DNA from: Minisyncoccota bacterium
Lineage (GTDB): Bacteria > Patescibacteriota > Minisyncoccia > Minisyncoccales > JAGOPM01
Assembly: GCA_041651395.1 (NCBI GenBank)
Contig: JBAZJI010000002.1
Location: 13,010-77,009, forward strand
Direction of reading: 5' to 3'
DNA length: 64,000 nucleotides
Shown: piece after piece, positions 1 to 64,000 of the stretch
Layout: each line of letters opens with the position of its first letter
How positions within the stretch are numbered: the first letter of the stretch is position 1
The notes under the pieces: generated by a model
Database searches by the model: none
The model's input: the letters and a program-made list of their open reading frames with translations, nothing else
What the model was told of the DNA's origin: nothing
Position numbers and translations under genes: made by a program

Positions 1-945
1 CAATAAATATGTTCCATTTACTGCGAATTCTGCAATGTCTTTGCCGTTAAGTTGGAATTTTTCAATGGGTGTAGTATCTTCGCCAGTTTCGTTAGATTCT
101 CCTGAGATTGTGATAATGTTGTTTTCAATTTTGAAATGGATGATGTTGGCAACGTCACGCGCAAAGATTAGAGAAGATTTGACGGCACGTGTCAATAATG
201 TTTTTTCAATTTCAATTTCAGTTTCCCAAGATTGCGGAATGAGGCGGGCAACGTCTGGAAAGTTACCTGAAATAAGTTGTGAGATAAACTTGAAATCTTC
301 GGTATAAAATGCAATTGAGTTTTGATTGATTGCCATTTTTGCTTTTCCGTTTTTCAATACTGACAACAGAATTTGCGCTGCTTCTTTTGGGATAATGACT
401 TCAAAGTCAGGTAAACCAAAAAGCAGTTCTGTATAGGTCGCTCTAAAACTATCGGCGCTAGTGATAATAAGTTTTCCGTTTGTTGACTTTATCAGGATTC
501 CATTTAAGACCGATTTTGACTTATCCTCAGACGTGCTAACTAAACATTTTTGCAGTGAATATGAAATTGTTTCGGCGTCAATATCTACAATATTGTGCGC
601 TTGAATGTCTGTTAGCGGGAATTCGGCAACGTCCATTGTTTTGATAGTAGTTTTTCCAGGCTTGCGGTTTACGATGATCTTACCGTCTTCTTGTTTAATC
701 TCAATTTCAGGAGCAGAGATTACAGACAGAAGTTCATTTAACGTTTTTGCTGGTACACAGAAGTTATATTCTTCTGTTGCGTTTAGATATAGCGTTAATG
801 ATTTTTCAATGTCGGTAGCCGTCAATTCAAGACGGCCATTCCGAGACTGAAAAGCAATGTTTTGCAAGATCGGCATTGAAGTTCTTGCTGGTACAATTCG
901 GTAAAGTGTGCTAATTGCGCTCTTTAGTTTTTCTGTTTCAATCAT
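1..945 (-). CDS. dnaN: DNA polymerase III beta sliding clamp (DnaN-like), C-terminal end cut by window edge
   Basis: Hand translation from ATG at 945: MIETEKLKSAISTLYRIVPARTSMPILQNIAFQSRNGRLELTATDIEKSLTLYLN..., clamp N-terminal signature (PIL.NI, L.LTATD.E); open to position 1; absent from ORF track because no stop in window. Confidence 0.7.
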   Translation of the reverse strand, partial: MIETEKLKSAISTLYRIVPARTSMPILQNIAFQSRNGRLELTATDIEKSLTLYLNATEEYNFCVPAKTLNELLSVISAPEIEIKQEDGKIIVNRKPGKTTIKTMDVAEFPLTDIQAHNIVDIDAETISYSLQKCLVSTSEDKSKSVLNGILIKSTNGKLIITSADSFRATYTELLFGLPDFEVIIPKEAAQILLSVLKNGKAKMAINQNSIAFYTEDFKFISQLISGNFPDVARLIPQSWETEIEIEKTLLTRAVKSSLIFARDVANIIHFKIENNIITISGESNETGEDTTPIEKFQLNGKDIAEFAVNGTYLL

Positions 946-3606
946 TTAGTTTGTCTCCTCAGTTAATTTTAATAGGTCAAAGAGAGTTGGCGCGAGTCGC
1001 TTCTGTTCGGCTTCGTTACAGTAGACAACACCATCATTGTAGTAGTCTGCATTCAGTTCACAACCGACTCCAATTCTGCCAAGTTGGATAGAGAGATAGG
1101 GAACGGTAAACAAACCGGCAAATGGGTCATAGACCGTATCGTTAAAGTTGCTATACAGTATAATCGAACGGCGCACGATGTCAAGCGGTAGGGGACAGAC
1201 GTGATTCGTTACGCGCCGTCTTGTTTGATTTGAATTAAGACATTGCATAAATACCACATCATCCCAAACCATATCGTTGTGCGATACTGGCGGCTCTTGT
1301 AAGTATGATGCGCTTAGATTGCCCTTGAAGTCTAGCGCTTCCATTCTATCGGCGTGGGCGTCGTAATCATACCATTCTTTCGGGATTAGGATGTTACCGT
1401 TCGATTGCCAAAAAGAATGGGCGTCAATTTGCCACTTTGCCCGGCTGTAAAATAATAGGTATTGTCCACATTCTGGACACTGATATTTTGTGTAGAGTTT
1501 TTCACCCTCGGCAAACTCAAAGTCTTTTTCGAGACTCGCGCCCTTATAGCCACAGTTGCCACATTCAAAGGTCTTTTCGCCCTGATTATACTTGATTTTG
1601 ATAATACGATCATCCGCATATTGTTGGGATTTATCGGTATTAGGTTTACGGAAAGTCAATAGATATTCTGGTAAACCGCTGCCCATCTTGGAGGCGTCTT
1701 TACTCATTTCAGAATATCCGAGACGGTATGTTGAGTTATTTTCTCTTACCACGTCGGTTACAATTGTCCTTCTACCCTCGTATACCCAACCGTGCTTGAT
1801 AAAGTGCATTACCGTTTCGTCGGAGAATGGGAAGGTAGAGGTTAAGCCGTGGTCAACCTGGTATGAATAGAGAATGCGGTCTTTCACGTGTATAACGGCT
1901 TTTCTACCTGGTTTTAATACTCGCAACAGTTCAGGAGTTAGGTAGTCCATTTGTTGCCAAAAACCAGAGGTTAACGGCTCTCTAAAATCGTTGTCATTAA
2001 AAGAAAAGTCATTAACTACTGTGGTGTATTCATAATGGTTATCAAATGGAATTGACGTTACGATTAGGTCAACTGAATTTTCTGGCATATTGCGAGTTTC
2101 TAATGTGTTGTCATTATTATATGCTTTATACAATGTAGAGGTCCTTTCGCGGCGTGGTACGCCTAATGTTTTTTGCATACTGTCTTCTAATGCTTTTTTT
2201 GACAGTCCGTATTCTTGCACAATCCCCTGCATCTTTTTGGTTAGTTTGTTGTGCTTTTCCCATTTCTCTTTAAGAACGGATACAATCCCGTCTTCCGACT
2301 CTGAGTAAATGATGTGAAGGTCTACCGGATGCGATTGCATAAACCGATGTGTTCTGTGTACAGATTGAATAAAATCTTTGAACTTGTAAGAGACTCCTAA
2401 GAATATGTTGACGTGACTCCAATGTTGGAAATTACAACCTGACCCGGCAATAACCGGCTTTGTTGCCAGTATTCGGTATTTTCCATCCTGGAAGTCAACA
2501 ATAGATTGTTCTCTCTTTTCCAAGTCCTGTGAACCGTATACTGTTTTTAGGTCGTATCCTCTTAAGGTGTGTTCAATCTCTTGACGCTCATATTCATAAT
2601 CGTGCCATAAGAGAATGCCGTTATGGTTTCCGGTTTCAGGGTAGCTGTCTACAATTTCTTTCGCTTTTGCCATTCGGTCTAGCATTGTGCGATGTTTGTC
2701 TTTATGCATATCGTTGACAGAACCGGAAGCCATAGAGAGCATTTTATACTGGCCGTGATTATCGGCTTCACTCCAAACTTGGGTATGATCTACCGGTAGT
2801 CTATGCCAATATACATTCAGTTCTGGTAACTCATAGCCAACATCGGAGTAACCTAAATCGCTAGGCTTATATAGGAATAACGCCCAAGTTGACACCCATA
2901 GCCAGAATTCTTCTTCATACTGTGGTAACAACTGTAAGTTACCGGCTTTGTTTACATCACGCCCGAAAAATCTGGTAAGTGCTTCTCCGTTAGTCATAAC
3001 TCCAAGAATGTTTGCATAGTAGATTAGTTGCCGGTATTCATTGGGAGCAGGAGTAGCGGTACAAATGTATTTGTATGGAATGTTTTGTAATAGTTCTTCA
3101 AATTGCGCATAAGTTTTAGTACCCAAGTTCCCAATGATTGAGGCTTCATCCAACGATACTAAACAGAAGTTATGCTTATCTGGGATGATGTCCCCGTCTC
3201 TTACCCGTTCATAGTTGGTTATGATGTAAGGGGACGTAGCCTCCTCTATTTCACTGTCAGTTGTGCAGTACTGATAATGTACTCCAATGTCGGCAGGATA
3301 AGCCCGGTTCGGTTCACCGGTTGAAGGATGGGTAAATTCCTGTCTAACGCCCAATGGGCAGATGGTAAGGGTTTTTTGACCGGTCTTTTCGTGTGCAATT
3401 TTAGCTAGGCTAGCTTGGATGATCGTTTTGCCTAATCCAAAACTCAAGGCTAATAACGCCCGTCCACACCTTAATGCAAAGCGCAAAGAATCTTTTTGAT
3501 GTTGTTTGAGAATGTTCGGTATTTCTACCGTATCGGGATTTATTCCAACGTCTTTTTGAACTTTGACCTTTCTTCTTAAGAATTCATCGTATGATAATTT
3601 TTCCAA
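946..3606 (-). CDS. SNF2/DEAD-like helicase fused to beta-class N6/N4 DNA amino-methyltransferase with inserted zinc ribbon
   Basis: 886 aa; Walker A SFGLGKT, motif II DEAS, helicase-C motif QSVHRTHRFMQ; then DLIVTSIPF (motif IV-like), CGNCG...CPECG ribbon, DPFAGLFT (motif I); TTG start with AAAGGAG SD. Confidence 0.75.
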   Translation of the reverse strand: MEKLSYDEFLRRKVKVQKDVGINPDTVEIPNILKQHQKDSLRFALRCGRALLALSFGLGKTIIQASLAKIAHEKTGQKTLTICPLGVRQEFTHPSTGEPNRAYPADIGVHYQYCTTDSEIEEATSPYIITNYERVRDGDIIPDKHNFCLVSLDEASIIGNLGTKTYAQFEELLQNIPYKYICTATPAPNEYRQLIYYANILGVMTNGEALTRFFGRDVNKAGNLQLLPQYEEEFWLWVSTWALFLYKPSDLGYSDVGYELPELNVYWHRLPVDHTQVWSEADNHGQYKMLSMASGSVNDMHKDKHRTMLDRMAKAKEIVDSYPETGNHNGILLWHDYEYERQEIEHTLRGYDLKTVYGSQDLEKREQSIVDFQDGKYRILATKPVIAGSGCNFQHWSHVNIFLGVSYKFKDFIQSVHRTHRFMQSHPVDLHIIYSESEDGIVSVLKEKWEKHNKLTKKMQGIVQEYGLSKKALEDSMQKTLGVPRRERTSTLYKAYNNDNTLETRNMPENSVDLIVTSIPFDNHYEYTTVVNDFSFNDNDFREPLTSGFWQQMDYLTPELLRVLKPGRKAVIHVKDRILYSYQVDHGLTSTFPFSDETVMHFIKHGWVYEGRRTIVTDVVRENNSTYRLGYSEMSKDASKMGSGLPEYLLTFRKPNTDKSQQYADDRIIKIKYNQGEKTFECGNCGYKGASLEKDFEFAEGEKLYTKYQCPECGQYLLFYSRAKWQIDAHSFWQSNGNILIPKEWYDYDAHADRMEALDFKGNLSASYLQEPPVSHNDMVWDDVVFMQCLNSNQTRRRVTNHVCPLPLDIVRRSIILYSNFNDTVYDPFAGLFTVPYLSIQLGRIGVGCELNADYYNDGVVYCNEAEQKRLAPTLFDLLKLTEETN

Positions 3607-3657
3607 GTTTATGCTCCTTTGTTGTGTATAAAAACCACCCGTTAATGGGTAACGGGT

Positions 3658-3685
3658 AGTATATCATAAATCAGTGTTTTGTCAA
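3658..3685 (-). promoter_or_regulatory. sigma70-type promoter TTGACA-16-TATACT (TG-extended) for helicase-MTase gene
   Basis: Reverse complement reads TTGACAaaacactgatttatgaTATACT; -35 overlaps thyX stop; a 7-bp hairpin acccgtt/aacgggt plus U-run lies just downstream, so TSS falls inside the hairpin. Confidence 0.55.
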
Positions 3686-4287
3686 AACGCCGATGGGCAA
3701 TACTCCATTACAATCTCTTTCATCATTTCGGCAAGTTCTCTAATTTCCGCTTGTGCAGATTTGTTGCAACGTAAGTTAAAGAAGTTCTGTAATGATCTAA
3801 GGTTCATGGTCATTACAAGATTTGTAGTTGTTGCCAGTGGTAGAATCATTCTGGCGTCCTCTTTGGGCATGCCAAGTCTAATCAACTGTGTATAAGCGTA
3901 ATCTGAATTGTGTAAGACGGTATCGTATAAATGTTTTGCTTCCACACCATCAAATACGGTTTCAGGTGTTACAAAGTCCATAATGCTTGTTTGTTCGACA
4001 TACCTTTGACTGAGAACTGAGAATGAAGCAATTCGATGGCGCGTTAGTTGTGCAAGACAAGCCCTAGATATACCGATAATTTCAAAGGTAAATGAGACGT
4101 GTTCTAAAATGCTGGTATGTCCTTGCTTTACCCGTTTACTGATAAAATGCTCAGTATTGCTTCCGGTTTTATCAGTTGTGTTTGTGCAAGTTCTACCGGC
4201 ATATTCTATCAGCTGCTCTTGTGTCAATACTTCCGGTATGATCGGCTGTGTTATTGCAATTAGTCTAACTCTCATTGTCTTGCTCAT
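3682..4287 (-). CDS. thyX: flavin-dependent thymidylate synthase ThyX
   Basis: ThyX signature LTRHRIASFSVLSQRY (RHR...S..SQRY); 201 aa typical size. Confidence 0.9.
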   Translation of the reverse strand: MSKTMRVRLIAITQPIIPEVLTQEQLIEYAGRTCTNTTDKTGSNTEHFISKRVKQGHTSILEHVSFTFEIIGISRACLAQLTRHRIASFSVLSQRYVEQTSIMDFVTPETVFDGVEAKHLYDTVLHNSDYAYTQLIRLGMPKEDARMILPLATTTNLVMTMNLRSLQNFFNLRCNKSAQAEIRELAEMMKEIVMEYCPSAF

Positions 4288-4597
4288 TTTTTACATATTC
4301 AATTCTGTCTTCTATTGCGCTGATAACTTCATCAAAAGCATCTAATGCATCAAATACGGCTTCTTTTTCAACAACTATTTCAAGAGCGTTTTTAAGTCCT
4401 AATTCTTTACCGTATGCTTTTCCTTCCTCGTAACCATCATCAAAAGCGCTTTCTGATTCTTCTGTTAATTCTTCATAACCTTCGTTGTATACAGACTGAA
4501 GAATGTTTTCAAATTGTTGACACAGTTCTTTAGCTTTTGCAAATTCTGGATAGTGCAAACTGTCACAGATAATTTTTAGAATGTCTTCATAATCCAT
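4265..4597 (-). CDS. hypothetical acidic protein
   Basis: 110-aa ORF packed between dcd and thyX, acidic helical composition. Confidence 0.55.
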   Translation of the reverse strand: MDYEDILKIICDSLHYPEFAKAKELCQQFENILQSVYNEGYEELTEESESAFDDGYEEGKAYGKELGLKNALEIVVEKEAVFDALDAFDEVISAIEDRIEYVKNEQDNES

Positions 4598-4599
4598 TC

Positions 4600-5190
4600 T
4601 TATACCCTCGCTAAAGTTACTTCTTCATTTTGATCTTGATACTTGCGCCCATCGTATGTAATCGAAGTTTCTTCACCTTCAAAGAACAGCGCTTGACAAA
4701 TTCCTTCATTCGCATAAATCATAGCATCGGCGTCTGAGGCATTGCTAATTTCTATGGTAAGGTGTCCTCTCCAACCAGCCTCACCGGGCGTCATATTCAC
4801 AATGATACCACAGCGGGCATAAGTTGACTTACCGATAAACAAAACTTCGATGTTGTTGGGAATTTTAATCCGTTCTAAGGATACTCCTAAGCCGTAGGTA
4901 TGATGGGGAAGGATAAAGTATTCACCATAACCGTCAAAGTTAATATCAGCATTGTATAGAAACTTAGGATGAAATGATTTTGGGTTTAATAGTTGTCCGG
5001 GAACGTGTTTGAATACCTTGAATTCTTTCTTAGATAGCCGGATGTCGTAACCGAATCCACCCAGTCCATAAGAAACCATAGGTATATCATAGATACTTCC
5101 CTTTCCATCTGACCTTACCTGATTCTCAACAAACGGTGTAATCATACCGTTCTTAGCCTGCTCAATAATCCATTGCGCGTTCTTAATCAT
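4600..5190 (-). CDS. dcd: dCTP deaminase family protein (Dcd / Dcd-Dut like)
   Basis: SYGLGGFGYDIRL, GKSTYARCGIIVNMTPGEAGWRGHLTIEISN and C-terminal YDGRKYQDQ match trimeric dUTPase-fold dCTP deaminases. Confidence 0.85.
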   Translation of the reverse strand: MIKNAQWIIEQAKNGMITPFVENQVRSDGKGSIYDIPMVSYGLGGFGYDIRLSKKEFKVFKHVPGQLLNPKSFHPKFLYNADINFDGYGEYFILPHHTYGLGVSLERIKIPNNIEVLFIGKSTYARCGIIVNMTPGEAGWRGHLTIEISNASDADAMIYANEGICQALFFEGEETSITYDGRKYQDQNEEVTLARV

Positions 5191-5342
5191 TTGTTTTCAA
5201 TTCTCCTTTATACGTTTTGTTGTACCATTCAATCATAAGCTCAAACTCCTGTGGTGTTACTATGATTGACTTTGAAAAAGACCTATCGTAATTACACCTT
5301 AGAATTATGTGAATGACAGAATCGGCGATAGGTGCTGTAGTG

Positions 5343-5370
5343 ATTATACCACAGCCTGATTATTCTTCAA
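5343..5370 (-). promoter_or_regulatory. promoter TTGAAG-16-TATAAT (TGTGGTATAAT) upstream of dcd
   Basis: Reverse complement ttgaagaataatcaggctgtggtataat; overlaps helicase stop codon. Confidence 0.5.
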
Positions 5371-7000
5371 CAAAGTACAGTTCTGATTTGCTGCGAGTAA
5401 AGGCAACGTATTTAATGTTTAGCTCTTGTTGTAATGCTTCAGGATTGCCGGATTTTAACGCCATCGGATGTGGCATAAGTTCAGGATGTAGAATGAATAC
5501 CCGTTCGGCTTCTGCCCCTTTCGACTTGTGTATACTACTAAACACAACACCCTGTTGACTATCGCTAAATACGTTGTCAATACGTTCCTTCAATTCTGAA
5601 ATGGTGTTACAACCGTCCGATAAGGCGAATACGGTTTCTACGGAATCTTGAAGGTGTTGCGCCTTAGCTTCTTTATTCTGTGCTAAAAGTTTCCCGGTTT
5701 CTTCTTGCAGATATTCGGAAAGGGCATAACTAAGTTGCGCCAAATTTCCGATACTGTTTCTCTTTTCTGTTTTTTCGATAAGGTCAATCAAGCCCTTGCC
5801 AATATCCCGACCAAGAATAACCGCTTTAATACCGTTTCTAATCAGTTCAAAAGCCGGTGAAACTAAGGGGGCATTTGTACGACAAATAACCAAGTTGCCA
5901 ACCTTAACTTTACTGAGAAGGTCACGTTCTTTAATCGTTTCAATAATTCCCTCTTTTGCTGTTTCGCTTGCTTCGATCTGAGGAACTAGATTCTGGGCAA
6001 GTTCAATGTGCAGTTTTGGACAACGATATGAAATTGAGAGGGGAAGTGTTACCGCGTTCAATTTTTCGGTAAGATAAGGAATAGCGTTAGTGTCTGCTCC
6101 TCTGAACATATAGATACTTTGTTTCCTGTCCCCAACTGCCACTACCCGGCTATTTTCGTGAATAGAGCGTAAAACCATTTCGGTTTGTGAGGCGTTCAAA
6201 TCTTGCGATTCATCCACAAAAAGCCAATCGAATTTCTGGCATTCAACTTTACCGATTGCACAGAAATAAATCATATCATCGTAATCTATACGCCAGGTTT
6301 CAGAGTTGCTTTTCTCAAAAGCAATCTTTACCATTTGATAGATTTGTTGCCAGTCTCCATTTACTTCGATGTTGTAATTATCGGCAATCCAAGTTAAGTT
6401 GTCGTTTGTCGGCTCTAACAGCGTTGCTTTCAACATAGAGATAAGCCGGATAACCGCGCTCATATTAGTTTCAATGATGTTCTGAAAGTAGGGCGTCATA
6501 TTTTCAAGTTCATCCTGAATAATCCAACGAACTTTACCGGCATCTACTTTAACTTTCGAGTATACCTTGCGGATGTTGGAAAAACCGAGAGAATGTAAAG
6601 TTGATACGTGAACGTGTTTAGGGGCGCGCTCTTTCAGTTCATCCGCTATCTTTTTGTTGAAAGCTAAGAAAGCAACTTCTGAATCTTTCGGAGTGAATTC
6701 AAGCGCCTTAATGATCGTGGTTGACTTACCAGAACCGGCTACGGCTTCAACTACCGCATTGCCCGTTCCGTTCTGTACAAAGTCAAAGATTGCCTGTTGA
6801 TACCGGCTAGGAGTAAAAGCTTTTTCAACTTTGGGAGTTTCCAAAATTTCTTCAAGAAGTTCTTCTACATCGCTTTCAACAACTGGTAATGAGTTCATAG
6901 TGTGTTTACATCGCGGGTAATTTGAACAACCGTAGAACCGGCCATACTTACCTTTTCGCTCTACCATAATCCCATCGCATTTTGGGCAATTCGTTGACAT
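5360..7000 (-). CDS. UvrD/PcrA/Rep-family SF1 DNA helicase with N-terminal topoisomerase-type zinc finger
   Basis: CPKCDG...YGCSNYPRCKHT zinc finger; Walker A AVAGSGKSTT; motif II FVDESQD; C-terminal YVAFTRSK motif VI-like. Confidence 0.8.
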   Translation of the reverse strand: MSTNCPKCDGIMVERKGKYGRFYGCSNYPRCKHTMNSLPVVESDVEELLEEILETPKVEKAFTPSRYQQAIFDFVQNGTGNAVVEAVAGSGKSTTIIKALEFTPKDSEVAFLAFNKKIADELKERAPKHVHVSTLHSLGFSNIRKVYSKVKVDAGKVRWIIQDELENMTPYFQNIIETNMSAVIRLISMLKATLLEPTNDNLTWIADNYNIEVNGDWQQIYQMVKIAFEKSNSETWRIDYDDMIYFCAIGKVECQKFDWLFVDESQDLNASQTEMVLRSIHENSRVVAVGDRKQSIYMFRGADTNAIPYLTEKLNAVTLPLSISYRCPKLHIELAQNLVPQIEASETAKEGIIETIKERDLLSKVKVGNLVICRTNAPLVSPAFELIRNGIKAVILGRDIGKGLIDLIEKTEKRNSIGNLAQLSYALSEYLQEETGKLLAQNKEAKAQHLQDSVETVFALSDGCNTISELKERIDNVFSDSQQGVVFSSIHKSKGAEAERVFILHPELMPHPMALKSGNPEALQQELNIKYVAFTRSKSELYFVEE

Positions 7001-7032
7001 TGTAACATCTCCTTTGTTTATAAGATGTATTC

Positions 7033-7061
7033 ATTATACAGTAAAAGACGTATTTTGTCAA
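7033..7061 (-). promoter_or_regulatory. promoter TTGACA-17-TATAAT (class-E cassette) for helicase gene
   Basis: Reverse complement ccttattgacaaaatacgtcttttactgtataat; similar to cassettes at 7565-7592 and 55197-55225. Confidence 0.6.
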
Positions 7062-7064
7062 TAA

Positions 7065-7096
7065 GGAAAAGTCGGTGAACTTTAACTTTCACCGAC
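7065..7096 (-). terminator. rho-independent terminator after 7116-7529
   Basis: 9-bp stem gtcggtgaa/ttcaccgac followed by TTTT on minus strand. Confidence 0.55.
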
Positions 7097-7115
7097 TTGT
7101 TGTTTGTACTGTTTC

Positions 7116-7529
7116 TTATTTCTCCTTAGTCCTCATAACTCCCCACATAAGTTCCTGGGGATTGTCAAAATTGTAAATATGGAATACCGTTCCGCCGATC
7201 CTGGAAAGTCTAACCGCATCTTCTCTGTTAACCGTCCAGGTGACGTTGTATCCCTGTTCTTTTGCTGCGATCATTACAGCGGTTAGGGAATGATACGTGA
7301 TATTCTTTGCATAAGTCGGTTTAACCGTTTGGTTATTTACCACTAATAAAAGTTCTGTGGACATTACACCACGACTTCGGCGGATGATAACTTGGTACTG
7401 TTTACCTTCGCTACCAGGTACTAATACCGATTTAACCTTGCCATCGGTATCATACTGGCTCACTTTTGCAAAGTTAATAGCGGCCTTTGCTTTCTCTACT
7501 CTATCGGGCAAGTTTGTTTTATTGCACAT
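7116..7529 (-). CDS. hypothetical protein
   Basis: 137-aa ORF with SD aaaggaga; no motif recognised. Confidence 0.6.
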   Translation of the reverse strand: MCNKTNLPDRVEKAKAAINFAKVSQYDTDGKVKSVLVPGSEGKQYQVIIRRSRGVMSTELLLVVNNQTVKPTYAKNITYHSLTAVMIAAKEQGYNVTWTVNREDAVRLSRIGGTVFHIYNFDNPQELMWGVMRTKEK

Positions 7530-7564
7530 AGTTAAATCTCCTTTGTCGCTTGTCTCTACCTCTT

Positions 7565-7592
7565 ATTATAGTCAAAATGCGTATTCTGTCAA
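7565..7592 (-). promoter_or_regulatory. promoter TTGACA-16-TATAAT (class-E) flanked by 12-bp inverted repeat
   Basis: Reverse complement cctattgacagaatacgcattttgactataat; arms aaaatgcgtatt (7574-7585) / aatacgcatttt (7600-7611) bracket the -35. Confidence 0.6.
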
Positions 7593-7636
7593 TAGGCAAA
7601 ATACGCATTTTATAATTTTGGTAAGTCTTATCTTCT

Positions 7637-7939
7637 TTATTCGATGGTGTCTAATATCCGCTTTGCCGTCTCTTCTAGGTTCTGTGCAATCTCATAATGA
7701 GCAATGTCGTTATAGTCTAACACCTTGAGAATTGAACCGGTAGCTAATTGTGGATTGTCGAAAATACCGATCATAGCCTTTAGGGCGACTTCACAGAATG
7801 CGGATAGATTGCCGCCGCCTCTACCCGGTTTAATACCGTAGCGTTCTAATAACTCTACCGTCTCAGTAGAGAGGGACAGGGTAAATGATTTTAATTCGGT
7901 TTCTTCACGTCTTAAACTGTCAACTTTAGGATTAGTCAT
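7637..7939 (-). CDS. hypothetical protein
   Basis: 100-aa ORF, 4-nt overlap with upstream YopX gene. Confidence 0.55.
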   Translation of the reverse strand: MTNPKVDSLRREETELKSFTLSLSTETVELLERYGIKPGRGGGNLSAFCEVALKAMIGIFDNPQLATGSILKVLDYNDIAHYEIAQNLEETAKRILDTIE

Positions 7940-8349
7940 TTTTTACCTCTAAATTTTAATATAAGTTCTGGATTCTCATAAATGTTGCCGATTACGCTAC
8001 ACTGTCTATATGCCAAATATAGTTCTATACTGTTGTTTACATCAAAGCATCCTTCGTTAAACGCTACCATGCCTTTTGATGTGTATCCATCGTCTTCACT
8101 TTCGTATTCTACAATATCCCCTTCGTATATCTCTTTTCCTGTTGAGTCTTTTAGGCCGGTGTATTGCATAAGTTCAAATCTGTTTTGTTGTGTGTTAACG
8201 TCAAAATCATAAAAGTTATACGTTTCACCGCCGCCTAACATATATGATTCCTCAACAAGAATTCTACCACAATCGCTATCATAAAAACCAACACTGGGTA
8301 TCATTTTCTTTTCTTTTCTATCATACGCTCTAAACTTAATTTCACGCAT
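7936..8349 (-). CDS. YopX family protein (copy 1)
   Basis: MREIKFRAYD...MQYTGLKDSTGKEIYEGDIV...GNIYENPELI is the YopX signature. Confidence 0.8.
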   Translation of the reverse strand: MREIKFRAYDRKEKKMIPSVGFYDSDCGRILVEESYMLGGGETYNFYDFDVNTQQNRFELMQYTGLKDSTGKEIYEGDIVEYESEDDGYTSKGMVAFNEGCFDVNNSIELYLAYRQCSVIGNIYENPELILKFRGKK

Positions 8350-8352
8350 ATT

Positions 8353-9174
8353 TCAATTTCTCCATTCAATTATGTCTGTCAGTTTTGGAAAGTCAAAGTC
8401 TGGACTTTCATAAGTGTATTTTTCCTTCAATCCTTCAAGGGCTTTTTGTGCATTGTCGTATTGTTTCACTTCGTTTTTGTGTGTGCGTAAATGGGCATTA
8501 TATGCTCGCTCATTTTGCAATTCTTTTCCACACCAACAATGTAGAGCTTTTTTGACTTCTACCGGTTTCATAGGCTTTGTATCTTGTAAGGTTATGCCAA
8601 GGCTTTCTTCAAGCATTCTTTTTCTAGCCTGGTCATCTTGCCATTCTTTTTTGCGCCCAATCCAATAGATCATTCGCATATCAAATTGACCGATGGAACT
8701 TCCTAACTCAATTACTCCTGTATATACATCTGAAACAGCAACTAATACTAATGGCAATACTAGCCATTCTGCCAATACTTGTTGCCAACTGGTAAAGTTG
8801 TTAGGACGGGTAGAAGCTGCAATGAACATTGCCAGTGTAGTTGATAGCCAACTTACAATTAACCCTGTCCAATCCCAACCGGTAACATTATCCCAATCTG
8901 CACGAAATCTTGTATTGTGTTTTATGTATCTACTGAAAATAAAAGTTGTATTACTAACACTGCCAACCTCGCCACCGAACGCCATAAAAATTGCACTGAT
9001 AATACTAACCCATATTCTATAATTGTCAGGTAAACTTTCAAACTGTGCAAATACCAATGCTTCAATACTCATTAGAAAAAGGCCAATCGCACTGGCAATT
9101 ACTGGAATTAAAATTGCAACTGTTTGAAAGTCCCACAACTTAGGCTTAGGTAGCCAGAATTCTTCTTTGTCCAT
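8353..9174 (-). CDS. multi-pass membrane protein with C-terminal C2H2-type zinc finger
   Basis: At least four long hydrophobic stretches by eye in first ~170 aa; C-terminal CWCGKELQNERAYNAHLRTH. Confidence 0.6.
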   Translation of the reverse strand: MDKEEFWLPKPKLWDFQTVAILIPVIASAIGLFLMSIEALVFAQFESLPDNYRIWVSIISAIFMAFGGEVGSVSNTTFIFSRYIKHNTRFRADWDNVTGWDWTGLIVSWLSTTLAMFIAASTRPNNFTSWQQVLAEWLVLPLVLVAVSDVYTGVIELGSSIGQFDMRMIYWIGRKKEWQDDQARKRMLEESLGITLQDTKPMKPVEVKKALHCWCGKELQNERAYNAHLRTHKNEVKQYDNAQKALEGLKEKYTYESPDFDFPKLTDIIEWRN

Positions 9175-9322
9175 AATCTCTCCGTTTTACAGGTATCAAT
9201 ATACCACCCACGTCTTTTCACGCCTAGACACCTTCTAAAATGACTGCGTAATACTCATTGTCATTTGTACCACGGTTTTGCAATATTTTTATACCATACT
9301 GGTAGTGTGTCTACCGCTGTAA

Positions 9323-9340
9323 ACCACTATATATAGTGGT
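9323..9340. promoter_or_regulatory. perfect 18-bp palindromic operator accactatatatagtggt
   Basis: Self-complementary; family member of sites at 9391-9437, 55046-55065, 55531-55546. Confidence 0.6.
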
Positions 9341-9390
9341 ATTCAAGCTATATTGCGCTATCATCGGTTTATGAAATGTTGTGTGTGATA

Positions 9391-9437
9391 CCACTAGATA
9401 TAGTGTTGATACCGTCTATATACACTATATCTAGTGG
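9391..9437. promoter_or_regulatory. pair of inverted 16-bp operator copies ccactagatatagtgt / acactatatctagtgg
   Basis: Exact reverse complements at 9391-9406 and 9422-9437 separated by 15 nt, in a 270-bp intergenic region. Confidence 0.6.
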
Positions 9438-9443
9438 TGTTGA

Positions 9444-10460
9444 CTACTGACCTTGTGAGAAGCACTTTACCACTTCTGTTAGTGGCATCGAAAGGATACT
9501 TGCAATTTCTGTTAGCGATTTTCCTTCTGACTGCAATTCAATCGCCTTTGCTTTATTCTCTTCTGCTAACAAAAACTGCTCTTCTGCTTCGGCTTGCTTT
9601 TGTTCTTTGAGCGCATATAACCACGCAAGTCTTTGATCTTGTGTCAAAGTTCCTTGCACAATAGACATTTCAAAATCGTCTGGAGTTTCATCTTTTGTTG
9701 GTTTGCGATTTCCAATAGGATTTGCAATGTATCTTTCAATGCTATCCCACAGCGATCTTTCAAAGTTTTCTTGTGTGCTAATCGGAGTGATTTTTGTCGG
9801 TAAAAGTTGAATTGTACGCAACCCTCTATCGGTCATCATATTCTTTTCGATGTTCTTTAGAACAAGCGCAATCGGAGTTGAACTTGCAGGATTGCGTCGT
9901 AACCACAAACGCAAATTGCACACACTATCTACCGCTTTGGATACAGCAGGGATTTCTTTACCGGTAGCAGCATTGTTCAAATATTGATTTTTAAGGTGTG
10001 AAATCAAAATAACCAGAGGCACTTTAGTTTGCAGTCTGTGGATAAGTTCTGCCTCATAATTTCGTGCTTCCTTGTATTCTTCACCGGCTTTAATTTTTCC
10101 CATAGCGGCCCAACTGTCTCTAAAAAGGCTGTTGTGAGTTTGAACATAGTTTGCACAAGTCTCTGCAAAACCTGTCCACGTATCCCAAACCAAAACGTCA
10201 TATTTATTTGCTTCAATACTGTCTATAATCTCAAGTCCTTTTTCGTGTCTTTCAATCGGCTTTAATCGTTTGTCACCGATAAAGTCAATGTACTTTCCAA
10301 ATTCAATACCATCTTCAATAATTCTTTGAACGGTAGAGCGGCCCTTTTGATCATCGTCAATAAACAGTGTTCTTTCTGGATTGCCCGCTTCCAAAGCAAA
10401 GCGGGTTTTTCCGACACCATGCTCTCCCGTTATCAATACAACACCTGTAAGTAAAGTCAT
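9444..10460 (-). CDS. AAA_24-like (Sak4/RecA-like) ATPase with C-terminal helix-turn-helix
   Basis: N-terminal VLITGEHGVGKT Walker A, LFIDDD, hydrophobic strand + D Walker B region; C-terminal GKSLTEIASILSMPLTEVVKCF HTH. Confidence 0.5.
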   Translation of the reverse strand: MTLLTGVVLITGEHGVGKTRFALEAGNPERTLFIDDDQKGRSTVQRIIEDGIEFGKYIDFIGDKRLKPIERHEKGLEIIDSIEANKYDVLVWDTWTGFAETCANYVQTHNSLFRDSWAAMGKIKAGEEYKEARNYEAELIHRLQTKVPLVILISHLKNQYLNNAATGKEIPAVSKAVDSVCNLRLWLRRNPASSTPIALVLKNIEKNMMTDRGLRTIQLLPTKITPISTQENFERSLWDSIERYIANPIGNRKPTKDETPDDFEMSIVQGTLTQDQRLAWLYALKEQKQAEAEEQFLLAEENKAKAIELQSEGKSLTEIASILSMPLTEVVKCFSQGQ

Positions 10461-10666
10461 TCTGTTTTGTCTCCTTTATATCTACTTATAACTATATCTG
10501 GATTACAATTACAAAAACCTCCGGTGTATACATCACACCAATCATCGTGAAAAATGTCATACATACTTAATCCAACATCGCATTTTATCTTACCAGTTTT
10601 TATCATATTTAACATCTTATTTTTGTAATTATGCTCAGTTGTTGAAGGATTTTTATAAGCAGTCAT
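10457..10666 (-). CDS. hypothetical Cys-containing small protein
   Basis: 69-aa ORF overlapping both neighbours by 1-4 nt. Confidence 0.5.
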   Translation of the reverse strand: MTAYKNPSTTEHNYKNKMLNMIKTGKIKCDVGLSMYDIFHDDWCDVYTGGFCNCNPDIVISRYKGDKTE

Positions 10667-11622
10667 TATTCTTCATTCTCCTTTTGAACTGTAAAATTTC
10701 CATTACTAATAAAAATGTATTCACCATCGGCTAAACCGACATACTCTCTAGCGTTGCCAATTAAACCTTTACCGATTCCTTTACAGTGGTTAGCTGTTTC
10801 CAACGATGTCGCATAAACCAACAACTCTAATAACGTTGGGTGTCTGGGAACTCCTAAGCACTGTTTGGCATAATTATACAACGAATTCACTTTGCCGACT
10901 CCCCACCCTGGAATTGATACCATAGACAGACGTGCGTCTTGTACCGGTATCATAAGTTGTAACGGGTCATCTAATTCAGGTAAATCAGGGGGATAATAAA
11001 CCGTGGGTACTATCCATTGAACGTTTTTCCGCTTGTATTTCAACAGTTGTGACTCTTGCAATTTTACCCATTCTAAAATATCGTTGTCAGTTGGTACGAA
11101 TTCGACAAGAGCGCCCTTGTATTTGATTGCTGAGATTGCGCCCTGAAAACTACTCCAAGTCCATTCGGTTTTGTTGCCATTTAAGGTAAGCAAGTCGTTT
11201 CGTTTGTCGAAAATACCGGTTACTAGAATGATGCGCTGGTATTGTTTTTGTGATACCTGTGTCATTCTGGCAATGGCTTCATTCAATCTACTACCCATAG
11301 AGGCCACAAAGTCAAGGCCAGACTTCCTTTGTACCAATATCGCGCCTGCAAATAGCCACTTGTGAATAACCGATTCTTGATTATTCATAAGTTCAATAAC
11401 GTCCGGTAACGGCAATTCCAGTTCCTTAGAAATGTCCATTAGATTCTTACCGGCTTCTTGAAGTGCAATCGCCTTTTCATAATTTCCCAATTCAGGGACA
11501 ATCATAAAATCGGCACCGGTAATTTTCTCCAAGTTATTGAACGGTTTCCCATAATCCACTACCGATTGTGGTAGATTTGACGTTTCCCTAGATTCTGAAA
11601 TGTCGTAATAGATCATAATCAC
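10666..11622 (-). CDS. hypothetical protein, possible nuclease with HTH
   Basis: 318 aa; GKNLMDISKELELPLPDVIELM HTH-like; VQRKSGLDF loosely resembles ERK..D of ERCC4-type nucleases (weak). Confidence 0.55.
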   Translation of the reverse strand: MIMIYYDISESRETSNLPQSVVDYGKPFNNLEKITGADFMIVPELGNYEKAIALQEAGKNLMDISKELELPLPDVIELMNNQESVIHKWLFAGAILVQRKSGLDFVASMGSRLNEAIARMTQVSQKQYQRIILVTGIFDKRNDLLTLNGNKTEWTWSSFQGAISAIKYKGALVEFVPTDNDILEWVKLQESQLLKYKRKNVQWIVPTVYYPPDLPELDDPLQLMIPVQDARLSMVSIPGWGVGKVNSLYNYAKQCLGVPRHPTLLELLVYATSLETANHCKGIGKGLIGNAREYVGLADGEYIFISNGNFTVQKENEE

Positions 11623-11963
11623 TCCAATAATTCTGGATTCTCATAGATGTTGCCAACAACAATAGAAAATTCGTTATAATAATGTAATTCACATTTATGG
11701 ACGTTTAACCAAAAACAACCGTTTCTAAATTCAACAAACGATGTCAACTCAAATCCATAGTCGTAAATATCATTATGGTAATTTGAAGTTATAATGTCGC
11801 CCTCGTATATTTCTTTCCCCGTTGAATCTTTCAAGCCGGTGTATTGCATAGGAATAATATCTGAACTGATAAACAGGCCATAGACGGTATATAAATTACA
11901 AATACTTTCAAAGTCTACCATTCTCTTGTTGTCTACCCACGCTCTAAACTTAATTTCACGCAT
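11619..11963 (-). CDS. YopX family protein (copy 2)
   Basis: MREIKFRAW...MQYTGLKDSTGKEIYEGDI...GNIYENPELLE; paralog of 7936-8349. Confidence 0.8.
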   Translation of the reverse strand: MREIKFRAWVDNKRMVDFESICNLYTVYGLFISSDIIPMQYTGLKDSTGKEIYEGDIITSNYHNDIYDYGFELTSFVEFRNGCFWLNVHKCELHYYNEFSIVVGNIYENPELLE

Positions 11964-11996
11964 CGTTTTTATCTCCTTTGCTAGTGAATAACACGT

Positions 11997-12024
11997 ATTA
12001 TACCACTATGTCTAAATAATGCAA
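11997..12024 (-). promoter_or_regulatory. promoter TTGCAT-16-TATAAT (TG-extended)
   Basis: Reverse complement ttgcattatttagacatagtggtataat upstream of YopX copy 2. Confidence 0.5.
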
Positions 12025-12057
12025 AAAACCTTCAGCGTATGGAAGGTTTTTGTTTTT
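12023..12057. terminator. bidirectional hairpin terminator
   Basis: Stem aaccttc/gaaggtt flanked by A-run and T-run. Confidence 0.55.
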
Positions 12058-12075
12058 ATGTGCTATATTTAATTT

Positions 12076-12240
12076 CTAAAGTTCTTCAAACGTAGGAACG
12101 TTTTCTAAATCTGCAATGAGCAGTTCCAGTACTGCATTGTATTCAAGTTCGGTCAATTCGCTGTTTACAAATGCTTCAAAGATGTATTCTCTGATATTGT
12201 CCTGCAAGTCTAATACTTTTTCACTTACGCCATTAACCAT
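12076..12240 (-). CDS. hypothetical small acidic protein (54 aa, below ORF-track cutoff)
   Basis: Hand translation MVNGVSEKVLDLQDNIREYIFEAFVNSELTELEYNAVLELLIADLENVPTFEEL*; AGGAG 10 nt upstream. Confidence 0.5.
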   Translation of the reverse strand: MVNGVSEKVLDLQDNIREYIFEAFVNSELTELEYNAVLELLIADLENVPTFEEL

Positions 12241-12244
12241 AGTA

Positions 12245-12955
12245 CTATGCTCCTAAAATTGTCTTAACATCGGCTTCGGTAAGGTTTCCAATTGACTTGG
12301 CAATAGTCGCAGCATCTTGTTTCAACCCGGCCAGCATCTTAACGGCGCTTACAACATCCTCAGAGAATGACGCTGCTGGTACAACCGGTGTAGATTCACC
12401 CTTACCAGACTTCGTTGCAAGATAATCAGCATATGCCTCTTCACGGCTGTTGTAAACGGCAACAACCTTTGCAGTATTATACTGCGGTTCAGGTTGTTTC
12501 TTTGTCGGCTGTTGTTTCACGTCCAAAACCTTAACGTACTTGCCCTGAAGCGCTTTCAAAGCTGCCGTCGCATCTGTCAACCCCGTAACACTTAAAACAG
12601 ACGGTTCAAAAATCGCTTCCCAATCCGAAAGAATTCTAGTATACTTACCGTCATCGCCTTTCTTATTCCAGGGAGCGGCTTTAACCTGAATCCGGCGCGA
12701 ATACGGCTTTTGCAGTTCTGGATTGAATTCTTGCGTATCTACCATCGCTGTCAACTCCAACATCTTAAACCCAGAGAATGCTTTCCACTCTTTCGGAGAA
12801 ACTTCTCTAAAGCTACCGTTGTCGTAAACCTTAGCGACAGTCTTAGAGCTGAATCGGCCAATCTGGGAAAAAGAAGTAGCTTGCTCCAAAAGTTCTTCAG
12901 CATCTTCATACAACTCTGCAAAATCTTCAAAACCAAGTTCAAAATTATCAGTCAT
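12245..12955 (-). CDS. hypothetical protein; possible ssDNA-binding partner of the AAA_24 ATPase
   Basis: 236-aa ORF with SD aaaggaga, first gene of minus-strand block; function guessed only from module context. Confidence 0.6.
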   Translation of the reverse strand: MTDNFELGFEDFAELYEDAEELLEQATSFSQIGRFSSKTVAKVYDNGSFREVSPKEWKAFSGFKMLELTAMVDTQEFNPELQKPYSRRIQVKAAPWNKKGDDGKYTRILSDWEAIFEPSVLSVTGLTDATAALKALQGKYVKVLDVKQQPTKKQPEPQYNTAKVVAVYNSREEAYADYLATKSGKGESTPVVPAASFSEDVVSAVKMLAGLKQDAATIAKSIGNLTEADVKTILGA

Positions 12956-13079
12956 ACTTTATTTATCTCCTTTAGATTTGTTTTTACTGACAAAACATAT
13001 TTTACCACACTACCTGTTTTTTGTCAACCGGCAACAAAAAGCGCCATACGTTATATACAACATTGCTAAATTGCCAAAT

Positions 13080-13108
13080 TTGACAAACTTTATTGAATAT
13101 GGTATAAT
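13080..13108 (+). promoter_or_regulatory. consensus promoter TTGACA-17-TATAAT
   Basis: ttgacaaactttattgaatatggtataat; divergent from minus replication block. Confidence 0.65.
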
Positions 13109-13145
13109 ATCTAAGTTTGTTATCTTTTATATAGGAGTTATTAGA

Positions 13146-13418
13146 ATGGAGTCGCTAGTTGGATTAAAGGCCATAGATATTGTACAAAAGTTGGGGGAAA
13201 GTGGAAGTTTTCAAATCGGTAGTTACGGAAGACCGATCTGTACAGTTGTACCAGTTGTCACCGATTGTTACCAGTTGGTAAAACTGTTTTACAGTATAGG
13301 AAGTGGATTAGATTGTAATGATTATACAGTGGTCAGAAAACCGCATAATCAAAGCGATCTGGCAAAGATTTATAGAGAGTTGGAAAAGGAGTTACAGAAT
13401 GAGGGAGAAGCTGTTTAG
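13146..13418 (+). CDS. hypothetical protein
   Basis: Start moved to MESLVGLK (AGGAG SD); upstream part of ORF 12978 covers the promoter. Confidence 0.55.
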   Translation: MESLVGLKAIDIVQKLGESGSFQIGSYGRPICTVVPVVTDCYQLVKLFYSIGSGLDCNDYTVVRKPHNQSDLAKIYRELEKELQNEGEAV

Positions 13419-13740
13419 ATTTTTGGCATTTGTCTTTGTCCCTGTTGTAATTTGCTTGGGTGTTGTAATCTGGTACAAAGTAGCAGAGTTCAATAGCAAT
13501 GTGTGGCAATCAAAAGCGATTATAGCGCAGATACAACCGGCGATCATTGAAGCAGAATCGCAAGCAGATATAAATAGAGCGGTTGCTTTCAGTGTCTATA
13601 CCAATAGCGCTATAACTGCTTTTTCAGTTGGAATACCATACTTAGTAATCCTATTATTTGCTTTATACAAACTGATTGAATTTGGAGCAAAGAACTATGA
13701 GAAATTACGGATTAGAAGTAGCAATCCCGCAAGCGGTTAA
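13399..13740 (+). CDS. hypothetical membrane protein
   Basis: Start at MREKLFRF with AAAAGGAG SD; two hydrophobic helices. Confidence 0.55.
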   Translation: MREKLFRFLAFVFVPVVICLGVVIWYKVAEFNSNVWQSKAIIAQIQPAIIEAESQADINRAVAFSVYTNSAITAFSVGIPYLVILLFALYKLIEFGAKNYEKLRIRSSNPASG

Positions 13741-14302
13741 AGATGAGTTTGTATACCGCAGTCGGCAACAAGCATTTAATCATTTGCTTGGATGGGGTAT
13801 TGGATTGCTTTCTATTGCAATTACAGTTGATATAGCCATCTATTTGATAATGGATATGATTGCTTTTCCATTGCTTGAAATTCCTGCAATCGTTTTTGCA
13901 CTCTATAAATTCTCAAAAGCATTGGTACAGTATACTAATGAAGATAGAGACATTCTAAACGGTCGCTACTTCTCTTATGATAGCATTATAGAAGAAGTGG
14001 ATAGCAAAGAACCGGAAACAACGGATGAGATAACTACGATCATTCCACAAGCAAATGGGAAAGCGCATTTCAATTTGCATATAGGTATGACTGCTACGCA
14101 ATTGAAAAGCATTGCTAACACAATGCTAAGCACTGGCACATTAACTGTAAACTACATCGAAAGTCTAGGAATATCCCGACAGAATGCAGAGAAGTTAAGA
14201 AGCGAACTGGCAACATACCGGTTATTATCCTTTGATGATAAAGGCCGCGTCAAGCTCACTCAAGACGGTATAAAAGTTTGTAAACAGATTATAAAAGGCT
14301 AG
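13697..14302 (+). CDS. hypothetical membrane protein
   Basis: Start at MRNYGLEV with GGAG SD; two TM helices then soluble domain. Confidence 0.55.
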   Translation: MRNYGLEVAIPQAVKDEFVYRSRQQAFNHLLGWGIGLLSIAITVDIAIYLIMDMIAFPLLEIPAIVFALYKFSKALVQYTNEDRDILNGRYFSYDSIIEEVDSKEPETTDEITTIIPQANGKAHFNLHIGMTATQLKSIANTMLSTGTLTVNYIESLGISRQNAEKLRSELATYRLLSFDDKGRVKLTQDGIKVCKQIIKG

Positions 14303-14325
14303 ATTAGATTCTAGCCTTTTAATTT
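14294..14325 (+). terminator. rho-independent terminator
   Basis: Stem aaaggctag/ctagccttt plus T-run; stop codon inside stem. Confidence 0.6.
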
Positions 14326-14351
14326 GTAACGATTACAAACTAGAAAAAGCA

Positions 14352-14380
14352 TTGACAAGAAGCGGTTTTTGTAGTAGAAT
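14352..14380 (+). promoter_or_regulatory. promoter TTGACA-17-TAGAAT
   Basis: ttgacaagaagcggtttttgtagtagaat. Confidence 0.55.
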
Positions 14381-14490
14381 ACTAACATCTGAGGTTTACC
14401 GAATTAGCCAGTATTGCTTAACTTGTTCCGCATAAAAACAGACGGCAAATCTGGCAAGATCAAACTAAAATTAGATAAGGAGACGTTAAT

Positions 14491-14691
14491 ATGAATACAG
14501 ATTTCAAAAATGACAATGGTTGCAAGCATCAAATATTTAGTAAAGGTAATAAGTTTGTTAAAGATGGTAGGCTTCTTCAGATTTATGAGGTTTACCACGA
14601 TGGTAAAAATTATCTTTATGATATTGATGGAAAGCTTATGACTGCAAGCCAGATTCTTGGAGAATACACACTACTCATTAAAATCGAATAA
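14491..14691 (+). CDS. hypothetical protein
   Basis: 66 aa, SD taaggaga. Confidence 0.5.
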   Translation: MNTDFKNDNGCKHQIFSKGNKFVKDGRLLQIYEVYHDGKNYLYDIDGKLMTASQILGEYTLLIKIE

Positions 14692-14767
14692 AACCACTCC
14701 CCCGCTCTCAGAACTGTCTAAAAAACAGCACATACACACAAAACACAACACTAAAATTATAGAAATT

Positions 14768-14803
14768 AGCCAACTTCGTAAAGTTTGAAGTTGGCTTTTT
14801 TCT
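14768..14803 (+). terminator. rho-independent terminator
   Basis: 10-bp stem agccaacttc/gaagttggct plus TTTTTT. Confidence 0.65.
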
Positions 14804-14807
14804 TTGT

Positions 14808-14835
14808 TTGACTTTGCAATATTTTATGATATAAT
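14808..14835 (+). promoter_or_regulatory. class-L promoter cassette TTGACT-16-TATAAT
   Basis: tttgactttgcaatattttatgatataatgaag; related to 34369 and 59791 cassettes. Confidence 0.6.
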
Positions 14836-14871
14836 GAAGATAATAATAGTGTAAAATGCGCGAGGTGAATT

Positions 14872-15162
14872 ATGGATTTTAACATTGGGCCTATCGGTGT
14901 AGCAGCTTTAACGATGGCAATTACTCAGGGCGTTAAAGAGATTTTTGGAATTGACGGTAAAAAGAATCAACTGGTTGCCGTTATCGTTGGGATTGTTTTA
15001 ACATCGCTGTCTTATGGTATCTCTAATCAGTTGATACCGGCGGTAGCAGTTCCATATATTGAATGGGCAGTGGTAGCGCTCGGAGGCGGATTATCTGCTA
15101 TCGGTTTATTCGGACTGTTTACCAAAGAAACAGTAAAAGCACTTAAAAAACTTAGCGAATAA
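14872..15162 (+). CDS. small membrane protein, holin-like
   Basis: 96 aa, three hydrophobic segments and charged C-terminus; topology only. Confidence 0.4.
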   Translation: MDFNIGPIGVAALTMAITQGVKEIFGIDGKKNQLVAVIVGIVLTSLSYGISNQLIPAVAVPYIEWAVVALGGGLSAIGLFGLFTKETVKALKKLSE

Positions 15163-15596
15163 TGGACTTTGAAAATATAGCCACCACCGTTAGTTTGATT
15201 ATCAGCGCTTTATTAGGCGGTGGCGGCATCGTTGCTCTGATTAGATCGGCGAGTATTGTACGCAATAATAATAAACGCACCGACATTAAGGCACTTGAAA
15301 GCGCTCTTAAAACGATTCAAGACCGGTATCAGGAGCTTGTAAGTGACAATAACACCAATTTTAAGCAAACTCAAGACCGCTTGAAGTTTCTTGAAATAGA
15401 GTATGTGAAGCAGTCGCAACAAAACAATGAAAGTCTAAAAAGAATTGCAGAGTTAGAAATAGATTTGAAGAAAGCTAACGATAAAATTTCAGTGTTAGAA
15501 TTAGAATTAAACAAGAAAAATCTTGACATAATGAAATTAGAGCAAGAGAACATTGAATTGAGAAAACAAAATAACCGAATTGGGCTTATGGCATAA
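15162..15596 (+). CDS. N-terminally anchored coiled-coil protein
   Basis: N-terminal TM segment then heptad-rich KLE/ELE sequence; ATGA-type coupling. Confidence 0.55.
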   Translation: MDFENIATTVSLIISALLGGGGIVALIRSASIVRNNNKRTDIKALESALKTIQDRYQELVSDNNTNFKQTQDRLKFLEIEYVKQSQQNNESLKRIAELEIDLKKANDKISVLELELNKKNLDIMKLEQENIELRKQNNRIGLMA

Positions 15597-15868
15597 TGAT
15601 AAAAAAGATAATCGTTTTTGTGGTCAGCATATTTTCGTTTATATGGATACATCGGTTTTTTAGATTTTTGGATAAGTACCCGGTTGGATGGAGTACCATT
15701 ACATCACATACAGTTGGGATACTGCTATCGTTTCCATTTTTTGTTGCCTACATTTTGATCGGCGAAAAGCCTGAAAATGCTTATGCATTGACATTTTTAG
15801 GAGCAGGTGCGGGAACTTCTTTCGGATGGATGTTAGAAGATGCTACGGGCGATTCTACTAGGATATAA
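15596..15868 (+). CDS. hypothetical membrane protein
   Basis: 90 aa, three hydrophobic helices. Confidence 0.55.
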   Translation: MIKKIIVFVVSIFSFIWIHRFFRFLDKYPVGWSTITSHTVGILLSFPFFVAYILIGEKPENAYALTFLGAGAGTSFGWMLEDATGDSTRI

Positions 15869-16002
15869 TGGCGTGGTTATTCGGCTTGACGGTTCAAAAA
15901 GTGAAGAGTTACAGATAGTCATTCAAGACGACTTAACGGCGCTATCGTCATTCAGGGCAACGGTACAATTACACGAAGTTTTAGACTAAAGGAGAAAATA
16001 CA

Positions 16003-16209
16003 ATGGAGCTAACACAAGAAACAAAAATTGCAATTATCAAAGCAAAAATCGAATCATACTCACAGCAGTTATACAGTCTTCAACTAGATTACAAAGTTGC
16101 TAAATATCTTGAAAATTCCAATCAAGAAAAACAGATTGAAGAATCAGTAAAGAAAGTATTAAAGGCTATTGATCTTCTGAAAGAAGAAATAGATGCAATC
16201 TCAGAATAA
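16003..16209 (+). CDS. hypothetical coiled-coil protein
   Basis: 68 aa, SD aaaggaga. Confidence 0.5.
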   Translation: MELTQETKIAIIKAKIESYSQQLYSLQLDYKVAKYLENSNQEKQIEESVKKVLKAIDLLKEEIDAISE

Positions 16210-16369
16210 TGCAGACAAAGTTGAATCGGGTAAGAAGTGCCTAACCTGTCAATACTTCAACCTGAACTATTGCGAGTTATGTAATCACCTTACAGAACAA
16301 AACGAGAAGTGCTTTCTGTATATGCCGGAATTCGATTACAATAAAAAAGAACTAGACAACTGTGTCTAG
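16193..16369 (+). CDS. hypothetical Cys-rich small protein (58 aa, below ORF-track cutoff)
   Basis: Hand translation MQSQNNADKVESGKKCLTCQYFNLNYCELCNHLTEQNEKCFLYMPEFDYNKKELDNCV*; CxxC...CxxC pattern. Confidence 0.4.
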   Translation: MQSQNNADKVESGKKCLTCQYFNLNYCELCNHLTEQNEKCFLYMPEFDYNKKELDNCV

Positions 16370-16379
16370 TTCTTTTTTA
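16343..16379. terminator. bidirectional terminator
   Basis: 10-bp stem gaactagaca/tgtctagttc flanked by A6 and T6. Confidence 0.65.
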
Positions 16380-16583
16380 TGCCTTATGGATGCCGCTTTA
16401 CTTTAGAGATACTTCATAATCTATAAAATCTATTTGGTGTAATCACTTCTTAGATTAGTAAGATTATGGGTGCTGCTATTTCTAGGGATGCTTCATAAGG
16501 TTTCTTGTTTCTCTTAACTGTTTATAGTATATACCAGAACTTATTTATTGTCAATAGATTTTAGTACAAATTTTGAAAAATAT

Positions 16584-16617
16584 AAAAACTGTAACTCTAT
16601 GTTCTATTTTGTTCTAT
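16584..16617 (+). promoter_or_regulatory. composite upstream module (AAAAACTGTAAC + 2x TGTTCTAT)
   Basis: aaaaactgtaac at 16584-16595, tgttctat at 16600-16607 and 16610-16617, directly upstream of the -35 at 16621; same two motifs at 52100-52134 and 54505-54551. Confidence 0.5.
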
Positions 16618-16620
16618 AAC

Positions 16621-16648
16621 TTGACAAACAAAAATGATGTGGTACAAT
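16621..16648 (+). promoter_or_regulatory. promoter TTGACA-16-TACAAT with palindrome over the -10
   Basis: ttgacaaacaaaaatgatgtggtacaat; arms atgatgtggt/accacatcat flank the -10. Confidence 0.55.
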
Positions 16649-16674
16649 GACCACATCATAATTGTTGTAAACAG

Positions 16675-16719
16675 AATAATGCGTCTAATCCAGCAAGGAT
16701 TGTGCATTATTTTTGTTTT
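16675..16719. terminator. hairpin terminator aataatgc...gcattatt + T-run
   Basis: 8-bp outer stem plus inner aatcc/ggatt stem, then tttttgtttt on plus strand; also downstream of minus gene 16707-16856. Confidence 0.6.
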
Positions 16720-16856
16720 AGCTTTCTGAATTCGTAGTATTTGATAGCAGTTGTAATAGTCAAGTCAACAGCGATAGAGACAAATAATGCCCATATAGGA
16801 ATTCCAAGTTGATTAGGCCACATACCGTATACCAGTAAACAAAATACTGTTAGCAT
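16707..16856 (-). CDS. hypothetical small membrane protein (49 aa)
   Basis: Hand translation MLTVFCLLVYGMWPNQLGIPIWALFVSIAVDLTITTAIKYYEFRKLKQK*; ATG overlaps stop of upstream gene (ATGCTAA). Confidence 0.45.
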   Translation of the reverse strand: MLTVFCLLVYGMWPNQLGIPIWALFVSIAVDLTITTAIKYYEFRKLKQK

Positions 16857-17083
16857 TCGTCTTTGTCCTCTCCCAATACCTCTTGAAGATGCCAGTACAA
16901 AACCAACATTTCAGTTTTGTCTAGTTCGATCTCATTGTAACCAACGTCGTCAATACCGTCTTCTGTGTTCTCTTGAGTAATCAGTAACCATACACCGTCT
17001 TCTTTCTCTTTGGTTTCAAAGATGGTGTCCCAGGTTATACCATCTTCATAACTGTGTGAACTGTCTTTTCTAATCGTTTCCAT
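16850..17083 (-). CDS. hypothetical acidic protein
   Basis: 77-aa ORF, 1-nt overlap with upstream gene. Confidence 0.55.
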   Translation of the reverse strand: METIRKDSSHSYEDGITWDTIFETKEKEDGVWLLITQENTEDGIDDVGYNEIELDKTEMLVLYWHLQEVLGEDKDEC

Positions 17084-17382
17084 TATTGTGGACGCCTTCT
17101 CAAAGTGTCTTTCCAGTATTCAATATAACCATAGTTATGATCGAATTGATAATCACCAAAGTCTACTACCCACTGATAATCTTCAACAAATGGTTCTTGC
17201 TCATAAAAATGCCCATGGCCGTTTTTATCAATTGCCCAATAGTTTGCCCATTCTGGCGCATCGTTCCAATTCGGCTGTAATCCGGTTTCGGTTTCTTTCA
17301 ATTCACATACAACGTTATTGACTACCGATACTCCAAACAACTCCTTAAATTCTTCTGTCGTAAGTTCAAACGTAACCTTCAT
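17083..17382 (-). CDS. hypothetical protein
   Basis: 99-aa ORF, Trp/Tyr-rich. Confidence 0.55.
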   Translation of the reverse strand: MKVTFELTTEEFKELFGVSVVNNVVCELKETETGLQPNWNDAPEWANYWAIDKNGHGHFYEQEPFVEDYQWVVDFGDYQFDHNYGYIEYWKDTLRRRPQ

Positions 17383-17388
17383 TTTTTT

Positions 17389-17577
17389 CTATTCTCCTTT
17401 TAATACTTCCCCTAAGAACTGATAAAGCGCAATGGCTTCTTCTTGAGTAAAAGCGATTATAGATTCTTGTTCACCTTCCTCTTTTTGATACATACCAAGA
17501 GGGACTTCTATACCATCGTTATAATATACTTTAGTGTAGCTTTTGAACTTTTCATCATACATCTCTAGCTTTTCCAT
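17389..17577 (-). CDS. hypothetical protein
   Basis: 62 aa with SD aaaggaga. Confidence 0.5.
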   Translation of the reverse strand: MEKLEMYDEKFKSYTKVYYNDGIEVPLGMYQKEEGEQESIIAFTQEEAIALYQFLGEVLKGE

Positions 17578-17687
17578 AACGTCTCCTTTACTGATAACAA
17601 AATACCACCATTAGCGATTGCTTGAATGTTGGCTTTTGTTTGTGAATAATAGGTATACCAGATATTATACCACGTTCTAAAACCGTG

Positions 17688-17966
17688 TCAAGGTTCAGGT
17701 TCAATGTTTATCGGTTGATAATACCACCCGTTCGATTCTGTAATGCTCCAAACGTTGTTGGGACATTCGACAATCGTATGGTATTTGTACCCCGTCATAA
17801 CAAGAGCATCATAAACCGATCTAAGTTTATATTCACTATCGGCAACGATGGTATAGATACCGTTGATACGACTGATTGAAAAACCGTAATCAACTTTAAG
17901 TTGCCTACTTAACAAACCGCCGTATTGTTCTTCTCTGAACTTTCCTATAAGCGTTAATGGTTTCAT
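17688..17966 (-). CDS. hypothetical protein, probably leaderless mRNA
   Basis: Start moved to MKPLTLIG: the first 8 codons of ORF 17688-17990 are the promoter itself; ATG lies 7 nt after the -10, no SD. Confidence 0.5.
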   Translation of the reverse strand: MKPLTLIGKFREEQYGGLLSRQLKVDYGFSISRINGIYTIVADSEYKLRSVYDALVMTGYKYHTIVECPNNVWSITESNGWYYQPINIEPEP

Positions 17967-17972
17967 ATCGGC

Positions 17973-18000
17973 ATTGTACCAGTATTGCAAAATATGTCAA
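17973..18000 (-). promoter_or_regulatory. promoter TTGACA-16-TACAAT (TG-extended)
   Basis: Reverse complement ttgacatattttgcaatactggtacaat; interleaved with the plus-strand promoter. Confidence 0.6.
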
Positions 18001-18012
18001 GTGTGGTACAAT
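17985..18012 (+). promoter_or_regulatory. promoter TTGCAA-16-TACAAT (TG-extended)
   Basis: ttgcaaaatatgtcaagtgtggtacaat upstream of 18040. Confidence 0.55.
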
Positions 18013-18039
18013 TAAGTTTATACTAAAAGGAGTATGTAA

Positions 18040-18849
18040 ATGAAGACTATTACACATAAGATTGAAGTTAAAGACTGCGCTAAGTTTTTGATGATGGGGG
18101 ATGTGCATATCGGCTCGCCGGGTTGTGACGAAAGTTTGTTGCAAAGTGTTGTAAAACGATTACAGGAAAAAGACACATACTATTTCGATTTGGGGGATAG
18201 GTGCGAATTTATCAATACTCATGACCCTCGGTTTGATCTTTCTTCGTTACCAAAGTGGCTTGAAATTGCCGATCTTGCAGATATTCCTATGGCTCAAATG
18301 AAGCGGTTTGTAGGGTTTGTTAAACCGTCTGCCTCAAAGTGTTTGGGAGCGGTTGAAGGAAACCACGAAACGGCAATTAAGAAGCATACCGATAGGGATG
18401 TATACAGTACAATCAATTCTATGCTTGGGCTTGATTCTAAGGTTTGTTTAGGAACATCGGCTATCGTTAAATTACAGTTTGTAATGTATGGAAAAGTAGA
18501 ATGGGCGTTAGATGTGTTTATACATCACGGTTCAGGCGGCGGCGGTAGAAAGTCAGGGGGAGCATTAAACCGACTTGAAGAACTTCCAATGGCGATTCAA
18601 GCCGATGTTTATGCAATCGGACACACTCATAAGAAGATGGGAAAGCAACAAGAAAGACTTTACCTAAACAACAAAAACAAACTGACCCATAAACCGATTG
18701 TGCTTATCAATACTGGCGCATTCTCTAGGGGGTTTACTGATACTGATTTTGGTGGTTATGCGGAGCAATCGCTTCTTTATCCGCAAGGTGTTGGCCCTGT
18801 CGAAGTGTGGGTGTATCCGTTACAGAAAGAAATTAAAGTTGTGATGTAA
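18040..18849 (+). CDS. calcineurin-like metallophosphoesterase
   Basis: Motifs GDVHIG, GDRCEF, GNHE, GHTH in canonical order. Confidence 0.75.
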   Translation: MKTITHKIEVKDCAKFLMMGDVHIGSPGCDESLLQSVVKRLQEKDTYYFDLGDRCEFINTHDPRFDLSSLPKWLEIADLADIPMAQMKRFVGFVKPSASKCLGAVEGNHETAIKKHTDRDVYSTINSMLGLDSKVCLGTSAIVKLQFVMYGKVEWALDVFIHHGSGGGGRKSGGALNRLEELPMAIQADVYAIGHTHKKMGKQQERLYLNNKNKLTHKPIVLINTGAFSRGFTDTDFGGYAEQSLLYPQGVGPVEVWVYPLQKEIKVVM

Positions 18850-18856
18850 GTACAAT

Positions 18857-18888
18857 AAAAGAGAGGGTAAATTTACCCTCTCTTTTTT
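18857..18888. terminator. bidirectional terminator between convergent genes
   Basis: Palindrome gagagggta-aatt-taccctctc flanked by A4/T6. Confidence 0.7.
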
Positions 18889-19408
18889 ATTTTACGTTCG
18901 GCATTAAGTCAAAAAACAAGTCTGCTCTATCTATTAAATTATAAAGATTGTCGCATACGAACACCTCTTTGCTTACTTGATTGCACTCCATTCTTGTAAT
19001 GCTATCAATTGCAGTTTGTTCCCATTGTGCCTTGCAAGACCACGTTTTTATGATCTTCGCTGTGGGCAATACCGTTTTGAATGTCGCCATTCTTGATTCT
19101 ATGCTTGAAGTAAACCCAAGTTTAATTCTGTTTTCCTCAAGTTCTGGAATTATAGAAATAATATAAAACACTCCAATACCACTTTCGACAATGACCATAT
19201 TCTCGTTAGGAATAAATCCGTTTGCTCTGCGCAATTCTATAAGATATTCTGTATCCTCTTTCGATAAAGCTAAAGTCAGTTGACCTTTAGTTTCAAGCGT
19301 CCTAACCCTAGAGAATACAAATCCATTATGTAATGCGTATTTTCTAGCATTAGATTTATCCATTCCCATTAACTTGCTTATTTCTAATAATGTTACAAAG
19401 TCATCCAT
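18887..19408 (-). CDS. T5orf172 / GIY-YIG-like domain protein with N-terminal HTH
   Basis: GVFYIISIIPELEENRIKLGFTSSIESRMATFKT resembles the T5orf172 core; N-terminal LLEISKLMGMDKSNARKY HTH-like. Confidence 0.55.
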   Translation of the reverse strand: MDDFVTLLEISKLMGMDKSNARKYALHNGFVFSRVRTLETKGQLTLALSKEDTEYLIELRRANGFIPNENMVIVESGIGVFYIISIIPELEENRIKLGFTSSIESRMATFKTVLPTAKIIKTWSCKAQWEQTAIDSITRMECNQVSKEVFVCDNLYNLIDRADLFFDLMPNVK

Positions 19409-19451
19409 TTAACTCTCCTTTTTATGCACAGTATTCTGTGTATGAATAAAT

Positions 19452-19480
19452 AGTATACCACGCCTTGCAATTCCTGTCAA
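19452..19480 (-). promoter_or_regulatory. promoter TTGACA-17-TATACT
   Basis: Reverse complement ttgacaggaattgcaaggcgtggtatact. Confidence 0.55.
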
Positions 19481-19482
19481 GT

Positions 19483-19511
19483 TTGCTTTTTACCGTCTTG
19501 TGTGGTATAAT
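19483..19511 (+). promoter_or_regulatory. promoter TTGCTT-17-TATAAT (TGTGGTATAAT)
   Basis: ttgctttttaccgtcttgtgtggtataat upstream of terminase genes. Confidence 0.55.
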
Positions 19512-19534
19512 AAAGAAGACAAGGATATTACAAA

Positions 19535-20041
19535 ATGATTACACAATTACATAACGAGAATTCAAAGCAGTATCAAGCTATCTGCGACTATTGGAGATTA
19601 GGAGCGAGCAGAAGTCTTAATCAGTTGTTGAAACAGTATAAGGAAGCGGAAAGCGCACCGGCTAAAACCTATATGGTTTTGAAGCGCTGGTATACTGATT
19701 TTGAATGGGAACGGCGAATTTCTGAGAATATCGCATTAGAACAAAAAGAACTGGAGGCACTTTACCAGGATGAACTGGTAAAGAATACCAAGCGCCGGTT
19801 TGATGTTTTAGACAGTATGTATGATCTGATTAAAGATATGACAGTTGATACTGAAGACATAAGCATATCTCAGGCGACAGGGGTGCTAAGATCGTTCTTA
19901 GATAGCACCGGTAGGGTGTTTAATTTAGATGCGCCGCTAAAGGTTGCACAAACTGACCCAACAGGAAAGAAAGAATATAGACCAAATACAGACTTGGCAA
20001 GTGTGTTAGAATTGTTGGATTTAGCTAAAGAGAAAAGTTGA
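19535..20041 (+). CDS. putative terminase small subunit
   Basis: 168 aa immediately upstream of and overlapping TerL; position and size only. Confidence 0.4.
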   Translation: MITQLHNENSKQYQAICDYWRLGASRSLNQLLKQYKEAESAPAKTYMVLKRWYTDFEWERRISENIALEQKELEALYQDELVKNTKRRFDVLDSMYDLIKDMTVDTEDISISQATGVLRSFLDSTGRVFNLDAPLKVAQTDPTGKKEYRPNTDLASVLELLDLAKEKS

Positions 20042-21573
20042 TAGATTTAGACAGCATTACAGAAGAAAAGATAACTGAGATTTGGCCTAAACTAACAGAA
20101 CGCCAAAGAGAAGCCCTTGCAATGGAGTTATCAGAACCGGCAAGAAAAGAGAAGTGTGGATTATACGATAATTCGGCTTCATTTTCAAAATGGGCAATGA
20201 GTTGGTTTTATGTCCCTGAGACCAAAAGCCCTATATTTCTCTATCCACATCAAAGAAAAGCTATTGACATTGCCACAGAACGAGACGCTAATGGTTTGTT
20301 TAAGTATTCTCTTGTTCACTATGGCGATATAAAAAAATCTGGGAAAACAACGATAGCTGCTATGATCGCGCTTCGTTTTGCTTTCCTTAGAGAGTGGACT
20401 TCAATTAAGGTTGTTGGTCAGAAGTTAGATCAGGCTAAATCTAGGAGCTATTTTTATATCTGCCGTGCTTTAGACTTAAACCCACAATTCGCAAAGATGC
20501 AAAGCGAAGGAAAAATTATAGTAAACAATTACACCATAAGGTTTACTGAGAACAATTCTATGATTCAGGCTATACCGGCTTCACCCTCTACTGAAGCGGG
20601 CGGAAATGACGACCTCATTATTTGGACTGAAATTGGAAGCGCAAAGACAGAAGCGGCGCAACAGTTATGGACCGAAATGGTTATACCACCAAGAAAGTAT
20701 GGATACGGTATAAAGTGGACTGAGGGATACGCTGGACATATCGGGGAAAGTCCAATCCTTGAAGAAATTTATAACAACAACGTTAAACTAGAATATCAAA
20801 TATCAGATAATCCAAAAATATATTCTAATGCAAGAACGTTTGTAATGTGGAATGATATTCCACAGTTAAAACGATTCCAAACCGACGAATATTATAAGCA
20901 GCAATCAACCGAACTTTTACCGAGTGAATTTGATAGGGTTCACCGGAATCAGTGGGTATCAAGTCAAAGTTCTTTCATACCGTATCAGTGGTGGGAAAGC
21001 TGCGCAGAGAATTTACCAGAATTAACGCAAAACGAAATTATGATTTTGGGTGTTGACGCGGCAATATCAGGGGATAGTTTTGCAGTTGTTGGCGTTACCA
21101 AACATCCAAAAGATAAGGATAGATTAGCTGTTAGAACTTTGAAAATATGGAAACCGAAACCCGGACAATCTATCATTTTTTCCCATCCTGACCCAAAGCA
21201 AAACGAGTTGTTACCAGATGGGTATATAACCGATCTGTGCAAGCGCTATAAGGTCAAGATGATAATGTATGACCCTTACCAACTGTATAACTTGGCAACA
21301 CAACACAATCTATCCAGAAAAAGTGCATTCTGGGAAGCGTTTAATCAGGGCGCACCTCGACTTGAGGCAGACGCTAACCTATATCATCTTATCCGAGAAA
21401 ACAAAATTGCCCATCCAAACTTTTTAGAGTTGAATGAGCAGGTTAAAAATGCAAATTCTCAAAGCGATGGGGAATCGAAAATGAGAATTGTCAAGCGGTC
21501 AGAAAGTCAAAAAATAGATAGTGTGGTAGCGCTTTCTATGGCATCTTTTATAGCTAAGAAGTTAAATTTGTGA
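20038..21573 (+). CDS. terL: terminase large subunit
   Basis: 511 aa; Walker A-like GDIKKSGKTT, acidic Walker B region DDLIIWTE, C-terminal nuclease-like segment with conserved D residues; TTG start. Confidence 0.7.
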   Translation: MIDLDSITEEKITEIWPKLTERQREALAMELSEPARKEKCGLYDNSASFSKWAMSWFYVPETKSPIFLYPHQRKAIDIATERDANGLFKYSLVHYGDIKKSGKTTIAAMIALRFAFLREWTSIKVVGQKLDQAKSRSYFYICRALDLNPQFAKMQSEGKIIVNNYTIRFTENNSMIQAIPASPSTEAGGNDDLIIWTEIGSAKTEAAQQLWTEMVIPPRKYGYGIKWTEGYAGHIGESPILEEIYNNNVKLEYQISDNPKIYSNARTFVMWNDIPQLKRFQTDEYYKQQSTELLPSEFDRVHRNQWVSSQSSFIPYQWWESCAENLPELTQNEIMILGVDAAISGDSFAVVGVTKHPKDKDRLAVRTLKIWKPKPGQSIIFSHPDPKQNELLPDGYITDLCKRYKVKMIMYDPYQLYNLATQHNLSRKSAFWEAFNQGAPRLEADANLYHLIRENKIAHPNFLELNEQVKNANSQSDGESKMRIVKRSESQKIDSVVALSMASFIAKKLNL

Positions 21574-21819
21574 TACGTTTTCATACCACCACTTTTCTTG
21601 ATTCTTTAGCCACCATTCCCAGGGTAAGTTTTTGTTTAGAGCAAGTTCGCACACTCTCTTTGACAGTTCCAAATCTGGCAATACATTAAACAGAAACATA
21701 TACCCATCCTTGGTTAAAATAGCCGGATGAAAGCCTGCTTCATTGTCATAGATTGAAGCGACAAAATTATTATCATCATACCCGTCTGTGGCTTCTTCTC
21801 GTGTTCTCCATTCAATCAT
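21562..21819 (-). CDS. hypothetical protein
   Basis: 85 aa, Trp-rich, SD aaggag. Confidence 0.55.
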   Translation of the reverse strand: MIEWRTREEATDGYDDNNFVASIYDNEAGFHPAILTKDGYMFLFNVLPDLELSKRVCELALNKNLPWEWWLKNQEKWWYENVSQI

Positions 21820-21822
21820 AGA

Positions 21823-21996
21823 TCACTCCTTCTCAGAACAATAACAATTGACTGTTTCCATACTTGCCGCTTGACCTAATGCCGCGCATTGGTTGACACA
21901 CTTCTGAGAAATGTGCATTGTAGGGCGCATTAAGATATACCAGATACAAGCCGCTGTAATCAGTAAAGCTAAAATACCTAACGCTTTCTTAATCAT
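21823..21996 (-). CDS. hypothetical small membrane protein (57 aa)
   Basis: Hand translation MIKKALGILALLITAACIWYILMRPTMHISQKCVNQCAALGQAASMETVNCYCSEKE*; SD aaggag. Confidence 0.5.
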   Translation of the reverse strand: MIKKALGILALLITAACIWYILMRPTMHISQKCVNQCAALGQAASMETVNCYCSEKE

Positions 21997-22004
21997 AATT
22001 CTCC

Positions 22005-22040
22005 TTAAAAAATAGGGGAATGAATTTTATTTCATTCCCC
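22005..22040 (-). terminator. rho-independent terminator at 3' end of tRNA operon
   Basis: 10-bp stem ggggaatgaa/ttcattcccc followed by T-run (tatttttt) on minus strand. Confidence 0.65.
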
Positions 22041-22092
22041 ATCTAACAGGGTACTCTATCACTATTAAACTGTTCTGGCAAAATTGCCATTG

Positions 22093-22166
22093 TGGATTCG
22101 ACAGGGGACGATCCTGTAACTTCTATTTTATGAGAATAGCTCTCTAACCAATTGAGATACGAATCC
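22093..22166 (-). tRNA. tRNA anticodon CAT (Met/fMet/lysidine-Ile not separable by eye)
   Basis: Hand fold GGATTCG-TA-TCTC/GAGA-CTATT[CTCATAA]AATAG-ACAGG[ATCGTCC]CCTGT-CGAATCC-A; T-loop atypical. Confidence 0.75.
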
Positions 22167-22170
22167 TTAG

Positions 22171-22243
22171 CGAACTCGGCAAGAATCGAACTTGCAATAA
22201 GTCGGTTAACAGCCGACTGCTATAACCATTTAGCCACGAGTCC
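22171..22243 (-). tRNA. tRNA-Asn (GTT)
   Basis: Hand fold GGACTCG...GTCGG[CTGTTAA]CCGAC...GCAAG[TTCGATT]CTTGC-CGAGTTC-G. Confidence 0.8.
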
Positions 22244-22247
22244 ATAG

Positions 22248-22332
22248 CGGAGATAGCAAGATTTGAACTTGCATTGCTTTTCAGCAAAACACCTTTCGAG
22301 GGTGCTCCAATGCCATTTATGGTTATATCTCC
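22248..22332 (-). tRNA. tRNA-Ser (CGA), class II with long variable arm
   Basis: Hand fold GGAGATA...GCACC[CTCGAAA]GGTGT, variable arm TTGCT-GAAA-AGCAA, GCAAG[TTCAAAT]CTTGC-TATCTCC-G. Confidence 0.75.
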
Positions 22333-22337
22333 AAATC

Positions 22338-22415
22338 TGCTATCTATACGATTTGAACGTATGTTTCTTAGTTTAACCGGTCACTAAGTGTACTATGCCA
22401 CTATACTAAGATAGC
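22338..22415 (-). tRNA. tRNA-like gene with 12-nt anticodon loop, identity undetermined
   Basis: Normal acceptor GCTATCT/AGATAGC, D arm GTAT/GTAC, T arm ATACG[TTCAAAT]CGTAT, but anticodon stem CTTAG/CTAAG encloses TGACCGGTTAAA. Confidence 0.5.
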
Positions 22416-22418
22416 CAG

Positions 22419-22490
22419 TTGCGGGAATTGGAATTGAACCAATCTATCAAGTTTATGAGACTTGTGTGTAAACCACTACACTATCCCGCA
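22419..22490 (-). tRNA. tRNA anticodon CAT (second copy; Met or Ile2)
   Basis: Hand fold TGCGGGA-TA-GTGT/ACAC-CAAGT[CTCATAA]ACTTG-ATTGG[TTCAATT]CCAAT-TCCCGCA-A. Confidence 0.75.
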
Positions 22491-22497
22491 ATAAAAG

Positions 22498-22568
22498 AGG
22501 CGCAAGTCAGAATCGAACCGACCTATTCACTTTTGCAGAGTGACACCTAACCACTTGGCTATTGCGCC
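22498..22568 (-). tRNA. tRNA-Cys (GCA)
   Basis: Hand fold GGCGCAA...TCACT[CTGCAAA]AGTGA...GTCGG[TTCGATT]CTGAC-TTGCGCC-T. Confidence 0.8.
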
Positions 22569-22573
22569 ATTAG

Positions 22574-22646
22574 CAGGGACGGCTTGCTTTGAACAAGTAC
22601 CTGCGGTTTTGGAGACCGCCGTTCTAGCCTGTTAAACTACATCCCT
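22574..22646 (-). tRNA. tRNA-Trp (CCA)
   Basis: Hand fold AGGGATG...GCGGT[CTCCAAA]ACCGC...T arm with one A-C mismatch...CGTCCCT-G. Confidence 0.7.
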
Positions 22647-22909
22647 ATAAAACTCCTTATTATTGTCGGAAGGTCCGATCGCCTATTCTTGTGATCTACC
22701 TAGCACATTTCGGCAACACATAGCGGCCCATATTCGGATGTAAATACCTAGTCCACAGTGCCGGGTTATTCTAGTATTTACAGCTTCCTTCCGTAACCCA
22801 TTCTATCGTCAATGTGCCACGATTTTCGCGCGATCAAAGCCCTAGTCATCTAACACACACTAAACACCTGCTAGTGTCACGCATAGAACAGGTTATTTTA
22901 ATGTACAAG
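22647..22909 (-). other. 263-nt unassigned non-coding insert inside the tRNA operon
   Basis: No ORF, no cloverleaf found; local hairpins (tcgga-agg-tccga; acacta...tagtgt); sits between tRNA-Trp and tRNA-Arg. Confidence 0.4.
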
Positions 22910-22983
22910 TGCCCCCGGAAAGACTCAAACTTTCGACCTTGCGATTAGAAGTCGCTTGCTCTATTCAACTGAGCTACGAGGGC
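22910..22983 (-). tRNA. tRNA-Arg (TCT)
   Basis: Hand fold GCCCTCG-TA-GCTC/GAGC-AGCGA[CTTCTAA]TCGCA-GAAAG[TTTGAGT]CTTTC-CGGGGGC-A. Confidence 0.8.
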
Positions 22984-23399
22984 AAATCGTCACAAACCAC
23001 AATCCCAACATATGATTATGGTATACGGTTACTTCATTGCTACCGTTGTAGTTAAGATTAGCATAGTTTACCGCTGCTTTTTCTGTTATAAATACTTTAG
23101 TGTATTTCATCCTCGTCTCCAAAAGTTGAAAGCACATTAAACTAAATCTATAAACTGAGACGGCTAGTTGGTTTTATCCTCACGTCTCAAGATGTCTTTC
23201 CACTCGTCGCCATAAAGTTTAATGTGCTTTCGATTTTCAGATCACGCCCTGTCACCGGCGAAACCGATTTATATTCCGCATTGTATTAGCTGCGCGATAC
23301 CCTTAAGGTTGTATCCACGTTTGTTAAGAAACTGTACTCACTTTCGTTTACACTGCCTTTATAAGTCGGTCTCATGTGCTTTGTTTCTTAACTGTCTAT

Positions 23400-23428
23400 A
23401 TTCTACACCCATTCTAAAAAAATGTCAA
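23400..23428 (-). promoter_or_regulatory. promoter TTGACA-17-TAGAAT, candidate tRNA-operon promoter
   Basis: Reverse complement of tgtcaa (23423-23428) and attcta (23400-23405); ~280-nt leader precedes the first tRNA. Confidence 0.5.
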
Positions 23429-23491
23429 GAGTTTTTCCAACGAGTTTTGGAAATTTGCTATTTTTGGTAAGTTTCGTCTTCTTAATTCGGC

Positions 23492-23519
23492 TTGATTATT
23501 CAAAACTTTATGCTATAAT
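23492..23519 (+). promoter_or_regulatory. promoter TTGATT-16-TATAAT (TGcTATAAT)
   Basis: ttgattattcaaaactttatgctataat 7 nt upstream of ATG 23526. Confidence 0.6.
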
Positions 23520-23525
23520 TAGCCT

Positions 23526-23780
23526 ATGTTGAAACGGATTATAAGAATGGTAAAAAATAAAGTTTGGAAAATTAAGTATAAACACTACCTTCATTCTAAG
23601 GAGTGGGCAGAGAGGCGATTTCTAGTATTATATCGGGATGGGTTTAGGTGTTCTATCTGTGGCGGCACAGAGGAACTAAACGTACACCACAAAACCTATC
23701 AAAATGTATTTCACGAACCGTTATCCGATCTTATAACGCTGTGTAGAAAATGTCATAAAAAGGAGCATAAAAAGAAGTGA
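23526..23780 (+). CDS. HNH endonuclease
   Basis: CSICGG...LNVHHKTY...LCRKCHKKEH. Confidence 0.7.
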   Translation: MLKRIIRMVKNKVWKIKYKHYLHSKEWAERRFLVLYRDGFRCSICGGTEELNVHHKTYQNVFHEPLSDLITLCRKCHKKEHKKK

Positions 23781-23971
23781 ACGTCTTAATACATCATAAT
23801 GATGAGGCTGGCGTGGTTTGGTATTCAGTGTGTAAAGAATCTGATCCTGGGTATTGGATAGATTCTTTTGATACCAAAAGAGAAGCAGAGAAGTTTTGTA
23901 GTGATAACGGTTATACAATCGTTGGGTTTTGGTGTTCTATAATCGGATGCAAACAACACAAGGGAGGCTAA
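23777..23971 (+). CDS. hypothetical protein
   Basis: 64 aa, GTGA overlap (GTG start) with HNH gene. Confidence 0.5.
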   Translation: MNVLIHHNDEAGVVWYSVCKESDPGYWIDSFDTKREAEKFCSDNGYTIVGFWCSIIGCKQHKGG

Positions 23972-23975
23972 ATTA

Positions 23976-25412
23976 TTGGAAATCTTAAAACAGATAGAAT
24001 TGCAGGAACGTGGTGATGCTGAGGTATTATCAGAAATATTTGAGAATAAACTTGTTTTTGACCACGAAGAACGACAGTGGTATATCTTTGAAAACAACTT
24101 CTGGCGAACCGATCATACCAGTCACGTTTATAATTTAGTGGAAGCCGTTGCGAAGTGTTATGAGGCAGCAATCAAACAAGCTGAAATTGACCCGGCTAAC
24201 TCTAAATATAGATTGTATAAGGCGCGTATCAATAGCCTTAGAAATAGAGCCGGTATTAAAAATGCTTTGGAACTGGCTACCGCTAAACTCGCTCTAAAAC
24301 AGAAATGGGATTCTAATCCGTTTCTATTGGCTGTAAAGAATGGTGTCATAGAATTAAAAACCGGTGAATTGAGAGAGGGTAAGCCATCGGATTATATCCG
24401 CAAAGTCGCCGATGTGGAATGGAAGGGACTAGAAGAACCTTGCCCACGCTTTGAACTGTTTATGCAAGAAATGTTTCCAAGAAACCAAGAAATTATTGAC
24501 TTTCTCCAAAGGATGTTTGGGTACTCTATCAGTGGTTTATCGGTTGAACACATTATGCCCGTCTTTTTTGGAGCACAGGGTAGAAACGGTAAAGATGTGT
24601 TATTGTCTACCATCTGCTCGGTATTAGGGGATGATTTAGCCAGTCCCATTTCAAAAGAGGTTTTATTAAGTGGACTTAAATCACCCGGTGCGAGTGCTCC
24701 ATTCCTGTATGAGTTACAGGGTAAGCGGTTGGTTTACTCCGATGAAACCAGCGAAGGTGCCGGATTTGATGAAAGCCAAGTTAAAATGCTATCCGGTGGC
24801 GCTCCTTTCGTTGCCAAAAAGTTGTATATGCAACCAACGATCATACATCCTGAGTATCTTTTAGTTCTGATAACTAACAATCGCCCGGTGGTAAGCGCAG
24901 AAGATGATGCTATCTGGGAACGGCTGGTATTAGTACAGTTCACTGAAAGATTTGTAGACAATCCTATTTATGACAACGAACATCCTCAAGACAAATACTT
25001 GAAGTATAAATTAGAAGAAGAAAAGAGCGGTATACTCGCTTGGTTAGTTAGAGGCTTTTTACAGTGGCAAGAAAAAGGTTTAGACATTCCCGACAGTGTA
25101 AAATACACCACAGACAATTACAGGACAGAACAAGATGCGGTAGGCCGTTTTATAGATACCGAATGTATCATAGACAATGATGAAAAGGTATCGGCTTCAA
25201 ATATCTTTAGATGTTATGAACAGTGGACACAAACCGATAGTGTTAAGAAATTAAATAGTAGAGAATTCGCCCGCAAATTGGAAGCGAAGGGCTTCCAGAA
25301 ACGGCGCTATGCTGAAGGCTACTTCTATTTAGGGCTGAACATAAAACCGACAGTCGAAATGGAACTTGAGAAATACTTAGAAGAGATACAACAACTAGAA
25401 GAACCCGCCTAA
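23976..25412 (+). CDS. D5/P4-family SF3 replicative helicase (primase-associated C-terminal domain)
   Basis: 478 aa; Walker A FFGAQGRNGKDVL, Walker B LVYSDE, D5_N-like upstream region; TTG start after GGAGG. Confidence 0.75.
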   Translation: MEILKQIELQERGDAEVLSEIFENKLVFDHEERQWYIFENNFWRTDHTSHVYNLVEAVAKCYEAAIKQAEIDPANSKYRLYKARINSLRNRAGIKNALELATAKLALKQKWDSNPFLLAVKNGVIELKTGELREGKPSDYIRKVADVEWKGLEEPCPRFELFMQEMFPRNQEIIDFLQRMFGYSISGLSVEHIMPVFFGAQGRNGKDVLLSTICSVLGDDLASPISKEVLLSGLKSPGASAPFLYELQGKRLVYSDETSEGAGFDESQVKMLSGGAPFVAKKLYMQPTIIHPEYLLVLITNNRPVVSAEDDAIWERLVLVQFTERFVDNPIYDNEHPQDKYLKYKLEEEKSGILAWLVRGFLQWQEKGLDIPDSVKYTTDNYRTEQDAVGRFIDTECIIDNDEKVSASNIFRCYEQWTQTDSVKKLNSREFARKLEAKGFQKRRYAEGYFYLGLNIKPTVEMELEKYLEEIQQLEEPA

Positions 25413-25427
25413 AGGGTTCTTTTTTTG
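25399..25427 (+). terminator. rho-independent terminator
   Basis: Stem aagaaccc/gggttctt plus T-run. Confidence 0.65.
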
Positions 25428-25433
25428 TTGTCA

Positions 25434-25672
25434 GGATGTATGAATGTACCATAATGTACCCATTTTCATAAACTCTCTATAATTTAATTTAGTATATTTT
25501 TTTATATATTTCATGGAAAAGGTACATTTCATACATTGGGTACATCTATATTAAGATTCTTATAATTTATATTTATTTTCTGTAAGAATATTAAGTTGTA
25601 TATTAAGATTATTAAGGCAACTGATAAGAAAATTAAGTGTACCTATTTTTGAAATGGTACACTATCATACAT
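25434..25672. repeat. iteron-like AT-rich region (GGTACAT repeats, ATATTAAGATT repeats); candidate origin
   Basis: gaatgtaccataatgtaccca, ggtacatttcatacattgggtacatc, gtgtacc...ggtacac; atattaagatt at 25548 and 25591; 25434-25545 is an inverted copy of 55068-55177. Confidence 0.5.
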
Positions 25673-25694
25673 CTTATGTGACTAGTCAACAATA

Positions 25695-25731
25695 ATTAAG
25701 CGGATTACATGGTGTAATCCGCTTAATTTTC
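25695..25731. terminator. 15-bp stem hairpin terminator
   Basis: attaagcggattaca-tgg-tgtaatccgcttaat, downstream of minus gene 25753-26055. Confidence 0.6.
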
Positions 25732-25752
25732 TTGAGTATGGTATTTCAAAGA

Positions 25753-26055
25753 TTAAAGTATATCATACCAATATTGTAGTTTTTCTTTCGACCGTTGGGA
25801 TTTTTTAAGGTCAAGAGTTACATTGTTCTCCCAATCGTTTATTAACAGTTGCCTTACTTGTTGTTTGTATACATCTTCTGTTTTTGGCTGTTTTTCAAAT
25901 CGTTTTGTGAATCTGTCTTTTTTGTCGTATGGGGTTGTTTCTAAAATGTAGTTGCGATATTCTAGCCAAGAGTTAAACGATTCTGGAAGATCGTTGTTGT
26001 TGTAAATGTAACTATCTTTTGCGTACAGGGCAGCGGAATTAGCGTCTTTGAACAT
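25753..26055 (-). CDS. hypothetical protein
   Basis: 100-aa isolated minus-strand ORF. Confidence 0.5.
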   Translation of the reverse strand: MFKDANSAALYAKDSYIYNNNDLPESFNSWLEYRNYILETTPYDKKDRFTKRFEKQPKTEDVYKQQVRQLLINDWENNVTLDLKKSQRSKEKLQYWYDIL

Positions 26056-26188
26056 ACTACAACTCTCAGTAATGGAGTTGTTGGAAAAGGTTGGACATAC
26101 GAAGAATCGTTGATTGATGCAGTTGAAGGTTGCGAATATTGCGATTGGTTAATCGCCAGCGATTTAATTAAATAACATTCTTACATAT

Positions 26189-26219
26189 AAAAGACCGGTG
26201 AAAATCCGGTCTTTTTTTT
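26189..26219 (+). terminator. terminator agaccgg...ccggtct + T8
   Basis: Same stem sequence reused at 33631-33666. Confidence 0.6.
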
Positions 26220-26225
26220 GTGTCT

Positions 26226-26253
26226 TTGACTGCAAGAAATATTGTGGTATAAT
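26226..26253 (+). promoter_or_regulatory. promoter TTGACT-16-TATAAT (TGTGGTATAAT)
   Basis: ttgactgcaagaaatattgtggtataat upstream of portal gene. Confidence 0.6.
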
Positions 26254-26287
26254 AAGGTAAACGCATATTTGCTTTATTAGGGGATAT

Positions 26288-28429
26288 ATGGAAAATAAAG
26301 TTGTAGAGTCGAGTGTACAAGTCAAAGATAGGAATTATTGGAATTCTACCATTTTTAGAATGGCGGCACAATACGATATAACGCCAACTTGGTGGACTCC
26401 TAGCAGGGATGCATTCTTTAGGGGATACTGGTATCAAGAGGACTTTCTGGCAAGTGCCATCTATGCCATTGCGAACCGTAACGCTGCCTTTGGTTGGCAA
26501 TTAACCGGATTAGATGATGATGTAAAAAGAGCACAGCAGCTTTTGCAGTTTGCAGAATTTGGAGAGGGTTGGCAACAACTCATAATTAAAACTTCTACCG
26601 ACCTGCTAACACAGGATAACGGGGCATTTATAGAAGTTATCCGACCGGCCAGGGTAAGAATTGACGGTAAATCTTTACCAGCAGTTAAAGAGTATTATGA
26701 AAGCGATAATGCAGAATGGTTTGCATTCGATGGCGGCAAAAGAATAGCGGCAAAGGGCTACGATGTATATGATTCTCCATTAGACTTACCCATTGGGATT
26801 GCTCATTTAGATTCTGGGCAATGTCAAAGAACTGGCGACCCTGAGACACCCGTTTTATATACCGATAGGAACGGAAAAAAACACGCCTTAAAATGGTGGC
26901 AAGTTTTAATGTTCAATGAGATGCCGTCACCGATTGAAAAAATGAATGGGGTTGGAATGTGTGCAGTATCGCGCCTGTTTAGGTCAAGCCATATCATGCA
27001 ATCCATATCTCTATACAATGATGAAAAGATAAGTGGGCGTTTTAACCGGGCTGTATTTCTGACAAATGTAGACCCGGATACAATCAATGATGCCATTGCC
27101 CTTGCAGAGAATGACGCCGATAATAAAGGACTAATCCGATACAGCCAACCGATTGTAGCAGCAACGCTTGATCCGACTTCGCAAGTATCCCTAGAAACAA
27201 TAAACCTTGCAGAAATACCCGACAACTTTAATTTCAATGATGTACAGAACTGGTATATTGCAAATCTAGCCCTAGCTTTGGGTGTTGATTATGGTTTCCT
27301 TGCGCCGTTACCGGGTAAGGGTTTGGGAAGTGCTTCACAGTCTGAAACGATGGAAAGACAATCTAGGGGAAAGTCAAGCCGTCTGTTTATGGACATGATT
27401 TCTAATGCAGTAAACTTCAAGGGGATTTTACCAGAATCGGTACAGTTTGAATTTATCGAAAAGGATTCTGAAGAAGATGCTAGAATCGAAAAAGTAAGAA
27501 TGGATAGGGCAAAGCGGTATCAGGTTTATGGGGAAATGGGATGGATAACACCAACCGTAGCACAACAAATGCTTGCCGATGAAGGGGACATACCAGAGGT
27601 TTATGTGGAACAGATGGGGCAAGAGGACACAACCCCCGTAACCACTACTGAAGGGGACGAAAACGTAGAGGCAACAGAAGAACAAGCTGAAGGAATAGAA
27701 GAAAGTGAGCAAGTCAAAGAAAGACAAAAACAACTATTCAAAAGACCGTCGTTGGTTAAACGTATTAAAAATGTTACGGCAAAAATTTTCAAGAAAAAAC
27801 AAGTCGAAGCCCCGGAAGTAGATAACCAATCATTGCAAGAAGCTTTGGATAATTATTCTGAGGAACTAGAAACCCTTACCCTAAGAGCCAATAATGGCGA
27901 GTTGACACAAGCCGAATTTGAGAATCAGCTATCAAATATGGTTACACTTTCTCTAATGGCTATCTATTCTCAAATGGTGGGGAAAGACCCCGAGGACTTT
28001 ACAGAAGAAGAACAAGACCGATTGGATGAATACGTTAATGTAAACCTTGAAAGTGTAGGGCAATTAGCAGATGATATTTACTCGGATAAGTACCAGGATA
28101 CAGAAGATCGGGATGGAACGGCGATGTTGTTGGTAAGGATGGGTTTATGGGTAATGAATGCTTATGCTCTAGCTACATTGGGGATGTTGAATAACCCATC
28201 AAATCAAGAAAATAAATTACGATGGAACTTAGGAACGGCGGAGCATTGTTCTACTTGTTTGGCTTTAGATGGTCAAATTCATACAGTTAGCGAGTGGAAT
28301 GATAGCGGATTCTATCCAGGAAATACCAGTTTACTGCTATGCAATGGCTTTAACTGCGCATGCAGATTTTCGGACGTAAGTCCGAGTACGCCAAGTCAAG
28401 GAAGTTTTAATTCAGTTCCAACTAAATAA
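26288..28429 (+). CDS. portal protein with C-terminal Mu F / SPP1 gp7-like head morphogenesis domain
   Basis: 713 aa; size and position in head module; acidic linker; C-terminal Cys cluster LLCNGFNCACRF resembles the MuF-family C-terminal motif. Confidence 0.55.
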   Translation: MENKVVESSVQVKDRNYWNSTIFRMAAQYDITPTWWTPSRDAFFRGYWYQEDFLASAIYAIANRNAAFGWQLTGLDDDVKRAQQLLQFAEFGEGWQQLIIKTSTDLLTQDNGAFIEVIRPARVRIDGKSLPAVKEYYESDNAEWFAFDGGKRIAAKGYDVYDSPLDLPIGIAHLDSGQCQRTGDPETPVLYTDRNGKKHALKWWQVLMFNEMPSPIEKMNGVGMCAVSRLFRSSHIMQSISLYNDEKISGRFNRAVFLTNVDPDTINDAIALAENDADNKGLIRYSQPIVAATLDPTSQVSLETINLAEIPDNFNFNDVQNWYIANLALALGVDYGFLAPLPGKGLGSASQSETMERQSRGKSSRLFMDMISNAVNFKGILPESVQFEFIEKDSEEDARIEKVRMDRAKRYQVYGEMGWITPTVAQQMLADEGDIPEVYVEQMGQEDTTPVTTTEGDENVEATEEQAEGIEESEQVKERQKQLFKRPSLVKRIKNVTAKIFKKKQVEAPEVDNQSLQEALDNYSEELETLTLRANNGELTQAEFENQLSNMVTLSLMAIYSQMVGKDPEDFTEEEQDRLDEYVNVNLESVGQLADDIYSDKYQDTEDRDGTAMLLVRMGLWVMNAYALATLGMLNNPSNQENKLRWNLGTAEHCSTCLALDGQIHTVSEWNDSGFYPGNTSLLLCNGFNCACRFSDVSPSTPSQGSFNSVPTK

Positions 28430-28444
28430 TTTTTACAATCAATT

Positions 28445-28690
28445 TTATCGTTTTGTGTTTTCCCATTCGCTGTAATCTTTACAGAATGCCTTAATGGTGT
28501 CTTGCACATAATCTATAAGTTCTACAAATGATTTGCCGTAAGGTGTATTAGCAAACAGAAAACTAAAACAATCGCTATACACCCCATAGTTTTCATTGTC
28601 GGTATATTCTATCTCTACCAATACCTTACGATCATACATCAAACTAGCATGACTTCCCCATCGTTGCTTTTTTGTTTTCCATTCAAACAT
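28445..28690 (-). CDS. hypothetical protein (paralog of 28695-28934)
   Basis: 81 aa; shared C-terminal pattern FCKDYSEW vs FCIDFNIW. Confidence 0.5.
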   Translation of the reverse strand: MFEWKTKKQRWGSHASLMYDRKVLVEIEYTDNENYGVYSDCFSFLFANTPYGKSFVELIDYVQDTIKAFCKDYSEWENTKR

Positions 28691-28694
28691 AAGA

Positions 28695-28934
28695 TTACCT
28701 CATATACCAGATGTTAAAATCAATACAAAAGTTCCTAATTAAGTCTTCTACCGATTTCTTAACCGTTTCAATATCGGTTGAGCAGAGAGTGGTATCATTG
28801 AATCCGAATACATTATCAGACAACATACAGTAGATAAAAAAGAAGTCTCTCAACTGAATAATCTTAAATGCTAGTAGGTATTTACTAAAGTATAAATAAT
28901 GCTTGTTGTCCTCTTGCTCCCATCTAAAGTTCAT
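28695..28934 (-). CDS. hypothetical protein
   Basis: Start moved to ATG (MNFRWEQ): AAAGGAG lies 10 nt upstream of it. Confidence 0.5.
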   Translation of the reverse strand: MNFRWEQEDNKHYLYFSKYLLAFKIIQLRDFFFIYCMLSDNVFGFNDTTLCSTDIETVKKSVEDLIRNFCIDFNIWYMR

Positions 28935-28936
28935 CT

Positions 28937-28965
28937 TTGACAATCTCCTTTGTTTATGGTATAAT
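28937..28965 (+). promoter_or_regulatory. consensus promoter TTGACA-17-TATAAT (TG-extended) with no downstream gene
   Basis: ttgacaatctcctttgtttatggtataat; overlaps RBS of the minus-strand gene; followed within ~25 nt by a terminator hairpin. Confidence 0.5.
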
Positions 28966-28987
28966 GATGCTAATTATAATTATTGTT

Positions 28988-29037
28988 AAATAATGCATCC
29001 AAGCAATCAAAGGCTTATGGTGCATTATTTTTTGTTT
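28988..29037. terminator. hairpin terminator aaataatgca...tgcattattt + T-run
   Basis: 10-bp stem; T-run ttttttgttt on plus strand; also downstream of minus gene 29039-29497. Confidence 0.6.
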
Positions 29038-29038
29038 G

Positions 29039-29497
29039 CTAATCCCACCAGTTTTGCAGTTTCTCTTTCAGTGTATTGAATACGAATTCAAAGTCTTGTT
29101 GTTTAAGATCATCTGAGCGACGGTTTAACGATTGCCAGATTTTTAACGCTCTATCATTATCGGTTGAGTCTGGGAAGTGTAATCGAAACGGGTTAGTTGT
29201 ACCACAGATATAACCGTGTTTTTCATACAGTAGATCATACCACTGTTTATTGTAATCATCATTCAGGTATCGCTTTAGCGCATCTAATGCGTCGCCGATT
29301 TCTATGGATAGGTCTTTTGCATCTATACATACGGTTAGTTTATCGTTTGCAAAAAACTCTTGCATATTGTGTAACTTAAACGATAAAATATCGAGTAGAT
29401 ACCCATAATCAAAATCGGCATCATTCCATAAGATCGGTAGCCAGCGTATAATGTTTTTAAGGCGTCGTATTAGTGTTTTCATCGGTCGGTTCCTCAA
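29039..29497 (-). CDS. hypothetical protein
   Basis: 152-aa ORF. Confidence 0.55.
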   Translation of the reverse strand: MRNRPMKTLIRRLKNIIRWLPILWNDADFDYGYLLDILSFKLHNMQEFFANDKLTVCIDAKDLSIEIGDALDALKRYLNDDYNKQWYDLLYEKHGYICGTTNPFRLHFPDSTDNDRALKIWQSLNRRSDDLKQQDFEFVFNTLKEKLQNWWD

Positions 29498-29702
29498 TGA
29501 TCATAAAGTGAGTAACCACATAATAATTACAGTCAGAAGTTTTTTCAATATTCTGTGGCAAAAAATAAAATCCGTCATATTCACAAATATCGAAATCTGT
29601 AATAACATCTGCGTGCGGCCCAACATAAAATTCAATAAAGCATAAAACCAATTCGTTTTTGTTTAATACCTTCTCTGCATTCTCTTCCGATTCCCATTTC
29701 AT
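29457..29702 (-). CDS. hypothetical protein
   Basis: 81-aa ORF with SD aaaggaga. Confidence 0.5.
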   Translation of the reverse strand: MKWESEENAEKVLNKNELVLCFIEFYVGPHADVITDFDICEYDGFYFLPQNIEKTSDCNYYVVTHFMIIEEPTDENTNTTP

Positions 29703-29799
29703 TGTAATATCTCCTTTTCAGATATAAAAATGCCCCATAGACCGTTTGAGGCTTGGAAGCATTTCTATATTTATAATAATGGTGGTTAGTATTATACCA

Positions 29800-30126
29800 C
29801 TAGAATGGCAATTCGTCAAATTGTTGTTTAAGTTCAAGTTGACGTTCTTTTAACAGTTCCTTCCAGACTCTACCAAAAGCTATTTTACGCCCAAGTCGGT
29901 AGTTGAAATTGTCAATTGTATTACAATGGGCAACTCCTACGAATTCTCTACCGTCTTCTAATACCAAACGGCAGATGGTCATACCACCCCTACCTGACGG
30001 TACGAATGTTTTGAAATTGCGCTTGTAGCGGTAAAGCCGATCTGATGTATACAAATTGTCGGTATTGCGTTTGTTGTTTTGTTCAGGATAACGCCAATGC
30101 TCGTAAATTACTCTAATGACCTTCAT
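29800..30126 (-). CDS. hypothetical protein
   Basis: Start moved to MKVIRVIY (AAAGGAG SD); 108 aa. Confidence 0.55.
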   Translation of the reverse strand: MKVIRVIYEHWRYPEQNNKRNTDNLYTSDRLYRYKRNFKTFVPSGRGGMTICRLVLEDGREFVGVAHCNTIDNFNYRLGRKIAFGRVWKELLKERQLELKQQFDELPF

Positions 30127-30158
30127 TTCAAATTCTCCTTTTGTAATCAGATAAAAGC

Positions 30159-30186
30159 ATTGTAGCACTATTGTAAAATCTGTCAA
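30159..30186 (-). promoter_or_regulatory. promoter TTGACA-16-TACAAT
   Basis: Reverse complement of tgtcaa 30181-30186 and attgta 30159-30164. Confidence 0.5.
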
Positions 30187-30195
30187 TACCCAATT

Positions 30196-30223
30196 TTGAT
30201 TTAATGTTGTTTTGTGGTATAAT
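30196..30223 (+). promoter_or_regulatory. promoter TTGATT-16-TATAAT (TGTGGTATAAT) for nrdD
   Basis: ttgatttaatgttgttttgtggtataat. Confidence 0.55.
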
Positions 30224-30253
30224 GTTTTTTACTCATTAAATTTTGGAGGTTAT

Positions 30254-32989
30254 ATGTCTAATCTTGTAGAAAGTTATTTGAATGAATTGGATTGGAGAGT
30301 TAGAGAAAACAGTAATGCAAGCTTTTCGTATCAGGGGTTAAATCAACACGTTGCAACCAGCGTTGTGTCTAAGTATTGGCTGGATAATGTGTATAGTAAA
30401 GATGTGGCTAATGCTCATATAAATGGAGATATGCACATACACGATTTGGGAATGTTGACGGCTTATTGTTGCGGATGGGATTTATACGATTTGTTGTCTA
30501 GGGGTTTTGGTGGGGTTTATGGTAAAGTGCAAGCAAGTCCACCAAAGCACTTTAGCAGCGCATTAGGACAGTTGGTAAACTTTATGTATACGATGGCAGG
30601 GGAATTAGCCGGTGCCGTCGCCGTCTCTAACTTTGATACGTTGCTTGCTCCATTCGTTAGATACGATGGATTAGACTATAAACAAGTTAAACAGTTTATA
30701 CAAGAGTTTGTGTATAATATGAACGCTCCTACCCGGCTCGGGTTCCAAAGCGTTTTTTCAAATCTCACTATGGACTTGACGCCTTCTCCTAATTATGTTA
30801 ATGAGTGTATAGTTATTGGGGGAGAGTTACAAAATCAAACCTATGGTGAATTTCAGTTTGAAATGGATTTAATCAATAAAGCGTTTTGTGAAGTGATGTT
30901 AGAGGGAGATGCTAAGGGCAGAGTTTTTACATTCCCAATTCCAACCTATAATTTACACAAGGAATTCGATTGGGAAAATCAAGAGCTATTGTGGAAAATG
31001 ACCGGTAAGTATGGCGTGCCATATTTTGCAAATTTTATCAATAGCGATTTGAAACCAGAAGATACTAGAAGTATGTGTTGTTTTACCGGAAACACAAAAA
31101 TCATATATAGTTACAATGACACAAAATCAATTTCGACATTTCAAAAGTTAAGCACAAAAAACTATGATTTTGTGTATGTTCCGATTTATGGAAAATGGGA
31201 AAAGGCTAAAGTGATAAAGATTCCGTATAACGGAATGTTCTACAGAATTAGATTACGAAATGGAGTTGAGATAACAACTACAGACAATCATATAAACGTT
31301 ACGAATAACGGAAACAAGGAATCAAAAGAGCTTTGCACAGACGATTATATTGAATTTAGTAATGGCAATATAGATTTTATCGGATATGGTTCTTATGATT
31401 TGGGTTTGTTTGTTGGATTATATTTAGCAGAAGGCTCGCACTTGGGAGATGATGCTATTCAACTTACAATCGGAGAAACAGAATTAGATATAGTAGAATT
31501 TGTTTCTAATTTCGTTGGAAACAATTTTGCTACACATTGCTCTGTGTGTCCGGGAACGGGAAAATCATTAACAATAGCTATCAGTGATGTAGTTGTTAGA
31601 AAATTTATTGACAGCCTAGTTAGCGGGACGGCATTAACTAAAAAATTAGTTTTTTGGGACAAACTATCAAGGGATATGTTGCGCGGAATATTTGACGGAT
31701 GGTTTTGGGGAGATGGAAAGAAAAACGGAAGTGAAGCATATACTTGTTCAAAAGAGCTTGCAGAACAAATGTTGTTTATTGGAAGAATAATTGGTAAACT
31801 GTTAAACATCAGAGAAACAAATAGGGTTACTTCATTTGGAGAAAAATCATACAACAGTACATTATATTCATTACACGTTTGTGTTAATAGCGATAATGGC
31901 GGAAGAATATACATATCGAAAAACAATAAGCTGTATGTAAAAATAGAATCAATAGACATTGTTCCTAACGCGAATAAAGTTGCTTTCTGTTTTGAAATGA
32001 TGGGTGCAGAGCCGTATTTTGAACTTCCATCTGGACTTGTTACTCATAATTGCCGTCTTAGGCTTGACAGAAAACAGTTGACAAGAAGATCGGGCGGTTT
32101 GTTTGCCGCTTCTGCTTTGACCGGTTCTGTGGGCGTGGTTACTATAAACATTCCTAGAATAGCTTGTAAAGCGCAGTCAATAGAGGAATTTTATACTATG
32201 CTTTCAGAAGTTATGGAACTGGCAAAAGAATCATTAGAAGTTAAACGGGTATTGATTGAAGACTTAACCGGGAAAGGATTGTACCCTTATTCTACCCATT
32301 ATTTAGATGGGGTTTACGCCGCTCATAAAAAGTATTGGTACAATCATTTTAGTACTATCGGTTTAGTGGGGATGAATGAGGCTTGCTTGAATTTGCTTGG
32401 AGTTAGCATAGAATCTAATGTGGGTAAGGAGTTCTCAGAAGAAGTATTACGGTTTATGTTGGATAGGATAACCGAATACCAAAACGAGACTGGGAATTTA
32501 TATAACCTCGAAGCGTCTCCTTGTGAATCGGCTACATTCAGAATGGCTAAATGTGATAAAAAATTATATCCTGATATTATCACGGCGGGTACTAGTCAAA
32601 CTCCATTCTATACTAACAGTACTCAATTGCCAGTTGATACCGGCTTTGATATTATTGACGTTTTAGATCATCAGAATTCATTGCAAAGGATGTATACCGG
32701 GGGAACGGTTGTTCACCTGCTTTTAGGTGAATCGGTAAACAGTTGGGAAACCGTAAGAAATTTTGTTAAAATGGTGGCAACACAGTATGAATTGCCATAT
32801 TTTACCATAACACCTACTTTCAGCGTGTGCAAAAATCATGGGTATATAAATGGAGAGGTTTACGAGTGTCTACAGTGCAATGAAAAGACAGAAGTTTATA
32901 GTAGAGTAGTTGGCTATCTCAGACCGATAAGTAATTGGAACGATGCTAAACAGTTAGAATTTAAGGAGCGCAGTACCTACAAACTTTAG
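30254..32989 (+). CDS. nrdD: anaerobic (class III) ribonucleoside-triphosphate reductase NrdD, interrupted by an intein
   Basis: Start at MSNLVESYL after GGAGG; C-terminal zinc ribbon CKNHG...CLQCNEKTEV and glycyl-radical motif SRVVGYLRP. Confidence 0.9.
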   Translation: MSNLVESYLNELDWRVRENSNASFSYQGLNQHVATSVVSKYWLDNVYSKDVANAHINGDMHIHDLGMLTAYCCGWDLYDLLSRGFGGVYGKVQASPPKHFSSALGQLVNFMYTMAGELAGAVAVSNFDTLLAPFVRYDGLDYKQVKQFIQEFVYNMNAPTRLGFQSVFSNLTMDLTPSPNYVNECIVIGGELQNQTYGEFQFEMDLINKAFCEVMLEGDAKGRVFTFPIPTYNLHKEFDWENQELLWKMTGKYGVPYFANFINSDLKPEDTRSMCCFTGNTKIIYSYNDTKSISTFQKLSTKNYDFVYVPIYGKWEKAKVIKIPYNGMFYRIRLRNGVEITTTDNHINVTNNGNKESKELCTDDYIEFSNGNIDFIGYGSYDLGLFVGLYLAEGSHLGDDAIQLTIGETELDIVEFVSNFVGNNFATHCSVCPGTGKSLTIAISDVVVRKFIDSLVSGTALTKKLVFWDKLSRDMLRGIFDGWFWGDGKKNGSEAYTCSKELAEQMLFIGRIIGKLLNIRETNRVTSFGEKSYNSTLYSLHVCVNSDNGGRIYISKNNKLYVKIESIDIVPNANKVAFCFEMMGAEPYFELPSGLVTHNCRLRLDRKQLTRRSGGLFAASALTGSVGVVTINIPRIACKAQSIEEFYTMLSEVMELAKESLEVKRVLIEDLTGKGLYPYSTHYLDGVYAAHKKYWYNHFSTIGLVGMNEACLNLLGVSIESNVGKEFSEEVLRFMLDRITEYQNETGNLYNLEASPCESATFRMAKCDKKLYPDIITAGTSQTPFYTNSTQLPVDTGFDIIDVLDHQNSLQRMYTGGTVVHLLLGESVNSWETVRNFVKMVATQYELPYFTITPTFSVCKNHGYINGEVYECLQCNEKTEVYSRVVGYLRPISNWNDAKQLEFKERSTYKL
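31079..32050 (+). mobile_element. 324-aa intein with LAGLIDADG homing endonuclease domain inside NrdD
   Basis: Begins CFTGNTKI (Cys1), ends VTHN followed by Cys+1 (CRLRLD); LAGLIDADG motifs GLFVGLYLAEGSH and LRGIFDGWFWGDGKK; 972 nt, in frame. Confidence 0.85.
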
Positions 32990-33051
32990 GGTATTGACAC
33001 AAATCGCAGTTGTGATAAAATACGTTTAGTTGATAGATAAAGGAGAATCCA

Positions 33052-33396
33052 GTGGGTATAAAAGAATTTTTTAGCGAGTTGTTTTCTACGACAAAAGAAG
33101 AAATCATTACAGACCTTCAGGTTGAGCTTTATAAAAGAGCAGGACAGGTAATCAAGCTGTCAGAACAGGTAGAAGCGCAAAAAAATATTATCAAATCTCT
33201 TGAAAACAAACACGGTTATTATGTTGGATTTAATGACAACAATCTTGAGTCTAGTCATATTTATGCAAACAGAGTTGGATTTTATGATGATAAATATGTG
33301 TTTTATCTAGGCGAAAGAGTTGTAGCTATATTAAGTTCTGAGATTTATAAAGAGGTTATTTTTGTTGAAGATGAAAAGGAGAATGTAAATGAGTGA
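33052..33396 (+). CDS. hypothetical protein
   Basis: 114 aa, GTG start after AAAGGAG. Confidence 0.5.
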   Translation: MGIKEFFSELFSTTKEEIITDLQVELYKRAGQVIKLSEQVEAQKNIIKSLENKHGYYVGFNDNNLESSHIYANRVGFYDDKYVFYLGERVVAILSSEIYKEVIFVEDEKENVNE

Positions 33397-33610
33397 CGGT
33401 GAGGGCGTTTTATATGGATGTTTACTTATTGTTGTTTTAATGCTTGTTATCGCTGTTTTATCGGCGATTCCTGTTTTGATTCTTTGGAACTGGTTAATGC
33501 CTGACTTGTTTGGACTTCAAACAATTAACCTTTGGCAAGCCATTGGGATTAGCGTTCTTTGTTCACTTCTGTTTAAGTCTAGCGTTCCAAGCAATTCAAG
33601 TAATAAGTAA
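33389..33610 (+). CDS. hypothetical membrane protein
   Basis: 73 aa, two hydrophobic helices. Confidence 0.55.
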   Translation: MSDGEGVLYGCLLIVVLMLVIAVLSAIPVLILWNWLMPDLFGLQTINLWQAIGISVLCSLLFKSSVPSNSSNK

Positions 33611-33630
33611 ACTGTAATCAGATCATATTC

Positions 33631-33666
33631 AAAAAGACCGGTGCTAAAATCCGGTCTACATTTTTA
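33631..33666 (+). terminator. terminator agaccgg...ccggtct
   Basis: Same stem as 26192-26212, followed by acattttt. Confidence 0.55.
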
Positions 33667-33683
33667 TCTAAGGAGCGTTATAA

Positions 33684-33860
33684 ATGAATTTGAAGTTTGT
33701 TATAGAAAATTGGTTTGAATGGGAGACGTGTAAAGTGAAAGAATTATGGGGATACTTTTTGAATATTCCGAGTGCGATTAGACACCATAGCCTTATGTGG
33801 CACATCAGTGAAATGTGGAGGATACTAAAATGGCAATTGCGCTTTCACAAAAAAGAATGA
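33684..33860 (+). CDS. hypothetical small protein (58 aa, below ORF-track cutoff)
   Basis: Hand translation MNLKFVIENWFEWETCKVKELWGYFLNIPSAIRHHSLMWHISEMWRILKWQLRFHKKE*; AAGGAG SD; ATGA coupling to next gene. Confidence 0.4.
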   Translation: MNLKFVIENWFEWETCKVKELWGYFLNIPSAIRHHSLMWHISEMWRILKWQLRFHKKE

Positions 33861-34285
33861 ATCCGATGGTTTATCTGGGAATGGCGATTATCATTGCTAT
33901 GATCGCCGTTACCTTCGCTTATGTCTTAAATCAAGAACACGCTAACACCAAACATAACGAAGCGGTAATGATTAGGACAAACATTAAGAATAAAGTCTGT
34001 CTTGTTGAGAGACTCTATTACAGCCCGGTTAGAGGGACGGTTTTAGTTCTGTGTCAAATTGATAGTGTCAATTGGGGAGGGTTGCCCATTCGCTTTACTG
34101 AGGATTACGGTAAAAAGTTCTTAGGTAAAGATACATACGAATGTACTGCTTTTATCGGCAGTTGGAAATATTGGGATAATGTTATCAGGCGTGATACATA
34201 CCTGAGTCCAGATGATTTTATCCGGTTCGCCGATGGTAAAGTGTTCTCTGAATTTATAAGGTGGTTTGAAGCTAACTACCGATAG
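33857..34285 (+). CDS. hypothetical N-terminally anchored protein
   Basis: Start moved to MNPMVYLG (ATGA overlap); one TM helix. Confidence 0.5.
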   Translation: MNPMVYLGMAIIIAMIAVTFAYVLNQEHANTKHNEAVMIRTNIKNKVCLVERLYYSPVRGTVLVLCQIDSVNWGGLPIRFTEDYGKKFLGKDTYECTAFIGSWKYWDNVIRRDTYLSPDDFIRFADGKVFSEFIRWFEANYR

Positions 34286-34302
34286 ATAGATACAAAAACG
34301 AT

Positions 34303-34332
34303 ACAACGGATGGTTAAATACCATCCGTTTTT
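34303..34332 (+). terminator. rho-independent terminator
   Basis: Stem aacggatgg/ccatccgtt plus TTTTTT. Confidence 0.65.
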
Positions 34333-34368
34333 TGTTGCCTTAATTTGCAAGATAAATTTTATATAAAT

Positions 34369-34396
34369 TTGACTTTGCAATTTTTTGTGTTATAAT
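34369..34396 (+). promoter_or_regulatory. class-L promoter cassette TTGACT-16-TATAAT
   Basis: aatttgactttgcaattttttgtgttataataaagaatataaagattatg, ~90% identical to the 59788-59832 cassette. Confidence 0.65.
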
Positions 34397-34412
34397 AAAG
34401 AATATAAAGATT

Positions 34413-36959
34413 ATGCAAATTGCTCAAATTATGGAAAACCTAGAAGAAAATAGTAAGGTTGGTAAAAGAGTTAGAGGGGATAAGGTCGGTCTTATCCAAG
34501 AGGTTATTGACGCCCTACAGACGTTGTTAAATTGGGCAGTTTATGAGGATGAAAATAAAGCGGCGACTAGGGGAGACTTAGAAGCAGCGAGAGAGAGAAT
34601 GAAACCAAAACCAACAGCTTCTAGTGGTAGCAGCGCTTCTTCTGGTGCTAATTGGAATGCTAGAGTTGGCGAAACGATTATCGGGAACTTGGGACGTGGT
34701 GAAGGTGGACGGTTTATCAGTGCTGCTAATATTACAGCTATGATGAATCAGTTAGAGAAAGAGAATATTTCACCGGATATGTTTACCGGTATGCAAGATT
34801 TGTTAGCGGGCAAGGAAGTTAGCGCAGCTATTTTAGAACAGTTGAAAGCAGCGGGTTTAGCGACTGAGGACGGGAAAGCATCTTCTAAGACTGTACAGAT
34901 TATCACGGCAATGAAAACCGGTGATCCTGATAAACTAAAGGGTACACTGAAGGAAACCGGTAAAGCGCCTGGTAAAGGTAAGGTAAGCGGAAAAAAGCCA
35001 AAAGAAGCGCCGAAACCGACTAAAGATGAAGTTGCCGCAAAGAACATAGATGAAACCGGTGCTAAGTTGATTGAACAAAATAGAATGACACAGAATCAAT
35101 TAAATGCATTAAAGATGTTTGCTAATGGAGAAACAGTTGACAATACTTTGATGAAAGAATTGATTGAAGCCGGTATTGTTTTGGTTAATGATGATGGGTA
35201 CTTTGCTTTTACCGGAAGCGGTGAAAGGTTCTTTGGGGCATTAGAGAAAGCCGACTTGAGAAAGGCACTTGACGAATTAACCAAAGCTAGACAAGAATAT
35301 TTGGACAGTCAAGAAGAAGAGTCAAAAAATTTTGAGGATGATAGCAATAATTTTTGCTTCGGCTTTAAGGTTCTTCAAAATGGTTATATTCTCAGTTTGA
35401 CAACTAATGCTTATGAGGACAGGGAACGGGAAACCTTTACTCTAAAATCCATTGAGGATTATGTCAGTAGAAATTTAGAGAATGATGAAAAAGGAACTTA
35501 TCAGTTTTGGCATATACCCGGTAGCGATTTTGCAGACATTCTGTGGCAAGGTGTAGCTGGTAAGTTTTTGGTAGAGATCGGGAAGTTTAGAGAAGACGAA
35601 ATTGGACAGGGATTTAGAAGGTTCTTTACCGATAATCCAGAGGGACACAAGGAATTAGCGCCGGTTGGATGGGGTACTAGTCACGGTTTTGTCTATAAGA
35701 AATACGATAGAGAAGATGGGGTTTATGAGTGGTTTGATAAACAGGAAACTACCGTTCTGCCATTACAGGAAGCGGCAAATATTTATACGTTAGCTGAATT
35801 TATGTTGGGTGAGAAGGCTATGGAATTAAGTGAAAAGCAAATTGAGGCAGTTAATAAAATTGGCGCGGAGGTTGGTATGCCATCATTGTTAGAAAAGATT
35901 TTGGGGATGGGCAAGAAGAGAACTGAAGCCCTAGATGGGGCTGGCATTTCTTCTAAACAAGCGGTTATGAAAACAGAAGACGGGAAAGATTATCCGGCTA
36001 GTTGTTACGCTTATGTACCTGACCCTGAAGCAGTTGATACTTGGAAACTGAGAATGTGCGCAGTGGGTACTACTGAGATTACCAGAGAACAATTAGGTGC
36101 TGCTGCCGCCGCTTTTAGTCCGGGTGGTTTTAGGGGAAATAAGGTAGAGTTACCAAGTGAAGATGTGGATAAGGTTAAGGCAAAGTTGAGAAGCGAATAT
36201 TCAAAGTTGGATGTAGCTAGAGAGGATATGCCAGAAAGTATTAAATCGTTGGAGGTTGAAGTGAAGGATGTAAAAGTAAAGTTTGCAGAAGCGTCAAAGG
36301 CTTGTGCTACTGATTTGCGAAAGAAAATGGACGATGTTTTGTCAGAAATGGAAAAAGAAGATTCTGATAAGGTCGCTATGGTCAGACAATTAGCAGAATT
36401 AGTTGCGCAGGTTACAGAAGAGGAACTGAGAGTACAGCTGGAAGAGTTGGTTAATTCGATGTTGGAAATGCTGAAACCGACAGAAGAAGCGTCAACAGAA
36501 GAAGAAGTTGCCACAGAAGAAGCGCCGGTTGCAGAAGAAGAAAAAGCTGAAGTAGATGTTGAAGCAATTGCTAAGGCGTTAAAGTTAGACGAACTTTCAA
36601 TTCTGTTAGAAACTCAAACTAAGGCGATTGCGGAAAGCGCAGAGAAGATCAAGGCTTTTGAAACTGTGGTTAATGCTATCCAAGAATTAGTTGAGAAGGA
36701 TAAGGCGCTGTATGAAAAGTTGGAAGCATTAGAAAGTGAAGTTAAGGGACTGAGAGAGAAATCAGTCGAATTAGCAAAAGAAGATGAGGTTAAGGTTGCC
36801 GAAAAACAGGCTAGATATACTCCGTTTTGGGCAAGTAATTTTCAAGCATCGAAGGCGGCTGAGACTGTGTTAAGCAGCGCAGAAAAGAAAAAGTTAAGCG
36901 CCCCTGAAGTTCCTAGTGTTATTCAATCTATGAGTAAGAAAGTTTTTGGAGGTAAGTAA
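34413..36959 (+). CDS. large acidic coiled-coil head morphogenesis / scaffolding-like protein
   Basis: 848 aa directly upstream of the putative capsid gene; E/K/A-rich coiled-coil C-terminal half; central globular segment of unknown family. Confidence 0.45.
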   Translation: MQIAQIMENLEENSKVGKRVRGDKVGLIQEVIDALQTLLNWAVYEDENKAATRGDLEAARERMKPKPTASSGSSASSGANWNARVGETIIGNLGRGEGGRFISAANITAMMNQLEKENISPDMFTGMQDLLAGKEVSAAILEQLKAAGLATEDGKASSKTVQIITAMKTGDPDKLKGTLKETGKAPGKGKVSGKKPKEAPKPTKDEVAAKNIDETGAKLIEQNRMTQNQLNALKMFANGETVDNTLMKELIEAGIVLVNDDGYFAFTGSGERFFGALEKADLRKALDELTKARQEYLDSQEEESKNFEDDSNNFCFGFKVLQNGYILSLTTNAYEDRERETFTLKSIEDYVSRNLENDEKGTYQFWHIPGSDFADILWQGVAGKFLVEIGKFREDEIGQGFRRFFTDNPEGHKELAPVGWGTSHGFVYKKYDREDGVYEWFDKQETTVLPLQEAANIYTLAEFMLGEKAMELSEKQIEAVNKIGAEVGMPSLLEKILGMGKKRTEALDGAGISSKQAVMKTEDGKDYPASCYAYVPDPEAVDTWKLRMCAVGTTEITREQLGAAAAAFSPGGFRGNKVELPSEDVDKVKAKLRSEYSKLDVAREDMPESIKSLEVEVKDVKVKFAEASKACATDLRKKMDDVLSEMEKEDSDKVAMVRQLAELVAQVTEEELRVQLEELVNSMLEMLKPTEEASTEEEVATEEAPVAEEEKAEVDVEAIAKALKLDELSILLETQTKAIAESAEKIKAFETVVNAIQELVEKDKALYEKLEALESEVKGLREKSVELAKEDEVKVAEKQARYTPFWASNFQASKAAETVLSSAEKKKLSAPEVPSVIQSMSKKVFGGK

Positions 36960-36961
36960 AA

Positions 36962-38395
36962 ATGAGTGAGTTAGAACAAGTACTTGCAAAGTACTTTGCA
37001 GAATCTTATGGTAAAAAGGCCCCAACGGGTACTCCTACCACAAATAATGTTCATGGGCCTGGTGGTATCTTTGGTGTTGCCGGTTTAGACCAACAGATTA
37101 TTAGCGCTAGAGTTGCCCCGCGTGGTGTTGCGCAAATGTTGACTGTAAACCCAACGGTTTACACTGACCCAATGTACCCATACATTACCGGTATGGAATT
37201 TATTAACAGTACTCAACCGGTTGGTGTTTGTGATACTTGTGTAAGTGTAGAAACCGAAAGTTGTATTCAGACTGCGCCTTTAGGTAGAGTTTGTGTTGAA
37301 TCTAAGGAACTGGAAGTTAATAGAACGTTCCAAAGAATTAACGCCGGCGAAATGGATTTGCAACTGGTTAATAGTATTCTTGGACAAGATGATAGCTTTG
37401 TACCGACTCCTTCACAAGGAGAACAGGCTATCAATATGGCCATCGCTTGGGCAATGGTTGAAATTGGCGTTGGGATGCAGAACCTTTTAACTCCGATGGT
37501 TTGGAATGGCAACCCTGGCAACAATACCGCCGGTGGCGGCTATAAAGAATTCATTGGACTTGATACTCTAATCGGCGTCAATAAAGTGGATGCAATTACC
37601 GGTACCCGTTGTAATGCACTCGATTCTGACGTTAAGGAATTTAACTATCAAACTATCGGTTCTACTGACGCGGCTGGTAATTTCAATATCGTTAGATATA
37701 TGAATATGGTTTCTGTGTATGTGAAGCATAATGCAGAAAGACAAGGTTTAATGCCGGTTCAGTGGGCGTGGGTGCTAAGACCTGAGGCGTGGCAAGAACT
37801 CTTGGAAGTTTGGCCGGTTGCTTACTATACTAATAGACAGTTGACTTTACCGGCCGGTAATACTACATTCTTAGATGGTGTAAGAACCGCACAGCTTAGA
37901 GAAGAAATGAGAAACGGTATGTTTATTGATACCGCTGCCGGTAGATTCCCAGTTGTAACCGACGACGGTATCTTTGAACACGATTCTACTAATGATGCCA
38001 ACGTTCCTGCCGGTTCTTTCGCTTCTACATTCTACTTTGTACCGCTATCATATCTCGGAAGCCGTCCAGCTACCTATCTCGAATATCTCGATTATCGTGG
38101 TGCTTTGCCAGAAATTCGATCATTGAATGAAACCGATTCATATTGGGTATCGGATAATGGTCGGTTTATGTGGACACAAGAACAATTTAAATGGTGTTTC
38201 ACAGTATCAGGAAAAATTGAACCAAGAATTATACTTCGTACTCCACAACTTGCGGGCAAAATCGAACACGTACTTTACACGCCTCTTCAACACCTTAGAA
38301 GTTTTGACGAAGATTCAGACTACTTTTATAAGCAAGGTACTCCTTCTCGTGATTATCCAAGCTTATGGAATGACTATAACTACCCTCGCCAGTAG
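36962..38395 (+). CDS. putative major capsid protein
   Basis: 477 aa, 2 nt after scaffold-like gene, followed by strong terminator; position and composition only. Confidence 0.55.
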   Translation: MSELEQVLAKYFAESYGKKAPTGTPTTNNVHGPGGIFGVAGLDQQIISARVAPRGVAQMLTVNPTVYTDPMYPYITGMEFINSTQPVGVCDTCVSVETESCIQTAPLGRVCVESKELEVNRTFQRINAGEMDLQLVNSILGQDDSFVPTPSQGEQAINMAIAWAMVEIGVGMQNLLTPMVWNGNPGNNTAGGGYKEFIGLDTLIGVNKVDAITGTRCNALDSDVKEFNYQTIGSTDAAGNFNIVRYMNMVSVYVKHNAERQGLMPVQWAWVLRPEAWQELLEVWPVAYYTNRQLTLPAGNTTFLDGVRTAQLREEMRNGMFIDTAAGRFPVVTDDGIFEHDSTNDANVPAGSFASTFYFVPLSYLGSRPATYLEYLDYRGALPEIRSLNETDSYWVSDNGRFMWTQEQFKWCFTVSGKIEPRIILRTPQLAGKIEHVLYTPLQHLRSFDEDSDYFYKQGTPSRDYPSLWNDYNYPRQ

Positions 38396-38413
38396 TCTAT
38401 ACATTCAATCAAT

Positions 38414-38450
38414 AAAAATAGAGTGGAATTTGTTTCCACTCTATTTTTTG
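38414..38450. terminator. bidirectional terminator between convergent genes
   Basis: 11-bp stem aatagagtgga/tccactctatt flanked by A-run and T-run. Confidence 0.7.
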
Positions 38451-39364
38451 TTTCTGCAAATTGTATTTATGTAATACTTGGTTACTCCAAACATCTTACC
38501 CAAAACTTCTCTATGATAACCAAGTGTTTTTAATCTTCTTATTTCGTCTTTGTCTGATTCTGTCAGTTTTCTAATGTGGCATTTCTTGACATTTTCGCTT
38601 TGTGTAACATACTCAAGATTTGATAAGGTATTGTTTTGTCTGTTGCCATCTATGTGATTAACCACCAGATCGGATTTTCCAAAGAATGTTAATGCAATCA
38701 ATCTATGGATATATTGCCTATCTCTATGTGCATTCTCGATTAGGTTTACTTTTACATATCCATTAGGCTGTATCTGTGGTTTAAGTGCGTTACCTGATTT
38801 TGTGCTCAGTATCCTTCCATAATCGCTGGCATAATAACAAGTATATCCTGGTATCAACTTCACGGTTTCACCTTCTAAAACTTCAAAATCAAATCTCTTT
38901 TCTGAATCTTTCTTGTCTGTTTTTAATATGTTGCGTATAGTTGTTTTTGATACACCCATCATTTTAGCTATTTTTCCATAGCCGTACCCATTATTATGTA
39001 ATTCGATTACAGTGTTTTTATCAGGTGGCTGTTTAGCTTTAGTTAATCCACTGATATGATAGGCGCAATGGATAGCGTTTTCAGATTGTGTCACCGCTTC
39101 TAAATTAGAAAGACGGTTATTTTGCTTATCACCATCTATGTGATTTATATTATAACCGTCTTTCAAATCAAGAAAAGCCATAGCAACAACTCTATGAATG
39201 AGCATTACATTATGATTTATGCAAACTCTACCGTATCCATCTTGTTTGTTATAGTTAATGTTTAATGTATCGCGTTTGTAGGCGCTGTAAACTTCACCGT
39301 CGCTACTCACTACATACGCATTATCAAATCCCGGTATTGTTCTCCATTCAGTCATACCCAACAT
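38441..39364 (-). CDS. homing endonuclease with duplicated NUMOD4 + HNH_3 modules and HTH
   Basis: Two copies of IPG(F/Y)...Y.(V/A)S..G...S followed by HI(D/N)G(D/N)(K/R)QNN.LSNLE.VTQSEN; HTH GYGKIAKMMGVSKTTI. Confidence 0.75.
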   Translation of the reverse strand: MLGMTEWRTIPGFDNAYVVSSDGEVYSAYKRDTLNINYNKQDGYGRVCINHNVMLIHRVVAMAFLDLKDGYNINHIDGDKQNNRLSNLEAVTQSENAIHCAYHISGLTKAKQPPDKNTVIELHNNGYGYGKIAKMMGVSKTTIRNILKTDKKDSEKRFDFEVLEGETVKLIPGYTCYYASDYGRILSTKSGNALKPQIQPNGYVKVNLIENAHRDRQYIHRLIALTFFGKSDLVVNHIDGNRQNNTLSNLEYVTQSENVKKCHIRKLTESDKDEIRRLKTLGYHREVLGKMFGVTKYYINTICRNKK

Positions 39365-39391
39365 TATACCAGCAATTGGTAAATGTGCAAG

Positions 39392-39643
39392 TTATTGTTT
39401 ATAACTAAACTCTTCAATCACTCTATCCTTGAATGGATAGAGAACTATATAAATCAATTTCGGTTTTGATTCAGGATAGCGATTATGAATTATCCTAAGT
39501 GCTTTCAGTGCTTTCTTTTTGGTTTCATAGTATTTCGTACTGTGACAAAATCCATCTATCGGTTTATGTATGATTTTGTCTTTATGCCAAGTATACCCAT
39601 TATTCAATGTAATTTTAATTAGCTTATTACGCTTCCCCATCAA
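39392..39643 (-). CDS. hypothetical protein
   Basis: 83-aa ORF. Confidence 0.5.
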   Translation of the reverse strand: MMGKRNKLIKITLNNGYTWHKDKIIHKPIDGFCHSTKYYETKKKALKALRIIHNRYPESKPKLIYIVLYPFKDRVIEEFSYKQ

Positions 39644-39995
39644 ACCACCTCTTAATCGTTGCGATGGTCAAATCAACCTCATTGAAAAGCCGTTCTTGCT
39701 TTTCGTTGTCAAGGCAACTGAACTGAGTTCTAAAAACCTCTAAGCCGTCTTTCAGTCCCATTTCATCTATCATATCGGGAAACAGATCATTAGAGGTTCT
39801 CTTTGAGAGAATAGCATAACACCATTCTTTAACTCCCTCTAGTTCCTTGTTTTGCCATTCATTATACAGCCCGATCATACAGCGCTTCAGTTGATGATAA
39901 TAGGCTGTAATCTTAGTACCATCTTCTAACCAACAGATACAATTCTGTTTACCCGTTGGGCGATACTCTTTATAATTCCAGGTTTTGTAATTCAT
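39627..39995 (-). CDS. hypothetical protein
   Basis: 122-aa ORF. Confidence 0.55.
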   Translation of the reverse strand: MNYKTWNYKEYRPTGKQNCICWLEDGTKITAYYHQLKRCMIGLYNEWQNKELEGVKEWCYAILSKRTSNDLFPDMIDEMGLKDGLEVFRTQFSCLDNEKQERLFNEVDLTIATIKRWFDGEA

Positions 39996-39996
39996 T

Positions 39997-40809
39997 TTAG
40001 TTTACCTTTATTCCTGTAATTTCTTCAAACACCGTTGCATCAAACCATTCCCATTCTACAAATTCTTTCTTTAGTTCTTCTGGGATTGACCTCCACCAAA
40101 TCTCACAAGCCGTTTTATAATCGCGCTTTAACAATACCCCTTCTTGACATTCGTACTTTTTGTACTCTTCTTTCTCTTCTTCTGTCATATCGTCAAATGA
40201 CAGCCAGTATGTTAATGGAAATTCGTAATTGTACAACAAACAGCGAATGTTTTCATACTTGTCGTCATTAAAGAAGTCTTCAAACTCAATATCGGTTTGC
40301 TTGTTAAAAATGCGCATTTTTGGAGTATCGCTGCAAAACAATCCTGAATTCCAATTGCCTGAATTCCAATTGCCTGAATTCCTATCGCCTGAATTCCAAT
40401 CGCCTGAATTCCAATCGCCTGAATTCCTATCGCCTGAATTCCAATCGCCTGAATTCCTATCGCCTGAATTAGCTAATCCGCTATTAGCTTTACCCAAATT
40501 TACCACTTCAAGAACTTCATTCCAAGTTAATTCTCGAACAATTTCAATATCATCTGTAACGCTCTTATCATCACTGTCAAAAACTTCACCACGTGCAACA
40601 ACTTCACACACACGGTTTCTAATATCGAATGAATAATAATTAAAAACGTCTTTAGCCTTACGACAAAAATGAAAGCCAGATTCGCACAATTCAATCCTGC
40701 CATTATGCTTATAACGTTTTCCAACCTCATATTGAAAGTTGTTACGACACTGCAAATTTTCATCAAAACATTTGTATCCTGTAACCATTTCTATTCTCCT
40801 TTTCTCCAA
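39997..40809 (-). CDS. protein with tandem N-S-G-(D/N)-(W/R) pentapeptide repeats
   Basis: 270 aa; NSGLANSGDRNSGDWNSGDRNSGDWNSGDWNSGDRNSGNWNSGNWNSG central array; N-terminal Cys/His domain ...CESGFHFC... Confidence 0.65.
   Translation of the reverse strand: MEKRRIEMVTGYKCFDENLQCRNNFQYEVGKRYKHNGRIELCESGFHFCRKAKDVFNYYSFDIRNRVCEVVARGEVFDSDDKSVTDDIEIVRELTWNEVLEVVNLGKANSGLANSGDRNSGDWNSGDRNSGDWNSGDWNSGDRNSGNWNSGNWNSGLFCSDTPKMRIFNKQTDIEFEDFFNDDKYENIRCLLYNYEFPLTYWLSFDDMTEEEKEEYKKYECQEGVLLKRDYKTACEIWWRSIPEELKKEFVEWEWFDATVFEEITGIKVN
40343..40470. repeat. 8.5 tandem copies of a 15-bp unit (cctgaattcc[at]at[tc]g)
   Basis: Direct reading; each unit carries GAATTC; encodes the pentapeptide array on the minus strand. 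Confidence 0.9.
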
Positions 40810-41042
40810 TACTCTATCGAATTTTTCTTTTCAAAACCTAATCCTAAAAGCGTGCTTTCAGCATCTTCTAAGGTAAACCACATCGTTTGATGTTCTAACA
40901 TTTCACACGGCGCTTGCCCGTGTTTAATCACCGGTTGACGTTTGTTGTCAACATTATACGTTGTCTTTCCAACAAGATCGAAACCATTATACCGATTATG
41001 CTCCCAATGGAGCAGATCATACAACTTGACCTGTTCTTCCAT
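40791..41042 (-). CDS. hypothetical protein
   Basis: Start moved to MEEQVKLYDLLHW (GGGGAG SD); N-terminal part of ORF 40791-41321 overlaps the better ORF in another frame. Confidence 0.5.
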   Translation of the reverse strand: MEEQVKLYDLLHWEHNRYNGFDLVGKTTYNVDNKRQPVIKHGQAPCEMLEHQTMWFTLEDAESTLLGLGFEKKNSIEYWRKGE

Positions 41043-41346
41043 ATTTCTCCCCTGATTTACTAAACGTTTCATTAGTTGCCAACATTTCTTCCATATCTTC
41101 AAGATCAATATGGGATACACCGTGGTAATAATCTTCTTCTTTGGTAAACCCGTCCTCAATGATTGGGCAGTTTGGATTACGGCAAACTCCCCAAATTGAA
41201 GTATAGCGTTTGTCTTTTGTATCTTCAAACACCATAACAATTTCCCAATCATAACCGGCGCAACACAAGCCAGTATAAATATCGTCAACCTTAACCTCGC
41301 CAGTTGTTGTAATTTCACCATCTTCTTCTAAATGTACTTCAAGCAT
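41017..41346 (-). CDS. hypothetical acidic protein
   Basis: Start moved to MLEVHLEEDG (AAGGAG SD). Confidence 0.5.
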   Translation of the reverse strand: MLEVHLEEDGEITTTGEVKVDDIYTGLCCAGYDWEIVMVFEDTKDKRYTSIWGVCRNPNCPIIEDGFTKEEDYYHGVSHIDLEDMEEMLATNETFSKSGEKYGRTGQVV

Positions 41347-41377
41347 AACGCAAAATCTCCTTATCAGATTTAACAAC

Positions 41378-41406
41378 ATTTTACACCCATTGGGCTATCC
41401 TGTCAA
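41378..41406 (-). promoter_or_regulatory. promoter TTGACA-17-TAAAAT
   Basis: Reverse complement of tgtcaa 41401-41406 and atttta 41378-41383. Confidence 0.45.
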
Positions 41407-41423
41407 TACCCAATTTCATAAAA

Positions 41424-41451
41424 TTGACAAATTAGTTATTTGTGCTATAAT
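41424..41451 (+). promoter_or_regulatory. promoter TTGACA-16-TATAAT (TGcTATAAT) for the glycan island
   Basis: ttgacaaattagttatttgtgctataat; ATG 41459 is 8 nt past the -10 (leaderless-type). Confidence 0.6.
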
Positions 41452-41458
41452 TCTTGAA

Positions 41459-41827
41459 ATGGAAGTTACAAGAGAATACCTAATACAAAACAAGAATCAC
41501 ATCTTTGTTTTTGGAGACAACCAAAAACGTATTGGAACCGGTGGGGCAGCGAAACTTAGAGATTTACCCAACACCTACGGTTTCATAACTAAGAAATATC
41601 CCTGTAATCATAATTGGTGTTTTTATGCTTCCAGTGAATACATACCGGTTTATGCTTTTGAAATTGTCCGCTTGATTGCAGAGATTGAAAGCAATCCCGA
41701 CAAAATCTATCTAATCTCAAAGATCGGTAGTGGACTAGCTAACAAATTCAGAATCTTTGAAAACGTTATTGAACCTAGCATCAAAGCAGATTTGTCCCAA
41801 TATACTAACGTGGTGTTTTTATGGTAG
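41459..41827 (+). CDS. hypothetical protein (HIFVFGDN..RIGTGGAA motif)
   Basis: Start moved to MEVTREYL because upstream ORF codons cover the promoter; family not recognised. Confidence 0.5.
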   Translation: MEVTREYLIQNKNHIFVFGDNQKRIGTGGAAKLRDLPNTYGFITKKYPCNHNWCFYASSEYIPVYAFEIVRLIAEIESNPDKIYLISKIGSGLANKFRIFENVIEPSIKADLSQYTNVVFLW

Positions 41828-42528
41828 ATATATCAGTTCTCTTAGTAACGTTCGGTAGACCCAAAGAAATCAGAAAGACGGTTTACGAACTTCTAAAGCA
41901 TCAAAATTACCCACTGGAAAATTTACACTTTCATCTTGCGGATAATGATACCGAAAGGCGTTTAGGTATCAAAGATTACACTTCAATGATACTTTCTGAC
42001 TTTTCTTTTCTCAACTGGACATACTCAATTGAAACACGGCCAGGATGGGGATACAACGTTAATACGGTATTAAAACAGATAAACACGAATTATATCTTTT
42101 TAATTGAGGATGACTATGTTGCACATCGTCCAGTAGATTTGGTGTCTGGGGTAGAGTTAATGGAAGCACAAGCCAACATCGGTTTAATTCGTTATGATGG
42201 GATAGCAGCGCATAACGGCTTAATCCTTCACCTTAGAGAGGCAACAACACCCAATGGAAAGAAGATAGATTATTGTCTCATAGACAAGAGCAGTCAACAT
42301 CTTAATGTATACTCTAATCGCCCTCACCTTAGACACAGACGGTTTACCGATTGCTATGGATATTATATAGAAGGGAAAGCATTAGGAGTAACAGAAGAAA
42401 CGATGGCACATAATGTACTAGACAAGAAACAATGTCCAGATGTTGCCATCTTAGGAGACGGTATAGCGAATGCTTTTGAGCATATCGGCGCATCATTTCA
42501 GGGTAGCGAATTCGACAAAAGGAGCTAA
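41821..42528 (+). CDS. glycosyltransferase family 2-like
   Basis: ISVLLVTFGRP...LADNDTE...FLIEDDYV (GT-A fold, DxD-like). Confidence 0.6.
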   Translation: MVDISVLLVTFGRPKEIRKTVYELLKHQNYPLENLHFHLADNDTERRLGIKDYTSMILSDFSFLNWTYSIETRPGWGYNVNTVLKQINTNYIFLIEDDYVAHRPVDLVSGVELMEAQANIGLIRYDGIAAHNGLILHLREATTPNGKKIDYCLIDKSSQHLNVYSNRPHLRHRRFTDCYGYYIEGKALGVTEETMAHNVLDKKQCPDVAILGDGIANAFEHIGASFQGSEFDKRS

Positions 42529-42531
42529 AAA

Positions 42532-42762
42532 ATGGATAAGAAAAATGATTTAATTTTAGAACTGAATAAATGTCTTGAAACAGCCGTTGGAATTAAGTTT
42601 AAGTTGAGAGAGTTAGTAGAAGATAATAGAGAATCTGCGTCTGGGATTGACCCGATTGCAAAACTAGATGTGGCAATGATTAGAACAGAAGATTTATATA
42701 AAACGTTAAAAGAAATTAACGAACTGTCAACAAGAATTATTTCATACTTTGGGGTAGAATAA
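42532..42762 (+). CDS. hypothetical protein
   Basis: 76-aa ORF. Confidence 0.5.
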   Translation: MDKKNDLILELNKCLETAVGIKFKLRELVEDNRESASGIDPIAKLDVAMIRTEDLYKTLKEINELSTRIISYFGVE

Positions 42763-42766
42763 TCCT

Positions 42767-43009
42767 GTGGTTAGTACTCCTAACTATACCAAAGCGCAAT
42801 TACTCAAACGAAGGTTGACAGTTGCCTTTCTGTTGTTGTTAAACTTACACCCGTTCAAAGCGGTATCTATGTTGTATACCGCTTTATGGTTTTATTTCAA
42901 CGACGATAGAATCAAGAAAAGTCACGAAGTAGTTGTGTACGGAAACCATAAAAAATATACAACTGATGGAATTCTTATATTTGATGAAAAAGGAAAATCG
43001 GTAGAATAA
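42767..43009 (+). CDS. hypothetical membrane protein
   Basis: 80 aa, GTG start, one to two hydrophobic helices. Confidence 0.4.
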   Translation: MVSTPNYTKAQLLKRRLTVAFLLLLNLHPFKAVSMLYTALWFYFNDDRIKKSHEVVVYGNHKKYTTDGILIFDEKGKSVE

Positions 43010-43011
43010 AA

Positions 43012-43290
43012 ATGAATAAAGAACAACTTGAAGGATATTTATTGGCCTGTTGTGATTCGATTGATAGACTCATAGAAACAGGAAAACTAAAAGAGGATGA
43101 TCTGGCCGGTAAACTTGCAGAGAATTTGAGAGAGTATATCAGACTTAACCAGCCGGCAGGTTGGCAGTGGTGGCATTATCAAACCTATCCTATATATACA
43201 ACAACATCAAGCTCAAAAATTTGTCAATACTGTGGAAAAACTATCGGTGAAAACGAATTACACTTTTGTAGCGGTTGCAACACATTATGA
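43012..43290 (+). CDS. hypothetical protein with C-terminal CxxC...CxxC
   Basis: 92 aa; CQYCGK...FCSGC. Confidence 0.5.
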   Translation: MNKEQLEGYLLACCDSIDRLIETGKLKEDDLAGKLAENLREYIRLNQPAGWQWWHYQTYPIYTTTSSSKICQYCGKTIGENELHFCSGCNTL

Positions 43291-44180
43291 AAGCAGTTGT
43301 AACCGGAGGCGCGGGGTTTATCGGTTCACACTTGTGTGAACAACTTATAAATGAGGGACATTCGGTTAAATGTGTTGATAATCTCCTTAGTGGAAAAGTT
43401 GACAATATCATGCATCTAATTGACAACCCGCTGTTTGAATTTAGCTATGCTGATATTAGAGACAACCTTAATTTAGCTGGTGTTGACGTTATCTTTAACT
43501 TAGCAGCAAGTAAAAAGAACATCTGTTTAGACAACCCCAAAACAGACTTGGCTATAAACGGATGGGGAACTCTCAACTTATTACAACTTGCACAGAAGTA
43601 TGGCGTTAGAAAGTTTATTCACGCCTCTACCGGTAGTGTATACGGAAACGTTACACCACAAACTGAAACTTCACAAACTATACCAGTTAGTTACTATGGA
43701 GTTAGTAAACTAGCCGGTGAAAGTTATGTCAAGATGTTTGGTGTTGATTACTCAATCCTAAGGTATTTTCACGTTTATGGAAGCCGACAAGATAGCACCG
43801 ATAAACTAGGGGGAGTTATCGCTATTTTCATTAGAAGGATTTATCAAAACCTTCCCCTAATTGTGTATGGCGACGGCAATCAAACCCGTTGCTTTACCTA
43901 CGTTAAAGATGTAGTTAAAGCAAATCTGGCAATGCTTAATAAAACAGAAAACAATCTATTTAATTGTGTGAGCAATCTACACATAACCTTAAATCAACTT
44001 ATACAAATTCTTTTTGAAATTACCGGCAGAAAAGTACAAGTATTATATCGAGACTGGCAAATTGGCGATATAAAAGACTTTGCTCCAAGCAATGATAGAA
44101 TCAAAGAGTTAATTGACTTCACTCCATTTGAAACAGGATTACAGGAAACCATAGATGAAAGTCGCCGTTTATACTGCTAA
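43287..44180 (+). CDS. NAD-dependent sugar-nucleotide epimerase/dehydratase (SDR)
   Basis: VVTGGAGFIGSHL Rossmann motif, catalytic YGVSKLAGE (YxxxK); ATGA overlap start. Confidence 0.85.
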   Translation: MKAVVTGGAGFIGSHLCEQLINEGHSVKCVDNLLSGKVDNIMHLIDNPLFEFSYADIRDNLNLAGVDVIFNLAASKKNICLDNPKTDLAINGWGTLNLLQLAQKYGVRKFIHASTGSVYGNVTPQTETSQTIPVSYYGVSKLAGESYVKMFGVDYSILRYFHVYGSRQDSTDKLGGVIAIFIRRIYQNLPLIVYGDGNQTRCFTYVKDVVKANLAMLNKTENNLFNCVSNLHITLNQLIQILFEITGRKVQVLYRDWQIGDIKDFAPSNDRIKELIDFTPFETGLQETIDESRRLYC

Positions 44181-44796
44181 TTTTGGAGAAAGTGAAGTAT
44201 ATACACCCGTAGCTATAGAGATGGGTGTAGATTACTTCTATTTTACAGATAGGCCAGTATCGTTAGAGCACTGGATTGTCAAAACGGTTGAAAGACGTTT
44301 TGACAATCCCAGATTGGAATCACGGTATTATTTTGATAACTCAACAACTGTACTCCCAGATTATGATATAACCATAATGCACGGCGCTAATGCGCAGTTG
44401 TTAATCAGTCCGCTGAGCCTTATAGATATGTTTATCAAATCAGACATAGCTGCATTTAACCATCCCCACAGAAATTGTATCTATAAGGAAGCCGAGGTTT
44501 GCAAAGGAGTTGGGAAAGATTCTGCCGATAAAATAGACAAACAAATCAAACGGTATAAAGCAGCGGCCTTTCCATCTAACTATGGACTACACGCCTGTGG
44601 TTTAATTATTAGAAAAAACACAGAATCAGTACAAAACTTTGAATCATTATGGTGGCAAGAAGTATTGAACGGTTCATACCGTGACCAGCTATCATTCGAT
44701 TACATACGATGGAAAACTGGTATTTCAATTTCAGAAATACCGGGAAACATTTTTTCCAGTCCATACATTAGAATAAATTTACACAACAGGAAATGA
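44155..44796 (+). CDS. possible DUF616-type glycosyltransferase
   Basis: VAVYTANFG...DYFYFTD N-terminal pattern; assignment from memory of family consensus only. Confidence 0.4.
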   Translation: MKVAVYTANFGESEVYTPVAIEMGVDYFYFTDRPVSLEHWIVKTVERRFDNPRLESRYYFDNSTTVLPDYDITIMHGANAQLLISPLSLIDMFIKSDIAAFNHPHRNCIYKEAEVCKGVGKDSADKIDKQIKRYKAAAFPSNYGLHACGLIIRKNTESVQNFESLWWQEVLNGSYRDQLSFDYIRWKTGISISEIPGNIFSSPYIRINLHNRK

Positions 44797-45335
44797 TTAT
44801 GACAAGACCTTATTATTTAGATGTACCCGGTGCAGCATTAACCAAGAATGAACGGGAATTGATTGTAAAGCTATCTTCTGAATTTGAAGGAACTCCATTA
44901 TTTTTTGGAATTGGGGTAATGTGGGGAGGTTCTTTTCACTGTATGAGAGCCGGTAATCCTAATGCTGAAATCTATGGATTAGATATAGATTACTACACTT
45001 ACCGTATTCATAGAGAAGACTTGATTAAAGCCATATTCTTAAAGGGGAATAGCACAACTTACCAATTCGACAAACCGATAGATTTTTTATTTGTGGACGG
45101 CGCGCATGATTATAATACAGTAAAAGCTGATATAGCCAACTGGAAAGATCGGGTTAAAGTTGATGGCATTATTGCTTTTCACGATTTCAAACCAAAACAA
45201 GTTGACGTTGACCTTTTCCCATCTATTGTTGGTGTAAATAAAGCGGTTATGGAATCAGAACTAACACAAGTTGGAAAAAGATTTATACAAATAGAACAAG
45301 TAGATTCAATTATAGCATTTAGGAGAATAGAATAA
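44793..45335 (+). CDS. class I SAM-dependent methyltransferase
   Basis: FGIGVMWGGS (motif I-like), YGLDID, FVDGAHDY, IIAFHD. Confidence 0.6.
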   Translation: MIMTRPYYLDVPGAALTKNERELIVKLSSEFEGTPLFFGIGVMWGGSFHCMRAGNPNAEIYGLDIDYYTYRIHREDLIKAIFLKGNSTTYQFDKPIDFLFVDGAHDYNTVKADIANWKDRVKVDGIIAFHDFKPKQVDVDLFPSIVGVNKAVMESELTQVGKRFIQIEQVDSIIAFRRIE

Positions 45336-45904
45336 TGCCAACTGATGATGAAATTTATGGACGTTCTGCACTAAAAAACGGTGAACCCTGGATAACACCA
45401 GAGAGTCTTAAACATTTAAGAACAATTATAAAACCACATTGGAACGTGTTTGAATGGGGCAGCGGCGGAAGTACTGCGTTTTGGTCAAGAAACTGTAAAT
45501 CAGTTATCAGTATTGAACACAATTCAGAGTGGATACAACGGACAACCGACATTGTGAATCGGTTAAACTGTCCGCATAACTATACAATCATTTATGTAAA
45601 AGGTGACGGAACAACCGATCATACTAAAGCCTTTAGGGAATACGCTAATGCGATTCTTGAATATCCCGATAATAGTTTTGACTTGGTATTTATAGACGGC
45701 GAGGCATCAAGCAGAGGGTGGTGTATAACCAATGCTTTGCCAAAACTAAAGAGCGGCGGTTGTCTGTTAGTTGACAACTCCAACTGGTTAAAAGAATCTC
45801 CATCGAATACAACCAATAGATTAGACTTCATTGAAAAAGGATTAAAATGGGTTGGTCAACCAGGAACTTTTGACTGGCATACATCCATCTTTACGAAAGA
45901 ATAA
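45335..45904 (+). CDS. class I SAM-dependent methyltransferase-like
   Basis: FEWGSGGST, VISIEHN, FIDGE, GGCLLVDN. Confidence 0.55.
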   Translation: MPTDDEIYGRSALKNGEPWITPESLKHLRTIIKPHWNVFEWGSGGSTAFWSRNCKSVISIEHNSEWIQRTTDIVNRLNCPHNYTIIYVKGDGTTDHTKAFREYANAILEYPDNSFDLVFIDGEASSRGWCITNALPKLKSGGCLLVDNSNWLKESPSNTTNRLDFIEKGLKWVGQPGTFDWHTSIFTKE

Positions 45905-45911
45905 TTGTATA

Positions 45912-46574
45912 ATGATAACTTGCGTTATAGTCAACTTCAAAACAAAAAATTTAACTGAAAAATGTATAGAAACCTTCAGAAAATTTTATAGTCATCCGAT
46001 CATCCTTATTGACAATAATTCTGCTGACGATTCTACCGAATTTTGCAAAAACGCCTTTACAAAATATAATGACATTACACTGTTGTTAAACAACAAAAAT
46101 ATAGGACATGGGCCAGCTATGCATCAAGCAATTTTGCTTGCAACCACTCCGTATATTTTCACATTAGATAGCGACACAGAAACATTACAAGGAACGTTCT
46201 TAGAATCAATGTTGCTTGAATTCGACAAACAAGAAAATTTGTATGCAATCGGTTGGCGGCGTTATGTAAATTGTGATGGTGTATCTGGCGACGAAAAGCA
46301 AAACAAAAATCTAACCCCTTACATCCATCCGTATGCAATGCTAATTGACCGCGCAAAATACCTAACTTTACCAAAATTTGAAGATCACGGCGCACCTTGT
46401 CGAAGCAATATGTATGCAGCTTTTAAAGCAAATTATACATTAAGTGATTTTAATTTGAAGCCGTACATAAAACATTGCATAGCAGGAACGCGCAGAATGT
46501 ACAATGGTTATTGGCATCCTAAAGAAACCGATAAACCGTCAGAATGGAAAGAAAAGGCGACTTATCCAATTTAG
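45912..46574 (+). CDS. glycosyltransferase family 2
   Basis: Start at MITCVIVNFKT; ILIDNNSADDS; FTLDSDT (DxD). Confidence 0.65.
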   Translation: MITCVIVNFKTKNLTEKCIETFRKFYSHPIILIDNNSADDSTEFCKNAFTKYNDITLLLNNKNIGHGPAMHQAILLATTPYIFTLDSDTETLQGTFLESMLLEFDKQENLYAIGWRRYVNCDGVSGDEKQNKNLTPYIHPYAMLIDRAKYLTLPKFEDHGAPCRSNMYAAFKANYTLSDFNLKPYIKHCIAGTRRMYNGYWHPKETDKPSEWKEKATYPI

Positions 46575-46660
46575 AGAGCTTCCTACTGCATTTTTCGATT
46601 GTTTTTGAAAAGTGGGTAATAACACTTAAAAACAACACGAAAACACTATACATTTTCCTA

Positions 46661-46703
46661 AAATTCCCCACAAAAACTCTATAAAGTGGGGAATTTTTCT
46701 TTG
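46661..46703 (+). terminator. terminator aaattccccac...gtggggaattt + T-run
   Basis: 11-bp stem, 14-nt loop, followed by ttctttg. Confidence 0.55.
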
Positions 46704-46837
46704 TGCAAAATAACTTTCATCAAACTGCGCCATCTGTTTATCTTAGTGCAAATGGGGAATATACCCTAGAGTTGCCCATAATTTATAGGTCAAAGTGGTG
46801 ATTGCAAGGCGCATAATCGGTATAAAGTGGGGAATTT
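46680..46837 (+). repeat. two exact 17-nt direct repeats tataaagtggggaattt plus degenerate GTGGGGAAT-like boxes
   Basis: Copies at 46680-46696 and 46821-46837; variants gaaaagtgggtaat (46607) and gcaaatggggaatat (46749) within a 465-bp non-coding gap. Confidence 0.7.
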
Positions 46838-46980
46838 GTCCACAATTTAATATTGCAACGATAGCAATTTACACAATGAGTATTACGCAGTCAAAAACAG
46901 CCAATGTTAAAGAGCATTTAGGCGTGAAATATACATAACACAAATACACCCGTGTATTTATACCTTGAAATCGCCCTGAA

Positions 46981-47008
46981 TTGACACAAATAGAATGTGT
47001 GGTATAAT
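46981..47008 (+). promoter_or_regulatory. promoter TTGACA-16-TATAAT (TGTGGTATAAT)
   Basis: ttgacacaaatagaatgtgtggtataat. Confidence 0.6.
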
Positions 47009-47039
47009 TGCAGCATTTAGAAAAGGAGTTATATAAATT

Positions 47040-47327
47040 ATGTTGAGAGTATGCACACGATGTAATCAAGAAAATGACCATGATGGAAGTTATTGCCAAT
47101 TTTGTGGCAACAGTATACTACTATCTGCAATTGATAATGACGATAGCATTATTTATTGGGTACAAACTCCATACGAACTTGGAGAATTTTTGGATGTTTA
47201 TAAAGACAAAACAAAGTTGAGTTATCAACAATTATATGTGTTGTACAACAACCTTCGCGGAATTAAAATTAGAGCAACAATTATCGGTAATAACTCATTA
47301 AAATTTGAGATTGTAGATAATGAATAA
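47040..47327 (+). CDS. zinc-ribbon protein
   Basis: CTRCNQ...YCQFCGN N-terminal ribbon. Confidence 0.55.
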   Translation: MLRVCTRCNQENDHDGSYCQFCGNSILLSAIDNDDSIIYWVQTPYELGEFLDVYKDKTKLSYQQLYVLYNNLRGIKIRATIIGNNSLKFEIVDNE

Positions 47328-47511
47328 CGCCATTTCGTTAGATGACATTAAAAGTAATAACGTGAATTATTGTCTGTACTGTGGACGGTTCATCTATCCG
47401 AGTATTGATTCAGGATGGGAAGGATTTACCGCCGATGGTGTAACTACACAGAAGATTTGTGTGTTTTGTAATCTTGAAAGAAATCACGAAATAATTGAGA
47501 AGGCACAATGA
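47320..47511 (+). CDS. hypothetical zinc-binding protein
   Basis: YCLYCG...CVFCN. Confidence 0.5.
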   Translation: MNNAISLDDIKSNNVNYCLYCGRFIYPSIDSGWEGFTADGVTTQKICVFCNLERNHEIIEKAQ

Positions 47512-47726
47512 ACGAAAAACAAGAAACAGTAAACCACCCATCCCATTACAATCAAGTTCCGGGGATAGAGTGTATTGACGTTGTAAAGCACTTTGACTTC
47601 ATTATAGGAAGCTGCATAAAATATTTATGGCGTGCTGGACACAAATTCAACACAACAAAACTTGAAGATTTGAAAAAAGCCAAGTGGTATATTGAATATG
47701 CTATCGCGCAAGAAGAAAAGCAATGA
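47508..47726 (+). CDS. DUF3310 family protein
   Basis: NHPSHYN...IECIDV...IKYLWRAGHK...EDLKKAKWYIEY. Confidence 0.75.
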   Translation: MNEKQETVNHPSHYNQVPGIECIDVVKHFDFIIGSCIKYLWRAGHKFNTTKLEDLKKAKWYIEYAIAQEEKQ

Positions 47727-47845
47727 ATGATGTATGGCTTGTCGCTTTTGAACTTGGTGTAATTGTGTACAGTTTAGCGCTAATGCGCTCTGTATTGAAA
47801 GACATAAACCAAACATTAAAACAGATACGGAACAAAATGCAATGA
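47723..47845 (+). CDS. hypothetical small membrane protein (40 aa)
   Basis: Hand translation MNDVWLVAFELGVIVYSLALMRSVLKDINQTLKQIRNKMQ*; ATGA overlaps at both ends. Confidence 0.4.
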   Translation: MNDVWLVAFELGVIVYSLALMRSVLKDINQTLKQIRNKMQ

Positions 47846-48093
47846 AAAGAAGAATCGGTAAGTACATAATCAATACTGACCTGATAACGCATATTTATAA
47901 AGAAGATGAAAGTATACATTATAGTACAAACTCATCGCAAACCACTTGGGTTACTACAAGAGACTTAAACGAACCAGAAACAATATTCATTTGCTTTGGA
48001 GAGTGCTTTTTGAGATTTTACAAAGGATATGATGACGGATACAACGAAGCCTTAGCCTTATACAACGAGTTTGACAATGAAACAAAATTATAG
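47842..48093 (+). CDS. hypothetical protein
   Basis: 83-aa ORF. Confidence 0.5.
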   Translation: MKRRIGKYIINTDLITHIYKEDESIHYSTNSSQTTWVTTRDLNEPETIFICFGECFLRFYKGYDDGYNEALALYNEFDNETKL

Positions 48094-48292
48094 ACTTTTC
48101 AACAGTTGTTTAACCTGCAAGTACTGTTTTCAAGAATTGGAATTTGTCTGTACATTTTATGAAAAGATGCCTTGCGAAAAAGTACCCAACATTCTTACAG
48201 ACATAGCAATCATTGAAAAATATTTGATGTGGGAAAACTCAAACAAAGTACAGTGCAATGGAATTTGTGATAACTATGAACATAGAAATTAA
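48077..48292 (+). CDS. hypothetical Cys-rich protein
   Basis: Start taken at ATG (MKQNYRLF); CLTCKYC...CNGICDNYEH. Confidence 0.5.
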   Translation: MKQNYRLFNSCLTCKYCFQELEFVCTFYEKMPCEKVPNILTDIAIIEKYLMWENSNKVQCNGICDNYEHRN

Positions 48293-48512
48293 AGCTAATA
48301 AGATAATTTTTGATAACGATATTGAAATGAGTTATGATACACTATTAAACTCTATCCGGTATACATCCAATTGGCTTGCAACCCTCATAGAAGCTAAACA
48401 AGCATTTGATAAGACGGGAGTAACAGAACAACAGGTAGAGTTTATAGAATGCGCTTGTTCTAAAGATCGTGGGTGTATCAACAACGTTCTAAGGATGTTG
48501 GGACAATTATGA
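48276..48512 (+). CDS. hypothetical protein
   Basis: Start taken at MNIEIKANK. Confidence 0.45.
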   Translation: MNIEIKANKIIFDNDIEMSYDTLLNSIRYTSNWLATLIEAKQAFDKTGVTEQQVEFIECACSKDRGCINNVLRMLGQL

Positions 48513-48742
48513 AAGATATGTATTCAAACAAATTAACTAGGTTTATTGGACACACATTCTATATGCTTGGAGCTTATTCAGGCGATTATAACGAAACACC
48601 TTCTCAGGTTTTTGATAATATAAAGAAATACGGCATATTTTCACCGATTAGAAGTTATTATTATAATAGTGGCATACACTATTGGCTTAATGGTGAAGAT
48701 TCTTTTATGAATGTCATCAAAAGGATTTTCTCAACAAAATGA
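48509..48742 (+). CDS. hypothetical protein
   Basis: Start at MKDMYSNKL (ATGA overlap). Confidence 0.45.
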   Translation: MKDMYSNKLTRFIGHTFYMLGAYSGDYNETPSQVFDNIKKYGIFSPIRSYYYNSGIHYWLNGEDSFMNVIKRIFSTK

Positions 48743-49608
48743 AACTTTTAATGCTTCCAAAATTATCAGACGTTGGAACTAATAACGGTATAGGCCAGGT
48801 CATTCTCAATTATTGGAACTGGCTTCCAAAAGTCGGCATTGAACTAACCGATAATCCAGACGACAGTTATGATATATCCTCTAGCCATTTAGGCAAAATC
48901 GCTAATGCTGATTTGTGCTTTCTTCACGGTTTTTGGTTTGGTAAAGTTAGTAACCTAATGTCAGAACAAAATGCGCTCATTATAGAATCAATTCGCAATG
49001 CTAAGGCGGTTATAGTACCTAGTGAGTATGTTGCCGAAACAGTGCGGAGAGATTTTAGAATCAATCCTTATATCATCGGTCACGGGGTCAATATGTCAGA
49101 GTGGAAAGGCGCAAAACCGAAAGGCTATGTGCTATGGAATAAAAACCGCCCGTCCGATGTATGCAACCCTGAACCGGTTTATGAGTTGGCAAAACGCCAT
49201 CCTAAAGTTAAATTCGTTACCACCTTCTATCCGATGGACAGAACACCTATTCCTGATAATGTACAGATAGTTGGAAAGGTATCCTTCGATCAAATGAAAC
49301 AGCTTATCAAAGGCGCTTCTATCTATCTCTCAACCGCTAAGGAAACCTTCAATATCAGCGCCTTAGAGAACTTAGCCTGTGGCACTCCGATTCTAGGATG
49401 GAATTGGGGAGGGACAGCCGATATAGTATGGAATAAAAAAGACGGTTATCTAGTTAATGTTGGCGACTATGACGCACTTTCAGACGGTTTAGAATGGTTA
49501 CTAGAGAATAGACAACAACTAACAGCGGCTTGCAAAAACAAAGCAATGATGTATAATTGGCTTGACGTTGCAAAGAAAATTAGAGAGGTGTGTTATAATG
49601 TCTATTAA
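48739..49608 (+). CDS. glycosyltransferase family 1/4 (GT-B)
   Basis: C-terminal KETFNISALENLACGTPILG (E-x7-E region). Confidence 0.7.
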   Translation: MKLLMLPKLSDVGTNNGIGQVILNYWNWLPKVGIELTDNPDDSYDISSSHLGKIANADLCFLHGFWFGKVSNLMSEQNALIIESIRNAKAVIVPSEYVAETVRRDFRINPYIIGHGVNMSEWKGAKPKGYVLWNKNRPSDVCNPEPVYELAKRHPKVKFVTTFYPMDRTPIPDNVQIVGKVSFDQMKQLIKGASIYLSTAKETFNISALENLACGTPILGWNWGGTADIVWNKKDGYLVNVGDYDALSDGLEWLLENRQQLTAACKNKAMMYNWLDVAKKIREVCYNVY

Positions 49609-49921
49609 CGTAAAAGAAGCCCGCGAACTAGTCGCAAGATGTATTGAAACTTTAGATGATAACAAAACGGTAGAGGATGGGGATGTTGATACCCTCTGCG
49701 CCATTATCAATCAAATGTGTGAACACATTGAAAATACTAAAGAGCATAAATTGCTTACAACAGAAGAACAAACCATTATCGAAATGTTAACCGATGTGTG
49801 GAACTTATTTTTAGAACTTCCAGAGTTACACAGAAGTGATACAGTAGAATTTATGCAAGGTATTCACCTTTTACAGAACATCATTCTGGCTAGGATTCAT
49901 TTAAGATATGGCAAAAGTTGA
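49598..49921 (+). CDS. hypothetical protein
   Basis: Start at MSINVKEAREL. Confidence 0.45.
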   Translation: MSINVKEARELVARCIETLDDNKTVEDGDVDTLCAIINQMCEHIENTKEHKLLTTEEQTIIEMLTDVWNLFLELPELHRSDTVEFMQGIHLLQNIILARIHLRYGKS

Positions 49922-52058
49922 CATAATTATAACCTGCTATAATAAGGAAGCGACTATCGCTAGAGCGATAGAATCAGTCAAACGGCAAACGTTGACAGAC
50001 TTCTTTTGTATCGTTGTGGATGATGGTAGCACTGATAATTCTTGGTCAGTTATCAACAAAGAGATAAATAAAGACAAGAGGTTTATTGCCATCCAACTAA
50101 AAAACTGTGGTGTTGCTAATGCTAGAAACGTTGGAATTGGTTACGGCAATTCACCGTATATTACCTGTTTAGATGGGGATGATGGCCTTATTGACAGATT
50201 TTTACAAACCTGTTACGACGCAATTAAAACCGATAGAAGTTTAGGAGTTGTCTATACAGAAGTATTACTAAACCATCCCGATGATAACTTTACCATAGCC
50301 GATTGGACAAAACCAGATCATAATGCACAGTTTGAAGGAAAAAATCAAGTTCCCTGTTGCAATATGTTCAGACGTGACTTGTTTGATAGAGTGGGCGGGT
50401 ATCGGCAACGTTACAGTCCAAAAGGAGCAGGTGCAGAAGATGCAGAATTATGGTTACGATTTTTCAAACTAGGATACAAAGCGAAAAAGGTAACAGAAGA
50501 ACCGTTATTTATCTACAACGCTTTCGGCGGTTTAACTCAGGATGGAAACTATACCGAGGTCAACTGGATTAACTGGCATACTACAAAACCATCCCCATCA
50601 TTACAAAATCCTGAAAACGGTATTGTTCACATCGTCAATGAATACGACAGACCTGAAATCAGCGTTATCATACCGGTTATAGAAAAACACTTACACTATC
50701 TACAAGATGCCTTAGATTCATTAGAAGCGCAAACCTTTACCAACTGGGAATGTATTGTAGTTTTCGACATTGAAGATTCTATCATCAAAACCATCAAAGA
50801 ACTTGAATACTATGAGAAAGCCTATCCCTATGTAAAATTTTTGTACACATCTGGGGGATTAGGTGCAGGTTGTGCAAGAAATGCTGGTGTTGAATATTCA
50901 ATAGGTGAGTACCTAGTATTTTTAGATGCAGATGATTATTTACAACCTAGATTTTTAGGATTATGTCTGTCTGCTCTCAAACACTTCAATGCAGATTGGG
51001 TATATACCGATTTGTATTCTCAGACAATACACAGCAGAGAACAATTCGAGAAAGAGAAAAACAACGAATCTAAAATCATTAGAGAACGTAAAGAATGGGT
51101 AGAGTTTATCCAACCGTATCACAATGAGGAATGGAGTGTAGAAAAGTTACACCATAGTGGAATTGCGGCGGTTACAGCGCTTTATAAAAAATCAGACTTT
51201 GAACTGGTAGAAGGATTCGATCAAGAGAACAACCGAGAAGATTGGGACTTCCATATGAGATTGGCTAAAGCTGGCAAATGTGGCTTGAGGTTGCCCTTAC
51301 CACTTTTAACATATCGCCTTAATACTGGAATTCGCAGGGAGTATGTTGGAACCGCTAGAGATTCAGAAGAAAGCAAACAATTAAAGCAAAAGGATGTTGA
51401 TAGAATTCACACACAATATGATTTAGGAGAATTGAAAATGGCTTGCAGTACTTGTAAACAAAAGAAAATTGACATTCAGAAACAAACCAATAACGCCCCA
51501 GAACTATATACCCTAGAGTATACCGGCAAAATTACCGGGGGGGTAGTTACCGGTCCGGTAACTCGCAAACAATATCCACTAAACAACTATAAAGGAAAAG
51601 TGATAGTATATAAGGTAGCTCCGCAAGACGCCCAAGCATTAGTCGGTAGGGGTTTGTTCGTACCATTGAACACAGAAAACAAACAAGCTCCGGAGTCGGT
51701 TATTGTTGCTCCTACACCTGCTAAAGTGGAAGTGGTTAAACTATCGCATACCGATAGATTAAAAGCTTCTATGGAATTTGCAGAGAAGGCGAAAAAAGAA
51801 GCACAACTACAAATGGAAGCCGAGTTAGCCGCTTGGGAAATTGCAAGTGACGAAGCCTTAGAAAAAACCGAAAAAGAACTAGACACAACCGTAACTTGGA
51901 TAGACAATCCTGGAAGTTTTTCACTCGCCACATTAAAATCTTATGTCAATACTGAGAAGCCAAGTCAAGAGCGATTACAACTAGCCTACGACAATGAGGC
52001 GATGGGCAAAGCGCGTAAAAGTGTTTTAAATTTTTTGAAGGGGAAAGACACATACTAA
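49908..52058 (+). CDS. bifunctional protein with two GT2 glycosyltransferase domains and a C-terminal extension
   Basis: Domain 1 VDIIITCYNKE...VVDDGSTDNS...LDGDD; domain 2 ISVIIPVIEKH...FLDADDYL; C-terminal ~250 aa with CSTCKQKK and helical tail. Confidence 0.75.
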   Translation: MAKVDIIITCYNKEATIARAIESVKRQTLTDFFCIVVDDGSTDNSWSVINKEINKDKRFIAIQLKNCGVANARNVGIGYGNSPYITCLDGDDGLIDRFLQTCYDAIKTDRSLGVVYTEVLLNHPDDNFTIADWTKPDHNAQFEGKNQVPCCNMFRRDLFDRVGGYRQRYSPKGAGAEDAELWLRFFKLGYKAKKVTEEPLFIYNAFGGLTQDGNYTEVNWINWHTTKPSPSLQNPENGIVHIVNEYDRPEISVIIPVIEKHLHYLQDALDSLEAQTFTNWECIVVFDIEDSIIKTIKELEYYEKAYPYVKFLYTSGGLGAGCARNAGVEYSIGEYLVFLDADDYLQPRFLGLCLSALKHFNADWVYTDLYSQTIHSREQFEKEKNNESKIIRERKEWVEFIQPYHNEEWSVEKLHHSGIAAVTALYKKSDFELVEGFDQENNREDWDFHMRLAKAGKCGLRLPLPLLTYRLNTGIRREYVGTARDSEESKQLKQKDVDRIHTQYDLGELKMACSTCKQKKIDIQKQTNNAPELYTLEYTGKITGGVVTGPVTRKQYPLNNYKGKVIVYKVAPQDAQALVGRGLFVPLNTENKQAPESVIVAPTPAKVEVVKLSHTDRLKASMEFAEKAKKEAQLQMEAELAAWEIASDEALEKTEKELDTTVTWIDNPGSFSLATLKSYVNTEKPSQERLQLAYDNEAMGKARKSVLNFLKGKDTY

Positions 52059-52065
52059 AAAATTA

Positions 52066-52100
52066 TACTGGCAGATTATCTTATCTGCCAGTATTTGTTT
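52066..52100 (+). terminator. rho-independent terminator
   Basis: 11-bp stem tactggcagat/atctgccagta plus tttgttt. Confidence 0.65.
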
Positions 52101-52134
52101 GTTCTATATCAATAGAACATAACGTTACGGTTTT
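52100..52134 (+). promoter_or_regulatory. composite upstream module (TGTTCTAT/ATAGAACA palindrome + GTTACGGTTTT)
   Basis: tgttctat 52100-52107, atagaaca 52112-52119, gttacggtttt 52124-52134, just upstream of the -35 at 52145. Confidence 0.5.
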
Positions 52135-52144
52135 CTAAAAACTA

Positions 52145-52173
52145 TTGACAACCGTATAAACATCGAGTATACT
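52145..52173 (+). promoter_or_regulatory. promoter TTGACA-17-TATACT
   Basis: ttgacaaccgtataaacatcgagtatact. Confidence 0.6.
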
Positions 52174-52207
52174 GGTATCATCTTACACAGACAAAGGAGA
52201 AGCAAAA

Positions 52208-52423
52208 ATGAAGCGCACATACTCGGTAGAAGAACTAAAATCAGTCAACAATTCAATGATGAATTATACAGTTAGCTTCAAGTATTTTGGTACAACCGGG
52301 CAAATAAAAGTACACGTTGGATTAGTTGGAAACCACTTTGAAATTATCAATAACCTAGTTAAAAAACAATACGGCGACAAAGCCGAGGTAATCGGCGCAA
52401 AAGTTACCGGAAAGGCTTGGTAA
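52208..52423 (+). CDS. hypothetical protein
   Basis: 71 aa, SD aaaggaga. Confidence 0.55.
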   Translation: MKRTYSVEELKSVNNSMMNYTVSFKYFGTTGQIKVHVGLVGNHFEIINNLVKKQYGDKAEVIGAKVTGKAW

Positions 52424-52428
52424 ACATT

Positions 52429-52461
52429 AAAAACACCATCTAGGTTAGGTGGTGTTTTTTG
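52429..52461 (+). terminator. rho-independent terminator
   Basis: Stem aaacacca/tggtgttt plus T-run. Confidence 0.6.
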
Positions 52462-52466
52462 TTGTG

Positions 52467-52495
52467 TTGCAATTCAATAAAATATGTGGTATAAT
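52467..52495 (+). promoter_or_regulatory. promoter TTGCAA-17-TATAAT (TGTGGTATAAT)
   Basis: ttgcaattcaataaaatatgtggtataat. Confidence 0.55.
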
Positions 52496-52519
52496 GAAGA
52501 AAAACCATAGGATATTATA

Positions 52520-60169: not shown

Positions 60170-60501
60170 CTAAGAAAAAGAAAGTGATTGTACCAAAACC
60201 AGAAGCGGTAGAAGATGGGTACAATGAGGGCGATTATGGTTTTGTGAAGGTTTCATACAATGGCGACTTAACCATTAAGGTAAATGGATGTAAGACGGGG
60301 AATCGGTATCTATTCGGTAAGGGGTCGGTAAGATCAGTTGATTATGGGGATGCTCAGTGTTTGTTCGATCTAATGCCGGGCGCTTTCCAAGAAGTTGTAG
60401 AAGTTGTAAAAAAAGCGGCAAAGAAAGCTATACCAGTTGTTGAGAGTTTAGAAGATGGCATTAAAACCGATAATTCCGAGAGTGAATATATCCCAAGCTG
60501 A
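60145..60501 (+). CDS. hypothetical protein
   Basis: 118-aa ORF. Confidence 0.5.
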   Translation: MACCGQRITKKKKVIVPKPEAVEDGYNEGDYGFVKVSYNGDLTIKVNGCKTGNRYLFGKGSVRSVDYGDAQCLFDLMPGAFQEVVEVVKKAAKKAIPVVESLEDGIKTDNSESEYIPS

Positions 60502-60934
60502 CTTTAATAAGCGCATTGAAGCGCAAATGAAGAAGTTTGTTGATTTGGTGCATAGCGACTTTCAGTTGACGGTTAGGACTTGGAAGAATTCTGGCAGGTT
60601 GTTTTCAAAGACGGTAAAAGCTGGTGTGAAAATTACTAGGGGAGAAGTTTTAACTGGAAGCAAAAAGTACTCTTATGTAAACGATGGAACTAAAGCTCAT
60701 TATATTGCGCCGGTTAGATCAAGGTTTTTGAGGTTCAAAAGTGGGTACACGCCCAAAACACAACCTGGAAATATTATGTCTAGGAACGGCGGTTCGTCTG
60801 GGAATTATGTGTACTCAAAAGGGCACTGGGTTAAGGGTATTCAGGCAAGGCGTTTCGATAAAGAGATTAAGAATCTAAGAGAAAAAGACTTTTTAACGAT
60901 TATGGAAAAAGCGCTTTTTGTTGAAGAGAAATAA
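60455..60934 (+). CDS. hypothetical neck/tail-completion-like protein
   Basis: 159 aa; position upstream of the putative tail tube gene. Confidence 0.45.
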   Translation: MALKPIIPRVNISQADFNKRIEAQMKKFVDLVHSDFQLTVRTWKNSGRLFSKTVKAGVKITRGEVLTGSKKYSYVNDGTKAHYIAPVRSRFLRFKSGYTPKTQPGNIMSRNGGSSGNYVYSKGHWVKGIQARRFDKEIKNLREKDFLTIMEKALFVEEK

Positions 60935-60949
60935 GCGGAGGTTTAAGGT

Positions 60950-61468
60950 ATGAGTGCAAATGAAGTTCATTTTACCGGGGGACAAGGGGCGGTTTGGTTA
61001 CAGCCCGATGGGCCGGGGACTGATATGGTGTTTTTAGGGTGTCACGAGGTGGCTTCGGTTGAAGAGCCGTTAGGGGATTATAATCCGTTCTTCTGTCCTG
61101 ACCCGTCACAACCTAAAAATTGGATAGCAACCGGAGAAGTTTATAATCCGCCTGAAGCGGTTACAACTTCGATTGTAGAAGATATTTTAGGTACACTGGC
61201 ATATTTGGAAAAACAATTATGTCCATTCGCGCTTTATATTAATATGGTGTGTGGCGGACGTAAAGATGTTTTTACAAACTATGAGAGAACATTTGTTTTG
61301 GATGTAAGAAGGATTACGTCAAGAACTTATGACAATGTGGCGATGCGTGACACCGATGATCGTGGTACGATTACACACGAAATTAGCGCTGCTCCTCCAC
61401 TAATTAAAGTGGTTAAAGTTGCCGGTTTTGATCAAACTTTGCCGGATTCGGCTTTTACGCCAGCATAA
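60950..61468 (+). CDS. putative major tail (tube) protein
   Basis: 172 aa, SD ggaggt, upstream of chaperone and tape measure; position only. Confidence 0.4.
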   Translation: MSANEVHFTGGQGAVWLQPDGPGTDMVFLGCHEVASVEEPLGDYNPFFCPDPSQPKNWIATGEVYNPPEAVTTSIVEDILGTLAYLEKQLCPFALYINMVCGGRKDVFTNYERTFVLDVRRITSRTYDNVAMRDTDDRGTITHEISAAPPLIKVVKVAGFDQTLPDSAFTPA

Positions 61469-61482
61469 GGGGATTATAAATT

Positions 61483-62454
61483 ATGGCTACTACACAAGTT
61501 GCAGTGAATGATATTTGGGTTTGTAAAGATCAAAGATGCGCCGGGCAATGTGACGATAAGGTTGGACTTTGTCAGTATTTAATTTATGGATGCGACGCCC
61601 CAGATCCTACTTTTACCGCAGATTTAGCACATACAGCCGATGGCGGCGCTACTTGGACAAATTCTGTTGACTATCCGTTTGCAAACGGTGAAAACATAAT
61701 GAGCGTTGGTTGTTTCGCGCTTGACAACACCGTTACCAGATGGCTTGCCGTAAGAGGCGCAGAGGTGGCACCGGCTAATCCTTTGGAGATTGCTTATAGT
61801 GACGATGGCGGCGCAAGTTGGACAAATGTAGATGTAGAAGCAGCTGGCACAAGATATGCAACCGATTCTGGAGCGTTGTTTGTACTAAATTCTAAAAATA
61901 TTTGGTTAGCGTCTAGCGGCGGTTATATTTTCTTTAGTTCAGATGGCGGTATTACCTGGACACAGCAAGAAGACGGAACGGTTACAGCGGGCAACTATAA
62001 CGCAATTATGTTTGCAAATGAAAATGATGGTTTTGCGGTTGCGGATACCGGTATTGTAGTAAGAACGGTTGACGGGGGCTTGTCTTGGACTGCCGTGACT
62101 GCAATAACCGCAGTTCCAAATGTTTTATGTGTTTACGTTTTCAATAAGGATGAAGCATTAGTTGGAACGGCAACCGGCGAAATTTGGCGAACTTGGGACG
62201 GGGGTACAACTTGGACTCAAGTTTATACCAGTGCAGATTCTATCAATGATATAGATTTTGCAAATAAGTATGTCGGTTTCGCGATTGCAGACGATACTGT
62301 TCTTAGAACTAGAAACGGCGGAGAGGACTGGGAAACCGTATCTGGCACAACGGTTACTACCGAACTAAATGCCGTTGTAGCTTGTGACGAAAACACGGCT
62401 TACGCCGTTGGTGAAGATGCCGTTGGGGTTGGCATTGTTATAAAAATTTCATAG
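61483..62454 (+). CDS. BNR/Asp-box repeat beta-propeller protein
   Basis: Six spaced repeats: TADGGATWT, SDDGGASWT, SSDGGITWT, TVDGGLSWT, TWDGGTTWT, TRNGGEDWE. Confidence 0.7.
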   Translation: MATTQVAVNDIWVCKDQRCAGQCDDKVGLCQYLIYGCDAPDPTFTADLAHTADGGATWTNSVDYPFANGENIMSVGCFALDNTVTRWLAVRGAEVAPANPLEIAYSDDGGASWTNVDVEAAGTRYATDSGALFVLNSKNIWLASSGGYIFFSSDGGITWTQQEDGTVTAGNYNAIMFANENDGFAVADTGIVVRTVDGGLSWTAVTAITAVPNVLCVYVFNKDEALVGTATGEIWRTWDGGTTWTQVYTSADSINDIDFANKYVGFAIADDTVLRTRNGGEDWETVSGTTVTTELNAVVACDENTAYAVGEDAVGVGIVIKIS

Positions 62455-62536
62455 ATAGCGTGTCTGTACAAGGTCAGTTGATTTTAGTTTACTCCTTTAC
62501 AGAATCAACTGACCTTGTTTACAAAAGGAGAACAAA

Positions 62537-63028
62537 GTGTATAAAGCGGTAAGTGTAATTCAATTACAGAAGATAGCAGAAAGTATTAAAGAAAAGTACA
62601 AGCCGGTTAAACCGACTTATACGGTGACTTTAGCCGGGGGCGCAAAGCAAATCTACGAGTATGATGAAAAGTCAATAGAGGACGTTGCCACTCCGCAAGA
62701 AGATAAAGAAAAGTGGGCAGAATATAAGAAGCAGCTAGAATTGATGCAAACAGAAGTTAATGAAAAAACTACTGCCTATTTATTCTATGACGGTATAGAA
62801 TGCGAAATATCGGACGAATGGCTAGAAATGCAATCTTGGTTAGGGATTGAAGTTCCAGATAATAAATTTGATGTAAAAGTTAGATACATTACAACGTATC
62901 TATTGAAAACGCCCGAACAGATAAAGGGCGCAATTGCCGAGATTATGCGCTTGAGTATTAAGGGGGTAGATCAATCCGCTGTAAAAGCAGCGGAGGGCAC
63001 GTTTTCAAGTCTCGTACAGAACCAGTGA
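62537..63028 (+). CDS. putative tail assembly chaperone (upstream frame)
   Basis: 163 aa, GTG start after AAAGGAG, directly before the tape measure gene. Confidence 0.45.
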   Translation: MYKAVSVIQLQKIAESIKEKYKPVKPTYTVTLAGGAKQIYEYDEKSIEDVATPQEDKEKWAEYKKQLELMQTEVNEKTTAYLFYDGIECEISDEWLEMQSWLGIEVPDNKFDVKVRYITTYLLKTPEQIKGAIAEIMRLSIKGVDQSAVKAAEGTFSSLVQNQ

Positions 63029-63299
63029 AAAACTAATACCCATAGGGGAACTTACCGATTGGGATAAACGCAAGTCAAATTGGGTATACAGTAAAAGATT
63101 CTATGAATTACAGGTTGCCAACTTTTGGAATATAACACCGGGCGAATGGGACAGACTAGAATCAGAAGACGAAAAAGCTGAAATGATTGCCGTGTTCAAT
63201 ATGAAAAATATGATGGCCGATTACGAGTCTTATTTAAGGGAAAGAGAATTTGCCAGAAAAGATAGGTCTAATAGCAATATTCGACACAAGCCAGTTTAA
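62985..63299 (+). CDS. start-less ORF in +1 frame overlapping the chaperone 3' end; candidate frameshift extension
   Basis: Open from 62985 to TAA 63297-63299 with no usable start before 63180; hand translation ...TSEKLIPIGELTDWDKRKSNWVYSKRFYELQVANFWNITPGEWDRLESEDEKAEMIAVFNMKNMMADYESYLREREFARKDRSNSNIRHKPV*. Confidence 0.4.
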   Translation, partial: KQRRARFQVSYRTSEKLIPIGELTDWDKRKSNWVYSKRFYELQVANFWNITPGEWDRLESEDEKAEMIAVFNMKNMMADYESYLREREFARKDRSNSNIRHKPV

Positions 63300-64000
63300 T
63301 AAGGGTCTAAATGATTATTTAGGCGGTGTTGGAAAAGCAACCGATGCAACTAATAAAGCATCGGACGGCGCTTTCAGTTGGACTAGAGCGCTAGAAGTTG
63401 CCGTGGGGAATGCGTTAGTAGAAGTTGGAAAACTGGCATTAGAAGCTGGTAAAGCTATTTATAATTTTGGCGCAGAATCGGTAACAATGGCAACCGACTT
63501 TCAAACAAGTATGGTAGAGTTGCGAAACGCTGCTGGCGATTCTGGATTGAGCATAGATGATCTTGGAAACTTAGCTCTTAGAGTTGGTGGCGATACAAAG
63601 GTATTGGGAGCAAGCGCAACCGGTGCAGCCGATGCTATGATTAACCTGTATAAAGCGGGTTTACAGGATAATGCTATTTTTGGCGATATGCAAGGATACC
63701 TAGCAGGTACAGCTGATTTGGGCGGGTTGTTAAAGGCGTCATTCGATTTGGCAGCGGCTTCTGAATTGGATGTTGCGCAGGCTTCGGAGTTGGGTGTTGT
63801 TGCTCTATCTATTTTTGGAAATGAGTTAGAAACAGACGCAGAAAAAGGTCAGTTCGCCGCCGATTCTTTAGATAACATTGTTAAGGCGGCCAATGCTTCT
63901 AATGCTAGTGTAAGTGACATTTCGGCGGCTTTAGCTTATGCTGGTCCTAACGCAGCAGCTTTTGGTGTAAGTCTTGAAGATACTAATGTTGCTTTAGCTT
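63250..64000 (+). CDS. tail tape measure protein, N-terminal part (runs off window)
   Basis: Hand translation from TTG 63250: LPEKIGLIAIFDTSQFNKGLNDYLGGVGKATDATNKASDGAFSWTRALEVAVGNALVEVGKLALEAGKAIYNFGAESVTMATDFQTSMVELRNAAG..., typical TP901-type core; open to 64000. Confidence 0.7.
   Translation, partial: MPEKIGLIAIFDTSQFNKGLNDYLGGVGKATDATNKASDGAFSWTRALEVAVGNALVEVGKLALEAGKAIYNFGAESVTMATDFQTSMVELRNAAGDSGLSIDDLGNLALRVGGDTKVLGASATGAADAMINLYKAGLQDNAIFGDMQGYLAGTADLGGLLKASFDLAAASELDVAQASELGVVALSIFGNELETDAEKGQFAADSLDNIVKAANASNASVSDISAALAYAGPNAAAFGVSLEDTNVALA

Follow-up and report, generated by a model that had tools for sequence, protein, structure and literature searches.

Organization of the island

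The window, by which we mean the whole 64,000-nucleotide stretch of DNA analysed here, comes from an uncultured tailed phage and carries a block of glycan genes on its plus strand at 41459-52058. A preliminary description of this DNA had given the block as 41459-46574 and 47040-52058 with a 465-bp gap between the two parts; our recheck of the open reading frames agrees with it in layout and coordinates, and the gap is real. It had also put the block between capsid genes and neck and tail genes, and this holds as well, with an HK97-fold protein on one side and genes for a tape-measure protein, Dit and Sipho_Gp37 on the other. The island and its surroundings comprise the following features.

36962-38395, plus strand: major capsid protein, HK97 fold, conserved left anchor (AF2 pLDDT 74.6; Foldseek)
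38414-38448, plus strand: terminator-like hairpin 3' of the capsid gene, 15-bp stem followed by a T run
41424-41451, plus strand: perfect sigma-70 promoter of island unit 1 (sequence scan)
41459-41827, plus strand: DUF7831 protein (Pfam 2.5e-17)
41821-42528, plus strand: GT2-like glycosyltransferase, 235 aa (Pfam 23.8 bits, cutoff 23.3)
42532-43290, plus strand: three small ORFs of 76, 80 and 92 aa (no significant Pfam match)
43275-44180, plus strand: extended SDR sugar-nucleotide epimerase/dehydratase, variable cassette (Pfam Epimerase 1.9e-52)
44155-44796, plus strand: TOD1/MUCI70 (former DUF616) glycosyltransferase-like protein, variable cassette (Pfam 1.1e-13)
44793-45335, plus strand: class I SAM methyltransferase, Methyltransf_24 (Pfam 3.4e-12)
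45335-45904, plus strand: class I SAM methyltransferase, Methyltransf_24 (Pfam 5.8e-08)
45912-46574, plus strand: GT2 glycosyltransferase, 220 aa from ATG 45912, variable cassette (Pfam 3.1e-18)
46575-47039, plus strand: 465-bp intergenic gap
47040-48742, plus strand: nine small ORFs, including a zinc-ribbon-like one and DUF3310 (47508-47726)
48739-49608, plus strand: GT-B (GT4-like) glycosyltransferase, Glycos_transf_1, lineage-conserved core (Pfam 1.8e-17)
49562-49921, plus strand: small ORF at the point where GT-B and double GT2 are fused in most relatives (PHROG 13916 fragment match)
49908-51362, plus strand: double GT2, two GT-A domains, lineage-conserved core (Pfam 3.5e-49, two stretches)
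51363-52058, plus strand: C-terminal module of the double GT2, whose ORF spans 49908-52058 in all (alignment; AF2 pLDDT 74.5)
52065-52094, bidirectional: terminator-like hairpin that closes the island (hairpin scan)
52520-53797, plus strand: conserved 425-aa protein, next after the glycosyltransferase core in relatives
59807-60169, plus strand: DUF1360 small membrane protein
60145-60501, plus strand: 118-aa protein (u118), first of the neck genes, stand-alone paralogue of the CxxC beta domain

The island forms two plus-strand units, each preceded by a perfect sigma-70 promoter of the same class as those ahead of replication genes such as UvrD. The -10 hexamer of the first promoter ends 7 nt upstream of ATG 41459, so the unit 1 mRNA is probably leaderless. 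The 465-bp gap holds a hairpin (46660-46697), four copies of the 11-nt repeat AAGTGGGGAAT spaced about 70 nt apart, the unit 2 promoter (TTGACA-16-TATAAT, 46981-47008) and an AAGGAG ribosome-binding site. Since both units have their own consensus promoters and a terminator insulates them from the capsid gene, late co-expression with the capsid is not evident in this phage.

Pfam profiles, the annotation that the preliminary description had proposed, confirm its glycosyltransferases, SDR enzyme, two SAM methyltransferases and DUF616-type protein, and raise its "at least four" glycosyltransferase genes to five glycosyltransferase-like ORFs with six such domains. Its dozen or so small proteins of unknown function are present, only that at 47508-47726 having a family. 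The DUF7831 gene overlaps the gene at 41821 and, in the two closest relatives, comes first in the block; its product is 61-76% identical in loci L097 and L098. The GT2 at 41821 has a borderline Pfam score, yet relatives keep the gene at 42-87% identity. It carries the motif EDD96, is 77-87% identical in L097 and L098, and has homologues (42-54%) 0.1-1.1 kb after the capsid gene in L007, L008 and L010, with an HNH gene intervening in the last; it is thus the conserved "first" glycosyltransferase of expanded islands. In the SDR enzyme the motifs GGAGFIGS and YGVSK are visible in translation; its only NCBIfam match is generic, GalE-like and under the cutoff, and locus comparison found no homologue in L098. 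The TOD1/MUCI70 ORF matches PHROG 26101, a glycosyltransferase group, the second methyltransferase has a homologue in L098 (53% identity), and the GT2 at 45912 contains DSD106 and has no homologue in L097 or L098 by the same comparison. Segment prediction found no membrane segments in the glycosyltransferases and other enzymes of the island, all of which are soluble. The 92-aa ORF of the first small group is kept in L097 and L098, and most of the nine at 47040-48742, which are probably passengers, in L098; the dozen or so small ORFs, DUF7831 and DUF3310 together probably make up the passenger part of the block.

The glycosyltransferase core and its C-terminal module

The GT-B protein has an E-x7-E motif at 202 and is 32-81% identical across relatives, in which 19-124 bp separate it from the double GT2; the small ORF at 49562-49921 is found in L098 too. 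The double GT2 carries the catalytic-type motifs DGD89 and DAD340 and has 990 homologues. Its nearest solved sequence (1e-17) is K4CP, the E. coli K4 chondroitin synthase or polymerase (PDB 2Z86), which likewise has two GT-A domains per chain; however, the match covers one domain only, at low identity, and does not imply polymerase activity, and the N-terminal GT-B partner and C-terminal module are additional here.

Four elements make up the module: a basic beta domain with CxxC (51417-51674), a linker rich in Pro that bears a conserved SPTP-like motif, a long acidic helix, and an end of three helices with E..GK.RK. It has no match in Pfam, PDB or BFVD. In relatives the core glycosyltransferase ends in a helical or, in many of them, a helix-hairpin-helix region, and the combination of CxxC beta domain, Pro-rich linker and helical or helix-hairpin-helix end is a previously undescribed module. 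A search with it returned 500 hits, which are protein-cluster representatives. It also occurs apart from the enzyme, as a separate gene directly 3' of the capsid gene in L030, which has no glycosyltransferase, and as small ORFs between the double GT2 and the 425-aa gene in L022, L042 and L077. In the window, u118 aligns with the beta domain of the glycosyltransferase (hhalign probability 88.7%, E 2.5e-6; A5 HMM E 2e-4).

The capsid protein has 1528 homologues, none in a Pfam family; its top Foldseek matches are the HK97, phiXacJX1 and PhiTE capsids (E ~1e-9, probability 1.0). The 425-aa protein, 71-77% identical in L097 and L098 and 24-46% identical to homologues in the fetched loci, found no relative in Pfam, PHROG or PDB and is probably a head-completion or neck protein. 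Because the tape-measure, Dit and Sipho_Gp37 genes lie just beyond the window end, 60145-63028 can be taken as neck and tail genes. The 22-kb interval from capsid to neck also includes genes unrelated to glycans, for an HNH endonuclease, a pentapeptide protein, TnpB, ClpP and dCMP deaminase.

Capsid-adjacent glycan genes in related phages

We compared synteny in 58 metagenomic relatives whose loci extend 9 kb or more beyond the capsid gene on its downstream side. The GT-B plus double GT2 core, mostly one fused protein, follows the capsid gene by 35 bp to 9.5 kb in 45 of them, and one or more of the three conserved glycosyltransferases occur in 51. The order in relatives is portal, scaffold, major capsid protein, variable region, GT-B, double GT2, 425-aa gene and tail, with DUF1360 between the core and the 425-aa gene in many. 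Seven relatives show none of the three within 10 kb; in four of these seven there are still genes of glycan type, for a GT2, methyltransferase, TOD1 or SDR protein. In minimal relatives the fused glycosyltransferase starts 35-80 bp 3' of the capsid gene and the spacer contains no sigma-70-like promoter, and in L063 the capsid stop codon is directly followed by the ribosome-binding site of the glycosyltransferase; judged from this spacing, the two genes are likely co-transcribed there.

The DNA from capsid gene to core is a swap zone, whose genes across the lineage encode sulfo-, formyl-, methyl-, acetyl- and aminotransferases, dehydrogenases, SDRs and extra glycosyltransferases; even in L097 and L098, with flanking proteins 61-87% identical, the tailoring genes differ. 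Among 379 variable-region ORFs, just 3 contain at least three hydrophobic segments. The island and the relatives' variable regions essentially lack export machinery, and therefore the acceptor should be cytoplasmic. By these gene comparisons, the island is the form that a lineage-wide system next to the capsid gene takes in the window phage. The preliminary description had thought its size and complexity unusual for such a phage; it is instead the rule in the lineage, the window having one of the larger versions.

A possible role in virion glycosylation

Virion glycosylation, the lead idea of the preliminary description, gains comparative support from the lineage-wide position of the core after the capsid gene, from the promoterless minimal relatives and from soluble enzymes with export essentially absent. 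We consider it an even call that the island glycosylates virion proteins, and regard this as the best reading; the target is one that we infer, the capsid protein at 36962 being the likeliest acceptor. The kept core and swapped tailoring genes suggest, without proving, that the virus particles carry a sugar coat that varies. Intact enzyme motifs, synteny and cassette turnover within a conserved frame all favor virion glycosylation, as do the module kept next to the capsid gene in L030 and the u118 paralogue that heads the neck genes. Against it stand the early-class promoters and the terminator between capsid gene and island, the relatives that lack the conserved glycosyltransferases, and capsid-protein segments that do not differ between relatives with and without a detected glycosyltransferase.

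Under such a mechanism, virion proteins would be glycosylated in the host cytoplasm with no lipid carrier. The SDR enzyme would convert a host NDP-sugar, the accessory (41821, 44155 and 45912) and core glycosyltransferases would assemble a short oligosaccharide or repeat, and the two methyltransferases would O-methylate its sugars. The glycan could be attached to Ser/Thr in the capsid protein or in a protein bound to the capsid, for example in the Pro-rich linker of the C-terminal module, whose CxxC beta domain and helical end may tether the enzyme to its target. Swaps of cassette genes would alter the glycan between related phages, a variation like that of O-antigen loci, and, if so, imply an exposed surface under selection.

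Alternative targets

The preliminary description had also raised DNA hypermodification. The core glycosyltransferase, tethered to DNA by its beta/helix-hairpin-helix-type module, would add an oligosaccharide to a modified base before or during packaging, with the cassette supplying and tailoring the sugars. Helix-hairpin-helix domains are as a rule DNA binders, and HHH_5, which ends a subset of core-glycosyltransferase homologues, is the domain most often joined to the beta domain elsewhere (49 of 122 other beta-domain proteins, with HHH in 22), a point that also counts against virion glycosylation; the beta domain is basic (median charge +6). The window's own C-terminal end, however, matches no HhH, SAP or other Pfam family. 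The early-looking consensus promoters and the dCTP and dCMP deaminases encoded in the window would suit DNA modification. Sugars that are sulfated, formylated or methylated, or amino sugars, are not known to us from DNA. Cell-wall-related GT-A/GT-B enzymes, kin of teichoic-acid and LPS enzymes, do glycosylate phage DNA with multi-sugar products, at times beside structural genes (bioRxiv 10.1101/2023.12.21.572611), and a modification of thymidine with a mass near 1 kDa has been reported for phage YerA41. The defining neighbors of those DNA glycosyltransferases are a C5-MTase with a TET-like oxygenase, or a ThyA-type synthase, whereas here the constant neighbor is the capsid gene, and no C5-MTase, TET/5mYOX or ThyA-type hydroxymethylase was recognized in the roughly 78 kb of the 85-kb contig that were read, window and both flanks included. 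The phage has ThyX, whose product is ordinary dTMP, and no window protein matches a TAGT or T4-type glycosyltransferase family in Pfam. We think DNA an unlikely target.

Soluble glycosyltransferases at the inner membrane face might instead act on lipid-linked or wall precursors of the host, masking receptors (superinfection exclusion) or reducing the loss of progeny to cell debris. This has in its favor weak GtrB-like and TuaG/EpsD/WcaA-like matches of the GT2 domains, although the NCBIfam ones are all far under cutoffs, as well as TagF, TarP and TarS among the nearest solved relatives, and independent promoters that would permit early expression. We hold such host-envelope remodelling to be quite improbable: there is no GtrA-type flippase, membrane glycosyltransferase, Wzx/Wzy, ABC transporter or initiating phosphoglycosyl transferase, the window's glycosyltransferases lack membrane segments and the variable region has almost no multi-pass proteins, neither an integrase nor lysogeny genes turned up in the window or flanks, and the fixed post-capsid position and the module's retention in a phage without glycosyltransferases would go unexplained.

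Finally, it is very improbable that the post-capsid site is simply a permissive hotspot, with heterogeneous or host-metabolic glycosyltransferases and no common target, as its HNH endonucleases, TnpB, DNA N6/N4 methylases, DUF7831, DUF3310, pentapeptide protein and many small ORFs might suggest, because the core is kept, mostly fused, where capsid proteins are 33-58% identical to the window's and the variable genes are strongly enriched for sugar-nucleotide tailoring, which argues for a single pathway with passengers rather than a random collection.

Comparison with known systems

A precedent for virion glycosylation comes from mycobacteriophages, whose own glycosyltransferases modify capsid and tail-tube subunits, as PMC12363180 and PMC12619734 summarize; these together with PMC13313380 cite Freeman et al. 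2023 for virion glycosylation in Che8, Corndog and Myrna. Like the window's source, these are tailed phages with their own cytoplasmic glycosyltransferases, capsid and tail-protein glycans are the proposed products, and in some actinophages a methyltransferase accompanies the enzymes. The glycosyltransferases themselves have no detectable sequence relation, which is a further point against virion glycosylation here. The island differs also in its GT-B + GT2 + GT2 arrangement, mostly fused, with a dedicated C-terminal module, and in a core fixed beside the capsid gene across the lineage with a large swappable sugar-nucleotide cassette. The a-type flagellin glycosylation island of Pseudomonas aeruginosa is likewise a polymorphic block of glycosyltransferase and sugar-tailoring genes adjoining the gene of the polymerising protein that is modified, and such islands act in the cytoplasm with no lipid carrier; they serve a bacterial organelle rather than a virus, with other enzyme families. 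The giant viruses PBCV-1 and Mimivirus infect eukaryotes and have another capsid fold, but they too encode multi-domain glycosyltransferases, sugar-nucleotide enzymes and methyltransferases, and their autonomous capsid glycosylation is the subject of a review (PMC4691112).

Capsid gene and relatives of the phage

The window comes from a metagenomic contig of 85,485 bp (ENA ERZ27247363), of which SRR8542065 holds a near-identical copy. The terminase and head genes in it are the following.

19535, TerS
20038, TerL
26288-28429, 713-aa ORF, probable portal (by position only)
34413-36959, 848-aa ORF, scaffold-like (by position only)
36962-38395, 477-aa protein, predicted major capsid protein

The phage is tailed, and genes for a tape-measure protein, Dit and Sipho_Gp37 lie immediately beyond the end of the window. 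Apart from the capsid protein, position was the only basis for naming portal, scaffold and neck genes. The capsid protein has 1,528 homologues, none with a Pfam family, and its AlphaFold model (pLDDT 74.6, from an alignment of 42 homologues) matches HK97-type capsids with E ~1e-9 and probability 1.0; thus, as modelled, the 477-aa protein is the major capsid protein. Its C-terminal tail (residues 462-477) is disordered in the model.

None of the 50,697 records of the GenBank phage collection contains the capsid protein, the GT-B or the 235-aa GT2 of the island (the plus-strand glycan gene block at 41459-52058), and the lineage is therefore uncultured; it comprises more than 1,500 capsid protein clusters, none of them among the GenBank records searched. 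Megablast of the island against GenBank phages and a TerL-based scan of IMG/VR gave no match, TerL tblastn matched Streptomyces phages at only ~23% identity, and an exact-protein look-up of ThyX found no record. PDB sequence searches returned nothing meaningful for the putative portal, the scaffold-like ORF, the capsid protein, DUF7831 or, with single sequence and profile, the 425-aa protein encoded at 52520-53797; PPR matches to DUF7831 in the PDB sequence search had zero qualifying stretches and were rejected. A PHROGs search of the neck proteins and the glycosyltransferase C-terminus gave no match, and the lineage is absent from papers on Asgard and Bathyarchaeia viruses. For the host, three metagenome-assembled genomes matched, but their taxa (Altiarchaeales, Paceibacterota and Methanothrix) are incompatible, so that these matches are probably mis-binned.

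Enzymes of the island

The preliminary description had called glycosyltransferase, SDR and methyltransferase genes and a possible DUF616-type transferase in the island from sequence alone, and a Pfam search confirmed these calls, although at a borderline score for the GT2 at 41821-42528.

41821-42528 (+), GT2-like, 235 aa; Pfam score borderline, well conserved in relatives
43275-44180 (+), SDR Epimerase (Pfam)
44155-44796 (+), TOD1/MUCI70, formerly DUF616 (Pfam)
44793-45335 and 45335-45904 (+), two Methyltransf_24 genes (Pfam)
45912-46574 (+), GT2 (Pfam)
48739-49608 (+), GT-B, Glycos_transf_1 (Pfam)
49908-52058 (+), two GT2 domains (Pfam) followed by ~230 residues without a family; called dGT2 below

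The catalytic-type motifs of the island enzymes are intact. Against a Glycos_transf_2 (CAZy GT2) cutoff of 23.3 bits, the GT2 at 45912-46574 scores 66.7 bits (with DSD106) and the two domains of dGT2 score 167.4 bits (with DGD89 and DAD340), whereas the 235-aa GT2 barely passes at 23.8 bits, has EDD96 in place of DxD, and matched nothing in PHROG or NCBIfam. The GT-B, a protein of 289 aa with a short N-terminal half, is GT4-like (Glycos_transf_1, 63.9 bits versus 26.4) and has the E-x7-E motif as ETFNISALE at residue 202. The SDR is of the extended type (Epimerase, 178.5 bits), with GGAGFIGS for GxxGxxG and YGVSK for YxxxK; its best NCBIfam match is GalE at 125 bits versus a cutoff of 262, making it GalE-like only generically, and NCBIfam gave no specific function for any island enzyme. 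A small ORF (49562-49921), also present in the close relative L098, lies at the junction where most relatives have the GT-B fused to dGT2, and may mark a gene split; over 53 residues it matches a PHROG annotated 'DNA ligase'.

A fixed frame around an exchanged cassette

Relatives' loci were fetched through capsid protein homologues (12 from assemblies and 80 from IMG/VR) and the window proteins were mapped onto them by tblastn at E 1e-6 with 10-kb flanks. The conserved order is putative portal, scaffold-like gene, capsid gene, a variable stretch, GT-B, dGT2, often DUF1360, the 425-aa protein and tail genes. Both GT-B and dGT2 are present in 45 of the 58 loci that extend at least 9 kb past the capsid gene, and 51 of these loci carry one or more of the three conserved glycosyltransferases. 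The GT-B and dGT2 alignments are 19-124 bp apart, and the two are usually a single protein of 880-1,060 aa. The variable stretch can be as short as 35 bp or exceed 9.4 kb, and that of the window (10.3 kb) is one of the longest.

Individual relatives have in this stretch genes for UDP-sugar dehydrogenases, GFO/IDH/MocA oxidoreductases and SDRs, for transferases of several kinds (DegT amino-, hexapeptide acetyl-, sulfo- and methyltransferases and a formyltransferase) and for additional GT2s. The same sugar-tailoring picture emerges from a Pfam census of 148 cluster representatives (the top 25 of 82 families), in which TnpB and DNA N6/N4 methylases appear as passengers. The two closest relatives, L097 and L098, have frame proteins 61-87% identical to the window's and different cassettes (the swapped genes between the capsid gene and the GT-B): L098 has two methyltransferases and lacks the SDR, TOD1 and third GT2, and L097 has a sulfotransferase and one methyltransferase. 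Directly after its 425-aa gene L097 also has, at 11210-11902 (-), a gene of the Mom family (an adenine-modification family), without a counterpart in the window.

Proteins with at least three hydrophobic segments are encoded by just 3 of the 379 variable-region ORFs of the relatives, and no glycosyltransferase of the window has a membrane segment, which makes lipid-linked assembly and export appear unlikely; the glycan acceptor should, by the same reading of the genes, be cytoplasmic. An initiating phosphoglycosyl transferase with flippase and polymerase or transporter, as in Wzx/Wzy- or ABC-dependent loci, is absent from the window, and no family of these types is among the 25 (of 82) listed in the census.

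Transcription of the island

The island consists of two transcription units, each behind a perfect TTGACA-N16-TATAAT promoter (at 41424 and 46981), and terminator-like hairpins lie 3' of the capsid gene (38414) and 3' of dGT2 (52065). Ten perfect promoters with spacers of N16-18 occur in the window (7033, 7565, 13080, 17664, 28937, 41424, 46981, 54573, 55197 and 55525) against 0.07 expected; most have an extended -10 TG, and some precede replication genes. These promoters argue for a bacterial host that uses sigma-70. None lies directly before the TerL, putative portal, scaffold-like or capsid gene, which suggests that the phage may have two promoter classes. With consensus promoters of its own for both units, the island is here not obviously a late-operon passenger. 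The minimal relatives L011, L015 and L063 have nothing promoter-like between capsid gene and glycosyltransferase, and co-transcription of the two is probable in such genomes. Between capsid gene and fused glycosyltransferase, L011 (11500-11558) and L015 (11455-11535) have a GC-rich hairpin (GGGGGCGG...CCGCCCCC) without a T run, which might set the capsid to glycosyltransferase expression ratio.

The region 41379-41459 is a divergent promoter region in which the plus-strand -10 hexamer ends 7 nt 5' of the ATG at 41459, so the DUF7831 mRNA is probably leaderless. In the gap between the units, an 11-nt motif, AAGTGGGGAAT (one mismatch allowed), occurs four times (46610, 46684, 46750 and 46825) at spacings of 74, 66 and 75 nt; a 17-nt form, TATAAAGTGGGGAATTT, is restricted within the window to 46610-46835, and the repeats are possibly regulator binding sites. 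A 12-bp perfect hairpin (46660-46697) lies upstream of the second island promoter. Composition gives no sign of recent horizontal acquisition, the GC content of the island (0.34-0.40) being within that of the window (0.33-0.44).

The C-terminal module of dGT2

Conservation of residues 486-716 of dGT2 extends to about 30 of the 120 homologues listed. This module begins with a CxxC beta domain of basic charge, followed by a Pro-rich linker in which the motif (I/V)V(S/A)PTPxK recurs, then a long acidic helix and finally a small three-helix end with E..GK.RK; it has no counterpart in Pfam, the PDB or BFVD. A profile of the beta domain found 500 cluster representatives among 1.84 billion proteins, and many of the matches are small proteins starting MxCxxC; the top match, P0241 (5,318 aa), was discounted as a sum of weak repeat matches. 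With full-length triple fusions left out, HHH_5 occurs in 49 of 122 matches and GT2 domains in ~29. HHH_5 is present in a subset of the core glycosyltransferase homologues; the window's own C-terminus matches nothing in those three databases.

The whole module is a 186-aa gene directly 3' of the capsid gene in L030, which lacks the glycosyltransferases, and appears as separate small ORFs between dGT2 and the 425-aa gene in L022, L042 and L077. A 118-aa protein at the head of the neck genes (60145-60501) is a paralogue of its beta domain by profile methods, the link to the glycosyltransferase C-terminus being not significant by BLASTP. Because of these stand-alone forms, we infer that the module leads an independent life at the capsid-proximal position and that the glycosyltransferases were fused onto it.

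Candidate acceptors of the glycan

That the island glycosylates virion proteins is a reading we hold with about even confidence. It is favored because the neighborhood of the capsid gene is fixed, the enzymes are soluble and cassette turnover is O-antigen-like, and because co-transcription with the capsid gene is probable in minimal genomes, the module is capsid-proximal and can stand alone, and actinophages provide a precedent for phage virion glycosylation (PMC12363180, PMC12619734, PMC13313380). In mycobacteriophages the capsid and tail-tube subunits bear their glycans at the C-terminus. Among the relatives of the window phage, capsid protein segments, including the disordered C-terminal tail, do not differ between glycosyltransferase-bearing relatives and those without a detected one. 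When dGT2, GT-B and the 235-aa GT2 were compared by tblastn with the 50,697 phage records, no Mycobacterium phage matched, and similarity to glycosyltransferases such as Che8 gp110 or Corndog gp38 was therefore not detected.

DNA is an unlikely acceptor, in our estimate, and the case for it is mixed. In its favor, partners of the module include helix-hairpin-helix domains, the beta domain of the module is basic, the window phage has consensus promoters, and cell-wall-type glycosyltransferases have been recruited to DNA elsewhere (bioRxiv 10.1101/2023.12.21.572611). However, in known phage DNA hypermodification the enzyme that makes the hydroxymethyl handle is usually adjacent to the glycosyltransferase, and here no ThyA-type hydroxymethylase, C5-methylase or TET-like oxygenase (TET/5mYOX) was recognized in the ~78 of 85 kb read, comprising the window and about 10 kb to either side. 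What this search turned up was only ThyX, an enzyme that produces ordinary thymidylate, and the deaminases for dCTP and dCMP.

Remodeling of the host surface or envelope glycan is still less probable, as it would proceed without any membrane component and would leave the synteny unexplained. Its seroconversion form, which the preliminary description had listed, is not supported in its Gtr type, which has a GtrA flippase, GtrB and a multi-pass serotype-specific glycosyltransferase in a temperate phage, whereas the window glycosyltransferases lack membrane segments, no integrase was seen, and similarity to GtrB-like PHROGs is limited to the GT2 core. Of the readings named, the least probable is that the island is an unrelated hotspot after the capsid gene, and a small remainder of the probability goes to none of them.

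If virion proteins are the target, a widespread environmental lineage would count virion glycosylation among its core traits, with an enzyme architecture of its own and a source of diversity like that of O-antigen loci. The fuller proposal, in which we have somewhat less than even confidence, is that the particles of this large, uncultured lineage of siphoviruses are coated with glycan that the virus itself makes. The locus would then behave like a bacterial O-antigen locus: the capsid gene, the fused GT-B+GT2+GT2 and the anchoring module form a fixed frame, and cassettes for sulfo-, formyl-, methyl- and amino-sugars are freely exchanged within it. The C-terminal module would then dock the enzyme on the capsid or itself carry glycan there, and such phages would have 'serotypes'. 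To our knowledge, virus-made particle glycans among tailed phages are documented only in actinophages. The matter bears on phage escape from inactivation or sticking to surfaces, on the evolution of receptor-like glycans on viruses and on the supply of new soluble, carrier-independent glycosyltransferase, sulfo- and formyl-sugar toolkits. Were DNA the target, a DNA-glycan system without a recognizable hydroxymethylation step would be equally new, and for either target the conserved triple glycosyltransferase with its anchor module is a defined, cloneable test object.

Other genes of the locus

Two genes interrupt the head-gene block: a D5-type primase/helicase (23976-25412) between TerL and the putative portal gene, and the anaerobic ribonucleotide reductase NrdD (30212-32989) between the putative portal and scaffold-like genes, the latter at the same position in relative L005. 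A reverse-strand module (38441-41321) between capsid terminator and island holds a double HNH endonuclease, a DUF7666 and pentapeptide-repeat protein and two unknown proteins, and the tail module contains a LAGLIDADG gene (L003 15126-15926). A TnpB/OrfB_IS605 (Cas12f-like) gene (55941-57092), with two perfect promoters immediately upstream, lies between the 425-aa gene and ClpP; the relatives L013, L034 and L065 have TnpB copies in the variable region.

An eight-tRNA cluster (Met x2, Asn, Ser, Gly, Cys, Trp, Arg) lies at 22092-22983 (-), and past the left edge of the window are a CCA-adding enzyme, an RlaP nucleotidyltransferase, an RNA ligase and a TROVE/Ro60-like protein (L096 15865-22661); together these look like a tRNA repair set. 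An 886-aa fusion of SNF2-type helicase and N6/N4 DNA methylase (946-3606, -) adjoins ThyX (3682-4287) and a dCTP deaminase-like gene (4600-5190). Finally, a BNR/Ycf48-like beta-propeller protein is encoded among the tail genes (61483-62454; L011 15471-16985), fused in L011 to a homologue of the 172-aa protein that precedes the propeller, and may be a tail-tube decoration.
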